Positions 1 to 64,000 of a DNA stretch of 64,000 nucleotides are shown in pieces. This DNA comes from Paramecium tetraurelia. Taxonomy: Eukaryota. Both the position numbers and the translations under genes were made by a program. The notes below the pieces were generated by a model. The model was not told the DNA's origin. It made no database searches and was given only the letters and a program-made list of their open reading frames with translations. The stretch is taken from NCBI GenBank assembly GCA_000165425.1, contig CT868032.1, forward strand, positions 62,001 to 126,000, given 5' to 3'. The number at the start of each line of letters is the position of its first letter. Position 1 is the stretch's first letter.

Positions 1-2
1 AA

Positions 3-173
3 GGTTTTATTGAAACAAAAAATAACATTTTGTAGCTTCAAATGAGTGTAGCTGAGAAAAGATTTAAGTAATAGATTTAAGATTGTAACAACCATTAATA
101 AGTCTAGTAATTATAGTAATTAGATAAGCATAGGTATGTAAGAATGAAGAAAAAATCTCTCAGTTTTATCTGA
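3..173 (+). CDS. 3' end of a hypothetical protein (truncated by window edge)
   Basis: Frame open under ciliate code: GFIETKNNILQLQMSVAEKRFKQQIQDCNNHQQ...KKSLSFI then TGA at 171-173. Confidence 0.5.
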
Positions 174-688
174 ATCTCCCATAAAGATAAACTAGGTTTT
201 ATCTACCATAATATTAAATCTTTATGTATTAAATATAAACATACTGAACCTATAACTATATTTAACATGTTTTATTAAATGAAAATTTAATTTCTTTACC
301 AATATTTAGAATTATATTATAATTTTTAATACTCAATTATTTCGCAATTAACATAATTAAATAAAATCTTTATTACATGCATATTTATTTCAATTTCTGA
401 CATTCTAGAATTCAAGGATGATAAAAACTCTATTCACTGCATATGACTAGGAGTGTTGGTAAGAAAACGACAAACAAAGAACCAATCTTTTTAGGAGACC
501 CATATATATAGGTACTTGGAATATCAAATGATAGTGTATTAGCATTAAAAATCAAATGATAGATATGAGTACATGATTATTTTAATGTATAGCGTAATAG
601 CTAAGAAAAGATTACGTCAGAATTGGTGTTTTAGTTATCATTTTGGTTGATAATTCTGAATATAATTATATAAATTTTAAACAAATAG

Positions 689-2103
689 ATGCTGATATTT
701 TCTATCTTGTCATATTTGGTTAGCGCAAAATTGCAAATCTTTATTGATGGGCAATCGAAGAATTTGAATTACTCGTTAGCAAATTTTGGACATATTCCAT
801 ATGGACGCACATTGGGTGGATTTTTGATAGCACCCAAAGAAATCGAAGATAACTAGTTAGATCTATGCAACAAATCGAATCTCCAGCCATTATCAGATTA
901 GGGGAATGTTTGGATTGTCGCCCGAATTGGGAATTGCTCAGCGACCACAAAAGTACATTCTATATCTTAATATTAGGCATATGTGGCACAGGAATTGGGA
1001 GCTCAGTTGTTGGTGATTATAAGTAACAAGGTGAGTTTGACCAACGGAATGGAGTTGAACAATGATGGGATGGGTTTCAAGGTGCATATCCCAACAATTG
1101 AGATTAGCAAATCGGATGGTGAATAAATATTAAAGGAAACTGCGAGTTCAGAGGATCCACGACAATATGCAATAATATCATTCAATGATTCAAAGAAAGT
1201 CGAAAAAGTATGCAACTTAAACATATATTACAGCCTGAAGTAATTTTGTTCATCACCCTTAATGATAAGGCAGGCTTTAAATTTATAAGGGAATTTCAGT
1301 AATACTATAAAATATTGGAGAAAAAGGTGAAGTTTTCCATAAGTTTTGAAGTAGAAGTGAACAAGAGAGATAAAAGATTGAATTTCACACAGCCAAACGA
1401 TCAATGCATGGGAGGTGGAAGATATTGCATGCAATCAAGGGGAGATGGTTAAGGTAGATTGATAATAGAGGAGCAATTGAGACAGCATTGTATTTGGATT
1501 AACAATGAAACTCAATGGTTTGAGTATATGGTAATAGAAAGTCTAAGAAAATTTAGGATTATTTCGATAAGAATTGTTTTAAGGTTCTAAATTACGCAGC
1601 CTGTTCGAGTGAGAGTTAGATAGCCTAACAGAAGGTAGTGAAGGATTGTGTGGAGAATTCGTATGAGAAGGACTCAAAAAAGGCAAAGGAATTAAAAGAA
1701 AACACAATAATGGATTATTGGGTCGGAAACAAATCATTAAGTGGAATAATATATTTCCCAGGAGTTCTAGTGAATGGCAAGCCTTACCATGGTAATTTGG
1801 AGGCTGAGAGTGTTACTGAGGACATATGCAGCAGTATGATTATAATGATATGATTTAGACATGTTGGATTAATCAGTTTGTTCGGCTTTGTAATAATCAG
1901 AAGATGATTCTCCAAATAGTGGAAGTGAAATCAATTGGGCTATGATTGCATTCGCAGTAGTGAGTTGTATACTTTTTGGTTTGTTCTTGTTTATGTGTTA
2001 TAGAAGGAGATTGAAGATGTAGATGCAATAGGAATTGGGTTAATAAGTAAATGAGATGGTCAGTCAATACATAAAGTTTTATGAAACAAAAAATGAGAAA
2101 TGA
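689..2103 (+). CDS. Vacuolar sorting receptor-like type I membrane protein (PA domain)
   Basis: Signal peptide MLIFSILSYLVSA; NYSLANFGHIPYGRTLGG motif of VSRs; FPGVLVNGKPYHGNLEAESVTEDICS; TM WAMIAFAVVSCILFGLFLFMCY; tail RRRLKMQMQQELGQQVNEMVSQYIKF; short introns. Confidence 0.85.
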
Positions 2104-2203
2104 TCTATATCATAATTTGAAGGTTTATATAATAACTATATAAAAGTAATTGTTATTTATGAATGGACAAATATAATATACTTCCATAATTAGTGTAAAA
2201 ATA

Positions 2204-2788
2204 TCACATAAAACTTCTCAAAATATCACCAATTTCCTTGAATTCCATCTGAAGCATTTTGAATTCCTAGATGGTCAAGTTAATAATTTATTTTTGTAGA
2301 TTGCCCTTCTCATCTTGGATATGGAATTCTAATAAGATGTACAGCTTCTTCAAATTAGGGTATTTGACATCTCCATTGTATTAATTGACTGTCCATTTCA
2401 ACTCTTTCAACTTGCCTAAACTCAATACCTTCTTGACTGCCTCTGGATCAAAGCCTTACAACACCTTCACTAGGTATTCCCTATGATCATCCTATACAAG
2501 AGTATTCTCCTTGATCCATTTACTTAAATGTTCTGCAGAGATATTATTCTTTTGCACGAATCGAATTAAGTAAACATAACTATTGATACAAAACTCAGCC
2601 TCTGCAATCTCCAAAGCCACAGACTCTCGCTAAAATATCTGGAGCATTGATTAAAGTGAAAAGGCACTTTAGTATGAGAGTGTGAATTTGTAAATCTCGT
2701 CCACCAGATATGCGAAGAGACTCAAAGGCACCTTTAATGAAAGATTGAGTCCCCTAATCGAATCTATGTCATAAACATAATTCTGCAT
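2204..2788 (-). CDS. COMM-domain protein (COMMD6/7-like), 194 aa
   Basis: Intronless ORF. C-terminal LGKLKELKWTVNQ..YPNLKKLYILLEFHIQDEKGNLQKQIINLTIQEFKMLQMEFKEIGDIL fits the COMM domain pattern (conserved W, final helix like COMMD6 EMTIPQFQNFYRQFKEI). Confidence 0.7.
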
Positions 2789-2839
2789 TATAATTAAATT
2801 TGTATGAATAGCAGTGACATTTGATATTTTTATACATAT

Positions 2840-4019
2840 TCACTCCGTGGCATATTTGAATCCTCCCAAAAAAATCCAAGTTGATTATTATCGGAGCAAC
2901 AAATTGTTCATCCAATTTCACCTCGTACTTCTTGCCAATCTATACAAACTTTGTATCTGCCTTATACGCTATCACAATGAACCAAATCACTAAAATCAAA
3001 TACAATATTGGGAGTATATAGAAGGTTAAACAGAAGGATTACAAAATGGCCAACTTGAGTAATCTTTAACCAATACTCTATTTCTTGATCTCCTCCATTG
3101 TTATTTCCTAAGCTTCATTTGGAATCACACCCACTGATAATCGTTATGTTCCTCTATCAAGCAGGTTCATCATTTAATTGAACTTTGTTTCTTCCTATTG
3201 AAAGTTCAGGGATAAGTCATTGACTGGCTTAATTTAGTATTAATTCTTACATACTAAATTTAAACATTTATGAAGGTTAAGTACAATCCATATAAATATA
3301 CCAGTCCCTCTCCGAGCAGGAATCCAAAAGGAACATATCCCTCATTAAATACTGAAATACAGAGATCCATGAAGAAGATCAAAACACAGTAAATTAGTGA
3401 GTATTCTATAAATATTCCAAATTTTTTTATTTACATTTTGTATTAATGCATACACGTCCAGATGAAATGTGTATAAGCATCCCCAAGGTTATTATGGGAA
3501 ATAGGAATGTTGTTAGTAGGAATAGTAAATAAAAGTGCCAACCAAAGTACATCACATTCATTAAAGTAGAAAATAAAGTTGTTGCAAATGAATAGCATAT
3601 CATCCAACCTAGCCATTACAATTTCATTACGGTTTCCTACAATTTATGCAGCTTATTACTTATTTCTTTATTCCCCTTGCCTTAAATGTGGCTATATACA
3701 AATCTAAGCTCTATGAAATGAAAAGGAATAGGAAGAAATTACTACAGAATCCCCATTCTTCTACAAAAGCAAAGCCCAAGGCCAATGACAATTAGAATAT
3801 TTGTTATACAGCCAAGACTTTCAGAGTTTGTATTAGGAATTGTTTTCTCTCTTCGCTTGAGGCTTCGCTAATTGTTCTTGCCTGAACGGAGATATCCAAA
3901 GAGATATTTTGTTGATTGACTGGAATCGCCTAGGAAGCAGTAGGTTCTTCAATTTATTGAGTGGAGTCGTGTTATTCGTCAAATTAGTATTATGGATTAT
4001 CATCTTGCAGATCGTTCAT
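2840..4019 (-). CDS. Divergent Bax inhibitor-1/TMBIM (Lifeguard)-like multipass membrane protein, copy 1
   Basis: N-terminal ERKQFLIQTLKVLAVQQIFQL; several TM segments; C-terminal ADTKFVQIGKKYEVKLDEQFVAPIIINLDFF resembles the LFG DTQ..GKKY.L.PEEY.FAAL.LYLD motif; stop position uncertain (apparent extra base near 2865). Confidence 0.6.
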
Positions 4020-4244
4020 TACTATATTATTAAATTATAATAGTTTGTATTTAATAATGCTAATAATAGTATGGGGATGTTATAAAATTAAAAAGAGACA
4101 TAATTGAAAAATAATAAAATATTAACAGTTAAAATTAGGAAACCAATTTCAGAGAGATAACAATGACAACATCGAGTAATTTATCACTACTATTATTTAT
4201 TAATTACTATATTGTATTAAATTATTAGAATTGATTTTTAAATT

Positions 4245-6063
4245 ATGTAAGTCTAAGAGTCAGAGGTTTATAAGCGTATAAAGCTCCTTGGATCGGGAGC
4301 ATATGGAAAAGCATATGTGGCTGAGAGTATTAGAGACGGACAACTATGTGTAATTAAATAAATAGATGATGTCTTTCATGAAACAGTAGATCGAGATCGC
4401 AGTAAGAGTATATGTTAAATTATAGTAAGCATATAGAGAGGCTAAAATAATGTCGACTTTGAAACATCCCAACATCATTAATTTCAGGGAAGTATACAAA
4501 ACCAAAAAGGGTAAATTGTGTATAGTTATGGATTATGCTGATGGTGGTGATTTGGCTTAGAAGATAAAACAAACGCAAGGTTCTTTGTCAGAATCTCAAG
4601 TGCTTGATTGGTTCACTCAATTGAGTTTGGCTGTCAAGTATTGTCATGATCGAAAGATCCTTCACAGAGACATAAAGGCCTCAAATGTGTTTTTAACAAA
4701 AGAAGGGATGGTGAAGTTGGGAGATTTCGGCATTGCCAAGATTTTGTCAACGACATCTCCTTGTGCAAAATCAGTAATCGGTACTCCATATTACATGGCT
4801 CCTGAGATGTTTGAGAATCAACCCTATGGATTTAAATAGGACATCTGGTGTTTGGGAGTAGTTCTTTATGAAATGTGCAATAAACGACCACCATTTGAAG
4901 GTGATAACATCGCATAACTTGCTTTGAAAGTAGTTAGATGTGAAATAACTCCCACTTTGGAGTGTTATTCAAGCAAATTAAGAAGGTATGCAATTGCATT
5001 CACTTCTAGCACAGTTTAATAGGGAAGCTTCTCTCAGGTAAAGAGCATCGACGACCAGCTATCAATGAGATTTTACGAGAGTAAATAATCAGAGATAGGA
5101 TCAAGTCATTTCTAAGGTGAAACACTCTAAAAGGAATAGCAAGTGATTGATCTAGCATCAAAAGCCAAACGATCTGTATAACAATTGCCTCAATTGAAAA
5201 AACGAGTGGCTACTCCCAAATAAAGAGCCAGTCCTAGTGTTCACAAACTGCCTGAAATCAAGAGAACCATCGATACTCCTGATTTTAGTAGGAGAGTACA
5301 GTTGAAATAGAATCAATCAATTCTTCCCACTTAATCTCCGAGAAGACAGTCTCCCAGAAGAAAGAATCAAATATCAGAAGGTCCTGAAACTCCGAACATA
5401 ATGATGAAATCCCCTTCACTGAACATCAGGATTCAGAGTGGTAAAATACTTACAGACAAACATTTTTAATTAAAGAAACAAATCAAGTCATTTGATCGGT
5501 AATAGAGTGGGAGACAATTAGTGAATCACTGTAGCAACATATTTTTTAGTCCAAAAAGAAAGTAATAGGAAGAGGAGGAGAAAGTGCTAGACCCTATTGA
5601 GGAGGCTGATAGTACTCCTTTGACCTTGACTAAATCAAATATTGAATTTCAGGATTTCAATAATTCGATTGAGGAAAGACGGAAGAAGAATAAAATTATT
5701 TATAAAGACCCTTTTAAAAAGGATGATGAAATGAGTCAAATGATCTCATAATTGCAAGAAATTGTGGAAGATGATTTTGACAATCCACCAATTAATGAGT
5801 AGATTAGAGTATGATATCATTTATTAATAAATTAGAATCTAAAAGCTAGATTGATCCAAAAGTTAGGTAGACATTTCGAAGAAGTCTTTAGGTAATGTTT
5901 GCAGGCTTTTAAAAAGAATGGGGATCTTGGTCAAAGTGAAATGATTGGCATTCTCCAGCAAAGATTCTCTGGTGTCTCAATTAAGAAGGTCTCTGGTATT
6001 GCAACTCTAATTCTCACCCTCATTATCTAAACAAAAGGAGAAACCATCAATACTGAATTTTGA
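4245..6063 (+). CDS. NIMA-related (NEK) Ser/Thr kinase; two apparent +1 frameshifts
   Basis: [51 protein letters not shown]; short introns; frame breaks near 4368 and 5116. Confidence 0.9.
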
Positions 6064-6127
6064 CTATTTATTATTATTATATCATTGCTTTATATAAAAT
6101 ACAAAATAATTAATTCTATTCAAACTT

Positions 6128-6532
6128 TCATTCATATAATGATGCCAGAAATTTTCTCTGCTCTTCTGACAATCTTCCAGTAGAGGTCATCATTTATCTT
6201 AATTATTCTGGAGGTATGAAACTGAATGAGACAGTTTTATTCTGACTGTTAGATCGTACGATCTAAAATTCATTCTTATTTTTTAAAATGCTTTTGCAAG
6301 TCTTTGCTGGACTCTAATCCACCATAGGAAGACTGATCTCATCTTGACTATTCTCATTTTAATCATTTGAATGACTAGTCATTTGCACATGCTCATCAGG
6401 GCATGATGATGATTCACTGAATTTTTATTGGATTCTTAACTAAGCATACTTTTCTTATTTGCTAATGGACACTTGATCCCAAAGGGTAATATCATTTCGA
6501 TTTATTGGGATTTGTAGACAAGTCGATCCCAT
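6128..6532 (-). CDS. Small (134 aa) putatively acylated protein with SILK and RVxF-type motifs
   Basis: Intronless ORF MGSTCLQ...KSILKNKNEFQIVRSNSQNKTVSFSF...LYE-TGA. Confidence 0.7.
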
Positions 6533-6660
6533 TTCTTTGTTATTAATAAGTTTAAGTTATGTTTATTTTATAAGTTTATTACTCACACCAATCTAATAAA
6601 TTATGGCATCAATATTTATAATATTTATAATATTTATAATGTTTAATGATTATCATTATC

Positions 6661-7913
6661 TCATCGACCTGATGAAGTTTTTGATTGGACTAAAGAAGTC
6701 AACATATGTCATACAGACTGCCATGAATACATCCTCATCCTTAAGACTCTGAACTTATTAAAATTGTAAACTATACCTATGAAGCCACCTATGTATCAAA
6801 CAAAGACATCAGGGTCAATACTGATATAAAGATGCAAACTCCAGTGTTAATAAAACCCAAAATGATCAGCAAAATCAAATAACCAAAAATTACTGAATAA
6901 ACCAAAAATAATCTCTTGTTGATGATAAAATTATCGTTCTTCACCTATGCCAAATTAGCACTTATCTGATCTGGGAGTTTTGCCACAGGTTTTGAGCATT
7001 ATTTGTTGATATATTCCAAAATGTTGAATGTCTTCGGTAAATCTTTTGGACTTTTTAATAATGATTTGTTCAATTGATTGAAATAGTATATTCCATAAGC
7101 TGATAAAACTTCAAAAGCTAGAATTGGTATATTGTAACTGAAGCCAAATGCAAATAGAAGATTGTTGATTGTGGACAGTAGACAAATTAAAATGATGGGT
7201 AGTTTTCCATAACTGTGCGATTTGTTCAACCTAACCAGCATGATTTATAGGAAAGCATTCCCAATTAGAGCACCACACACAATTTTTGTATACATTATTT
7301 TAGCATCATTTCTCCATGACCCTTTCGAAATGCATGCAAATCCTCCCAAATCTAAGGCAATCAAAATGTTGTAAACAATGTACAGACATTTTTAATACCT
7401 TGTCTAATAAGATTATTAATGATTTCATACAATTCTTTGAGAAGATCTTCCAATAACTATAATTAGTGTTATTATAATAGTTAATGCTAGAGAAGCATAG
7501 AATGTCCACCTGAATGAGTATTTTGACAAAGAATCGTATCTCCCGAATAGCTTCCTATAGTCCTCTCCATTTCTGTATTCCTCCGAGGAATAATAAAAAT
7601 ATCGATCTTAATCCAATGGACTATATTCCACAATACACAGAACTTCAACAAATCTGAAATCCTGTGTCAATAAAAACAAGGATAAAACTCCTATGTATTG
7701 TAGAATTGAGTAAAAATAGTATCTGGTTAAGAAACGGGCTCTGTTCTATGATTCATTAAGAGGTGCTGAATGCTCAACCTATTCATCATTCTTTACACCT
7801 TGTTCATTACTAGAAACGATTGGATCTAATGTGGGATATTTTACTTCTTCAATTACAGCCTATTGTTGGACCATTTCAACATAGGACAGGTGATTATAAT
7901 CTGCTTGTATCAT
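6661..7913 (-). CDS. Divergent BI-1/TMBIM-like membrane protein, copy 2
   Basis: NRARFLTRYYFYSILQ at TM1; C-terminal LFDTQVASQSLKDEDVFMAVCMTYVDFF after splicing a 28-nt intron; 27-nt intron near 7404-7430. Confidence 0.7.
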
Positions 7914-7977
7914 TGTATTAAAATATAAAATTGAATATAAATATATTATTATTAGGCAAATTTATATGTTTAATTGA

Positions 7978-9234
7978 TCATAGGACTATTCCGAAGCATC
8001 TAACCAAGTTTTAGATTGGACATAGCAAATCTAAGTAAACCATGCTAGCTGCAATGAAATTATCATCATGTTGCAAGGACTAATGATAATATATTATAGT
8101 ATTACTCTTGAAGCAACCCTTGTCTCAAATAATAAATTCAAAATTAGACCAGCTAAAAGTATCAATGGAAGACATAAGTATGACTCCCTACTCATGATTT
8201 AAATGATTATTAATGCAATTAAACTTAAAATTGCAGCTACCAATACTAATTTCCTTCTAGGAATAGATATAAAATCCGGGTTGTTTTTCATAATTTCTTA
8301 TGACTAATTATCGGTTTGAACTGCTTCATTGAACATGGTTGTAATATCCTTCTGAGGGGGTAGCTCTTCTGGATTCAACAATAAGGAACGATTGAGTTCA
8401 TTAAAGTAAAACAATCCATAGGCAGCTATTGATTCAAAAATTAGTATCACACTATCGAATTTCTTGAAGAGCAAAATCAATATAAAGTTAAATGGAACCT
8501 GTAGATATATTACATTGTTTGCAAGCTTGTTATAGTAGTGTAGCTTATCAATTTTAATAAGTGAGAGGTTCACTAAACTATTAAGTAACAATATTGAATT
8601 GATGGTTATGGTTACTTCACAGATATTCTTATGGATCCAATAGCTATCCCAGTATTTACCTGCATAACCAACAAGGCATAGTCCAATGAGCACTGCTTAG
8701 GAGTAGAAGAGTGATTGCTGATATTTAACCTAAAGTTTATACAATATGGAATACGATGTTGCGATGAATTCTACCAATCAGAATTGCTAAGGTGTTTAAA
8801 ATCAGTAAGGCAATAATCACATAAAATGTCCATCTCACTTATGAAATTTCATAATATTCTTTCTATCTCCAGTCCTCATACTCCTTATATGTTTAAGCAT
8901 CTGAATGATATTTTAGATATTCTTCATAGCTATAATAATATCCAGCTAATTTGATTTTGGAGAATTTTGTTTATATCGACATGAACCATTTCGTTAATCC
9001 AATAATTTGAATAACCAAAACAATGAAAAATGACATTGCTTAGTATTTATAGCAATTAAATAAGAGTTTCATTCTCTTCATTTTTAATTCATCTAATGAA
9101 TTTTAACTCACTTGTATTGTAGTATTATATGATTGAGGTGGAACATAGTTGCTTAAATCAGGATAATTGATTTTCGTTATTTGATTCTAATCTAAGTTGA
9201 TGTAATTAGAATTGGAGTTATCTACTTAAGACAT
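7978..9234 (-). CDS. Divergent BI-1/TMBIM-like membrane protein, copy 3 (tandem paralogue of copy 2)
   Basis: Shares FE.xAYG.xYFNxLNxSLL..P.xLP block and intron position with copy 2; C-terminal LFETRVASRSLQHDDNFIAASMVYLDLL. Confidence 0.7.
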
Positions 9235-9575
9235 CTAATTATGATAAATATTAATTTATAATAATAAATATTGAAGAAATTATTCATTTATGACAAAATT
9301 TAAAGGGCCAAAAAAGATATATCTAATATTCATAAGGAGTCAACATTTGAAAAAAAGGTATAAATAAAGAGAAAGATCAGGAATTAATAAAAGTTATGGT
9401 AATTGGTCAGTATAAATCGGAAAAGGATATTTTCAAAAATTATATGAATTTTAATTATTATTGCTAAAGATGAATTTAAATCTATGATTGTCTGATAAAT
9501 AAGATTAAATGTATTTAGAATATAAACTCTTTACCAATTTAATTTCTATTTAGAATAAAATGAATTAATAAAATA

Positions 9576-12500
9576 TCATTCAATATCTACGATAAATCCT
9601 TACTCTTGTTATCTTCTAAATGGTCCCAAGGCATTGTGCTTATTTTTACGAGCAGCAATCATTCTCTCTCTTAGCTAATCAATTTAATTTATAAGCATAT
9701 ACCTCATTATCTTCTTTAGTCTAAAAGTCATCATTTGGATGATTGCCAAACCTGTAACCAATAAAATCTAATAAAATAAAATAAATATAGATACCTCCTT
9801 CTCCTAAATTAAATGGACTTTTTTTCAAATTATCACAAGGGTCTTACTATTGTTGTTATTTTTAACCTTTTTAAGGTTGTTTATTATTTTGATTTTCTTA
9901 TTTACCCTATTTACCTTTACCTTTATTTTTTCCTTGTGCCTGCTTCTATAGAGCATTAGAGTCAATATGCAACCATTAGAACTCTTAGATTATAAATTTA
10001 GCTAATTGTAATTCAGCTCCCTCTTCTATTCCAACAAACTTTTAGATCTATTCCTTCAATTCATTAAGAGTTGGAGTCTTAGATACTTTAAAGACGAATT
10101 CTTATTGTTTTATATATACTTTATTTAGAGGATCTCTCTCCTTGATTAGTAAGAGCATTTCATCATCTTTAAGATATTCTGGTTGATTCAAAACTTAGTA
10201 AACAATATCATTCGTGGAGAACTGACATTTCTGAATAGGTAATTCTAGCTTTCTAAACACTTATCCAAAGAATCTATTTTTATTGATGTCTCTGACTCTC
10301 AAATGATCAACATCTACATTCAATCCAAAAGTAGAGATTATCATTTATTTTAAATCTTTCAGAGTGGCATCCTTTCTCATGGTTTCATGTTTTTAAAAGA
10401 CACAATCATCTGGATAACCAGTAGTGGTTGAATAAAGCTGAAATCGTACCAATTCACAATCAATTTATGCTGTTTTATCACATAGTATGAGTAAATCCCT
10501 ATCTCTCAAATAACATTAAGAAACTGTTTTAGTTTCATCTGTTAAACCTTCAGACGGAACTTGTAACCAATCGACTTTATAAAGTCTATATTATGCAGGA
10601 TCCAAATTAAAAGATTTACATGACTCCAACTTAAGTTATTCAATCTTATCTGATCTTGGATCGACATGTATTTCTATATTCTACTCCTTATTCTGAATCA
10701 CAATTGAAATCTTTCCAGTTTCTGGAACCTCTCCCTTCTCTATTTGCAATCTTGCCCCACTACGATATAGTAACAATATAACATTACCCTTCTCTAAAAG
10801 ATTAAAATTCCTTCAGTTATATAGGGAGATCAGTTTTACAGAATAAGATTGATCCATTAAGATTTCTTAATCTATACGCATCAGTGATTCCAAACTACTC
10901 TTTAATAAATTCAATCAAATCCTAGATAGTCTAATTGATATTCACATCTAAAAATAAGAAATAAATCTATACAGAATTTTGAAACTCCATTTTTGTCCTC
11001 CTATTCAACCAGAATTGATATAATATCCTCTCCTCCTTATAAATCTTTTTCATTTTTGTTAACATCTTAAATTGGTGCCTTTTTCTTAACCAAAATTTGA
11101 GATTCAAGAGTTAGTTGCAATTCTTCCAATAATGTTTCATCAGACAAATCTGATACTATTTTTTAATTTTGAACATTTCTTAATTCTTATTCATTTTCTG
11201 GTATTCCAGACAAAGCGAATACCAATTATTTTAATTCCAATAATGTGGTTGAAAGATATAATAGAAATGATTATGGTTGTTTGTTAATGAGTAAATTAAG
11301 TTTGATGGGAATCTTTTTCAATCCAACTTAAAGAAGGTCCTAATCTCTCCTTACTAAAATCCATGTTGATTCATGTTCCACCTTCTCTTCTTCTAATGTA
11401 CTTTCTGGATTCTTCAAATATCTTGGGAAATGTAACAGTTTATTTTAATAGTTTTCTTTAAATTCCAAAAGCCAATATTCATCCTTTTTAATTTATTCAT
11501 ATAATTATTAAATGGTGGAAGATAATTTCAACTTATATGTCACCTTTTCATAATTGTCATTGAGCAATTTATGATTTTATAAATCAACCACTGAAGCATC
11601 TGCTACTGTTATAGTAATGTGTTGTTTAGCTTCCTCATAAGCCTATCTATCCTACTCAATCTTTTCATTTAATTTATTCACATAATCATTAAGATATTTT
11701 GGTATCTCCTCATTTGATAATTTGGATGGCACCAAGTTCCTATCCCTATAAATTAAAATGTAGGCACTCTCAGATCCTTAATACTGTGATTAGATCTTAT
11801 TAACAGGAATAGGAATAACAGTGTTATCATTGAAATCAAACCACCCTTGAGCAACCTTGGGATTACTTATCTCAAATGGCAATTTCACTTCATCATAATC
11901 AACTTCTTCATCATTTTTTTTCTTTTATTACTATTAACTCTCTTCCTTCTCTTACCAATACTCTGGAATGTGAGATAGCCAATCTCCTTCATCCAAAAGA
12001 TCTCTAAAGTAAGCAAAATAATGTCCTCCATGGGCATTCCCTCTATGAATTATTACGCCTTGTAACTCATAGACTAAGTTATCCACTGGATTTTCCAAAT
12101 ATACTCCCATCTCTATCTCTAAAGGAAATTCGAATCGATCATTTAATTTCACTCTCTGCATCCTCTCATAATCAAATGTGTATCTATTCAATGTTATTGT
12201 CAATATTGATGGTAATTTTCTGATCTTGTCTCCTTTCAATGCATCTACCTCTTAATATTTCATCATATTACTTTGAAACCGCATAATTCACATAAGTACT
12301 GGTTGTTTCCATCTAGCAAAAAAGGATTGATATAACTAAACAATCCTTCCGATAAATTTTTATTGCCTTCCACTTAGATATTGAAATCATACATGATTTC
12401 TTCGTTGCCATGAGAATTGTTGCAATTCAAACAAGTTATGTGATGAAACACTACTCCCTTGTAAAATGGAGCAATAATAAAAGGTGTACCATATAGGGAT

Positions 12501-12978
12501 CGATCAAGTGTCTCAAACAATACTCTTATATATATTCATGTAATTGTTACTTGTTTGCATCTGACACATCCTGTTGCTACATTTGTTGACCATCATTCCA
12601 ACCAAAACTAGAAGTCAGCGCTAACGTTGAAGTTGCCTTGGATTGCAAACTTTACAATTATATGAATAGTTTCTAAAACTCTAATAGGAATCTATTTCTG
12701 CTTTCATTTTTAGCGAAATTAGCAGAATCTTCAATTGTTTCTCCACATAATGGCAATGACAGAATGACTTTTCTAAATTCAGGACTCATGTAATAGGATT
12801 GTATTAAACTGTTCAAGTAACATGTGGCACCTTAATTTTTAAGGCCTGCAAAATGTTTTACTCTTGGATATTCTGGCAAATCCATTTAATCGGCGCAATT
12901 TTATGCCCTTCTTGTTTAATAGACTGTGGTTGTTGGATTGTATTCCTCATCCACTGCTTCGAACATGCCATCAAGCAT
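9576..12978 (-). CDS. Ubiquitin-specific protease (USP/C19), USP47/USP40-like, long C-terminal extension
   Basis: Cys box GLKNQGATCYLNSLIQ; LTSSFGW..QQQDV; His box YELQGVIIHRGNAHGGHYFAYFRD; WFDFND; several short introns. Confidence 0.9.
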
Positions 12979-13179
12979 TTTAATATTTTAATTATTTAAT
13001 TTTTATGTAATAAATATAAGAGATCTTTAATTAAAGAATTAAAATAAATATGATTCCCATCCTTAATTAATTCTAATTTTTATGTAATTTATTTTAGATA
13101 TATAATTGCATATATAATTGAATAAATAAACACTTTACATAAATGCATTTAAATATTTTCATTTGATTTGTGAAAAAAT

Positions 13180-16100
13180 TCATTTTGCTCTTTTACCAAA
13201 TTTAAGAAATATCAAGATAAGCAAGAAATTGTTTAAAATCATTGCAGATTTAATTGTTAAATATTTCTATCCTAACTGGTTTTCTAATGAAATTTCTAAA
13301 GTAAGGGTTGATACTTCATTGGAGAGTATTAAATTTGCGTTTTCTGTACATTAGCCTAAACACTCCACTTTTAATTAATTTAGAGTCAAAAAATATAATC
13401 TTTTTTTCATATGGCTATATATGACATAATGAGAAGCATTAAATTTCTCTATTCGTTAATAATCAAATGATTATAATCTTTAAATACTGTCCAAATAATC
13501 CTTATTTTTCATATCTCCTCTTATATCGTAAACACTGACAATTTCCTTACCATCTAGTTAATATGATGCCACTACGAAGTACTCATCTGCATAAAGCATT
13601 TTTAACATTTCTGCATTTTTTTCATATCTCAAAAATAGATACGACTTTATTCTCATGTGATCATATTAGACGGTATTGAAGGAGATTTCAAGCAGTAAAC
13701 TGAAATTAGTACACTAAAACATAAGAAATTGCAACACATAGGTGAATCCATCTTTGGCAACAGAAATAATCTCAATTTTTTTCATGTTTAATTGAAAATA
13801 GTAGATTTCTATTTAGTTAAATATATTGGATAAACTAATTTCATGTGCTTAAATTATATCAGCATAGCAAAACTAATCTTAATAAATTTTTTTATCGTTA
13901 ACAGCAAAAATTTTAATATTGATTTTCAGATCCTCAAAAAAAATACATATATATGTACTATTAGATAAATAGGTGCAATCAGCAAAATACATAATTATGT
14001 ATGATGATTGAGATGAATTCATTAAAATTTAACAAATATCTTTGTAGTATAATAAGGATTTGGCTCCCATTAGTTAAAAATAATAAATATGTTGGATAAT
14101 TTTAACCTTTTCCAATTATTCTACATCACTTTTAGGGAGGATGCTATATCTCTTTGTCTTCCTGATTAATACAGATTAATTTAAGTCGTCCTTAGGTTGC
14201 TCTAATTATTAGATATACAAATCAGGTCTCATAATATTATAAAACAATATTTAATATGTATGTGAATCCTCATCGAAATTGATTCTTTTTATTATTATTT
14301 CTCCTATGTCAAAAGAATTGTTTTATAGAACCTTAAGCGTTTAAATATTGATCAAATCCCCTTAAAGAAAACAAACATTGGATTCAAAATAATCACAAGG
14401 AAGGTGTTCTGATGTAATATTCATAGGTGAAGTAATTACAAAATCATCTTTTTGTTAAACATCAACCCTTATGATATTTCCTATAAATAGATCCTAATTT
14501 AAAGGTTTATTAAGAAAGCTGAGTTATTAAGCATTATTCATAGCACTAAGAATGTAGTCATTATTAAATTTTGATATTTAAATATTTATTGTATCAGATT
14601 AATTATTAACCAGAGAATTAACTAAAATTTAAATTTTTTTCCGCATAATTAAAGCATTCCTTTATTAAAATGTATATCTTATACAACACTTATCTAAAAG
14701 ATAGAGATATAACTTTCCTTAATATAAATAAACTACAGTCCTTTTAGCATTTTCATAGAATTAAAAAAATTACAGGGATTCATCTATTTCTGTAATATAT
14801 ATTAAAGCATTAATAGCTGGATTTCTCAAATTATAAATTAGTAAATACGATTTACTTTAATGCTTAGCACTTAACATTAAATATTAATTCTCGTATTTTT
14901 AAGTAGCAGTAGGCTGAAATTTGAAGTCATACTTTGGTATAATATACTATAAAACTATTTCAGTTCTCAATACACGATAGAATTCGAGTCTAATTTCATT
15001 TTCTTCTTCAATAACTAATACAAAATTATCAGATAATATTTCTATCAAAACTTTGACAATTTTCCCTTTCAGTTTATACCTCATATTAACATTTGATAAA
15101 ATAATGATCTCATCCTAACTAATTATAAATTAAGATTTCGAAGTCTTATAATTAAAGGTACAATTCAAAGATTTAGGAAAGGGATAATTTTAAAATTATT
15201 CCAACCCAACCAATCTATCCGACACAATATGTGCTAGTGAGAATCTACAACCCTCATATAAAATGCTTATGTAGACATACTATCTATTTATGTTAATTAT
15301 TCTATGTTCTTAAGGGTAACTTGTTGTTTTTATTGAAAGTGAATCATCAATTATAACTAATGAAATAAGTTTCTCGTAACAAATCAATATATTTCTTTAA
15401 TTAATGACAAGAATATTTAAGACTTGTTTGATTAATTTCATATTTTATTCACTAATAATTTAACCATTATAACAAAATACAAAGGTTAAAATATCTTCCT
15501 GTTTAAATATTACCAGCATCTTTATTTAATCATTCAATTGACCAAAGTGCATGATTTTTATATATTTAGGAAAACTAAAATTGCAGGTGTCTATAGATAT
15601 TCTCTCGTTTATTTAATAATATGTTTCATTGTCCTAAATTGCGACTAAATTGATTGGCAGAGTTTCTGATAATAATTTTTATTCCAAGCAGATGTCTAAC
15701 ATGTCATCATTCAAATAAACCATCTATTCATATTATTTCGATATTAATTTAGATTCATTTTCCTTCACAATTTCTATTTCACCTTATTCTAAATAAAATG
15801 AATTATAATAAGGATTGCTTGCAAGGATTAAGTATAGAATTTTTTAGGATAAGTAAAATTAATTATAATTTCTTGGTGATTGAATTTAAAAGAGTTTTAA
15901 TTTAGATTAATGAACGCCAATAAAATACGATAAACCAATTAAAGGAAGCATTTCTGGCAAAGTTATATTTATATGGTACTGTAATTAATCATTTATTTTT
16001 GCTAATATATAATGTTCAAAAAATAAGACTAAAATCTTTTCATTTAATAATGCATTCTTATACGAACTAGCACTAATATTCAAAAGATCCTCCTTCAATC

Positions 16101-16995
16101 TCATTTACTAACTGCTATTTTCTATATCCAATACTAAACATGAAGTTGAACACAATTAAAATACCTTCAACATTGTTATATTAACAAATTTTAAAAATTA
16201 AAATAAATTGTTCCTCCTGAAATTATATTGCAGTACGAAATCTTAGAATATAAAAAATATTCTTTCTAGATCACATAACTCAATTTTCAAGATATATTCA
16301 ATTTTAAGTGTTGTAATATTGATTCCTTCAAATAAATCAAGCTTTTTGACTGATTTATACTAAAATTATTCCTCGTCAATCTCAACTTAATAAACATTAG
16401 TTGATTAACAATTTTATTCAAATATAAAAATAATTTAATGTCCATAAGCGAGATCTATATTGCAGTTTTACTCAAATTGTAATTATAATTGATCAAATAC
16501 TTTTCCCTCCAAATTGAAAATTGATATTATTGATGAATCATTAAGCTTGCAAATAGTTATAAATAATTATTTTTTTACCTGAATTAGTTAGCTGCATGAT
16601 TAGTAGGGCAATGTTATATTACAGAAGTGAGGATGAATAACCAATTATTGATTCAACAAATAGTTCTTAATTACATATAAACAATATAAATGTTAATTAT
16701 CCATTGTCATAATCATATTATCCTCTTCCTCATTTAGTTACTAAAAATAAAACAATTTCATTTATTCTGTAAGATTTATGGAGTGTTGATTTTCTATTTA
16801 AACTTCACGAATTAATTCGATTTCAAACCTGCTTTAATTTGACTCTAAAAATTTTTGTTCAAATGGAACATAATACCTGTTATTAGTTGCAAATTTTGTT
16901 TCTCCTGGAAATAAATAATCCTTTTATTGTTAAGCGTTAGAAAACAGCAGGAGAATATTGAAAGGAAAAACACTAAAAAATAAATAAATATTCAT
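13180..16995 (-). CDS. Large (~1270 aa) signal-peptide protein with C-terminal hydrophobic anchor, unknown function
   Basis: MNIYLFFSVFPFNILLLFSNA signal peptide; C-terminal MILNNFLLILIFLKFGKRAK-TGA; length divisible by 3; interior not fully checked. Confidence 0.65.
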
Positions 16996-17456
16996 TAAGA
17001 GTTTTATTAATTAATTGTCAAATAATTATAAAAAGTGCCAGGATTGAAGAGACATAATAATTGATATATAAAGAACTCTCCTAATGTATTTTGTTTTAAT
17101 TATTAATTTTAAAATCTCAAAATAAGAAAAAGAGAAATGTCTGAAATTCTTGGTTAATAACAAGTTTAAATTTAGTAATCTAATTTGGTTTAATTACAAA
17201 TTTCAAATTATACAATAAAGATAATGTTGATTTAAATCAAAAGTCTATTATACAAAATAAGCGAACATCATATTAATCTATAATGCAAAAACAATTAGTT
17301 CTACTTGGAAAGATTATAAAAAAGATTTAATGTATTTCCAGATTGCAATAAGGAAATTAAACTATGCAGTAGGTTGGTATTACAAATAACTTAATTGAGC
17401 AGATGTTTTGGAAAATTATTGGTATGATACTATTATATATAATTTAAATAATTAAT

Positions 17457-18779
17457 ATGCAACAAAGTGACTCATAATAGCCACAAACAACGCAAACTAT
17501 AGATGAACAACCGAAACCGAAGGACACACGATATAAGACGAGTGTAAGGTCTTTGCCTAACTTGTAAGGATGTCACCAAGACAAAAGGAGTAGAGTTTGA
17601 AGAGTTCGATTTGAAATAAGAATTAATGCAAGGTCTAGCAGCATCAAATTATGAGAAGCCCTCTCCTATTTAAGAAGAGTCTATTCCATTTGCTTTAGCA
17701 GGATCAAATATTATAGCAAGAGCTAAAAATGGCACGGGCAAAACAGGAGCCTACATAATTCCAATTCTAGAAATGTTGGAGGTGGAAGGTCAGATCTAGA
17801 GTCTGATTTTGGTGCCTACTAGAGAATTGGCTCTCCAAGTGTCAAGTCTAGTAAAGGAGATTGGTAAGTACATGAAAGTGGAATGTATGGTGTCAACAGG
17901 AGGCACTGATTTTAAGGAGGATATCTATAGATTGAAACAAGTAGAGAGTTAAATCATTGTAGGTGGTTCATGTATTGGTTGGGACACCTGGTAGAATTCT
18001 GGATTTAGCCCAAAGGAAACTAGCTGATTTGTCTAAATTGAAGCATTTTGTTTTGGATGAGGCTGACAAACTCCTGTCAGTTGATTTCCAACCACTTATT
18101 GTTAAAATACTTCAATTTGCTCCTCCAGAAGTACAAATCATGATGTTTTCTGCAACATTCCCTGTTGATGTTAAAGGTTTCATTAATGAACATGTTCCTC
18201 AGATCCAAGAAATTAATTTGATGGAGGAATTAACATTGAAGGGTGTCACTTAATACTATCTATTTATTGATGAGAAATAGAAAGTCAATTGTTTGAATTT
18301 CATTTTCAGCAAACTTGAAATTAATTAAGCAATCATATTTTGCAACTCAGCAAGAAGAGTAGAATTGTTGACTCAAAAAATCACTGAATTTGGGTATTCG
18401 TGTTTGTATGCATATTCTTTCATTCTATTAGCTATATTCATGCAAAAATGAATTAGAAGGATAGAAATAAAGTATTCCATAGTTTTAGAAAAGCTGTAGG
18501 TAGATGTCTCGTCTCTACAGATCTCTTTACTAGAGGAATTGATATTTAATCTGTCAATGTTGTCATAAATTTCGATTTCCCCAGAACTGCTGAAACATAT
18601 TTACATCGTATAGGCAGATCAGGAAGGTAAATTATTAATTTCAATTTAGATTTGGTCATTTAGGTTTGGCTGTTAACTTTATAACTGAAACTGATAAAGA
18701 TACTTTGGTATAAATAGAGTAAGAGCTAGACACTGATATTAAACCATTTCCAAAAGAAGTTGATAAGAGTTTATATTGA
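17457..18779 (+). CDS. DHH1: DEAD-box RNA helicase DDX6/Dhh1
   Basis: [77 protein letters not shown]; four short introns. Confidence 0.95.
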
Positions 18780-19442
18780 TAAATTAATAATAAAAATTAA
18801 TTAATTCAGCCCATTCTCGTATTAATTACTAATATATTATTAAATATTAATCAAAATTCCTTATTAAAATTAAATATAAAGGATACTTTAATTTCTAAAC
18901 TTAATACCACTTCATATTATCTTCAAAAAATCATCAATACTAACTCAACATTCTTTTTCCAATTAATATCAATTCCCCTTCTAATTTTAGAACAAAAATC
19001 AAACAACTGAGAAAATTTAATGAATTTACAAATAATTTTTCAGCTTAATATGAAACATATTATTCGAACCTTATATTAAGGATTCTGTTTAAAATGGAAC
19101 CAATTTTTTGAATGAATTGGATTTCCAGTTTTTCTATTATCATTTTCTATTTATAAAATAAATATGAGTCTTTTTCACTGTTGGCAGAATAACATGGCTT
19201 TGTGCTTTTTAAACCAAAATTATACTATAACTGAGGTGTCTAAGAATCAGATAAGATTGTAAATTATAAATAGTATTGAGCTAATCGTTATGCTACTTGA
19301 AATTAATTTTTCTAATACGTTTATTCGCTTGACAAATCAATTGTTAGAGGATACAAAAGGCTTTTAAAACTTTGAAGTGTGAAGTAAAATGACTATGTAT
19401 AGGTTATGGTTTGAATAATATTAAACATATGAGACAATATTA

Positions 19443-20031
19443 TCAATTAAAATGTGAATAGACTCTTTGAACAAATGATGACAATATGGTTGTAACTTCA
19501 GGAAAAAAGTTCATCTTTTCAATTAGTTATTCCAAGTCTTCACTAGTCTATTGATCATCCTCTCTTCTACAGTTCAGATTTATGTAATCTCTAGAAAGAA
19601 TACAAAATATTCATTTACCTTCCTAATATTTAATCCCATCTGAATCGAAGGTATTTGTAATACCTGTTTTTTATAGCATTCTAAGTTCTATCAACAAAGT
19701 ATCTCGAAACAACAGAGAACCTAGGGCCGTGTTCAAGTACAAGGGATAAAATTCTTTGATCTTCATCAAAATTGAATGGTGCTTAATTGTTCAATTCAGA
19801 ATTTTTATTGTTTCTTCTTCTTCTTTTATAATGAAAATCCACTCTTTTCTTCTTTTTGATCTTTTTGGCTTGATGACTTTAGGGAACATGATTTAAATTT
19901 GCTAGTTAAGTTAATGAAGGATTGTCTTAATTTGAGAAAATAAATTAAGATGAATATTCATCCACTTGACTTAAATCCTTTTCCAGCTGTAAGAAACTGA
20001 GGAAATTTTGGTCTGCTGCACAATCTTACAT
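19443..20031 (-). CDS. Single Myb/SANT-domain protein
   Basis: APFNFDEDQRILSLVLEHGPRFSVVSRYFVDRTQNAIKNRYYKYLR; basic NLS-like KKIKKKKRV..KRRRR; one short intron. Confidence 0.85.
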
Positions 20032-21049
20032 TAAAATTAATATGAAATTTAGCTTTTTACTGCTTTACGATTATATATAATTGGGATTCGATAATATCTT
20101 TTTGAATTTATTCACATTAATACGGTCTTAGTATTATTTTATTCAATATTAATTAATTGTTCAGTTGGTAAAGTTAATTCTTACTACATATTACTAAAAA
20201 CAAAACAAGTTAAATTAATCCATATATGAAGAACCAAAGACTTTACAAGCCAAATTTCTAGAATATCAATTTTATAATAAATTTAAATATTTCTTCATTT
20301 AAATTTATATGTCATTTTATTTTATTTATACTTCAATATCGAAGATTCTGCTAATAAGCACATTAAGGACATTTTCAGTAAATAATCATAAAAATATGTC
20401 TTAATTCTTAAAATTTGATATTTAACCTAAAATTTTGCCGTATTGTCTGTTATGAAAATTTAAATTATCCTATATAAACTAAATTTGATAATAAAATTGA
20501 TCTTATTTGATATTAATTAAGTTTTCATGGTATTTATTCATTAAAATATACTAAAAGTTTTCTTATAATATCTATAATATGTTATATAATCAAGTATATA
20601 TAGCTATTAATTTTATTATTAATAAATATTTAGTAATTATCAACATTCCTTAAGAAGATAAATTGTTCTTTTGGTGAAAAGTATATTAAGAATCTAAAAT
20701 TATGATAATTAATTACTATATATATAAAGATTGACATTATTTCTATAAGTTATGATAGAGAATTGTGTTCATGAAGATTTACAAATCAATGATAGATATC
20801 AGACAATAGATATTTTAAAAGTAATATAATTTTAATGAATTTAATCATCTATATGTGTAGTATTATGAAAAAAAGTGCAAAAATTAACTCAGATAAAATA
20901 AATGTAAATCAATGTCTCATTTTTTATTAAGAAATTGAAACATAAAATGTTATTCTTTCTTTTAATTAGTATCTGTTTCTCATGAAAAATAACATCTATG
21001 AATCTTTAAGAAAAAAATTTTATTCTTATTCGACTATTATTTGATTACA

Positions 21050-22000
21050 ATCATAACAACAAATAAAAATCTCAAATTAAAGCTTCGTATTTGTAATGCT
21101 TCTTACAAGCATTTTCAATTTAGAATTCATGTTAATAACATTCTCCTCAGCATTAAGTATTGCTTTATCAAACTATCATTTTTTGTTTTTAAGGAACTAA
21201 AAACTATCCAGATTCCATTTTATTCTCTATATATCATTTCATTCACAATTGCAGTATTGCTAAGTAGGGATAATATACATACTTCTAAAGTGGCTTTCAT
21301 ATCACCAGGAACTAATTTAAAGGTCTTACGCTAATTAACTAAGCGAGAACAACTCCTGAAAGTCATATTAAGGAGATCCCGTTCTTTATTTTCGAAGTTC
21401 ATTCTCATATTGTAATTCTGATATAATCTTCATTTCTTCTGGCAAATATTTTATATCAAATTTTCTACAAATCTTTTTATTTCAATGTGTTTAGCACAGC
21501 CAACTAAGCTCTTCTATTTAGAAATAGATTAGAAACATAGGTCCCTGTCGATATTGATATCTTAAAAATATCAATTTACAAGGGAGGTTCAAGAACTATT
21601 TTGATATCCTCATTCCCTATCAAGATTATTCTAATCTAATCTTTTCATTTGAGACATTAAAAGCTCTTCATGATTCAGTTTATCAAACTAAGGTTGATTA
21701 GATCAAGGATTTGAAAGTTAAATATAAATCTGAGACTAAATTAGTTATATACATAATGAGTTGTTTATTTGTTATTGTTGCACTTCATTGTATTTCTTCT
21801 AAAACAATCATTTTTTTCAACTAATTGGTAGATCTCTTATAAGCTAAATAGGGATATCCATAATTGAAAATTTGCTTAAAGAATGAAAAAGGTAAAATTA
21901 TTCTATCAATATATAGAGTTTTATCCCTTTGAAGTACTTATCTATTTCATACTATTCAATAATCATATTGATTATATGGTTGGAAAGATATTTTGAAATC
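21050..22000 (-). pseudogene. Probable degraded gene of unknown family
   Basis: Coding-like stretches (KERDLLNMTFRSCSRLVNQRKTFKLVPGDMKATLE; FDKAILNAEENVINMNSKLKMLV) with an intron-like GTATG..TAG, but interrupted by in-frame TGAs; boundaries approximate. Confidence 0.35.
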
Positions 22001-22122
22001 TGATAATAAGAAACATAAGCAAATAAAGTTTAATGAGATATAATTTAGGAATATTGTGAATCAATAGTGAATCTAAGCTTTAGTATTTTATTTATAATAC
22101 ACATAATCTCAATATTAAAACT

Positions 22123-23082
22123 ATGTTTTAACAAAACTAAGTTATTTATCAATAAATCCTTAGTAACAAAATCCAGTATAACAACATCGGGATTACAATG
22201 TTCCTCCCCCAGGTATTATGATGGTTGATTGAATTCTAATTTTATAAAGCTCCGAGGTATCTTAGAGAAGAGCTACTTGAGAATTAAGAGCAGAATTTAG
22301 ATTTGGGTGGTTGATATTAGAATTATCTTTATAATTGTGGAGAATGTTGTGGTAATTGTAAGGCAGTATGTCCCTGTAATCCATTTGTTGAATATCCTTA
22401 AATCCAAGTTGAATAGAGTTTAGTTGGAGTGTACTTGAGTTTTGGAAAGTATATAAAGATAGGTATGGAGAGTGAAATAAGGTAGTTCAACCTGGATTGA
22501 TATACATAAACCCTTGCACAGACACAATATAGAAGGTAGATTGAAAAGTGTAGATGATCGATTGTCCAAGATAATAAGTTATGACAAAGGATAATATTTT
22601 GGTTAACATTGATTCCACAGTTTACTATAGAATGGTGATACCTCGAAGATCAATCTTTACATAAATGGCTTGCATTAGGCAGTAACTCAGTTGACAATGG
22701 CAACAATATAAAGAGCATTGCAGGGTCTCATACATTGTAGGATCTCTTGGAGAAGAAAGCAAAGGTGCAACAATTAATAGAAGGTTAGCGGATTAGTATG
22801 TATGGGAATGGGGAATAGACATAGAGAATATGTCGATCAAGGATATTCAATTGAATGCCGATTTGTAGAACATTTTGTCAATGGTAGCAAAAGAGTAGAG
22901 AGCTGCTTAAGCCAAGGTGATTTCAGCATAAGGATGATGTGCAATCAGCCAAATTGATGAGGCAAGCAGTAGAGTTGTTGGATTCTATGGCAGCAATGCA
23001 AATTAAATATTTAGATACTATAACAACATTGGGATAGTAGGGATCAACCAAGGGTGTGTTGCTCCCTACGAATTCTAAATGA
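22123..23082 (+). pseudogene. Stomatin/SPFH (band 7) pseudogene
   Basis: QPGLIYINP, QQVMTKDN..VNIDSTVYYR, WGIDIENMSIKDIQL, AKEQRAAQAKVISA, AAMQIKYLDT; in-frame TGA at 22542-22544 and at least four frameshifts. Confidence 0.85.
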
Positions 23083-23377
23083 TTAATTTATATATATTGG
23101 GTGAGAATATAAAATATTATTCTATAAAAATTGTGGTCACAGAAAAACAAGTGCTTGGATGACGAAATATGTAAATTCTAGATGTCTCTTGGAAATATTG
23201 GGGATTAATAGATATGGTAGAAGAGTTAATGTTAGTAGAGGCGTAGTAGAAGAATATGCAGAATAAGGAGAATCTTGAGTATATATAATTATTATGGATT
23301 ATGGAGGTAAAGAAAAGTGTAGAAAAATTAGAGTTCAAATCGATGATATGAAATTGGATTTATCAATATTAAAATTA

Positions 23378-26300
23378 ATGAAATCATACATCTTATTGGC
23401 TATTCTCATAGGCTTAGGTGCATCATAAATTGTAGTAACATCGCAAACCCTCTGTGGCTGTCCACAATTAACAAATCAAAATGATTGTGACACATTGCCA
23501 GGGTGTCAATGGTAAGCGAATAGCAACTAATGCACACAAAGTTGCTAAGCACTTACATAAACTGAGTGCCAGGACGCCGCTTAGTATTGCCAATGGAATC
23601 CAACTACTACAACATGTTCTACATTTTTAGGCTGCGCAAACTTAATAGCTACAAACAATCAATAATGTGTCTAATAGAATCCTAGATGCGTTGGATTTAA
23701 TTATACAACTAACTTATGCTTGAATTATAATGAGATCACTTCACCATGCGCCAATTACCCATAAACACAATGCAATTTCAATTTTGGTACAGATGGAGTT
23801 TGTTATTTCACTGGCCTTGTATGTTCACCATATAATAATTGTACATAAGCTTAATAACAACAAAAATGTTTATAACTTAATGCTTTTGGAAATTTTTGTG
23901 TATGGTCTACTCTCAGAGGCTGCTAGGCTATTACAAGTTGTGGTCAATTATCAACTCAAGCCTCTTGCACAAACTATTTTTCAAGTTTTTAATCAAAAAC
24001 TTTGAATGTCTGCTATTGGTAAACAACCACTAATCCACCTTCATGTGTTCCTATTACCAATCTTAATAATTTGGATTAAACCACTTGTTTGGTGAATACA
24101 AGTTTCTTCTTCAGATGGTATGGATTATCGAACAATCCAGGTAATGGGTTTTGTGGTCCTTGCAAACAATTTTCATTAAAGAAGGTTGTAAGTACATAAT
24201 GTTCTTGTTCTCAATATGTGTTACAAAATGATTGCAATTCATAGAGTACTTTATGCCAATGGAATACATTGACCAATACTTGTTCACCAAATACCTGTGC
24301 CCAAATTAAAACTCAAAATATTTGTCTTACTGTGTCCGGTTGTTATTGGAGTATCGGTGCCAATCAATGCCAAGCTTTGACTAGTTGCAATGATCTGACA
24401 TTCAAGGTTAGCGCAGTTGGATGTGCAGCACAAAGTTTGTACTGTGCTGGTTATTAAGGAGGTTAATGTGTACAAACATCAACAGTAGCTTCTACTTGCA
24501 ATTCATAAATTACAGCATCAAGCTGTTACTAATTTATCAATAGTTAAGGTCTATGTGTTTGGAATGTCGTTAATTAAACATGTTCCCAATTGTTAAATTG
24601 TAGTTAGATAACTGATTCTGCTCTTTGTGGAAACTAATAGAATTAATGTATGTGGGATGCAACAAGTTTAACATGTCAATAATTGACTTGTGCATCATTC
24701 ACCACATCATAGACTTGTACATATGTGTAAACTGAATTTGGATCAAATACATACTAATTATGTAGATGGAACAAATCCCAAGGAATTCTAGGAGTCTGTG
24801 AAAATGCATATTCTGCATTATAGTAAACTTCAACAACTTGTGTTAGCAATACAGGAAATAACTTCAGATGGAGTACCAACAATGCATCTGCAGGAATGTG
24901 TGTGTCATGTGGTACAAATTAATTGTAATTGTAAACACCATCTTCTTGTTAATGTTCTTAATTCCACTCTAAATCAAATTGCTAAAATTCAGGGTTCTGT
25001 ACATTCAATGCCCAAACTAATATTTGTTCACCATCACCCTGCACATAATATGAAAACTAGATTACTTGTGCTGGATTAAGTACTTGTTATTGGAGTGCAA
25101 ATGGCTGTTTAGCATTCACAAATTGTTCTTCATTACCAGCAGCTGCTAATCAATTAGAATGTGTTAGTATGAATGCTTCATGCAAAGGAATCAGCAATGG
25201 TGTCTGTCAATCATTCGCCTCAACAACTTGCGCTGCTCAATATGCAGCTACCAACACTTGCGTTAATAACAGTGGTACTGATGGAATTTGTTACTTGGTC
25301 AAAGCAGACAAAACTACCACATGTGTTGGATTCTCATAATGCACTCAAGCTGCAAACAATGAAACCTTATGTCTAAGAAATCAACTGTCTTGTTCATGGA
25401 ACAGTCTAACAGAAACATGCTCTTAAGTTACCTGTTCATCATTCAAATCAGAATTAAATTGCAAATTCTATCTACCCAATCCACTCTCATCTTAAATTGT
25501 TCCATGTTTCTGGAATACAACTAATGGTACATGTGGACCAGCTTCTGATATTTTAACAGCATTGACTTAAAATAATTGTGCAACCAGTACTCATAATACT
25601 TACACTTGGGTAACAACTTCAGCTTAAACTGGTAAAGGATATTGTGTTAGATGTTAATAATAAGTCACATTACCTAAATAATGCGCCTGCTCATTCTTAA
25701 CCTAATATGATTGTTCCCAAGCTCTTGAATGTTACTGGAACAATGGAGCATGCATACAAATGGAATGTACATCGATACTTTAACAATCTGTATGTGCATC
25801 CCAAAAAGGTTGTTAATGGAATAACAATTCATGCACTGTATTTAATGGTACATGTACCAACTTGTTCGGATAGAGTTAAGCTGCATGCATGGCACAAAAT
25901 ATATATTGTGTTGGTAGCAATGGAACTAATTGCACCACCACCTATGCTAAATGTGAGGCCAATACAACCGATACATCCTGTGTTGCAAGCATCGGAAGCA
26001 ATGGAGCATGTTACTGGAACACCATATCCAAGACCTGTGTGGCTGTCAATTCATGCAATCAATTACCAGAAGCTGAATGCAATTTACAATCTAAGTCATG
26101 TTATTGGAATGGTATTACTTGTCAAAGTTTAACATGTAGCACACTCTATTCCTAATATGGTTAATGCACTTTTGTTATGAAATTATCATCCAACAGCTAT
26201 GTTTCATTTTGTTAAATGGTAGGTGATCAATGTACATAAGTACCAGATGCCTTTAGTTTAACTTAAGAATAATGCTATGCCAATACTAATAAAACAGCAA

Positions 26301-28699
26301 GATGGATTCCATAATCTACAAATTATGGAGGAATTTGTGCATTATGCTCTGGAAATGTCATTCCAAATTACAATCCTCAAACATGTTAATGCTTTTAATA
26401 CATGACACAAAGTGATTGTAACAATGCTAGTGGGTAATCTTGTTATTGGTCAACAAATAACATATGTGCCCAATAAGTTTGTGCCAATATTGTAAGTCAA
26501 TCAGCATGTGCTTAAAACATAGCCTGTATTTGGAATGCTGGTACTTGTTAAACCTTCACTTCATGCAGTTAAGTCGCTGGAACAGGATTGACTGCTTAAC
26601 AATGTCTTAGTTATTCAATTCAATGCAAAGGCTACAATGGAGGAACTTGCACTTCAACTCCAAATTATACATGCAGTACATTATTAACACCAAGTGCTTG
26701 CAGTGGTAATTATGGATCCGACGGTGCCTGCTTATGGAATTCAACTGTTGCTCCTTCTGTATGTATTCCAATTACAAATTGCAGTTAAATTCCTTACCAA
26801 CAAATTTGTGGTTATTACACTGAAGGCTGTTAATTTGTAAATAATTAATGTCAATCCCTTACCTGCGGTTACTTCACAACTCCAGCAACATGCACATTTT
26901 ATGTATCATAACTTTACCCTGGATAAATTTAATAATGTCAATGGTCAGCAGCTACTGGAACTTGTGTTAATTTCTTCACATCTTCAGACTTAAATTCAGG
27001 CAATTGTGCTGCCAACACAGGATTCACTTATAGATGGGTTCCAACAAGTGCCAATAATGGAGATGGTTATTGTACTAAATGTATGATAAACTCCGTTAAT
27101 GTACCTGGATAATGTGCTTGCAACTAATTGATTTACTAGAATGATTGCTTAGCAAATTCTTAATGTTCTTGGTCCACCACTGCAACATCTCCAAGTTGTT
27201 ATAATAAACCTTGCAGTCAAATTATGTAATAAGCAATCTGCAGTACCAATCCAAGATGCTCATGGTCAGCTGCTTAAAATTTATGTTAACCATTTTCATC
27301 ATGTTCAGAACTTGCTGGTGTCAATGCTGGAGAATGTGCTAGTTATTCTGTTTTCTGTGCAGCCATATCAACAACATATTTACCTCTTCAAAATAAGTAT
27401 CTTTGCGCAGGCACTCAAGCTCAATGCACAGTTTCAAATCCATCAGGCACTGCTGGAGCAACAACTCCATCCAAATGTGAAAACACCTATGTTACTCAAG
27501 GTATCTGTTAATTTGACGCCGAAACCAAATAATGTAATAAGATCACCTAGTGTTCAGGAATTAACTCTCAATAGAAATGCCAATAATTCAACCGTTCTTG
27601 CTATTGGTAATTACCAACTGGAGCAGCAACAGCTGCCACTTGCGTACCTGCAAGTTGTACCTATTTCACCAATCAACAAACATGCACATATTATTTGACT
27701 TCCTTAACAACATCATCATCCTCAAAGGTTGTTCAATGTTCATGGTAACCAACTGGCTCATGCATAGAAGCTACAAATCTCTCAGCTGCCACATCAAAAA
27801 CCTGTTACTCCAACTCATTTATGATGTCAAGATGGACTTCCACCTAGGCTGAATCACCTAACGGATTCTGTGCATCATGCAGTTAATACAGTTTAACTTA
27901 AACTTACAAGTCTGTTTGCTCATGCTCTGAATTATCACAATATGAATGTCAAGTGGCTTCCCCTTAATGTGCATACAATTCAACTTCCACAAAGTGTGCT
28001 GCCCAAAACTGTACTTCAATTACATCTAAGTTTTCATGTGCTGCCAATCCTTCTTGCATCTACATTGGATCTTGCCAAACCTATACAAAAACACCTACTG
28101 GTACAAATGTTGGATGTGTTAACATTACTAGTGCCACATCTTCTTTCGATTGCTTAACTGCTTCAGCCAATTGTCCACAATTTACTGCCAGTGCCACCTA
28201 AGGAAATCCTGGTAGTTGCGGTGTTCGATAAGAATGCAGTAAACAAACTACTTAAGCACTATGTGAAGCCTACAATGCATAAGTCTTCACTGGTTATTGC
28301 ACTTGGAATGGCAGTGCTTGTTAAAATATTAATAATTGCAAACAGATTTCTGATGTTTCAGCATGCAATTTATAAACCAGCAGATGCCAATGGAGTGTTG
28401 TTTTGAATTCTTGCATCACACAATCATGCAATTCATATACTAGTCAAGCAGATTGCACATACGTGTACACTTCCTATTAACCTGGAGATATTGCTCTCTG
28501 TGCTTGGGATCCTGCCTATAATGAGTGTAGAAGTGCTCCCCTATCAAATTTAGATTCAACTTAATATAATTAGACTAACACCATCTAATGCTTTGTAAAT
28601 ACAGGTCATGTATATCACTTGGATGGAAATGAATGTACAAGGTGCTTCTAAAACATTTTAAGCATTCTTCTAATAACAATGCTCCTAATATTAATTTGA
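23378..28699 (+). CDS. Cys-rich GPI-anchored surface antigen-like protein, 1773 aa, seven tandem units
   Basis: Signal peptide MKSYILLAILIGLGAS; periodic CxW motifs; units start CxC at 23453, 24200, 24947, 25682, 26384, 27113 and 27917, all in one frame; hydrophobic C-terminal NILSILLITMLLILI-TGA. Confidence 0.9.
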
Positions 28700-28944
28700 G
28701 AGTATTATCATTTACAAATATCAATAAACATCTTATTTTATCATTCCTATTTGCATTCCCATATTCTCATCCTTAAAGTCTAATTTACATTCCTTATTTA
28801 ATTAAATCAAAATAAATTAGATTTATCTGACATTTCTAAGTTTTTGTTGAAAACCAACATATCTTGTCTAAAGAAAAATGAGGATCTCATTCTTAATTAA
28901 TTATTTATAATAAAGATATATGTATTAAATATATGAATTGGCTT

Positions 28945-31334
28945 TCATAGTCTCTTTAAACTAAGGAACCCTTCTCCTTTTCCTCCACTATAACTAACTT
29001 AGAGTCTAGCTCTATTTGGTAAAACTATAAAGTCTTAAGCATTCAAGCCTAAGGATGAATAACAACAAGATACCAGTATATTCAGAAGTTTTCTTCTTTT
29101 GATCTAGGGTGGCAATGTTCTCTCCATTGATAAGGACTGAGACATTTTGTTTTTCTTTTGAGAAAAATGCATAGGCAATGTGATAGACCCCAGGGGCAAC
29201 AATCAAAATGGAGCTTTTTCCTTTTTCCCAAACGAAATTCTCAGGCAAAGTGTTAATGACTTCGTATTCCCAAGGTATTAAATGATTTTGTGTATCTCCT
29301 GATCTCCACTAAAATCTTGCCACAATATTTTCTTAGCAAAGAGATTCATAGATTTAATTTTAACTTTTGAGATAATTAGATAAATCGTCTGCTGATACTT
29401 TAGTTTATAAATCATTGTGGATAGCTTCAAAGGCTTGATTGATTTCAGGAATATCTAAGTGTTACTAATATAATACTTGCTTTAGTGTCTAGAATGGTAA
29501 TCATGTCTTATATTCCAGCTTTGAGCATCATGTCCTTTTATATTAAATCCAATGTATATTTGGTCAATTAAATATGTTTGGTTAAATCCTTCTAATAGGC
29601 TCTTTCATCCTAATCAATACATAGTTTTTAGATTATGTTTTTTAATTCCTCAAAGTCTTAGTAAAGAACTCTTTGTTTTAAATTAATTTCCAATTGATTT
29701 AATTGTTATTCAAAAGAAGATATCTTTTTAGTGACAATTTACGAGACTTCTTATTTGATATTTTTAAAGCCATCCTAACTAGAACCTGTCTTTTTGATCT
29801 CATTAACTCTCCTCTATAATTATTATTCGATTTAGACCTAGATATGTTGCTCATCTTCATATGATAATTATTTAGCTTTGACTTCGCTTATTTCCTTTAT
29901 TTATTATAATAAAATACTTTATTCATCTATTGAACTTATCTTTACAATTGCTTAAACACTTGATCAGATTTAAATTCGTCTAGATGCTCCTACATTTAAT
30001 CTACTTTCTATTAAATATCCTTTTTTTGTATTCTCATAGTATTAACCATTTTTTTGAGATCATCTAATTCTTCTCTCTTGTCATCATCCATTTATTTAAT
30101 ATTCTCAGACAAGTTATACAATTCCTCTGTCAATTTCTCTGATAAATGAGTAGATTTCATTATAGTTGTTTACATCTACTCACTTGTAAATTGTTTAGAC
30201 TCTAAGATCTCATTCCTCAATCGATCAAGATCTGAAATAATCTCTTAAGAAAACTTATTAAATCTTTAAGAATAGCCATCCAATTCTCCCTAAAGAGAAT
30301 TTATAGAATGCACATGTTTATCTAATTCTTTATTATCAGCCTTCTTGTTTAATTGTTTTGTTACTCCATCAACTTATTATTTCATTTCAGTCATCAATGA
30401 ATTGTTATCTTGTAATCTTGATTCCACTATATTTTTTAATTCTTATTATTGTTCTTTAATCACTTCTAATTGATGTATTTCAGCCTTGTTTTGTAATGAA
30501 TTTATCAGAATTGAGAAATCTTATCTATCAACTTTCACTTCTAAAATTGAAGCAATCTTGTCTATCTAATCTAATGAAGCTTTTTAATCAAGATTTTAAA
30601 TGATTGGTTATAAATCTTCAAGAGAAGAGTAATTTTATAAAATTTGATCTAATTCTTATTTACTAATTTTTTTATTTACTGCTTATTGTACTTAGTGCTT
30701 ACTAGCCTTTGTTTCAAGTAATTCATTCATTTCTTAAAGATTGGCTTTAAGTTCTACTTATTACGATAATTAAGAGAAGTCTTTCATGCTTGGTACTTGT
30801 TAGAATTTCTTAGAAATCTATGTTTGTAGCTCTTCAATTTTGTGTTTCATATTTTGCATATCTCCTTTGAATTCTCCTGATTATTATTTTTCTAACAATT
30901 ACTTCATCTCGTCAACATCAATTTTACTAATAAAATCATCATTCAAACAATATACTTGCTCAACAAATATTACATATCTGCCTTTAACACATAATCTTTC
31001 AATAAAACTTGAGAATCCTCGTAAGTAATTTTGGTATCAAGATTGGCAGCTATCTCTGCTATCGTTCTTGATATGTCATTGATGTTGGCCTTAAGTGCTA
31101 ACCCTGAATGAAGTTCATTTTTAGAAGCACGCGTAGAAAGTTGCTTCTCGATTTCTCGTATACTTTCTCCTTAAGATTTTACAACATCCGTTAAAGCCTT
31201 GAATGTCAATCTGATAATATCATTGATATTTTTCCATTCAGATTAAGACTATTGTTAACTTTAATGCATTCTACCTAAAGCAAGTCTTCAACAATAGCCG
31301 TGCTATATGGATCATTATCTTCTCGATGATGCAT
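28945..31334 (-). CDS. Long coiled-coil protein with C-terminal beta-rich (C1q/TNF-like) domain
   Basis: EWKNINDIIRLTFKALTDVVKSQG, heptad KAN/KAD repeats; C-terminal RFQWRSG..IPWEYEVINTLPENFVWEKGKSSILIVAPGVYHIAYAFF..VSVLING..GFLSLKRL; short introns. Confidence 0.7.
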
Positions 31335-32053
31335 ATTTTAATTTTGAATTTCAGTTGATAATTAAATATATAAAATTTCATTATACTTATTCTACATATA
31401 GACTTCATAAGTATTAGGAATTTTTTATCTGAAACATCCTTAACTAGTTTCAAATCTATGCAACTTAAAAACACTTAAGAAATTTGATATTTTAGAATAT
31501 ACTAATAATATCCATATACTCTTTTGCTAATATTGTTATTACTTTAATTAGTAATAATAATATGATACTGATCTTATACTAAGAGTGTTGCAGTAATAAT
31601 ATAGACTTTTTGTTCTAAATATTTTGATAATAACATTATTCAAATTACAACAATCTATATTGAAAACAAAACTAATATTATTACTGTTTTTAAACCTACT
31701 TCTAATTTTATATTTAGTGTTATTTCAATATCATTTACTAGTTCTAGTTTTTATATAAAACTACTATAATACAATACTATATTAAAATAATGAGTAATAT
31801 GATCGAGCATTTTATAGTAAATTATGTTTCTATTAGATTTCAAACAAGTTGTTATGAAAAGAATGTAATAAATTATCAATGAAATTTATTCAATGTTTTT
31901 TGATTCCCTATTCTCCAATGAATTCATTAGTTTTCAGAGCTGCAATTTTATTTTGAATGATTGAAATATTGCCTGTTGTGATTTGAATCAAAGTTTAAGA
32001 TGTGAATCTAAATTATGAAATTTTAATTTTTATAATTGTATTATAAAATAGAA

Positions 32054-35000
32054 ATGATTAACTTAAGTTAAATACTAGAAGGAGACAATGGAGAGATTAC
32101 ATTTTTTGAGGATACTAGTTAAGTTGATTTGGAGGATATCCTTTAAGAAGACGATGAAGTTAGAGAGCAACTCAATCATATAAATAGTGATTCTCAGACT
32201 CTGGAGTGTAATATTCAGAATAGTGAATCATTCATATGTGATTAAGAGGAATTCATTTCTCCAATTTAAATAATGTCTTTGGGACATCAATCTAAAACCT
32301 TTGCCATCTCAACAAATTATTTGATCAATTATTGGGAAAGATAGCTTGCATTATTCTCGAATAATAAGAATAACAAAACGATACAAATTTAGGATGTGTC
32401 ATATATATCAGTCAAAGGATAAATTATAGCTGTTGGATTCGAGAGTGGCTAAATTCACATATATGAAGGAAGCCAATTAAAATTAGCTCATAAAATACAG
32501 GAACATCAAACCACAATAATAGGTTTGAATATAGTTGATGTGTAAGCAAATGAGTTAATTTTGGCATCCTCTGATCTAGATGGCAACGTCAAATTGATTA
32601 GAGTGGGTTAAAACCTATTCAGAAGTAAAATTGTAACCAATACTATATTGAACAAGTTCGAATATCCAGTTACTCAATTGATATCATAGCAATTTAAATA
32701 TTCAGATAGTGATAAAACTAGTTTACTCTTGACTCTAGGAAATAGCAACATGGTTATAACACTCTCCATCAATCCTGAAGTGAGAGTTGTCCATGTTTTT
32801 GACAAACAGAAGTCAAATAATGATCTCCATTGGGGCAAATGCAATTATGAAGGAAATCAGATACAATTGTTATCCATTCAATGGAATTCATTTATTTAAT
32901 TGATAACCTTTTTGGAAAATTCGCCCTGGTATTTTTCATTCTATTCTGCTGAAACTCCTTTAGTCGGGGCTAAATTCATCTCTGAAAACTTAATCATTGC
33001 TGCTACTGAGGGTTAATTTCAAGTCCTTTACATTCCTTATTTCTCTAAAGGCAAATATTGTTTTAAATCTGATAGCAAAGCAAAGATTTCTAACACTCAT
33101 TTCCATCAAAACATCTATTGTCTAAGAGCAATAAGCAACGTCATCTACTTCATTTCTGAAAATAAGTTGTATTCATTGCATGCTTTGAGTTGGTTACAAT
33201 ATTTAAAATCGTTAATTCAGAACGATTCCCCTCAATGGTCAATAGCATTAAGGTTTCTTGTCTAAGTCTACAGAGGTAAAGTGAAAGGTATGCCGAACTT
33301 AGAATTGGATGAAGATAGAAGTGCAATTCAAACATTGGCTCCTACTTTAATTACTAGTATTACCAATTCTAAGATGAATAGAGAATTGATATCAGCAGTT
33401 GTTTAATTTATCCTTCTTTGTCAAATTCCATAACATTTGATGATTGTAAGATAAGGATGTGAGAAATAATAGATTTTGGATGATTATTATAGAGTGTTGG
33501 AAATTCATTTGAAGAAAATAACTTAATTGCCAAAGGAGATATTTTTCGATTTGGCAAACAAATTCTCTCCTGAGTCTTTCTAGAAATTAGTAATTAATTT
33601 AGATTTGAATTCTATTGATATTGGATACACATATGATGTTTGTTTGAGTAAAGAGATTTACACTCCATTATTATACATATGTCCAAGAAAGGAAGAAGAT
33701 TTTCTAACTCCTTTGAACAAAATGTATGAGAAACATAAACAGGAACTATATGAAAAATGCTTATGGTTTATAGAAATCACATAGAAGTAAATTCTGTTTC
33801 CGAATGACCAGATTCCATTAGAAATTTGGAAGAAAGCTGTAAGATAATAGATGTTATGGTTGATGGAAGTACTGGACGTATTTCAGAGTGAGAAATTATT
33901 CCAAATACTTACAACATATCTTAAATAACCTTGTCTTGGTGCATTACATCATGAATCAGTGTATTCATATTTCAATATAACTTAAGAGAATTTATTGGCG
34001 ACAAAGATATTTGAACAAGTGAGTAGCATCAAATAATAATACTTACTTTAATATCTATTGTTTATCAGTAAGATAATTGATTAGATAAAGGTCAAGGATT
34101 CAGAGAAGTTATTATTACAGATATTTGAAATCAATAAATCTTATATTGATAATTATGTAGCTATGCCTGAAGATTTGGATCAGATCTTGTAAATAATTTA
34201 TTATTTAATGCCTCACACATCATTGATTGAGTAGGCATATGAAAGCTAATGTGTTGATTACATTGCTTATTACTTCCTATCTTAAAATCAATTCAATGAA
34301 GCTGTTAAAATATTCTTTAATTATGAAGAATTTAAACTTCGAGTCTACAAATGGTTAGAATATCAACCCTATGATCCACTTATGCTAGATCATCTTGATA
34401 AGCTGCTTGAATTGGATCCTGAGAAATGTGCCAAAGTCTTTTAAAGTTGGCCCATAGAGACTTTATAAAAACTCATCATTTATCAGCCAAAAAGAGAATT
34501 ATTACATGTATTCAAATATTTGTCCATCGATCTTTCTCAATTTCTTTAATTGAAACTAATTGAATTAATCAGTATTCATGAACCAGAAAACACCATTTCA
34601 TGGCTGAAGAACAGGTAATATTAACTAGAAGATGTTGAACAAATATTCCAATAAACTAATAATATTGAAGGATTAGGATACATAATGGAGCAAAAAGGAC
34701 TGTATCAATAGGCAATCGATAATTACCTTTAGATCTACAAAGAGGACTCTAGAAATTACATTTTATCATTTCGAAATCAAGATAGAGTTACTTAATTGTT
34801 TTAGAATCTAATGAGAGTGACTAAGATAGCTGTCTAATCAGATGATAATAATTAAGAATTCTATTTATATATAGCACATCAAATCTTTAATCCATTGATG
34901 CATTAAACTCATTGGTGTAAACTCAAAAGATCCTACGTGTTCAACCAGTAATTTAGTCAGCTCTTCATGCATTTGTTCCGCTACTCTCCAACAGAATTAA

Positions 35001-35615
35001 TCAAAATAATAGAGATAAATCATGAGACATTTAATCAAGTCCATTTAAAGAGTAGTTTTATTACAGTTTTTAAAGAATTCGGATATGAAAAGTAATTAGT
35101 AGAAAAGATATCCAAGATAATTAGAAATGATAATATTAAATTGCTTAAGTTACTATATTCTTTAATGAACAAATCGAATCTATATGAAATAATATGTATA
35201 GAGTGTTAACAACCATACACTTAGGATTAGGCAATTCTTTTAAAATGTGGTCATACAATGCATCCATTTTGCCTTGAAAACAAGTATTGTCCAATATGCT
35301 AAAATATATCAGCTTAATCAAGTATATATAGGTGTATAATTGTATAGTGCTTGAAAGTATTGGAGTTGAAGAATTAAAGAAGTCTATCTTGAAATCTAAT
35401 GTGGATAATTAATAATTGCAATTATTGAAAAATGTTGATGATATGGAGTTTGAAGATAACTTATTTTAATCAAGTACTCAAGATGATAAAGAAATGATGG
35501 AGTTAAGGTTGTTGAATAAAATGGATATATATGATTAATTAAGTGATTCAGCATTGTAATAGGTAATCAATTCAAATTATTTTAGTACAATTCTTTTTTG
35601 GATTAATATTTTTGA
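32054..35615 (+). CDS. VPS8: VPS8 (CORVET subunit)
   Basis: N-terminal WD40-like (IAVGFESGQIHIY, LASSDLDGNV); QWSIALRFLVQVYRGK; LDLNSIDIGYTYDVCLSKEIYTPLLYIC..DFLTPL; C-terminal RING-H2 CIEC..CGHTMHPFC..CPIC. Confidence 0.8.
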
Positions 35616-35726
35616 TAATTATCTGACTTTTTTGTATACTCTATATAATTGTTTATAAATAAAAATGCAGTTATTTCATATAATTTAACTTAGAAATTAA
35701 TTTAAAAAACATCACCATTCTACATA

Positions 35727-37136
35727 ATGCTTTGTGAACACAAAGGAGCATAATCATTTTGTACATGTTGCTAATAAGTTATCTGTGAATTGTGTATATG
35801 CTGTAAAGATTCAAAAAAAATAAATGTGCCAAACATTGATTTAAATGTACTTTGTTCAAGATGTGATCAAACTTCAGCATAAATCAGATGTGAACAGTGT
35901 ATGTTTCAATTCTGTTAAGAATGTTTTCAATCAGTTCATAAAATTGGAAAATTTTCAACACATAACAAAATTGAAATCAATTAAAATCTACACTAATAAA
36001 TACTCAAATAAATGTCTATAATCACAGAACTTGAATAATACTCCTAAGAATAAATAACTTCTGTTTTAAGATATTTCGAATAGATCTAAGAAGTATTGGA
36101 TAGGAAAAAAAAACAGTTTCTTGATACTATATCCAATTATCGCTGCTAATAAATGAAAATTCTTAAATAAAGAATAAGCATAATTGAAGCAGCTGTCAAA
36201 ATAAACTCAGAACGATCTTTTGAAATTCCCGAATGTATGAATTACTAAATGGAAACATTTCATTTAACCGCCAAAGAATAAATTATTGAATTGATCTTAA
36301 ATATTGATGTTTAGAAAATTCTTGACTAAAGCACTCTTAGTCCTCGTAGAATTCATACTTAGTTCAGTGTTAAAAGGAGTGCCAGTTGTAAAAAGCTGGA
36401 AACTTAAGAAAAAATTGTTGAGGTTTGTGAAACTTTTGAGAAGAGAAAATTTGTTAAATAATTGTGTTAATCAAATTCTATATAGTTAAATTGGACTCAT
36501 TCTAAACAAAAGGTAGAGTATAATTTAGAAATGGGAATAGGAATGAAAATCAAAGGAATTGAATAGTTTAAATAGATTTATTAAGGCACAGAACCGTAAT
36601 TTATAATTAATGGATTATAAGCTAAAACCAATTATAAGTTTAGAGTGTAAAGCACGTTTGAAAACAAGACGAGTGAATTCAGTGAAATCTTGAATTTAAC
36701 CACTCCTCAATACTAATCTGTAGAGGATAGTCTAATAATTTCTAAGAAAACTATTAATAATGATATCTAGGTTTTATTTGAGAAACCTGGATTAGTGTTA
36801 GGCACAAATCCATTATATTTTGGAGTATGGTCTTGGGAAATTAAATTGATAATCAATGGAATAATTGAAGATTTGACAGCTAGCTTAGTTGTTGGAGTAG
36901 CCAATAAATAGAGAAAGATTGTTGGAACTACGCTAAATTATGGATATCAAAGAGAATCCTTGATTATTAAAGTCTTAGTTGATATGGACAATAAGTGCAT
37001 GACTATAACTTCAAAGATGCATCCAAATGGAGAGAGATTCTAAAATTTAATAGGGCCAGTGTTTCCAGCATTTTAGAACAAAAATACTCACAAGGGATCA
37101 GGGTGTAAATTATTGATATAATATTAATAATAATGA
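35727..37136 (+). CDS. B-box / coiled-coil / FN3 / SPRY-like protein (TRIM/FSD1-like, no clear RING)
   Basis: B-box CSRCDQTSAQIRCEQCMFQFCQECFQSVHKIGKFSTH; FN3 INWTH..YNLEMG..IYQG..INGLQAKTNYKFRV; SPRY-like GVWSWEIK..VGV..GPVFPAF; start could be 35665. Confidence 0.75.
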
Positions 37137-38183
37137 ATAAAAAAGAATTGAGAAAGCTTAATTCCTATGTGGATAAAGAAGTACTCAATTTGACAGGAGG
37201 TCTTTATCCCTTTGCTCTATTCTCATAAACAAAACCGCTCAATCATTAGAAATGGGTTTAGGAGGAAATAGTGCTGACTAATGAGAATATATAAAAAGTA
37301 AAGGCATGGGTACCAGAACAAGAAAGAGGGTTAATGTTTAAAGGAGAAAAAGTCAATTAAGATCCGGAATATCTTGAATTTAAAGAAGAGGAAATAAGTA
37401 TTGACAATGATTGGAGTTTTGAAGAGACTTAATATTTATTCAATTAATTGAGGAACTATAATTACAATTTCATAGTGCTTTCTGATAGATATTCATATCA
37501 AAATAAAAACCGAGATATTTATGAATTGAAGGATAGATATTACAGTGTTGTTAATGAGGTCTTATAAAAAAGGAATGATAAATCACATTTTCTATACAAT
37601 TATGTTTATGATGAAGAATATGATCGATTTAGAAATATGGAACTTGAAAAGTACTTAAAAAGAACAAAGTAAATTTGTGATGAAGACAAGAAGTTGCAAG
37701 AAGATCTAAGAAAGGTTGATCAATAAATAAAAAAATAAGAGAGGGAACACAAAAGTCTATGCAAATCAATTAATTTATAAGAATATGATGTAAGATGTAT
37801 TTTTCATTTAGGATATTGATGATAAATCGATCAATTATATGATAGATATGTCTTAAAGAAATGAGGAAGTTAAAAAAACAACCACTGAGAGAATAGTTTA
37901 TTTAAGAAATAAATGGATCAATGAAGCATTACCTTTACCTTCTTCAATCAAAGATAAATTGGATAGGTAGTTAAAAGAAGTGCTGCAAAATACTAAATTA
38001 GCTTTGAATTAAGAAATTGAAGAGTTATTCTGTAACCTACGCAAACTCTAATTGGGTGTATTGAGTTAGCAGAGATTACAAAAGAGAAGAGAGCAAGATA
38101 AAAGATATTTAGAAGATAAAATTAAAAAACTTAAAGCTTAGCATGATTAACAATAAGCAAGCGATATGAAAACTAAAAAGTGA
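37133..38183 (+). CDS. DMAP1: DMAP1/Swc4/Eaf2 (NuA4/SWR1 subunit) homologue
   Basis: VDKEVLNLTGG; SANT domain DWSFEETQYLFNQLRNYNYNFIVLSDRY..RDIYELKDRYY; YVYDEEYDRFR; VYLRN; one intron near 37790. Confidence 0.85.
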
Positions 38184-38218
38184 GATAATTTATATTCTAA
38201 TAATAATTAATATTGGTT

Positions 38219-38453
38219 TCATTGTTTTACTATCTCAGAAAATTCGTGTTCTTTGGCTAAAAAATTCAAATTAAACAAAACAGTTACCTCTTTTTTCTAA
38301 TAATGATCTAAAATATTTTGCAGAGAAGTCTACGACATCTCCTGGCTTGTTTCTAATAACTTCCTTTGCATAATGTTTCAATATCACAGGTAATTCAGGA
38401 GGTACTACAATCTATTCAGCACAGTAAATTCTCTATTCTCTCACGTCTGCCAT
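38219..38453 (-). CDS. Minimal RIIa (D/D) domain protein, RSP11/ROPN1L-like, 67 aa
   Basis: RIYCAEQIVVPPELPVILKHYAKEVIRNKPGDVVDFSAKYF; one 31-nt intron. Confidence 0.85.
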
Positions 38454-38517
38454 AATATTATATATTAAAATAATTAATTAAAATTCATAGTCTCACAAGG
38501 CTAAATAGATGAATAAA

Positions 38518-38816
38518 TCACAAACAATTCTCATCTGCACATCTGATAAGAATTTAAATTTATTCTGTTTGCTTCCCTCTCAGACACTCAATGAATTGTC
38601 TAACATTCAATAATTACGATGAAATTCTTGTATTTCTCATACAATAGAACAACACCACTTGGCTCTCTCCTTCCTATGTAATTTCCGACTTAATACTTGC
38701 GATAGTATATGCTGCATCTCATTTGAGCATTGTCTATTTGAAATACAGTCATAATCTGTATTTATGCCAAAGCTAACCACCAAAAGTAATGTAAATAATA
38801 AATATTTAAAATACAT
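38518..38816 (-). CDS. Small secreted six-cysteine protein, 91 aa
   Basis: Signal peptide MYFKYLLFTLLLVVSFG; a 23-nt intron (GTATTAAG..ACATAG) restores the frame; ends RCADENCL-TGA. Confidence 0.7.
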
Positions 38817-39112
38817 AATATTTCTATATCTTAAATTATTTCATTTAATTGATAAACAGCATAATATCAAAAGGAATCTCATGAAAATTAAACTTGGAAG
38901 CCAATTATGCATATTTTAACTTAAAAATATGTATCACTTATTAACAATGAGACTTGATGAGAAATACATTTGTTAGAGATATTGATATATAACATGATAT
39001 TATTATTATTATTATAAATTTATATCCTATTCAAGAATATAATGAGTTGGCTTTAATAAATTATGATTAAGATCTTGAATATTTATGTTGGAAATATGCA
39101 TATATAATATGT

Positions 39113-42100
39113 TCAAAATCTAATGATTTTAGATCCTTTCTACTCAAACAATATTTCTAATGACTTACCATCTTATTCTATAACTGTATCTGATAAAATA
39201 CAATTACTTGCCGATATTAAACTATCTCTCCCAAATATTCTATAGCAGTGGATGTAGTCTCCTTAATTGCTCATTTGATCTAAGTGTATCTCATGTATAT
39301 CTTTTGGAAACATAAGTTTAAAGAGTCTGATTGATCCATCTTCCATAGCCACTGCCATGTCTTTACCATTTGGAGATAATGTTATTTTTGAAATAATTTC
39401 AATAAAGCCTTTAATAATTTAAACAGTGGCTGATTATTTAATGCTCCAAAATCTTATAGTGTGATCTTAGGAACCAGATACTATAATTGAATTATCTTAA
39501 CAGATAGATAAGCATATTATTTCCCCTTCATGTCCTTTCAATTCATTATTTAATTTCAAACCTAAGGGATCACTATTTACATTAAATAAATTAATGTCAC
39601 TACCAATTGCAGCTGCTAGAAGATCGCTATTATTTATAAAAACAACTGAAGTAAAGTGATTGTTATAATTTCCTTCGACTTCTTTTTTTTCATCCGTGAT
39701 ATAATTCCAAAGAAATAAAGTTGATCCTCCGAATGCAATAATAGTTTACTATTACATTATTGAGAAAGCATCAAATTTGTGAAATTATTGTAAAGCCCTG
39801 AAAGATGGAGAACTTGCAAGATTGAGCTATTCCAAATAGTATAACTTTTCACCTTCCTCTCTATGAAGACTATAACAACAAATATCCTTAGTAAATCTAA
39901 ACTTAGCTAATTCTTCTTCATTAAAGTAAATAACTCGGGACAGAATTATTTTATCTAACTCACTGATATTCCAAAGCTTGAATATACCAATTTCACAAAT
40001 TGATATTAATAATTATTCATCTTTGGAAACTAGTAAATTAAGAATTCTTCTATCATTATTGATAGTTGCAATTCTTTTTAGAGAGTCAAAATCTTGGCAA
40101 TCCCTAAATTCAATTTTGTCATCATTATTATAAACCATAATCTTTTATTTAGGAAAGAATACAGCAATCGCAGTAAAGCCTATCGGAAGTTCAATAGTTT
40201 CATAATTATTAGAAACTTTAGATGTGTATGTTTCTAATAAAGTAGAATATTTTAAGGTTTTAACGTTCCATAAGATTAAATATTTAAAGTATACATTTTC
40301 TATTGCCTTTCTATTTGAGTGCCTTCTGTATTTATCAACAAAAAGTCCACCTTATCCTACACTAACACATAATGAAAGATCTGAAGAAAAACTACAATTT
40401 TTAAATTCAATTTTAGGCACAATTAAAGTTTTAATGTAGTATTCAGATCTTTAATTTTTCTCTTAGTAATATATGAGACAAGCTTTCAGTTTTCCTATTG
40501 CGTCTGTGAAATCTAATTTCTAAATTGTATTATTTGTTTGAAAAAAGATTTGAGATTCCTATTTTATAAACATTGTTGAGTAATCAAAATTATTGCATTT
40601 TATTGTCTTGAGCAATAGTAATTGTACCATATCTTCTTCTATACACAATTTCCAGCAAAACATCTATTCCTTATTTCCACAAAATAAAATTGATTTTTCC
40701 GAGTTCAAACTGAGAAAATTAAAAGGGTCTCTTGAGCTATTATCATTATATTTTAAGTTAATTGCTTAATTATAAGAAAAAAAATAATTCTATAAATTTA
40801 ATAAGTATAACTCTGCTTCTTGATTACTATAAACTAAATAATTTTGATCAAAACTAAAATCAGCAATTATACATTGTTAAATTGATTTTAATTAATTATA
40901 CTAATTTTCAGACTATTGATAAATAGTACATTCAAAGTTTAAATTTTGATCTTAAGTAATTACAACAAGTTTCTCGATATCTTTGCTAAAAAACACTTTT
41001 TAAATTGAATGGTCAGAATTATTTGGTAATTATATTTTTTATTTTTGACTGTCTTAATTTTTCAAATAATTGATTAATATGGAAGAGTTTTTATCAAATG
41101 AAATAATACATAAAATTGATTTTAAATTTATATCCTTTTTACTTTCTTATTTCCTTTCTGTTTGTTCAGATTAAACATCCAGATTATCAATTTTATCAGA
41201 TTATTCAATTTTTTCAGATTCATCATTATTATTTTCTATTTATTCAGGTTCTTTTAGATAGAAGAATTTCATGAGGATTATTTCTGCTTAATGGCATTTA
41301 AAAGAATGCTTTAAAGAAAATGGATCTATTTCATAAATTGATATTTCATTTAATTGATTAGCTACTGCCAAAAGCAAATCATCATCAGAAAATTATAATA
41401 AATTGATTTTGCTATGATATTGAATAGTTTTTATTGTTTCGATTGAAATTAATTCCACTAATCTTAAAATTTTATTGTCTTGACTATCGTTTAGTCCAAT
41501 AGCTAAATATTTGACATAATTTGATATTGTAAAACATTGAATATCAAGATTTTCTAGAACTAATTCTAACTGCGAAGTGGAAATATTTTAATCTTTTATC
41601 AAATGATTTACATCCCACAAATAGATTTAATTCTTAAAATTTGTATAATAAAATTTATCATCATCTGTAAAATATTGTAAAAAGTCACGAGGATCAAAGT
41701 TTATTTTTAGGCTGCAAAGCAATTCATCACCATCTAAAAGCCTAAATATTATGATTTAATTATCAACCGAAGACAATATTTTAGAGTCATTTGAAAATAG
41801 AAGATAAATGATTTCTTCTGTGTTAAACTATTTTAATTGTATCAATTTTGGTTCAGATGTTTACAGTAACTTCCCTAGAGTTAATTAATTTTGAGAGTCT
41901 ACAGAGCATATATATTTGAAATCTTATGATATTTAGTAAAGGCGTATTTCAATTTCACCATATTCATATAAAAAAACAGACTCTTCAATTTAATGATCTC
42001 TTTTCCAGATTTCTACAAAAGACAAATAATAATACTTTTGATCTATCTCTTTAAATGAGTTCAAGGATAAAGTAATGAATAGGTTATCGTTTGAGAATAA

Positions 42101-45100
42101 TTAGAATTTTAACAGAGCGCTTTTTATTATAAAATTATAGGAGTAGCATCCACAAGGGATGAATTAGAATTTAGACTTTTATAACGCTTAATTATATTAA
42201 ATATTCCATTATTGTATTTCTCCTCCTTGTGTTATGAGAAGACATTCTTAATTACGAGTAACTGAAAAGGAATGTATGTTATAATCAAACGTCTTTGAAA
42301 TTAATAAATTCTTATGCTCCATATCCCATAATTTAAGAGTTTTATCTAAGCTTCCAGAATATAACACCAAACTATCTGCTGAGAACACTATATTTGTAAT
42401 TTCCTTCTCATGTCCATCTTAATATATCTTGTTTAAGTTGGCATTTAAATTCCATAATCTTATCAATTTGTCATCACTGCCAGATGCCAATGTTGAATTA
42501 TCTTAAGATATTTAAACTACATTCCCTTTCTCTGAGTGAACTTGGAATTTAGCTACTACTTTTCTTGCCTTAAAATCCCAAAAATAAATGGTTTTATTAT
42601 TTCCACAACCAGCTAAGAATTTTGAATCTTAAGAGAATGAAATATTTAAGAAATTTACATTCTCTTCCAATTTATTGAATTCTTGGTGTGTTTTATTCTC
42701 ATAAATATAGATTTTTGGACCTGCAGAAAAAACAACATTTTTTCTGTCTTTAGATATAGCTATACAATCACAATCTTCCTTTATTTCATGATAATTATTT
42801 TCTATTTACTATCCAATCAAATCTCTAACTTTAAATGTTTTATACTCTATATAAGCTACTTTTGATTCATTTTGTAAAAGAACTAAATCTTTTAAACTGT
42901 AAGCATCACAAGCAACTATAGATTTAATAAACTTTCTAATAATCATATCAGTGAATTAGATTTAATTTTTATCAAAAATGTTAGCAAGATAGTTAAATGA
43001 TGTTTTAGGAAGAGCTGAGTTTATTTTCCCATATATTATTCCAATAGATTAAGGTTTATGAATGTCTTCTAAATTAAAAAGATGTATCTTTTAGCCTACT
43101 AATATTAAAATTTTGCCATAATTCGAAAATTATAAAGAACTATAATAATCTTTCTCGGTTTAAACTTAACCTATGATTTATTTTGATTTAATGTTGAATA
43201 TTGTAATTATCTAGTTATTCTGAGACACTATATTGCAGTTATCTGGGCTAAATTCAACAATTCCTAGGTGAGAGAATTCTTCAATAAGAAGATTTGATTC
43301 AAAATACGATAATTTCGACAACTATTGATTTCCGTATATTATATATTATGAGTTATTCGATATCGCAATTATACTTAAATCTTTATTATTAATAAATCTT
43401 TATTTGCCAGTCAGGGTTACAGCATAAACTTTTGAATTTGAAAGACTATAACTATCCAAAACCTTTGCCAAATATTTACCATCTTTTGAAAAAACAATAT
43501 GTTCATTGGATGATTTACTGTAATAGTCAATTAAAGTGAACCTATTATTTCCATCATTCCTCCAAATTTTTACTGATTCTAATTCTTTTGTATACAGATA
43601 TCCTTCATTAAAAAACATTTTCGCATAGAATGCAGATTTCAGATTTGGAATTAATTCTAGCAAATTGTTTGATTTGATATTCAAAGTATATATCCCAGAA
43701 GGAATAGTGACAATCAATCTTTCTTTATCTTAACAATATTAAACTGACTCAATGGTACCAGGAAGTGGAAAACTGAATTCAATTTTACAATTGCTTTATA
43801 TTTTCCACATTACTACTTTTTCTTTTATTCCACCAACGATATGTTGATCATCAGCTGAAAATTAAGTTTGAACATGCAAATTATCTGAACTCTCTAAAAC
43901 TCCTATATATTTAAAGTCATCAAATTAAATCACTCTACTCCTCTCAGAGCAAGTATACAGAATACCTTATATTTGATGTAAGCAAACTATTCTTTGCACA
44001 TCTTCGTTGTTTTTACTTTCTTAAGCAGCTAATAATTTGAGTTATGGGAAATTTGAAATGTCCCATAATTTCATAACGCTTTTTGCACTAATTAAATATT
44101 TTCCATCATATGTAAAACATAAGGATCTGATGTATTCACCTGTCTCAAATTAATATATTAATTAATTTGTCTCGAAATCCCAAAATTTAATATTCAATTC
44201 ATCACTAGAAGTAGCAAATATATTTTATTTTGGAGAAGATGCAATAGTTTTTATTGATGAATCAGCTCCTTTAAAAGTAACAATACTCTCGTCAGAAATG
44301 AATTTCCATATTTTTATATCTTCGTTATTATAGAATGCAACCCATAAACAATCATAAGAAAAGCAGATTTCTGGTGATATACTAAAATAATTGTACCGAC
44401 TCTAATCATTAATAGATTCATTTAAAGAATACAATTAATTTTAGCCAAAATCCCAAATTATTATTAACTTATCACTTATTGATGCCAAGGCTAAATATTT
44501 ATCATCATAAGAAAATACTATTGATGATATTTTACAGTCCAATTTAATTTCATACTTTTGATAAAATTTTAATTCTTCTTAAACCCAAATTTAAGTTTTT
44601 GAATCCTTACTAATGCTTGCAAAGAGGGAGGATTTATGAGAAAATGCACCTAATTGAAATTAATTATAATTTTTCTCGAATTCGATATTCCCATTGCCTT
44701 TCATAAATTCAACAATAAAATCACTGCTACCAGATTTCACAATTAATTAATCATTTTAAGAAATAGAAAATACTCTACCATATAGGGAAATATCATCAAT
44801 CGTTTTCAATTAAATTTTATTTAAACTTATTATTCCTAATTATCGATTATCTCCTTATATTTAATAAACTACTTTATCAAAGTCTTATGATATGGTTATA
44901 TTTTAAGAGTAGGAATTTTCAAAAGTTGCAATTAATTAGCATGTTTCCACTGACCAAAGTCTTAAACTTTTTGAATAATCTCCACTTAGTAATTTTTTTC
45001 CATTGCTAATGAATAAAAGCTCCTCTATTGAATAATCATTCTCAAAAGTCATGATTGGAGAATATGTAAACAATTCCCAAAGTATTATTTATTATTTATT

Positions 45101-48100
45101 ACCAGTAGCTATTAAATTTTCATCTGGTGAGAAATCAATGCAAGAACAGCCTGTAATTTAATATTATTATTCTTATTTATATATGTTGTTAATGTTTTAA
45201 ATTAATAATACATCTCCAATTTTATATATTGATTATTAATCATCTGAGGTGAATAATATATTTTCAATTCTATATTTAGTAGAAGTTAGAAGTAAATAAG
45301 GTTGGCTAATGTTTTCAATATTCCATACAGCTAAACCTTTAAAATCTGAACAATCGCAAACACAATAGAGTAATTCAAATGTTGAGTTCATTACTACATA
45401 TGTAATTTGAAAAGAGAATTCTATTTCAGTTGAGACTTTTTGTTCTTTTACATCCCAAAGTGTAACCTTTTTGTCTTCGCTTACTGAAGCCAACATTTCA
45501 CCATTCTAGAAAAATGAAATGAATTTTATCTCGCTTTCAGAGCTTTTTAAGGTAAATCCATCTTTTTAATTGAAATTAGATTTAATTAAATTTACATCCC
45601 AAAATTCAATAAAACCTAATTCATCAACAACAATTAATTCCTTATCATTTAACGACAATTGCATTTATATGATTTTTTCTTATCTCATAATTTGCTAATC
45701 TGATTTCTTGATACTTTTAAGATCAGTAATTGACCAAATCTCAATTATATTTTTATCACTGCAGATAAATACAAGTTAGTCGTCGCCCGAGAATACCAAG
45801 AATTTAGTTATATTAGATATTTCGCTTATTTCTCCCAATAACTAAAAATTTAACACATCCCAAAACTTTACAATTTTTTCAGAGTCTGCACTTGCTATTA
45901 ATTTACCATCATTTGAATATTAAATTATAACAACGCCACTTTTATGTCCTTATAACAATGGTTTTTCAGAGCATATCACACTCTTCCATCTAGCCTTCTC
46001 CAAATGAGCTTTGTCGAATAAACAAGAGTCAATAATTACCTCTTCGAAAATTGAATTCTAAGATCTACTATTAAGAGAGGATAATCCTTTAAGGGTGGTC
46101 TTTTTAATTTTTATCCCTGAAAAGTCTTACTCTCCTAGATATACTTATAAATGACTTAGAATACAAAAACTATTTGAAGAGACCACCTCAAATGTCAGAT
46201 TTGTAGATAATTTAACCATGGAAATTAATTTACGGATATTTTCATACTTAAGTTTTAGTTTTTGTTTCAGAATACTTAATGATCCAGAGTAATTTTCTAG
46301 TGAGATATTAAAGTCTTTATTGTTAAAGACAGAGGTTTCTAAATAGGTTTAGCTATTATAGGTGAGTTAATTATCTTTCAATTCAAGTTTATCAATTAAA
46401 TTATTGATGTGTTGTGCAACATAAAATTCTTATAAAGATTTATGATTAAAAGAATAGTTTTTCCCCTTCATATTAATCAATGCAGAGCTTCTAACAAGTT
46501 TTCTATATTCATCTTCCAAATCATCAAAATATTGCATTTTCCATTTGTCTTTATCTTTTTAATCAAAATAATGATTTTTCATTTGTAATTTTCCTTTTTA
46601 CTCATAATTGACTTATGTTATTTAATTAATAGTCATTTCTATTGCTAATGATTCTGAAAATTATACTAGATCTATTGTAAAACTATCTACATTTTCAACT
46701 TTCCCTAATTGTCTAAGTTTCTAGATTTATTATTCATGATAAAACTCTATAAAATTTTAATAGAATTCATAAATTGTAAATATCTTCATTTTAAATGCTG
46801 AAATCACAACCTTTAAATCATCATTACTTATATCTGCTAATTAATTGTTTAACAAAGAAATGTCAGTTATTGAATAATTTTCAAAAAATCTCTAGCTTTC
46901 CAATTTTTCAAGGATGATTTTTAGACATTTTAAATCTTATTGATACTCTTAATCTTGTTCATTCTGCTTTTCCTAAATTTTTGTTTCCTCTTTGATAGCC
47001 TGCTCATTTTTTTATTCTTAATATGAGAATTATAACAATAGTCTTTTTGATAAATTTTCTTTATTTTTCAATAGAAGGAAGTTATTTTGAAACATTTCCT
47101 TAACATCATTAGATCCTTTGTATTTTTTTGAAAGACTTGGCAGAGTTTAAACTACTATTTCTAGCATAAATGGAGTTTATAAGAAATGATAAATGTTTAG
47201 ATTCTCGATAGTTTTATTAAATAACTTTGCGCTCCATAATTCTTTAAGTTCTTTTTTTAAAATAATTAGCTAATTTTATTATACATATTGAAATGTAGGC
47301 TATTTTCTTATTACTTCCAAAATATTCTCAATTTATTCATCTAATAGTAACTTATCAGAATTTTCACAATTTTCCATATCTTAATATCCCAATTTATTTA
47401 AAATCTTATTCCAAATCTCTAAAAATTCTTGAACATTTTATTGTTATTATTTAACTTACTTGACAAAATCATATTATGATTTAATTCTTCTTTTAATACT
47501 TAATTTAACATAATGGTTGAGATAACATTCACTTTATTACTTATCAAAATTCATGATTTCAACTTCTTTGAATGTCATAAGACTTTCTCCATAAAACCAT
47601 GTCTAATATCCTAAACTTGTCAATATTTCTTTTCGGGTTGTTATTATAAATTTTACTTTTCTTCTTTAATTTATTTAATGAAGATCAAGTTCTTATATTA
47701 GTCTATTTGTTAATATTAAATTTGATTAAATACAATCTTATTTCATTTCGTCATAACTATCAAGTATCATTACGATTTGAATTTTATTGTTCTAAATTGC
47801 TTCTTTGAAATCTTTCAATTGTAACTTATCAAACCCATAATTTTCAGATTCAAGTGCTTGATCTACTAAATTAAACTTTGGATTTTTTAATTAAGGCAAT
47901 GAAATATAGATAGGAACCCAATCGTTTTAGTCTAAGTTTTATTTCCAAAGATACTCTTCTATCTTTCTAGCTGCTCTGCTTTTTCCTGAGCCAGCAAGAC
48001 CTTTAATCAACATTACATCTTTATTCTCTTCTTCATAAATAAATTAATTAACTTCACCTTCCCTTTCTTCTTTATTGTTTTATTTGACATCTTCAACAAG

Positions 48101-51100
48101 CAACTCAGAAAACTATGAACCTGAAATAGTATTTTAAACTTAACCTGTAACAGGATTGACTTCCTAAGTTTTTAATGGAATATACACAGAATCAAGTTCC
48201 AAGATATAGGCTTATTATAATACCTTTTCTTTTCTAATTTATAATAGCTCTTCATATTTTTTTCCTCGTAATTTTCTTACATCATTTCCAATCTCATTTA
48301 TTGATTCTTAAAGATCATCTATTTTCTTTTTTATTTATTTTACATTTTTTTATAGCTCTTTTAAAAAGATTAAAGTAATATCCAATTATTAAGACATTTC
48401 AGAAATATTATCAAGAAATTCCTCAAATTCCTCATATTGACTTGTTAACTGTTTCTACAATGTAATTCTATTGGATTAATTACTTTCAAAGCGAATTGCT
48501 TATTCAATTTCATCCATTTCCTTCAATCTTTAATTCATCTCATCTTTAATACTAGCAGATAAGGTTTTTAGATCATGAGAAAACAATATCTTTTACATTT
48601 CTATCATCTCTTTATTTTTTAGTAACGCTCTCACACTTTCATCTTTTTCTATCATCCATATTCTTTTTATATATTCTTGGCAAAGCAATAATAATTCTTT
48701 TTCAGGAATTTAAGATTAAATTTTCATTAAATGGAAAAGGAAACATTCTCGAACTATATAATCTTTACTCAAATCATAGAATTTTCTTTCCGAAACTATT
48801 TCTTAATTTAAATAATCTATTATTTCTTAGTATTCCTTATCTATCTTAACATTGATTTCTAAAGTTCCAAAATTATAACAAAAAATTGAGGCAAAATCTT
48901 TTAATGAAAAATTTATTTTATTTTTGAATTAATTATCGTCTGTCTATTATTTATTTATCATATTCTCAGTAAATTCATTTAACAATTTATCCAATTCTAA
49001 TTAATTTATTAATTTCTTTAATTATTGATTTAACATTTTCTAAAAAATGCTTTTGAAAATTATCTTCAGTTATATATATGAAACCCATGCAATTTTAATG
49101 AACATATTTAGATAATACTTCCATATTAATTATTATGTTGTTTAAATTTATTATTTATTTATTCCATTCTGTTAATTTTCTAGAAAGATGAATTAAATAC
49201 CCATTCTATAAAATACACTCTTTCTAATCTTGATCGATAGGATTCTCCTATGGATTATAATTCAATATTTAATTTTCTTTATATTACTGATATTTTTCTA
49301 ATATCTCCTTTTTGAATTAATCAGGATCTTATTAAGATGACAATTTAAATTTATAAAATGAATTATAAAGATAAGTTTATAGAATTAAAGCTTAACTTAC
49401 TTAGTCGGATTATTAATATGCAAAATTTATTATAATTTTATTTCTTAATATTACTATTTAATCTAGTATTCTTTAAATATCATTTTTATCCTAAAATTCC
49501 TTTTAAATTTATGTCTCAATATCTTTTTACTATTCTGAAATCAGTTCATTTATCGATATTTATTATTCTTAATCATTGTCTTATTATATAATGACTCTAC
49601 TCTATTTAATTTCTAAGGTGGATTTGAGATTTAACTCAAAATTTGTAAAAATATAAACTTTCTGCAGATATTAACCTTATGTAATTTTCATAATTTTGAT
49701 ATATTTCTAAATATTTTAGTTAAATTGTTATATTTCGTCAATTGTTTGAAAACTCTATTAAATAAGTCTCTCCTTAAACTCTTTATGGTATTCATTATTA
49801 TTAAATTAGAATTTATCCCTTTCGATAATATCTAAGAAAAAATCGTGCATGTTTTAATCTAATTATTCATTATATTATTTTAGAGATGACTAATTAAGTC
49901 TCCAAAAATTCTTAAATGATTATTGTTAAATATTCAGTTCTTATAAATATTTTTCTATTAAAATCTAAACATCTCTAAAAAATATACTCAACTCATTCTC
50001 TTGACTCTACATTTATTTTTCTTAAGATTTGATTTTTTCACCTTTAGATAACTTAGGTAGAGATTCGCTATTGTTGGCGATGAGGTCAAAAATTTAATTG
50101 TATTTTTTAGGTAAATCAATTTTTAACCAGTCATCATAAATTTTTTCAAGCTATTTCTATTGATCGTCAATCTAACTTAATAATTTATTTTTCTCTTTTT
50201 TATTTTAATTTTGTTTTTCTTATTCGTTTTAGTATTCATTCATTTTGGCTGATTCTTGGCAGATTTCCATCCTCTTTTTCTCAATAATCATAGTGAAATT
50301 TACTTCATTAAGCAAGTAGGAAAGTTTTAAAAGGGTAAAATCTAATTATTACACTTCTCCATCTTTATCTAATATAAGATCATATTTATTAACATTATTT
50401 TTAGTTTCTTTTTCTTAAGGAGTGGTTTGGAATGATTTTCCTAAACTTTCAGAATACTATATAGTGATCTTTTCTTTAATCTCTTTTAACAATAAACTTA
50501 AACGATTTAGCCTCTTCATCTATTCATCAGCACCCAATAATTCAAGTTGTTGTGATATAGTGGTTTTCTCTTGTGGTTTTTTTTGTTTTTAAAAGGTAAA
50601 ATTTACATAAAATTAAAAGAAATTTTATTTATTATAAAATTATTGATTTAATATAGCATTTTAAAAACTTTTGATCTTTTTCACCCCTAAATTAATTAAA
50701 GTTTGTTCGGATTCATAGTCTATGGACTTAAAGGAAAAATCATTATTTACTTTTCCGAGCAATTTATCATATGATAATACTTTTATAATATTTTGTTTAA
50801 TTAAATCATTCCATAATTATTTTGGTTGCAAGCTATTAAGAAACACACTTTTTGAAATAATTTACCTATATGCAATCAAATCTGAAATAGCATTTATCCA
50901 ACAAAAGTGTACTATCCAATTATCTGAATTCTATACATATTATTCATATCCTCGCTAGAGACTTTCTATTTATTTATTAAGTTCATTCTTTTCTTAAATA
51001 TTTTTTATGATATTCCATTTTAACAGAAAGAAGAAGTAATAGATCTAGTATGTTTGAATAGGAAAGCTATACTAATTAAATTTTTCAATTAACAAATATT

Positions 51101-51956
51101 TTGCAAAATCAAATAAGGCATTTGTAAAATCTTCACTTATTGAGAGTGATAATATAGAAGAAAAAGCAGAAGATGCAATAGATATTAATTTATCTTATTA
51201 TTCCTTTGAATTTGTCTTACTATTTATTAAGACTATTTTTATCAAAGTGATTTAAAATTCCAATCCCCTTATCCAAAAATTTTTATGAATTTCAAGATCA
51301 TTTTTGATAATATCAATCTCTGTTAATAAATCGCCATGCATTTCAACTGTAAGATAACGGCTATCATCATTTAGTTAATAGGTATAAATTATCAATAATA
51401 AATCATTACAAACTTCTAAAACATAATAGCAAAGACATCCTGAACCCCTTAAATAAACAGGTATTACTGAAATAAGCTGTCTAAATGAATTTAATGCGAC
51501 ATCATAAAGCATCAATATCAAGTTGTCATTTTTGCAAATTTCACAAATCCAATATCTATTATCAGAAAACCATTATATTGACATCATTAATTCATTTCTT
51601 GAAAAACCATCCGAAATTTAATCACATTTATCTATAAGTATTTGGCAATTTTATTTCATTGTTGATTAGTAGTTAATAGGAATTGTGATTGACATCTGAC
51701 TTTTTTTTTTGGATCCTCCACATCCTCCTCCTCTGAGGGATGGGGATGGATGTTATTTATTTAAATATCTAACTTTATCAAATTTCATTTCAAGAATCCG
51801 TTCATGAATTTCATTAGTACCCAAACATTTCATTAAAAGCTATGAATTGGAAGAAGACTAGCTGCTTAAATTATTTCCCACTTTAGCTCCAGTTATTTGC
51901 TACAACAAATAAAAAATCATATTAAATTTTTTTTAATATTCAGGGGCTGAAATCAT
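39113..51956 (-). CDS. Giant (~4270 aa) NLR-like STAND protein: helical N-terminus, NACHT NTPase, pentapeptide-like segment, very long WD40 array
   Basis: Walker A VMLIKGLAGSGKS (47978-48001); WVPIYISLP; Walker B MILDSYDE; IITTRKE; LQTPFML; SFNHKSIQEF; DFSGIKIKKTTLKG..FDKAHLEKARW; GH..LASGSDDKLIRLW-type WD40s from ~45960 to ~39300; one frame break near 48975-49050; start codon uncertain. Confidence 0.85.
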
Positions 51957-52469
51957 TTTATTTCCTTAAAATCTAGCATTATTAATTAATTTGATTAGTA
52001 ACGACAAAATTATTCATATAAATTGAAAAAATTAATTTAATTCAAAATTTGAAGGATGAAGGATGAAGAATCAAACCATTAGGATAATAATATGCAAAGT
52101 ATTGGTTATGCCAAATTAAACCAAAATAATTTTTTTCTTAACCAATTAAATTTATCTTAGCAAAAAATTCAACACTACTAAATATATGTTTCAATTATAT
52201 ATGGAGCAACTGAATGCATTTAGAATTTCCATATTTGAAATAATAATTATGATATAAGAAATATATTAATAAAATAATAGAGGGGATTCTTATATGGTCA
52301 TGTCATTGAACTTACTTAAAAATAATCAATGATTAGAAATATAATCATATATTAATATTGAACAATTATAAACCTAATAGTTTAATTAATAGATATTTAA
52401 TTGCTCTAAGCAATATTAATATAAATGGTTTGCATAATTTAAATAATATTAAAATATATGAATATAAAA

Positions 52470-53150
52470 ATATTAAACTCCAGATCTTTCGGTATTTTGA
52501 AGAGGATATATATTTATCTAACTGAGAATTCTACTTATTAACCTCTCACCTCTTATAAGCAGATTATGTGTGGACAGTGTGTTTGTAGTATAGATAAGGT
52601 ATTCTTTTTGATGTTCCAGTTAACTACATTTAATTGTGTTTATATATTTGTAACATTCATGGAGGGGGTGTTTAAACTTTGATTTCTCATATTTGCTTCA
52701 TTATTTTTGTCTCCGATGAAATTGGATTTCCTTTGGTTAAAATGATAAATAATTATGAACTTTAAAATTATTAACTTATTAGATAAAAGATCGTTTTATT
52801 ATATCTTACTTCCTCTTTAATGCTGTTAAGCGATAAAATCGATACCATCCCTAAATTCTATTTCTTAAATTTTTTAAATTTATTACATAATGATGTAAAT
52901 CGATTTACAAAAGTGTTTTACAATATTTTATCTCTATCCTGTTTCAATTCACGTTTAATATTAGCCTTTTCATTATTAATAATTTTTTCATCCTTTTTGT
53001 ATTATTGGTTTATTTATTCAAATGTGGATTGAAATATTTTAGAAATTTAAACCATCCAATGAGTTGAATCATTTAGGTATTTGATTACTTATATTTTTTT
53101 ATGAAAGATTTATGTTCATTAATGATGAAATGATGGTGTTTATCTGAATT
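52470..53150 (-). mobile_element. Degenerate non-LTR retrotransposon remnant (N-terminus of an APE-type endonuclease)
   Basis: QLNVVNWNIKKNTLSILQTHCPHIICLQEVRG (52541-52636) matches EEP/APE motifs I (xWNx) and II (DIICLQE), with the linker shortened; the frame degrades on both sides; outer boundaries approximate. Confidence 0.55.
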
Positions 53151-53174
53151 GAAATTTTATTAATGAAAAAAGTA

Positions 53175-53445
53175 GAATGATTAATAGCAAATAATTTATT
53201 AGAATAACTCAAATAAATTACAATAATTATGAACTTTGAATGAAAAACGTAAATAAATGATAAGAATATACAAATAAAATTAATTTGATAATATGAATTA
53301 TGAATAATAAATAGTAAATAAATGATTAGAATAAATCAAATAACTGATTACAATAATTATGAATTTAGAATAAATAGTAAATTAATGATTAGAATAAATT
53401 AAATAAATAATTATAATAATTATGTATTTAGAGTAATAAATAGTA
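53175..53445. repeat. Degenerate AT-rich minisatellite, ~60-63 bp unit, ~4 copies
   Basis: Recurring AAATAGTAAA(T)AATGATTAGAATAAAT(C/T)AAATAA..TTA(C/T)AATAATTATG(A/T)ATTTAGA. Confidence 0.7.
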
Positions 53446-53901
53446 ATAAATCAGTAGAAAAAACAAATAAAAAGTATATAATGATTTATATATGTATATG
53501 AATATAAAAACATGATATTAATGTGTGAAAATCAAACATATCCTAATATAAAAAAATAGAATTATTTTAGATTTTACAATTTTATTGTATAAATTGCAGA
53601 TAATAGATAAATTTAAGATTATCATGAATTTAACAATCTTAATATAATTATATATTATTTAAAATATCATTATTTAGATCTTCAATTTATATATTAAATG
53701 ATTTAGAGTATTTTCTTATTTTTTGTTTCTAAAATATTCAAATTTATTTAGAATATTAAATTTTGTTTTAGAAAGTAAATCTAGCTGAGCATTTTTATGT
53801 AAATATCAACATATCTTAATCTGTTTGTTACATTTATTTATTATTTATCAATAAAGCCTAAATGGCCAAGTTAAATGTGCATTGGGTGTTTAATATTTTC
53901 A

Positions 53902-54051
53902 NNNNNNNNNNNNNNNNNNNNNNNNNNNNNNNNNNNNNNNNNNNNNNNNNNNNNNNNNNNNNNNNNNNNNNNNNNNNNNNNNNNNNNNNNNNNNNNNNNN
54001 NNNNNNNNNNNNNNNNNNNNNNNNNNNNNNNNNNNNNNNNNNNNNNNNNNN
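53902..54051. other. Assembly gap (150 N)
   Basis: Run of N characters. Confidence 1.
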
Positions 54052-54149
54052 GATTTATTTAAGTCTATGCATATTTTATTTCAGTCCATATTCTATTTAA
54101 TTGGAAAATCTTTATAGTTTCATTATTATAGTATTTAAATCTCAAGTAC

Positions 54150-56317
54150 GTAATGGAAAATTCTTCTTTTTGCTTTCAGTGTAAATTATCAAAATAAAAT
54201 ATTATTCTGCAGGATATACTTGGAGTCTATAATCTTATAAGATAAGAAGTATTCTTTCCATTTCGTTAATGTCTTTTGTTAATATTGAGGGAATGCTTTA
54301 GCAAAATTGTCGATTTTCAAAAGATTCATTATCCTAAATCTTTGATGCGATAATCTATGATAGAATAAGTATAATACTAATGATATTAACACTATTCTTC
54401 TCCAGGTTTTGGTTCTAGACTATATTTGCTTAGGTTAATAATCTTTCAATATAAACAAGTCAAAGGATAGTAACTTCTTTTTCCATTTTGATGTAATAAT
54501 AATAATAGTTACTTACAACTTCAGCTGTTGATATTCAGTTTTGTAATCAAAATATATCTTTTAGTATTAAATTTTAATCTCTTTATCATCCTCTTCCATT
54601 TCAATAAAATCAAACTTGGATTAGAACAAGGATTATTACTCTTAGCAAGGCATGCTTTGAGAATAATTGCATATTTTTTGAAAATCCTCAATCTGCTGTA
54701 TAGATTCTTCCGAGATGCTATTAACTCGACCCAATTATTTTGCTGTGGTATCATATATTTAGGTTTAATAGGACTAAAGGATTCGTCCTCATTTTATTAT
54801 TCATTGTGATTTAAGTTTAATCATCAATTTCTTCTTCCGAACAGATATCGCAATCTTATTCATTCTACAAATAATCATCATTTTCAAATTGTAATTAATG
54901 AGGAAAACTTTCCTTCGATATTTCTTTAATTTCCTATCTTTTAATATCGAACTCATTTTCATCTTTGCTAAGAGTTTTCTCACTTATTTAGAAAAAAGTT
55001 TTATTCCATTTATTGGTTAAGTTGGTTTTGTCTAATTATTAGATCTATTAAGATTAAAATAATCCCATTTATTGTTACTATTATTCGCTATAGAGATGCA
55101 ATTAAGATGGTTCTTTGATGGGATTTTGAGAAGTATCTTGTTAATTCGTACATATGCCTCGAAATCTAAAATCCATGGAAAAAGGAATGCTAGAATTTTT
55201 CATCATTGAATAATTATTTCTTTTACTAAAATGAATATGCTTCAAAATAGCCCAAGCTAGACAATTACTCATTTCTTCAATATTCAAATTCACAAAAGTT
55301 AAAGTCAATTTTCCAGTATCATATGATAAATACATGTTTCTAATTTATGACATTTGCAATTCTGGTTTATGATCACCTTCTTCATAATTGTTTATTCTTC
55401 TCTTTTAGTTTAATTGTTTTTCTAAATTCTTTAACAACCTTAAGATGATAATTTTATAGTACTTGTTCTCCTTAATTTCTGTAATCAATTTATCATTTTG
55501 AAATTTCCTGATAAGAATAATGTCATCTTTGGCTTATTGTTTTTTGTGCACTCTGTTGCTATCAGGTAGTATGGGTCCTGCTGTTGGCTCTAGAAAATTA
55601 TTAGTTTTTGTTAATATTAGTTTACTGAATAGATTTTGGAGAGTTTAAATTTTAGAATTAAAAATTGTAGTTATGTGCTCTTTATATTTTTCCATTATCT
55701 AATTAAAAACTTTTTTGAATTCATTTTCAGAATCACTCTTTTCTTAGAAAAAATCAAAGGCTATATTAGTGATTTTCATTTGCTTTTATTTATTTAATAC
55801 TGATTATTATCATTAATAAAGTTTTATTCTTTATGTTTGACTCAATTTAGGTTTCTATTGCATAATAGTTTTACTATTTTTTTGCATAGATAGTTTTTCG
55901 AAATTTAGATTAATTCAAAGGAGTTGACAAAGTTGTTTTAATGATTTCTTTAATGTATTTTATTAGTTTCAGAAGTTTAACTTTGTGACCTGGCAACACT
56001 TTGATATAGGTGAACAGATGTTCAATTTCATTTTTAGTAAGCATTGCAAATTTAACTAAATTATACCCATTTCCTCTTGTTATTAGTTGTCATGCATATT
56101 GCTATTATTGATATATTCTCAACATTTTGTATAAAGGGATAGATTCTATGTCTTCTTTTTCTTTATTTGTGAATCCTGAAATGAATGAATTAATAAAGTT
56201 CATTGTTTCATTTACTTTTGTTGATTTGTTTTTATTTGAGATAGGAACTTTAGCTCTGGCAAGTTGTATTCATTTTTCATATAATTTCTAACTTTATTGT
56301 TTTTCCCACTATTTCAT
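54150..56317 (-). pseudogene. Cyclin Y-like pseudogene with N-terminal SAM-like domain
   Basis: KMEKEVTIL*LVYIERLLTQANI, WRRIVLISL, IIASKI, FAKAFPQY, DINEMERIL spread over several frames; SAM-like QYA*QLITRG..IKVLPGHKVKL with in-frame TGA; boundaries approximate. Confidence 0.75.
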
Positions 56318-56487
56318 TTTATTGTATAATTATAATTTCAAATTATTTTCCTCGATAAAAATTAATATATATGTAAGAATTGAATATGCGAGAAGGTGAT
56401 AAAAATAGTTTATTTAATGCTCAACTAAGCAAAGATATATTGAGTATAAATTTTATTGGAATAATATTATAATATATTAATAAATAA

Positions 56488-58706
56488 ATGGATTAGGAAT
56501 ATGACTTGTAATTACAGGTGACCCGTAGTAAAATAAATCAAAAAAGTTCAATACCTAGGTTTGCATTTTAGAACAACCAACAAGATTTTGATGAATCTTT
56601 AAAACATTTATCATTATAATAGACTAGAATTACCTAATTGCCAGATGGGTTGTAGAAACTTAGAAAATTGATATCTTTGAATTTGAATGATAACTACATT
56701 AAATAAATAGATTACAATATTTTAGATGGATTAAAGAACTTAGAAATATTGTTCATCAGAAATAATCTATTATAAGAATTCTAATTTGGGAGATTCCTGC
56801 ATTTGTAATAACTAGATTTATCTCAAAACCATATTAAGAAGATTTGCGCTGAAATAGGAGATTTGTTGCAATTAGACCAATTATTCATTTCCCACAACAG
56901 CTTCGTAGAAATCCCTAAAAGCATTACCAAACTAAAATGTATTAAAATGATTTAAGTAGACACTTTAAATGTTTTCTAATTAGATTGGTTTAAGTATGGG
57001 GATCCAGGAGTTTAAGAGTTGTTTCAATCTTAAGATCTGATATATTAATTATTACATACAATAGAGTTATGCTGCATAGGAGAAACAATATCGGCAAAGT
57101 AATTGTTAAGTTCAATTGCATTTAAACAATTTGCCTTAAAGTATCAGGATAAAGACATATAGATCCAATATAAAATCCATTAGACAATTTTGGATGAAGA
57201 CATTGGGATGCTGAGAACATTCCTTTCTGAACCAAAAAAATTTTAAATTGATGAAATCAATCAAGAAGACTACTCTCCTTTAGGATTGTCGATTTGGGAA
57301 GAGAAATACTTAGCAGCAAGATACTTATTGTATGCAAATGCTGACCCAAATAAAGGAGCGTATGTTTATAATTTATGTATAGTTCATGGGCTAAGAGTTG
57401 TTTGAATATTGCAGTATCAAAATTGTAATATTATCTTGTATTTGATCTAATCAAGCGAAATGTAGGAATGCATGAATTGGATATATATGGTAATAATTGT
57501 ATTCATTACTTATTTTGTGTATATCAAATGAATGAAGTGGAGGCTCAAAAGATTCTTTAATTACTATTAAAAAACGGAGTTAATGGTAATCATATAAATA
57601 ACAATGGTTATACTCCAATTCACCTAGCTGTATCAAAAGGATACATCTAAGTGATTGAGTATATCTATAAACAGAAAGAATACAAATTCAATTTTAGATA
57701 GAAAACCTAAAAATAAAAGCATAATTGTTTACATTTGGCAGTTCTAACAAGGTAGATTTATATTGTCAAATTTTTTATTTATAAATTTCCAGAGTTTATA
57801 TTTTAGAAAGACTACCATGATCTAATTCCAATAGATTATTTAAAAAATGATCTCACTATCTACAAGTATTTAAAGGGCTTTTAAAAAGTGGAAATTCAAC
57901 ATATTCTAACAAAAAATGAGATATTTTATAAATCACAATTATCAGAAGAATGTGATGATATTTTATCGATAAAAGTATAGAGCTTGGCCTAGTTGGATAA
58001 TTTAGGATTAGAAAATAAGATACAAACAACAAGGATTAATGAGATCACAAGATAGATTCCTTTATCTCCTAATAATCTTAAAAGACTAGAGGAGAAAAAC
58101 ACTCTGATGAATCCAAAAGACTCTCAAAGAATTTAGTGCTAGTTATATAAAGGGATTAAAAAGATTGCATATGAATTCGATAGATTATAATATAATAATA
58201 TTGAGAATTTGCTAAATCAAGATCAATTCCAAGAATAGGTTGATGACTTAATTTAAATAAAGAAGCTGCTGTATTAATTAAATTGCATAAAAAATATTAT
58301 CGATTCTAATGAGATCTATAACAAATAATGGCATTTCTAATTGAAAAGCTTGAAATACCAAATTAATAAGTAAATATATAGTGAGAGAAATCTAGAGGAT
58401 TAAAAAAAGGCTTCAAGTTAGCTATTGCAAATCTTCTTAGAAATGATTAAGAAAGTTGAAAATTTATTTAAAAAGAAAGACAATATTGGGAGTTAGTTGC
58501 ATGATTTTATCAGCACATAGTTTCTATCAATTCATTCTGGATTTGGGTTGGGTAAATTAGTAGTGTTTTTGGAACAAATTCTTAAAGAATCTAACTCAGA
58601 TGTGAACCACCTAGAGCTAATCCATATTAAACTTTAATTAAAAAGTTTATTGGTAAAATATAATATTTTCAATTAAAAATAACTAATGAATATATTTACT
58701 ATTTGA
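56488..58706 (+). CDS. LRR + ankyrin-repeat protein
   Basis: LRRs LPDGLQKLRKLISLNLNDNYI, LQQLDLSQNHI, LFISHNSFVEIP; ankyrins DYSPLGLSIWEE..ANADPN, NGYTPIHLAVSKG, NCLHLAV; short introns. Confidence 0.8.
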
Positions 58707-58760
58707 TTTATATGTATTTAGTGACATTAGCATATTATATAAATAATTAACTATACTTAG

Positions 58761-60350
58761 ATGTTGGTTTTTCTAACTCTCTCTCTCGTGCACTCCTTTT
58801 AGTAATACGAAATACTGATAGGATACCCTCAAATTATAGAGTATTATTCTGCTTCAGGGATCATCATAGAACAGAATCTCACATCCTCATCAGAAATCGA
58901 GTTAACTACTTCTCCTTGTTAAGTTGTACCATAGCAACTAATCAATCAGAATATGTTAGACTAGTCATTACCTATCATACCTTAATATTTGCCGGAGTAG
59001 TTTTCCCAATATTTTGATGATGGCCACTTTTTAGGGTTGATACCCCACATCATTTCATTTGTCAATATAGAAAACGATGTGGTTATTTTAACAAATTAAG
59101 CAGAATTAATCTACATTCGATTCCTAAATGAATCCTTCATTGTTTCTGACAAAATTAATCTAAACATTAATGTGACTATATTGCAATATCCTGTTTTTAT
59201 GGAGACGATTAGGAATCAATTGATTATTATCATGTATTCAGACACTGTTGGAATTACATTAGACATCAAATCTGAAAAGATATTTTCAAAATCATTTCGC
59301 ATTTACGAATCATTTAATACGAATAAAATCTTGAGTGTAGCCGTTGTTAATAATATGTTATTTATTGCTATGGGCGTAGGAGGGTTAAAAATATTCTAAT
59401 TAAATGGCCAAATTTTAGGTTCAATTGATTTCGAGTATTAAATTAATAATGCAACTGATCTCAAAGTTTTTCATGAATTTGATGTATATTATATTTACTT
59501 ACTTGATTATGATTTGGGAGTCTCATCCTTCATATACAACCCCAAATCTACCTTAATATACAAGAATGAGAGACTAGATACTATTCCCTATTCTGGAGAT
59601 ATTATTGATATTTATAATAACATTATGATGATTGCCAGTTACTAAGATTAATAAACAATAATTTAGGAAATCTATTTGAACTACACCGATTTTAGTTGGA
59701 AATAAGTTAATAAACATATTGTTAACTCAATTATAGTAGATATTGATATTTTAGATCATGTTGCAATCACTCTAGGTAAAAATGGAAACACAGTTATCTT
59801 CCATTCCATTCCTTCATAATACCAAATCAAATAGCAACACTTTATTATGCCTTCATTGTAAAAATTGAGTTTTATTAAATCAAAAAGTTCATTGTATCTT
59901 CTGGGTGTCAGTCTTCATAATTTCTATTATTCTAAATTAGAATTAAAGTAGAGTTACTTATAATGCTATTTTGAATAGGAATAATAGATTAAATTATCCT
60001 ATTCACACATTTCAGAATGCAAGAAATATAAATCCGGAATTTGTGCTTACACTTAAGAATATTTGATATAATCGATTAAACCAATCATAACGACAGAATA
60101 AAATTTTTTAATTTATTTAATTTTATTCCTTGTAGCTCTAGCCTTTATTACCATAATAGTAATTCTCATAAGAGAGTTCAATAAATATCATGAATTTGTT
60201 CATAATTTAGATCCAATTTGTCCAAAATCAAACGAAATAACTATGTAAACTTTTGAAAGTCCAACTAAAATAATTAAATTCAATTAGACAGGAGCACATA
60301 CTTCATAGTTCTCTATAATCAGTAATATGACCAGATTGTAGTAAGTTTGA
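58761..60350 (+). CDS. Type I membrane protein with beta-rich ectodomain (paralogue A)
   Basis: Signal peptide MLVFLTLSLVHS; NNMLFIAMGVGGLKIF; TM LIYLILFLVALAFITIIVILI followed by REFNKY. Confidence 0.75.
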
Positions 60351-60383
60351 TGAGCGTATTATTTATATTATTATAAATAAATA

Positions 60384-62032
60384 ATGCTGATTTTTTTATT
60401 ACTAATATTTGTGCAAAGTCAGGATTATAATATCTCGGTTGATTCTGAAAAAGTAATTGACAAGTTTGATCAATATGGTGAAATCTTTTATTAGGAAATT
60501 GATTACTAAAATAATTCATTCAAACCATGTCATTTCACTAAACAAAAGTTAGTTCAAAGTACAGGATTAAATATAGATATTGTTGAATCTTTTAATGAAA
60601 CATTCTTCCAGCAGAATTATGAGGAAGGCCATTTAAATGCTAAAATTGATGAAGTCATAGCAGCTGTCACTATTTAAAATGGATCAATTGTTTTGACCAA
60701 ATAGGGAAAATTGTAACATTTACTGATTACTAATACAATCACTTTAGGTAGTTCAATAATGATTAATATTAAGACTGCAAAAAAGGTATATCTAAAATAC
60801 CTTAGCAGAAATAGAGTTTTACTGATAATTGCAGATTAAGAAACTTAAGCATTTCAGCTTTCAAACAAAACAGATGTTTTTCAAGATTCATAAAAACTAA
60901 GGATATATGACTAATTCAACGTTGAGTAAATCTCAAGTATAACTACTGTAAATGATATGGTTTTCATTGCAATGGGTAGATAGGGCATTTAAATGTATTA
61001 ATTTAAAGAAAAGAATTTACAATCAATCTCTTGGGTATTGAATGGTGAATCAAATAACTAGTTTCATGATGTAGTCGACATTAAAGTGTTCTCACAAAAT
61101 TAAGATCAAATCTATACAATTTATATTTTAGATAAGAAATTGGGTGTCTAATAATTTGTTTATAATTCAATAACAACCTTGATCTCCATGAATACTAAAT
61201 TAGGAACAATCCCATTGATTGGGGACATCTTTGATATTAGATAGTCTATTTTAATTATCATAGAGCATCAGCCCTCCTTTTCTTTTGTACACGAAATAAC
61301 ATTAGATTTAACAAACAATACATACAAATAACTTAATAAATATAGAACTTTCAAAGATGTTCAGGATGTTGATATTTTGAATCATTATGTTGTTATATTA
61401 GGTAAGAATGGCCATTAAGTATTAAGGCATTCCCTACCCCAAAGTTTCAATAATTAGTCATCCAATTCAATAATTATACCAAATCTATAATAATTAGATT
61501 ATATTGATTACAAAACAAGGACCATAATATTTGGATTCACTAAACATAAATTCTTTTATTCCTCCATTAGAGAAGTAAACATTTAATTATATACTAGTCT
61601 CCAAGTGTAATTTATTGTTTTTCAAACAACACTGAAGTTCATTAGACAAAGTTTGTTTATAAATAAAAATCAACAAAATGTCCTGATGAACTCAATGTTA
61701 CAAAGGAAGAAATATGTTAGATTCAAAAAGATTATACAGTTAATTTCATTCCCCCAAAAAATGGAGCAGGATATTCTTAATTGATATTAATTTATGGTGT
61801 TGCATTTGTGTTGGGGCTTGGGTTTATGATGTTAAGTTTTCTGTTGTGTAGAGAGTTCAGAAAATACGAACATTTCGTTAAATATAATGAGATGGTAGAC
61901 AACGATTCAATTGGATTGGAGGGATAAAATTCAAATAATTCTTAAGATTCATCCAATTAGAGAAAGTTTGAGAAAATTGAACAAAAAGGATCTTCAATGA
62001 CTCCAGTTGTTTATGAGGAGAAAGATGATTGA
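60384..62032 (+). CDS. Type I membrane protein with beta-rich ectodomain (paralogue B)
   Basis: Signal peptide MLIFLLLIFVQS; NDMVFIAMGRQGIQMY; shared DVDIL.H..LGKNG..HS.P block; TM then REFRKY; one intron near 61578. Confidence 0.75.
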
Positions 62033-62171
62033 TAATATTTTATGTTATTATCAAATTGATTGATTGATAAATAAATGGATTATATTAATTTGGGAACGGA
62101 GAGTAATAATTTTAAAATGATTTTTAAATGTAAAAGAAAAGTTCGAAAGATAGTTGAAATTTATAAGATTA

Positions 62172-63422
62172 ATGAAAAAATAGTAAAGTCCTGAGATGTA
62201 CTTGATAAAGAATGACCAATTTTGGCATTGTTAATTTATATAGTTAAAACCAATAACAATTCAAATTCGGAATGGATTTTTGAATGGCAATATAGAAAAA
62301 CAAGAGACTATAGAAATTTCATTAACTAAGTTCCCAACAATGGAAAGAGGTATTGAAGTGATGAGTGAATAAATCTAGTAAAAATTATAGAAGGGATTTC
62401 GAGAAATCAATAGCAATGATATATTGAAAGCAAACGAGTAACAATTCTAAGAGAAAACTGTTGCATCTTCCAAAAAGGATTTAATGTAATAAAAGATTTT
62501 GAAGAAGGTGAATTTACCAGAATAACGGAAACCGGTGGTGGCATTGACAGATGATGCTACATAGGGGAAGTTAGTGGGTGAATGGCCAAAATATAGAGCC
62601 AGAACTCATTTAGGAGAAACATTGGAACTTGGTCCTCCTGGAGATACAAAACCTATTGCTTGTTTATTGGCTGGACAATGGAATGAGAATATTAATCCAA
62701 CAAATTATTTATTATCTGAGAAATTAGATGGCATGCGTATAATTTGGAGTGGATGTGAAATGTTTACTAGAAATGGTAATTCATTAAACTTCCCTACATC
62801 ATTTGTTGAAGGATGGCCAACTACCTATCTAGACGGAGAATTATGGCTTGACAGAGGATAATTTTAGAAATTGGTTAGCATAGCCAAAAAGAAACAACCT
62901 GATTATAAGGCGTGGAAGGATATCAAATTTATGGTTTTTGATGCTCCTTTATTAGATGAACCTTTTGTGAATCGATATGCCAAATTTAAAAAGGCTATAG
63001 AAAAAATAAAGAATCCTCATCTGGTTTATGTTCCACATGTTGTATGCAGAGGTTATGAACATTTAAAAGAAGAACTAGCCCTTGCTTAACAAGCAGGAGG
63101 AGAAGGATTGATGTTGAGAGACCCATAATCAAAATATGAAGGAAAAAGATCAAACACATTATTAAAAGTCAAAACTACAATGGACTCAGAGGCTACTGTA
63201 ATAGATCACATTAGTGGTATGGGTAAGTTTAAGGATTAATTGGGAGCTTTGAAAGTGTAGACAGATGCAGGTATAACATTTTAGATTGGAGTTGGATTCA
63301 ATAGCAAATTAAGGAAAGATCCTCCAAAGATTGGTTCTAGAGTTTCTTATAGTTATTATGGATTGACTGACGACGGGAAACCAAGATTCCCTGTATTTGA
63401 AAGAATAAGGGAAGACATATGA
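62172..63422 (+). CDS. Minimal ATP-dependent DNA ligase (adenylation + OB domains) with N-terminal WGR-like domain, 416 aa
   Basis: Intronless ORF; motif I SEKLDGMR, III LDGELW, IIIa FMVFDAP, IV GEGLMLR, V LLKVK, OB domain ..GKPRFPVF. Confidence 0.9.
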
Positions 63423-63440
63423 TTTATATAAAATTTATTT

Positions 63441-64000
63441 ATGTTTGAGAAAATAATCGAGAATCTCCTTTAATCAATTTTAGGAGAATACATTGAAGGT
63501 TTGGATCAACAATCCCTGAAGGTTGGACTTTGGAGTGGAGATGCAAAGATTGAGAATCTGAGGTTGAAACCAGAAGCCTTTATCAAATTAGACCTGCCTT
63601 TTATTGTTAAGTATAGCAGATTGGGAACACTTAATTTAAACATCCCTTGGAAAAATTTAGCCAGTGCTCCTATCAAAGCTAACCTAGATACATTATATTT
63701 AATATTAACACCTCAACAAGCCAGTGATTGGAAATTTGGAAGTGTTACAGGAGCAGATAAATTAATTTAAGTTGATTCATTCAAATAGAAATTACTAGAA
63801 AGAATTGCTAATAAAGAATAATAAGATGGGATGATGCAAAGAATTATTATTAGAGTGATTGAAAATCTATAGATACGCATTTAAAATATTCATATCAGAG
63901 TTGAAGATGGATAAATCAGTTATGGTTTTGTATTGTAGAATTTCACCTTGCTTACTGTGAACGAGTAGGGAGTTGAATAATTTATTGATAGGACATCCAA
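63441..64000 (+). CDS. VPS13: VPS13 family lipid transfer protein, Chorein_N (truncated by window edge)
   Basis: MFEKIIENLLQSILGEYIEGLDQQSLKVGLWSGDAKIENLRLK..LDLP..LNIPWKNL..; IENLQIRIQNIHIRVED. Confidence 0.92.

What the first reader, a model, noticed from the sequence alone, without database searches (positions are those of the whole stretch)
39113..51956. ~4270-aa NACHT-pentapeptide-WD40 receptor with ~2200 aa of divergent WD40 repeats
Seen: a ~1300-aa helical N-terminal region, a full NACHT motif set, a short pentapeptide-like segment, then ~6.7 kb of WD40 repeats. The repeats are mutually divergent and include an acidic low-complexity insert at ~41130-41260. Established: NACHT-WD40 is the architecture of fungal NWD/HET-E non-self receptors and related STAND sensors. 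Inference: this is an NLR-like sensor with several beta-propellers and an uncharacterised N-terminal effector domain, relevant in a host of intracellular bacteria. It is nearly intron-free over 12.8 kb and sits next to a transposon remnant and gap, consistent with a fast-evolving accessory locus.
Basis: partly seen in the sequence, partly recalled or inferred. Interest (0 to 1): 0.7.

Follow-up and report, generated by a model that had tools for sequence, protein, structure and literature searches.

The report
Giant Paramecium NLR-like protein, hidden lipid-tag
A Paramecium gene encodes a 4,280-residue NLR-type switch protein, and its family keeps a copy of ubiquitin's last four residues right before a textbook lipid-anchoring signal, which suggests (untested) that a deubiquitinase-type cut is needed to send these proteins to membranes.

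Summary
The gene is real and intact. The assembly splits it into two frames, but contigs of three runs lack one base at 49013, giving one intronless 4,280-codon ORF in code 6. Confirmed: NACHT module (best folds NLRC4, NLRP3, NOD2), short pentapeptide, about 2,200 residues of mutually divergent WD40, acidic insert. It belongs to a family of about 40-46 loci, enriched at scaffold ends, with orthologs in three other aurelia species. It lacks HET-E-type near-identical repeats, and no MLKL/HeLo fold was found.

New observation: 35 of 40 loci with the N-terminal domain carry LRGG|G (the rest are gaps, ends, fragments or unchecked), after an unconserved leader. Only a cut after LRGG puts G-C-x-x-S/T-K in myristoylation register (17 of 30, against 0 of 30 for the other two cuts and 0.7% background). 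A chlamydial full-chassis homolog has LLGG|GCGVS; one relative starts directly M-GGRTS. Best reading: an NLR-like sensor whose ubiquitin-tail mimic is cleaved, unmasking acylation and membrane targeting. Cleavage, lipidation and immune role are untested; expression is low. Ten paper searches and seven look-ups of this scan's notes did not show this motif.

The parts
39113..51956 (-). Single intronless CDS, 4,280 aa in code 6 (4,268 aa if the start is ATG 51920)
   Evidence: database model P0031 starts at the second ATG
51738..51956 (-). Unconserved leader (61-73 aa here; 2-138 aa in 35 database relatives); no ubiquitin Pfam match
51708..51737 (-). LRGG|GCGGSK: ubiquitin-tail-like LRGG followed by a cryptic N-myristoylation/S-acylation motif (G1-C2-x-x-S5-K6); predicted disordered
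   Evidence: pLDDT under 50 for this stretch; ubiquitin tail RLRGG as in PMC9271420 passages; NMT consensus recalled
50720..51670 (-). Conserved all-helical N-terminal domain with no Pfam match; shared with a chlamydial protein and unnamed metagenomic and eukaryotic proteins
   Evidence: AlphaFold mean pLDDT 85; generic HEAT/ARM matches only, best Z 10.5; profile hits
48845..50719 (-). Variable linker (about residues 413-1037), not modelled; taken as helical from its composition (inference)
   Evidence: ortholog identity 51-62%, distant paralogs 15-27%; no Pfam match
49013..49013 (.). One extra base in the assembly that splits the ORF; an assembly error
   Evidence: left out in contigs of X1, X3, X16; orthologs collinear
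48191..48844 (-). Helical hairpins plus long coiled-coil-like helices just before the NACHT domain; conserved in the chlamydial homolog
   Evidence: model helices 2-218; blastp to P0065 E 7e-34 over this region and NACHT
46142..48259 (-). NACHT module (nucleotide-binding, helical and winged-helix parts); Walker A 47978-48001, Walker B 47747-47764, winged-helix motif 46424-46450
   Evidence: Pfam; invariant residues; NLRC4 Z 18.6, rmsd 4.1, 388 aligned; NLRP3 Z 16.7; NOD2 Z 16.1; Foldseek E 1e-8
45973..46138 (-). Short pentapeptide-repeat segment (about 10 units)
39310..45958 (-). WD40 region, about 2,200 aa; 20 blades seen by sequence; by length up to about 50 blades or about 7 propellers (inference, not modelled)
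41131..41260 (-). Acidic low-complexity insert in the WD40 region
52451..52708 (-). Degenerate fragment of an exonuclease/endonuclease/phosphatase-type gene, probably a non-LTR retroelement remnant (inference); beside the gene, not part of it
   Evidence: 4 other copies in G000; Pfam PF03372 E 0.13 here, 0.0011 in L053
38565..54051 (.). Slot with no counterpart in the duplicated sister segment G000:C77, which holds a different large Cys-rich ORF between the same flanking genes

Best explanation
An intact member of an expanded Paramecium family of STAND/NACHT switch proteins built like NLRs, with a protease-gated membrane anchor. Step 1 (shown): one intronless ORF with N-terminal helical domain, NACHT module, pentapeptide and long divergent WD40 region. 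Step 2 (shown as sequence pattern): the family keeps LRGG followed by G-(C)-x-x-S/T-(K) behind a leader that is not conserved. Step 3 (inferred): a resident protease that reads the ubiquitin tail (a deubiquitinase, LxGG specificity) cuts after LRGG; N-myristoyltransferase acylates the new Gly1 and the nearby Cys is S-acylated, so the protein docks on a membrane. Step 4 (inferred from NLR biology): the WD40 propellers hold the NACHT module closed until a ligand, probably non-self or modified self at that membrane, triggers nucleotide exchange and oligomerisation, and the N-terminal helical region passes on the signal. Odds: cleavage at LRGG with myristoylation about 0.65; sensor of non-self or infection about 0.65; both about 0.5.
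For: Fold of the NACHT module is closest to NLRC4, NLRP3 and NOD2, with invariant catalytic motifs in 20 of 20 paralogs. Motif: LRGGG in 16 of the 20 loci picked by NACHT similarity, the other 4 being one N gap and three contig ends; in 35 of 40 loci picked by the helical domain alone. L, R, G, G, G are each invariant in 31 of 31 copies yet use 4-5 different codons, so the constraint is on the protein. Register: S/T5 plus K6 in 17 of 30 genome copies and 9 of 35 database relatives after an LRGG cut, 0 for cuts after R or RG, background 0.7% of 1,668 glycines; Cys at positions 2-4 in 30 of 30. Three further copies found without the motif read GSAFS, GSGSS and GACTS: Cys is lost or moved, Gly1 and Ser5 stay. 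Distant homologs: LLGG|GCGVS (Ca. Neptunichlamydia P0065), LLGG|GNSSSK (P0069), LKGG|GPVFS (P0083), IWGG|GNKSA (P0104); P0120 starts M-GGRTS, a direct myristoylation-type start. The motif lies in a predicted disordered stretch. NMT genes are present (4 places). Precedent for protease-unmasked acylation: AvrPphB, passage in PMC11475232. Family traits: scaffold-end enrichment 14 of 26 against 2.9 expected, a tandem cluster of five, WD40 dN/dS above NACHT.
Against: No cleavage, lipidation, localisation or immune function has been shown; all of steps 3 and 4 are inference. The leader is not a ubiquitin fold, and most cellular deubiquitinases cut bare LRGG peptides poorly (recalled). 4 of the 8 non-Paramecium homologs examined lack a GG|G motif (P0110, P0087, P0118, P0120). 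The loose myristoylation pattern alone fits all three registers (27, 23 and 24 of 30); only the S/T5-K6 test separates them, and paralogs are not independent samples. 6 of 31 copies fail the loose pattern. No domain-wide dN/dS exceeds 1 and the test was on other paralogs, not this gene. Expression is very low: 10 reads in 19 million records of the one raw RNA run. No death or enzyme effector domain was found. Scaffold-end enrichment may partly reflect assembly breaks at repeated genes.
Confidence: 0.5

Rival explanations
1. Tripwire: the LRGG is bait for deubiquitinases or LxGG proteases injected by intracellular bacteria or viruses. Cleavage is the sensing event; it unmasks lipidation, moves the protein to a membrane and switches it on.
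For: The leader has no ubiquitin fold, which suits peptide-reading microbial proteases: a viral papain-like protease and a Salmonella effector cut RLRGG peptides (passages in PMC9271420 and PMC11475232). Decoy models are described for NLRs (PMC5658179).
Against: Bait usually diversifies (recalled), while LRGG is invariant and the WD40 region varies. Bacterial homologs carry LxGG|G too, which fits processing by a resident host enzyme better.
Confidence: 0.15
2. A membrane-anchored STAND scaffold with a non-immune job (trafficking, cortex, development), using the same processing.
For: Catalytic motifs are conserved and an ortholog lineage persists in four aurelia species. The top fold lists include non-immune oocyte-lattice NLRPs. 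No effector domain was identified.
Against: Birth-and-death pattern: about 46 NACHT matches, tandem arrays, many broken or partial copies in the assembly, loss from the duplicated sister segment, fast WD40 change, very low expression.
Confidence: 0.15
3. The motif is not cut after GG. It is either an internal S-acylation or binding site (RGG-type), or it is cut after Arg by an Arg-specific protease.
For: The loose myristoylation pattern also fits a cut after R (27 of 30). Cys near the motif could be palmitoylated without cleavage.
Against: S/T5-K6 spacing fits only the third Gly (17 against 0 and 0 of 30). Some copies lack the Cys but keep Gly1 and Ser5. All four distant homologs with the motif have no Arg at that place (LLGG twice, LKGG, IWGG).
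Confidence: 0.12
4. A decaying relic of genes taken from an endosymbiont, with little present function; this copy is a pseudogene.
For: Frameshift in the assembly, almost no raw RNA reads, no introns, bacterial homologs.
Against: The frameshift is an assembly error. 12.8 kb stay open, orthologs are intact, dN/dS of the NACHT core is 0.18-0.31, and a P. bursaria member keeps the motif.
Confidence: 0.05

Closest known systems
Mortierellaceae and Mycoavidus alpha-solenoid-NACHT-(pentapeptide)-WD40 NLRs (bioRxiv 10.1101/2022.03.16.484565, passages; example P0024, Linnemannia elongata)
   Same: Long helical N-terminus, NACHT, pentapeptide-like spacer, WD40; shared between a eukaryote and intracellular bacteria; weak NACHT similarity (E 1.5e-4).
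   Different: P0024 has Pfam ARM_5; the Paramecium N-terminal domain shows no match to it (hhalign probability 0.03). About twice as long, far more WD40, and an LRGG|G acylation motif; the paper has no 'RGG', 'myristoyl' or 'ciliate'.
Podospora HET-E/NWD NACHT-WD40 allorecognition receptors (recalled; general NLR layout in PMC5658179, parts 1-2 of 3 read)
   Same: Tripartite layout with NACHT and WD40.
   Different: No near-identical hypervariable repeats (mean blade identity 25%); no HET or HeLo domain found.
Animal NLRs NLRC4, NLRP3, NOD2
   Same: Best structural matches of the NACHT module (Z 16-19).
   Different: WD40 instead of LRR; no death-fold domain; 10-17% identity.
Ca. Neptunichlamydia sp. 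REUL1 NACHT protein WP_316359038.1 (P0065) and unnamed relatives P0110, P0087, P0140
   Same: Same helical N-terminal domain (profile E 1.5e-23), pre-NACHT helices and NACHT (blastp E 7e-34); P0065 has LLGG|GCGVS.
   Different: Uncharacterised; P0065 ends within the NACHT module, P0087 has ankyrin repeats, P0110 has regular WD40 repeats and no motif.
Protease-unmasked acylation (AvrPphB, passage in PMC11475232) and ubiquitin-like precursor processing (Sde2, ubiquitin-ribosomal fusions; recalled, paper not held)
   Same: A cut exposes a new N-terminal residue that sets the protein's fate; in AvrPphB this is myristoylation plus palmitoylation.
   Different: AvrPphB cuts itself; Sde2-type leaders are folded ubiquitin domains. 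Here a bare four-residue ubiquitin tail sits before the acylation signal, on a STAND protein. I found no description of that combination.

Membership tests
STAND/NACHT NTPases (NLR-like) | NACHT domain with Walker A, Walker B and sensor-1 | tested here: met
   PF05729 E 2.9e-12; motifs invariant in 20 of 20 paralogs
STAND/NACHT NTPases (NLR-like) | Helical and winged-helix domains after the nucleotide-binding domain | tested here: met
   model aligns to NLRC4 over residues 196-901, Z 18.6, rmsd 4.1, 388 aligned; F-x-H-K-S-x-Q-E conserved
STAND/NACHT NTPases (NLR-like) | C-terminal repeat sensor domain | tested here: met
   WD40, PF00400 E 3.7e-63; 20 blades
STAND/NACHT NTPases (NLR-like) | N-terminal effector or signalling domain of known type | tested here: inconclusive
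   no Pfam match; residues 73-419 give generic solenoid matches; residues 420-1037 not modelled
STAND/NACHT NTPases (NLR-like) | Ligand-triggered nucleotide exchange, oligomerisation and defence output | not testable with these tools
   needs experiment
HET-E/NWD receptors | WD40 repeats of high internal identity with a few hypervariable codons (recalled) | tested here: not met
   no blastn self-match; mean blade identity 25%, maximum 53%
HET-E/NWD receptors | HET, HeLo-like or amyloid N-terminal module | tested here: inconclusive
   no Pfam match in the N-terminal 1012 aa; not listed in fold searches
Mortierella/Mycoavidus ARM_5-NACHT-WD40 | Pfam ARM_5 (PF23948) before NACHT | tested here: not met
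   absent from P0002 at E 0.1 and from 48300-49000 at E 1; present in P0024; hhalign probability 0.03
Mortierella/Mycoavidus ARM_5-NACHT-WD40 | NACHT, pentapeptide, WD40 order | tested here: met
N-myristoylated, S-acylated proteins | G1-x-x-x-S/T5-(K6) with nearby Cys (consensus recalled) | tested here: met
   conditional on a cut after LRGG
N-myristoylated, S-acylated proteins | Glycine actually exposed and acylated | not testable with these tools
   needs proteomics
Ubiquitin-like precursor fusions (Sde2 type) | Folded ubiquitin-like domain before the diglycine | tested here: not met
   no Pfam match to the leader at E 1; leaders as short as 2-11 aa

The most novel reading that the evidence does not exclude
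Paramecium has an NLR-like repertoire of about 40 giant genes, shared with protist-infecting Chlamydiae, whose members are licensed by a bare ubiquitin-tail mimic: a deubiquitinase cut after LRGG unmasks N-myristoylation and S-acylation and so gates membrane targeting. In the boldest form the cutting enzyme comes from the invader, so the motif is a tripwire for microbial deubiquitinases in a single-celled eukaryote, and the bacterial homologs use the same trick to get lipidated only inside a host.
Probability: 0.3. Interest if true: 0.88.

Novelty: new variant of a known kind. Interest (0 to 1): 0.7.

Why it matters
Little is in print on intracellular non-self sensing in ciliates in the library searched, although Paramecium hosts many intracellular bacteria. 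This names a candidate receptor family and a cheap, sharp test. If the motif works as predicted, it is a way to couple the ubiquitin-processing machinery to protein lipidation that I did not find described, and it gives a searchable signature (LxGG|G-x-x-x-S/T) for host-processed proteins of endosymbionts. It also shows that this gene is mis-annotated as a 676-aa fragment because of an assembly error.

Tried and rejected
Intron at the frame break: no 20-34 nt candidate, and run contigs show a missing base instead. Programmed +1 frameshift at the AAA-TGA that ends the first ORF (a Euplotes-like idea, recalled): rejected for the same reason. MLKL, HeLo or CC effector: none listed for residues 73-419 (Foldseek no E under 0.001; VIA best Z 10.5, generic); this does not exclude them, and residues 420-1037 and 1038-1230 were not searched alone. 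Homology of the N-terminal domain to ARM_5: not detected. Genomic context of the bacterial homologs: scans of prokaryote genomes found nothing, viral contigs nothing, metagenomes one 1.75-kb contig; a word search with P0065 found only itself. No hit was named as another ciliate genus among the 30 profile hits looked up, but 82 of 112 were not looked up there. Direction of transfer: the tree (58 sequences, 436 columns, FastTree) groups Paramecium (0.935) apart from P0065, P0110 and P0087 (0.904) but has one distant root and cannot give a donor; one locus with Ns and four database duplicates were dropped, one of them (P0026) by a loose filter. dN/dS for this gene against orthologs could not be run (no ortholog DNA). 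A language-model look-alike search of the N-terminal domain was not obtained. Motif hits at L028, L031, L032 and L033 are chance reading frames ending in a stop; L039 has two short hits unrelated to the family. Papers: ten searches; 'LRGG + myristoylation + NACHT' gave 0 papers; the 24 listed for 'LRGGG' were unrelated by title except a viral protease paper. Subscription journals and bioRxiv supplements were not seen and may bear on the novelty claim.
Full report
Setting. The window is AT-rich and has no long ORF in the standard code but many in NCBI table 6; a neighbour carries the Paramecium surface antigen domain. It is G000:C49:62001-126000. A database protein identical to the start of this gene is named P. 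tetraurelia GSPATT00034040001, on a contig of the same length as C49. Residue numbers below count from ATG 51956 with base 49013 left out.

The gene. The assembly gives two overlapping minus-strand ORFs, 1012 and 3382 aa. No GT..AG intron of 20-34 nt joins them. Contigs of three runs (X1, X3, X16) that span the site each lack one base at 49013. With that base left out the frame is open for 4,280 codons, and five orthologs align across the junction without a break. Eight further substitutions seen in the runs change seven residues and add no stop. The gene is therefore intact and intronless. Transcription is weakly supported: the one raw RNA run gave 10 reads of 19 million records, mostly at the 3' end and all in one orientation; X16, only guessed to be RNA, covers the gene with depth falling from about 55 at the 3' end to about 5 at the 5' end and does not cover the upstream bases at 52181.

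Anatomy. Leader (1-73), LRGG|GCGGSK (74-83), helical domain (about 96-412; AlphaFold pLDDT 85), variable linker (413-1037, not modelled), helical hairpins and long helices (1038-1255), NACHT module (1233-1938), pentapeptide (about 1940-1995), WD40 (2000 to about 4215) with an acidic insert (3566-3609). The NACHT model (pLDDT 77.5) matches NLRC4 (Z 18.6, rmsd 4.1, 388 aligned), NLRP3 (16.7) and NOD2 (16.1) best. Walker A, Walker B, sensor-1 and winged-helix residues are invariant in 20 of 20 paralogs. The WD40 repeats are divergent: 20 blades are recognisable, mean identity 25%; the number of propellers is an inference from length. The N-terminal domain gives only generic HEAT/ARM matches, so no effector fold is identified.

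Family. A NACHT query finds 46 matches in G000, a lower bound in which a few genes match twice. Of 26 matches on contigs over 100 kb whose length I had, 14 lie within 20 kb of an end, against 2.9 expected; assembly breaks may add to this. Five copies form a tandem cluster on C202, where dN/dS over six pairs is 0.18-0.31 for the NACHT region, 0.41-0.45 for the N-terminus (three pairs) and 0.49-0.71 for WD40. This gene is internal and forms a clade (support 1.0) with five proteins from P. primaurelia, P. pentaurelia and P. sonneborni. The duplicated sister segment on C77 is collinear on both sides but has no match to 38565-54051 and holds a different Cys-rich ORF there. A P. bursaria member exists. 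Outside Paramecium the N-terminal profile (112 hits in all) finds a Ca. Neptunichlamydia NACHT protein (E 1.5e-23), a bacterial hypothetical protein and unnamed metagenomic and eukaryotic proteins. The chlamydial protein also matches the pre-NACHT helices and NACHT (E 7e-34), so the whole chassis is shared. Similarity to a Linnemannia ARM_5-NACHT-WD40 protein is limited to NACHT and WD40.

The motif. Among paralogs only 19-40% identical in the N-terminal domain, LRGGG is fixed. To avoid choosing loci by the motif I used two independent sets. Of 20 loci chosen by NACHT similarity, 16 have it; the others are one N gap and three contig ends. Of 40 loci found by the helical domain without the motif, 35 have it; the others are one N gap, one contig end, two degenerate fragments and one not examined. 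A genome-wide DNA pattern for LRGGGC gave 14 hits and its reversed control 0; 13 are family loci and one (L021) has no family domain. Each of the five residues is invariant in 31 of 31 copies but uses 4-5 codons. The leader varies from 2 to 138 aa in database models and is not ubiquitin-like. LRGG is the ubiquitin C-terminus (RLRGG substrate in PMC9271420, passages). What follows reads G-C-x-x-S/T-K, the recalled consensus for N-myristoylation with S-acylation. S/T5 plus K6 occurs in 17 of 30 genome copies if the cut is after LRGG, in 0 of 30 for cuts after R or RG, and at 0.7% of other glycines; in 35 non-identical database relatives the counts are 9, 0 and 0. The loose pattern alone does not separate the registers (24, 27 and 23 of 30), and paralogs are related. 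Three divergent copies lose or move the Cys but keep Gly1 and Ser5. Four of eight non-Paramecium homologs have (L/I)xGG|G before the domain, none with Arg; of the other four one starts M-GGRTS. NMT genes are present.

How it most likely works. Shown: architecture, integrity, family behaviour and the sequence pattern. Inferred: a resident LxGG-reading protease removes the leader; NMT and an acyltransferase lipidate the new end; the protein sits on a membrane as a closed STAND switch and oligomerises when the WD40 region meets a ligand. I put cleavage with myristoylation at about 0.65, a non-self sensing role at about 0.65, and both at 0.5. Rivals are a tripwire for microbial deubiquitinases (0.15), a non-immune scaffold (0.15), an uncut or Arg-cut motif (0.12) and a relic (0.05). 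The main weakness is that cellular deubiquitinases usually need the ubiquitin fold (recalled), which is absent here.

Comparison and novelty. It is a NACHT-WD40 STAND protein and works, by structure, like an NLR; databases label relatives 'NACHT domain-containing protein'. It is not a HET-E/NWD member (no near-identical repeats) nor an ARM_5 member (not detected). Protease-unmasked acylation is known for AvrPphB (PMC11475232, passages) and diglycine processing for Sde2-type precursors (recalled). I found no paper on the LRGG|G acylation motif or on this family in Paramecium in ten searches. Papers seen: passages of PMC9004412, 10.1101/2022.03.16.484565, PMC9271420, PMC11475232, 10.64898/2026.03.27.714854, 10.64898/2026.04.11.717937 and 10.1101/2025.04.24.650466; parts 1-2 of 3 of PMC5658179; listings only for the rest. 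Earlier notes of this scan describe other NACHT-WD40 proteins on other DNA but none with this motif or sequence.

Verdict. Observation confirmed, with the frame break explained. Interpretation partly supported. New variant of a known kind; interest 0.7, resting on the conserved, precisely registered and directly testable motif rather than on the architecture.

Noticed in passing
G000:C77:118925-125677 (L055/L056): A 2,251-aa intronless Cys-rich ORF with a hydrophobic C-terminus and no Pfam match sits in the slot that the NACHT gene fills on C49: two unrelated large genes at one duplicated position.
   Followed up: partly
L021:7958-8887 (G000:C45, minus strand): An ORF with LRGG|GCCYSSK but no match to the family's helical domain or NACHT; perhaps a degenerate member or a second family using the motif.
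   Followed up: no
G000:C202:410500-485500: Tandem cluster of five family genes; three are split by frameshifts in the assembly, which may be errors like the one at 49013.
   Followed up: partly
window 46006-46153, 48926, 51913, 52181-52302: Clusters of G-to-A/T differences against run contigs, pointing to low-quality assembly stretches; 43807 differs in X1 and X16 but not X3, a possible strain variant.
   Followed up: partly
window 9679-13158 (minus strand): A USP40-like deubiquitinase gene (UCH and ubiquitin-like domains) lies in the same window; no link to the NACHT gene was tested.
   Followed up: no
window 23279-28699 (plus strand): Intronless 1,806-aa Cys-rich surface-antigen-like gene (PF01508); shows that long intronless genes are not unique to the NACHT family.
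   Followed up: no
window 13180-17202, 58725-60350, 60354-61784: Long ORFs with no Pfam match; the last two look like adjacent related secreted or membrane proteins.
   Followed up: no
P0065, P0069 (L041:352-1737): The bacterial homologs share a conserved leader of about 110-118 aa before LLGG|G, a candidate secretion signal that a host protease would remove (inference).
   Followed up: no
window 62121-63422 (plus strand): Small ATP-dependent DNA ligase gene with DNA_ligase_OB_2 domain.
   Followed up: no

Follow-up and report, generated by a model that had tools for sequence, protein, structure and literature searches.

An LRGG ubiquitin-tail motif joined to a candidate dual-acylation signal near the N-terminus of a giant NACHT-WD40 protein family in Paramecium

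The ubiquitin-fusion precursors, which include polyubiquitin and the ubiquitin-ribosomal protein fusions, are cut by deubiquitinases after LRGG. Deubiquitinases normally need the ubiquitin fold, while the viral papain-like proteases and the adenain-type enzymes recognise a linear LRGG motif. Src-family kinases and G-alpha subunits carry the SH4 signal Met-Gly-Cys-x-x-Ser-Lys, the Gly of which is exposed co-translationally by the removal of Met, and a myristoylation signal of SH4 type works only on a free N-terminal Gly. S-palmitoylation alone near the N-terminus can also anchor proteins. Proteolysis is another route to an N-terminal Gly. For example, in caspase substrates such as huntingtin an internal Gly is made N-terminal by endoproteolysis and is then myristoylated.

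Type III effectors of the AvrPphB family are reported to self-cleave and expose embedded Gly/Cys acylation sites, which are lipidated by host enzymes and lead to membrane localisation (PMC2708883). The principle of ‘cleave, then lipidate’ is already established, by the caspase substrates and by the AvrPphB family (PMC2708883). In the NLRP1 and CARD8 tripwires, a disordered and fast-evolving N-terminal stretch is reported to be the protease substrate and the new N-terminal Gly to be functional (PMC7857732). A search of the literature outside the subscription journals found no description of an LRGG leader together with an acylation signal, no relevant link between LRGG and myristoylation (judged mostly by titles), and nothing on Paramecium NACHT-WD40 proteins or on Paramecium N-myristoylation of this kind.

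The window analysed here, i.e. the whole 64,000-nucleotide stretch of Paramecium tetraurelia DNA (contig CT868032.1, positions 62,001 to 126,000), has a GC content of 0.19-0.37 and its genes are readable only under the ciliate code. The gene under study occupies two long frames of the minus strand, which are otherwise open over 13 kb and give a product of ~4,300 aa:

48975-52013, minus strand: open frame of 1012 aa, the upstream part of the NACHT-WD40 gene
39113-49261, minus strand: open frame of 3382 aa, the downstream part of the NACHT-WD40 gene, with the frame end at 39113
47504..48019, minus strand: NACHT NTPase domain (PF05729), residues 415-586 of the 3382-aa frame
39113..45964, minus strand: WD40 beta-propeller region (PF00400), reaching the stop codon
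49011..49057, minus strand: discontinuity between the 1012-aa and 3382-aa frames, at which tblastn of the orthologue P0001 switches frame

The initial annotation had described a giant NACHT-WD40 protein, and the Pfam matches bear this out, with PF05729 at E 2.9e-12 (47.2 bits; cut-off, 26.7) and PF00400 at E 3.7e-63 among many propeller families that cover ~residues 1100 to 3340 of the 3382-aa frame. The gene thus has the two features of an NLR-like STAND NTPase, namely NACHT above the curated threshold and C-terminal repeats. No Pfam family was found at E<=0.01 in the 1012-aa frame. The order of the domains is an N-terminal alpha-solenoid, a long coiled-coil-like spacer, NACHT and many WD40 repeats, which is that of a giant NLR-like protein.

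In Paramecium pentaurelia, P. primaurelia and P. sonneborni, the orthologue is encoded as one protein of 4,263-4,352 aa. The tblastn alignment of P0001 spans both frames, and its sequence tracks one of them (frame A) up to ...IIKE and then the other (frame B; LINQLELDKLLNEF), so that the two long frames are offset by one base relative to this orthologue. The sole in-frame GT..AG option at the frame change of the alignment is an atypical one of 19 nt (GTT...AAG, 49034-49016). One base too many in an A-run, a genuine frameshift or this atypical 19-nt intron could underlie the offset, and the window copy may be mis-assembled or damaged downstream of the discontinuity near ~49015. The public model of the gene, P0014 (Paramecium tetraurelia), shares 100% identity over 488 aa from residue 13 of the window protein on. 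P0014 is only 676 aa long (49870-51920, minus strand), departs from the long frame near 49941-49968 shortly before its end, and it looks truncated when compared with the orthologues.

The neighbours are ordinary macronuclear genes. At 9679-12287 (minus strand) lies a USP-type deubiquitinase gene, with matches to UCH (PF00443, E 2.6e-21) and to a USP40-like ubiquitin-like domain (E 4.7e-06); it is ~40 kb from the LRGG gene and no link between the two was found. A 1806-aa Cys-rich repeat protein at 23279-28699 (plus strand) shows a weak match to Paramecium surface antigen (PF01508, E 9.1e-06). The frame directly upstream of the gene, 52298-52948 (minus strand), contains NVVNWNIKKNTLSILQTHCPHIICLQEV. 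By eye, this stretch has some likeness to the first part of the endonuclease/exonuclease/phosphatase domain of non-LTR retroelements, and no Pfam family was found in the frame at E<=0.001. A run of 150 N at 53902-54051 marks an assembly gap. The adjacent frames 58725-60350 and 60354-61784 (plus strand), of 541 and 476 aa, match no Pfam family; by eye they resemble tandem paralogues, both with FIAMG..G...Q, GKNG and a hydrophobic N-terminus.

Two features lie near the N-terminus of the giant protein:

51726..51737, minus strand: LRGG (CTC AGA GGA GGA), identical to the ubiquitin C-terminal tail and proposed as P4-P1 of a cleavage site
51702..51725, minus strand: GCGGSKKK, a candidate SH4-like dual-acylation signal with Gly1, Cys2, Ser5, Lys6 and a basic patch

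The LRGG-GCGGSKKKS that had been noted near the N-terminus is encoded as described: the LRGG codons were confirmed at 51737-51726 of the minus strand, and they are followed by GGA TGT GGA GGA TCC AAA AAA AAA AGT, read under the ciliate code. The frame is open from 52013, with the first in-frame ATG at 51956 and the second at 51920. In the six-frame translation of the whole 64 kb, RGG occurs twice and LRGG once; hence, the site is not a matter of chance.

Relatives of the protein were collected with a word-index search for long relatives (13 proteins) and with phmmer against 1.84 billion representatives (35 proteins at E<=0.001), and they total 47 proteins, including two cluster mates. All the homologues with a named source are from the Paramecium aurelia species complex, the phmmer representatives carrying no names. 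A word-index search with residues 52-92, i.e. the motif region, returned a single candidate, the window protein itself. The initial annotation had raised the possibility that the motif may not be conserved in paralogues. This does not hold, as exact LRGGG[C/S] is present in 31/34 of the homologues that reach the site (31/47 of all relatives). Of the 16 relatives without it, 13 start downstream of the site, and the three deviants that reach it are all short, aberrant models, namely P0029 (IRGCGCC), P0039 (FAGGGC) and P0035 (apparently a frameshifted copy of the string). The residues L, R, G and G are all present in 31/31 motif-bearing homologues. These 31 sequences share descent and two are near-duplicates, which leaves 29 distinct 10-mers, and the counts given here are of protein sequences.

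The conservation is local. The family shares 21-75% identity with the window protein and the flanks of the motif are scrambled, with the upstream positions P5-P10 unconstrained. In an alignment of 487 aa and 33 rows, the only columns conserved at >=90% are R63, which is the Arg of LRGG, and one Tyr. Across 45 related proteins (72,476 aa), LRGG occurs 29 times, each time at the N-terminal site and nowhere else. The LRGG observation is therefore confirmed, and is stronger than was known when it was first made.

The residues that follow LRGG in the 31 motif-bearing homologues, numbered from the third Gly, are as follows:

Position 1 (the third Gly): G in 31/31
Position 2: C in 28/31 and S in 3/31
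Positions 3 and 4: variable
Position 5: S in 19, T in 5, A in 2 and G in 2, i.e. small in 28/31
Position 6: K in 20/31

The PROSITE-style N-myristoylation pattern G-{EDRKHPFYW}-x-x-[STAGCN]-{P} fits 28/31 of these sequences, and a Cys is found within positions 2-4 in 31/31. As a background, 1,944 other Gly positions in the same proteins match this pattern at a rate of 18.4%, and of 1.4% when a nearby Cys is required as well. The myristoylation/palmitoylation signal proposed in the initial annotation is thus upheld at the level of sequence, in that the substrate pattern is kept while the residues drift. In the three variants with Ser at position 2, position 3 or 4 is occupied by a Cys (3/3), which is so in 4/28 of the sequences with Cys at position 2. 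Two of these variants are close relatives and the change represents at most two independent events, which reads as compensation at the protein level.

The consensus G-C-x-x-S-K is that of an SH4-type dual-acylation signal. Like the SH4 region of Src-family kinases and G-alpha subunits, it consists of G1-C2-x-x-S5-K6 and a basic or polar stretch; unlike in those proteins, the Gly in every Paramecium member is preceded by at least Met plus LRGG. The closest Met on the upstream side is 1-62 residues before the Leu and in no member adjacent to the Gly, and hence no member can expose the Gly by Met removal.

We consider it reasonably probable that an endoprotease cuts between LRGG and G and that the exposed Gly-Cys is then acylated. 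The protein would be made with a disposable N-terminal leader, which an endoprotease reading the linear ubiquitin-tail motif would remove. The new N-terminal Gly would be myristoylated by N-myristoyltransferase and the adjacent Cys would be palmitoylated, and the lipids would tether the solenoid domain to the membrane via a short basic linker. We infer the cleavage, both lipidations and the membrane targeting from the sequence. The register LRGG/GC is favoured because it provides every invariant residue, as well as Ser5 and Lys6, with a known role: a ubiquitin-type site for P4-P1, a myristoyl Gly, a palmitoyl Cys and the preferences of N-myristoyltransferase. Invariant residues are left unexplained by other registers, such as cleavage behind the Arg, cleavage behind the third Gly (with Cys/Ser as the nucleophile) and LRG/GGC, and LRG/GGC fits the myristoylation pattern in only 21/31 sequences. 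However, a plain Met-Gly-Cys start would suffice for simple acylation, and the purpose of the leader is left unexplained by this reading.

The proposed order of events is similar to that in the caspase substrates, where an internal Gly becomes N-terminal by endoproteolysis and is then myristoylated. In contrast to these substrates, which are cut after Asp and in apoptosis, the Paramecium proteins have a ubiquitin-tail motif hard-wired into a whole gene family. Similarly, the proposed N-terminal proteolysis that exposes an acylation site has its counterpart in the AvrPphB family (PMC2708883). Those effectors are reported to be cut by their own papain-like domain and at a different site (PMC2708883). 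The site in Paramecium is LRGG, the protein is the organism's own NACHT-WD40 protein, and no peptidase family was found in the Pfam matches of either frame (for the long frame, among the best 25 of 30 matches), unlike the effectors with their protease domain.

The leader does not look like ubiquitin by eye, as had already been remarked in the initial annotation, and the analysis agrees. It has the C-terminal LRGG tail and neither a profile match nor a beta-grasp. No Pfam family was found at E<=10 for the 77-aa leader, for the 96-aa leader extended upstream, or for P0037. In the AlphaFold2 model (33 aligned sequences), residues 1-77 have pLDDT of 36-65 and consist of coil and a few short helices, with no strands and no beta-grasp. 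The predicted leaders in 9/31 members have only 7-11 aa before the Leu, which is too short for a beta-grasp. The Paramecium site resembles the ubiquitin-fusion precursors in that P4-P1 is the identical LRGG, lies directly before a functional protein and ends an N-terminal piece that is putatively removed; it differs from them in the lack of a ubiquitin fold in the leader, in the shortness of some leaders and in a released protein that would begin with an acylation signal. Hence, a classical deubiquitinase that depends on the ubiquitin fold is not the obvious enzyme. Since leaders can be so short, an enzyme that reads the linear LRGG motif, by analogy with the viral and adenain-type proteases, is more likely than one that reads the ubiquitin fold.

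Residues 49-77, which include the motif, are predicted with pLDDT below 50, so that the site would be accessible. The same disorder, so near the N-terminus, also suits a reading without any cleavage, to which we give a small chance. Here, LRGGGC would have a function inside the intact protein. It could be a flexible Gly hinge that bears a palmitoylated Cys, or a site where a partner or the WD40 or NACHT part of the same protein docks, and its likeness to the ubiquitin tail and to a myristoylation signal would be coincidental. The leader without a ubiquitin fold and the lack of an identified protease are in favour of this, and palmitoylation near the N-terminus could by itself provide an anchor. 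On the other hand, it leaves unexplained the invariant L, R and three Gly together with Ser5 and Lys6 at the spacing of N-myristoyltransferase, an enzyme that cannot act on an internal Gly.

Three further interpretations of the segment were rejected by eye. A bacterial lipobox or signal peptide does not fit a segment that lacks a hydrophobic core and has Gly at position -3. A mitochondrial presequence does not fit an acidic leader on a giant protein of cytosolic type. The spacing in GGGCGGSK is wrong for a Walker A or GxGxxG motif.

The extent of the leader depends on the start codon, for which the following positions are relevant:

51954..51956, minus strand: first in-frame ATG, which yields a 77-aa leader and is probably upstream of the real start
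51918..51920, minus strand: likely start codon, M13 (MIFYLL...), at which P0014 and the orthologues P0002 and P0003 begin
51738..51917, minus strand: leader, a candidate propeptide of 60 aa after the start Met, fast-evolving and with no confident predicted fold

The leader had been given as 77 aa. This length is correct from the ATG at 51956, but the likelier start is the second Met at 51920, which gives a leader of 65 aa counting LRGG; the caution that the true start may be a later Met was thus well placed. At the position aligned to this Met, P0002 starts with MIFRLL and P0003 with MIFCFL, and the public model P0014 also begins there, the starts of gene models being predictions. The GC content of 51921-51956 is 0.22, near the intergenic value of 0.205. 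In one contig of a DNA run (X1), position 51913 has T instead of A. This would replace Phe by Tyr in the third codon after the likely start and probably reflects a difference between strains.

It had also been asked whether the leader is translated at all. The GC content of the leader is 0.29 against 0.205 in the sequence upstream. Its in-frame codon-usage score (0.066) is that of coding sequence (0.037+-0.064 in held-out windows of the same gene; intergenic, -0.168+-0.115) and is matched by only 2.6% of intergenic windows, while its other two frames score ~-0.3. The leaders of the orthologues align in frame with 29-45% identity (66-80% in the domain), and those of the group of the window protein share a common MIF.. 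start and an ILELKF[DE]K stretch. In other subfamilies, 9/31 members have a Met 11 residues before the Leu. Of three oligo-dT RNA-seq runs, two had no read on 51100-52400 and one had 4; these 4 reads (2 pairs) all lie at ~51736-51891 without a splice joint, and the first mates are on the plus strand, as is expected for minus-strand RNA in the usual stranded libraries. The leader is probably translated, with RNA support that is thin (4 reads in 1/3 runs).

This bears on a further reading, in which the leader is untranslated upstream sequence and the conserved G-rich string serves as a signal in the RNA or DNA. With TGA as the sole stop codon, long open frames are common under the ciliate code, and the few reads would agree with such an artefact. 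It is nevertheless highly improbable, as the conservation of Ser5 and Lys6 after the string shows that the frame is translated there, most members have no Met between the string and the domain, the coding-like score is confined to the leader frame, and the leaders of the orthologues align in frame with common starts, i.e. MIF.. in the group of the window protein and Met at -11 elsewhere.

Other ways of starting the protein at or near the motif were also considered. A Met-Gly start created by splicing is ruled out, since the gene strand contains no ATGG from the upstream in-frame stop to the motif. The only GT..AG candidates that end at the motif, of 41 and 43 nt, are C-rich sequences beginning with GTT and are hence not plausible introns. 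The ATG within GGATGT (51723) lies in another frame that stops after ~35 codons.

Downstream of the motif lies a domain with a confidently predicted fold:

50631..51689, minus strand: N-terminal all-alpha solenoid domain (AlphaFold2), residues ~78-430 counted from M13
51429..51455, minus strand: the ‘echo’ YLRGSGCLC, at a helix-turn-helix junction within the solenoid

The pLDDT of the solenoid domain is mostly above 90 (AlphaFold2). Foldseek found no match to it at E<=0.001, the best being generic ARM/HEAT-like folds at E>=0.047. VIA-align gave best Z values of 10.7 and 9.9 (residues 76-336), again to generic ARM/HEAT solenoids and under the level at which the tool advises caution for helical repeats. 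In the ESM Atlas, feature scores were <=0.77 and TM <0.5, and a ZER1-like ARM entry fell under the bar and was not counted. The alpha-solenoid domain is specific to this Paramecium family. YLRGSGCLC had been regarded as a weaker echo of the motif, a suggestion that finds no support. It lies where helices 153-159 and 161-184 meet, both with pLDDT above 90 (AlphaFold2). In the 33 rows of the alignment Y156 is conserved (Tyr in 30/33), but G159 is Gly in 5/33 and C162, the first Cys, is Cys in 6/33. It is a structural element and no second site.

The solenoid is also of relevance to the reading in which the protein would process itself at Gly/Cys(Ser) by an N-to-S/O acyl shift, or be cut after Arg by a metacaspase-type enzyme. 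The acyl shift with a Cys/Ser nucleophile is known from hedgehog, inteins, Ntn-hydrolases and FIIND domains. The restriction of position 2 to Cys or Ser, both nucleophile residues, is in keeping with the former, as is the invariant Arg with the latter. Both are very improbable, as the downstream alpha-solenoid resembles no known autoprocessing fold, the Cys that reappears at position 3 or 4 of the Ser variants suits palmitoylation and not catalysis, and these registers leave L, two Gly, or Ser5 and Lys6 without a role.

A variant of the cleavage reading, to which we likewise give a small chance, builds on a putative immune role of the NACHT-WD40 family. In healthy cells the leader would be kept, and LRGG would be a ubiquitin-tail decoy cut only by foreign LRGG-specific proteases. 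Candidates would be the papain-like proteases of viruses, or deubiquitinase effectors from intracellular bacteria of the kind that lives in Paramecium. The cut would unmask the myristoyl/palmitoyl anchor and relocate the receptor to membranes or activate it. Such a tripwire would account for a leader in place of a plain Met-Gly start, for the fast evolution of that leader relative to the domain, and for the occurrence of the motif in a NACHT-WD40 family that has expanded. The sequence evidence behind it is that of the preferred reading and is the same for triggered and constitutive cutting, and the immune role is suggested by the domain architecture. To our knowledge, no pathogen protease is known that would act on it in Paramecium. 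A precedent is the sensing of proteases through the N-terminus that is reported for NLRP1 (PMC7857732). The Paramecium protein would be like NLRP1/CARD8 in being a NACHT-family or related sensor with a disordered, fast-evolving N-terminus that is cut to give a new N-terminal Gly. It would differ in that the new N-terminus of NLRP1 is a degron leading to degradation, unlike the lipid anchor proposed for the Paramecium protein.

If the cut and the lipidation proposed in the preferred reading are true, a ubiquitin-tail motif without the ubiquitin fold would time the lipid anchoring of a protein of the cell itself. A ‘cleave, then acylate’ step would be hard-wired and conserved across an NLR-like family outside animals, plants and fungi, and an LRGG-specific protease activity that needs no ubiquitin body would be implied for ciliates. 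The finding also bears on whether NLRs with a protease-sensing N-terminus go back further and are more widely distributed than the examples of NLRP1 and CARD8. For the large, uncharacterised NACHT-WD40 expansion of Paramecium, the motif offers a simple and testable way into its cell biology, i.e. into the location of these proteins and their switching.
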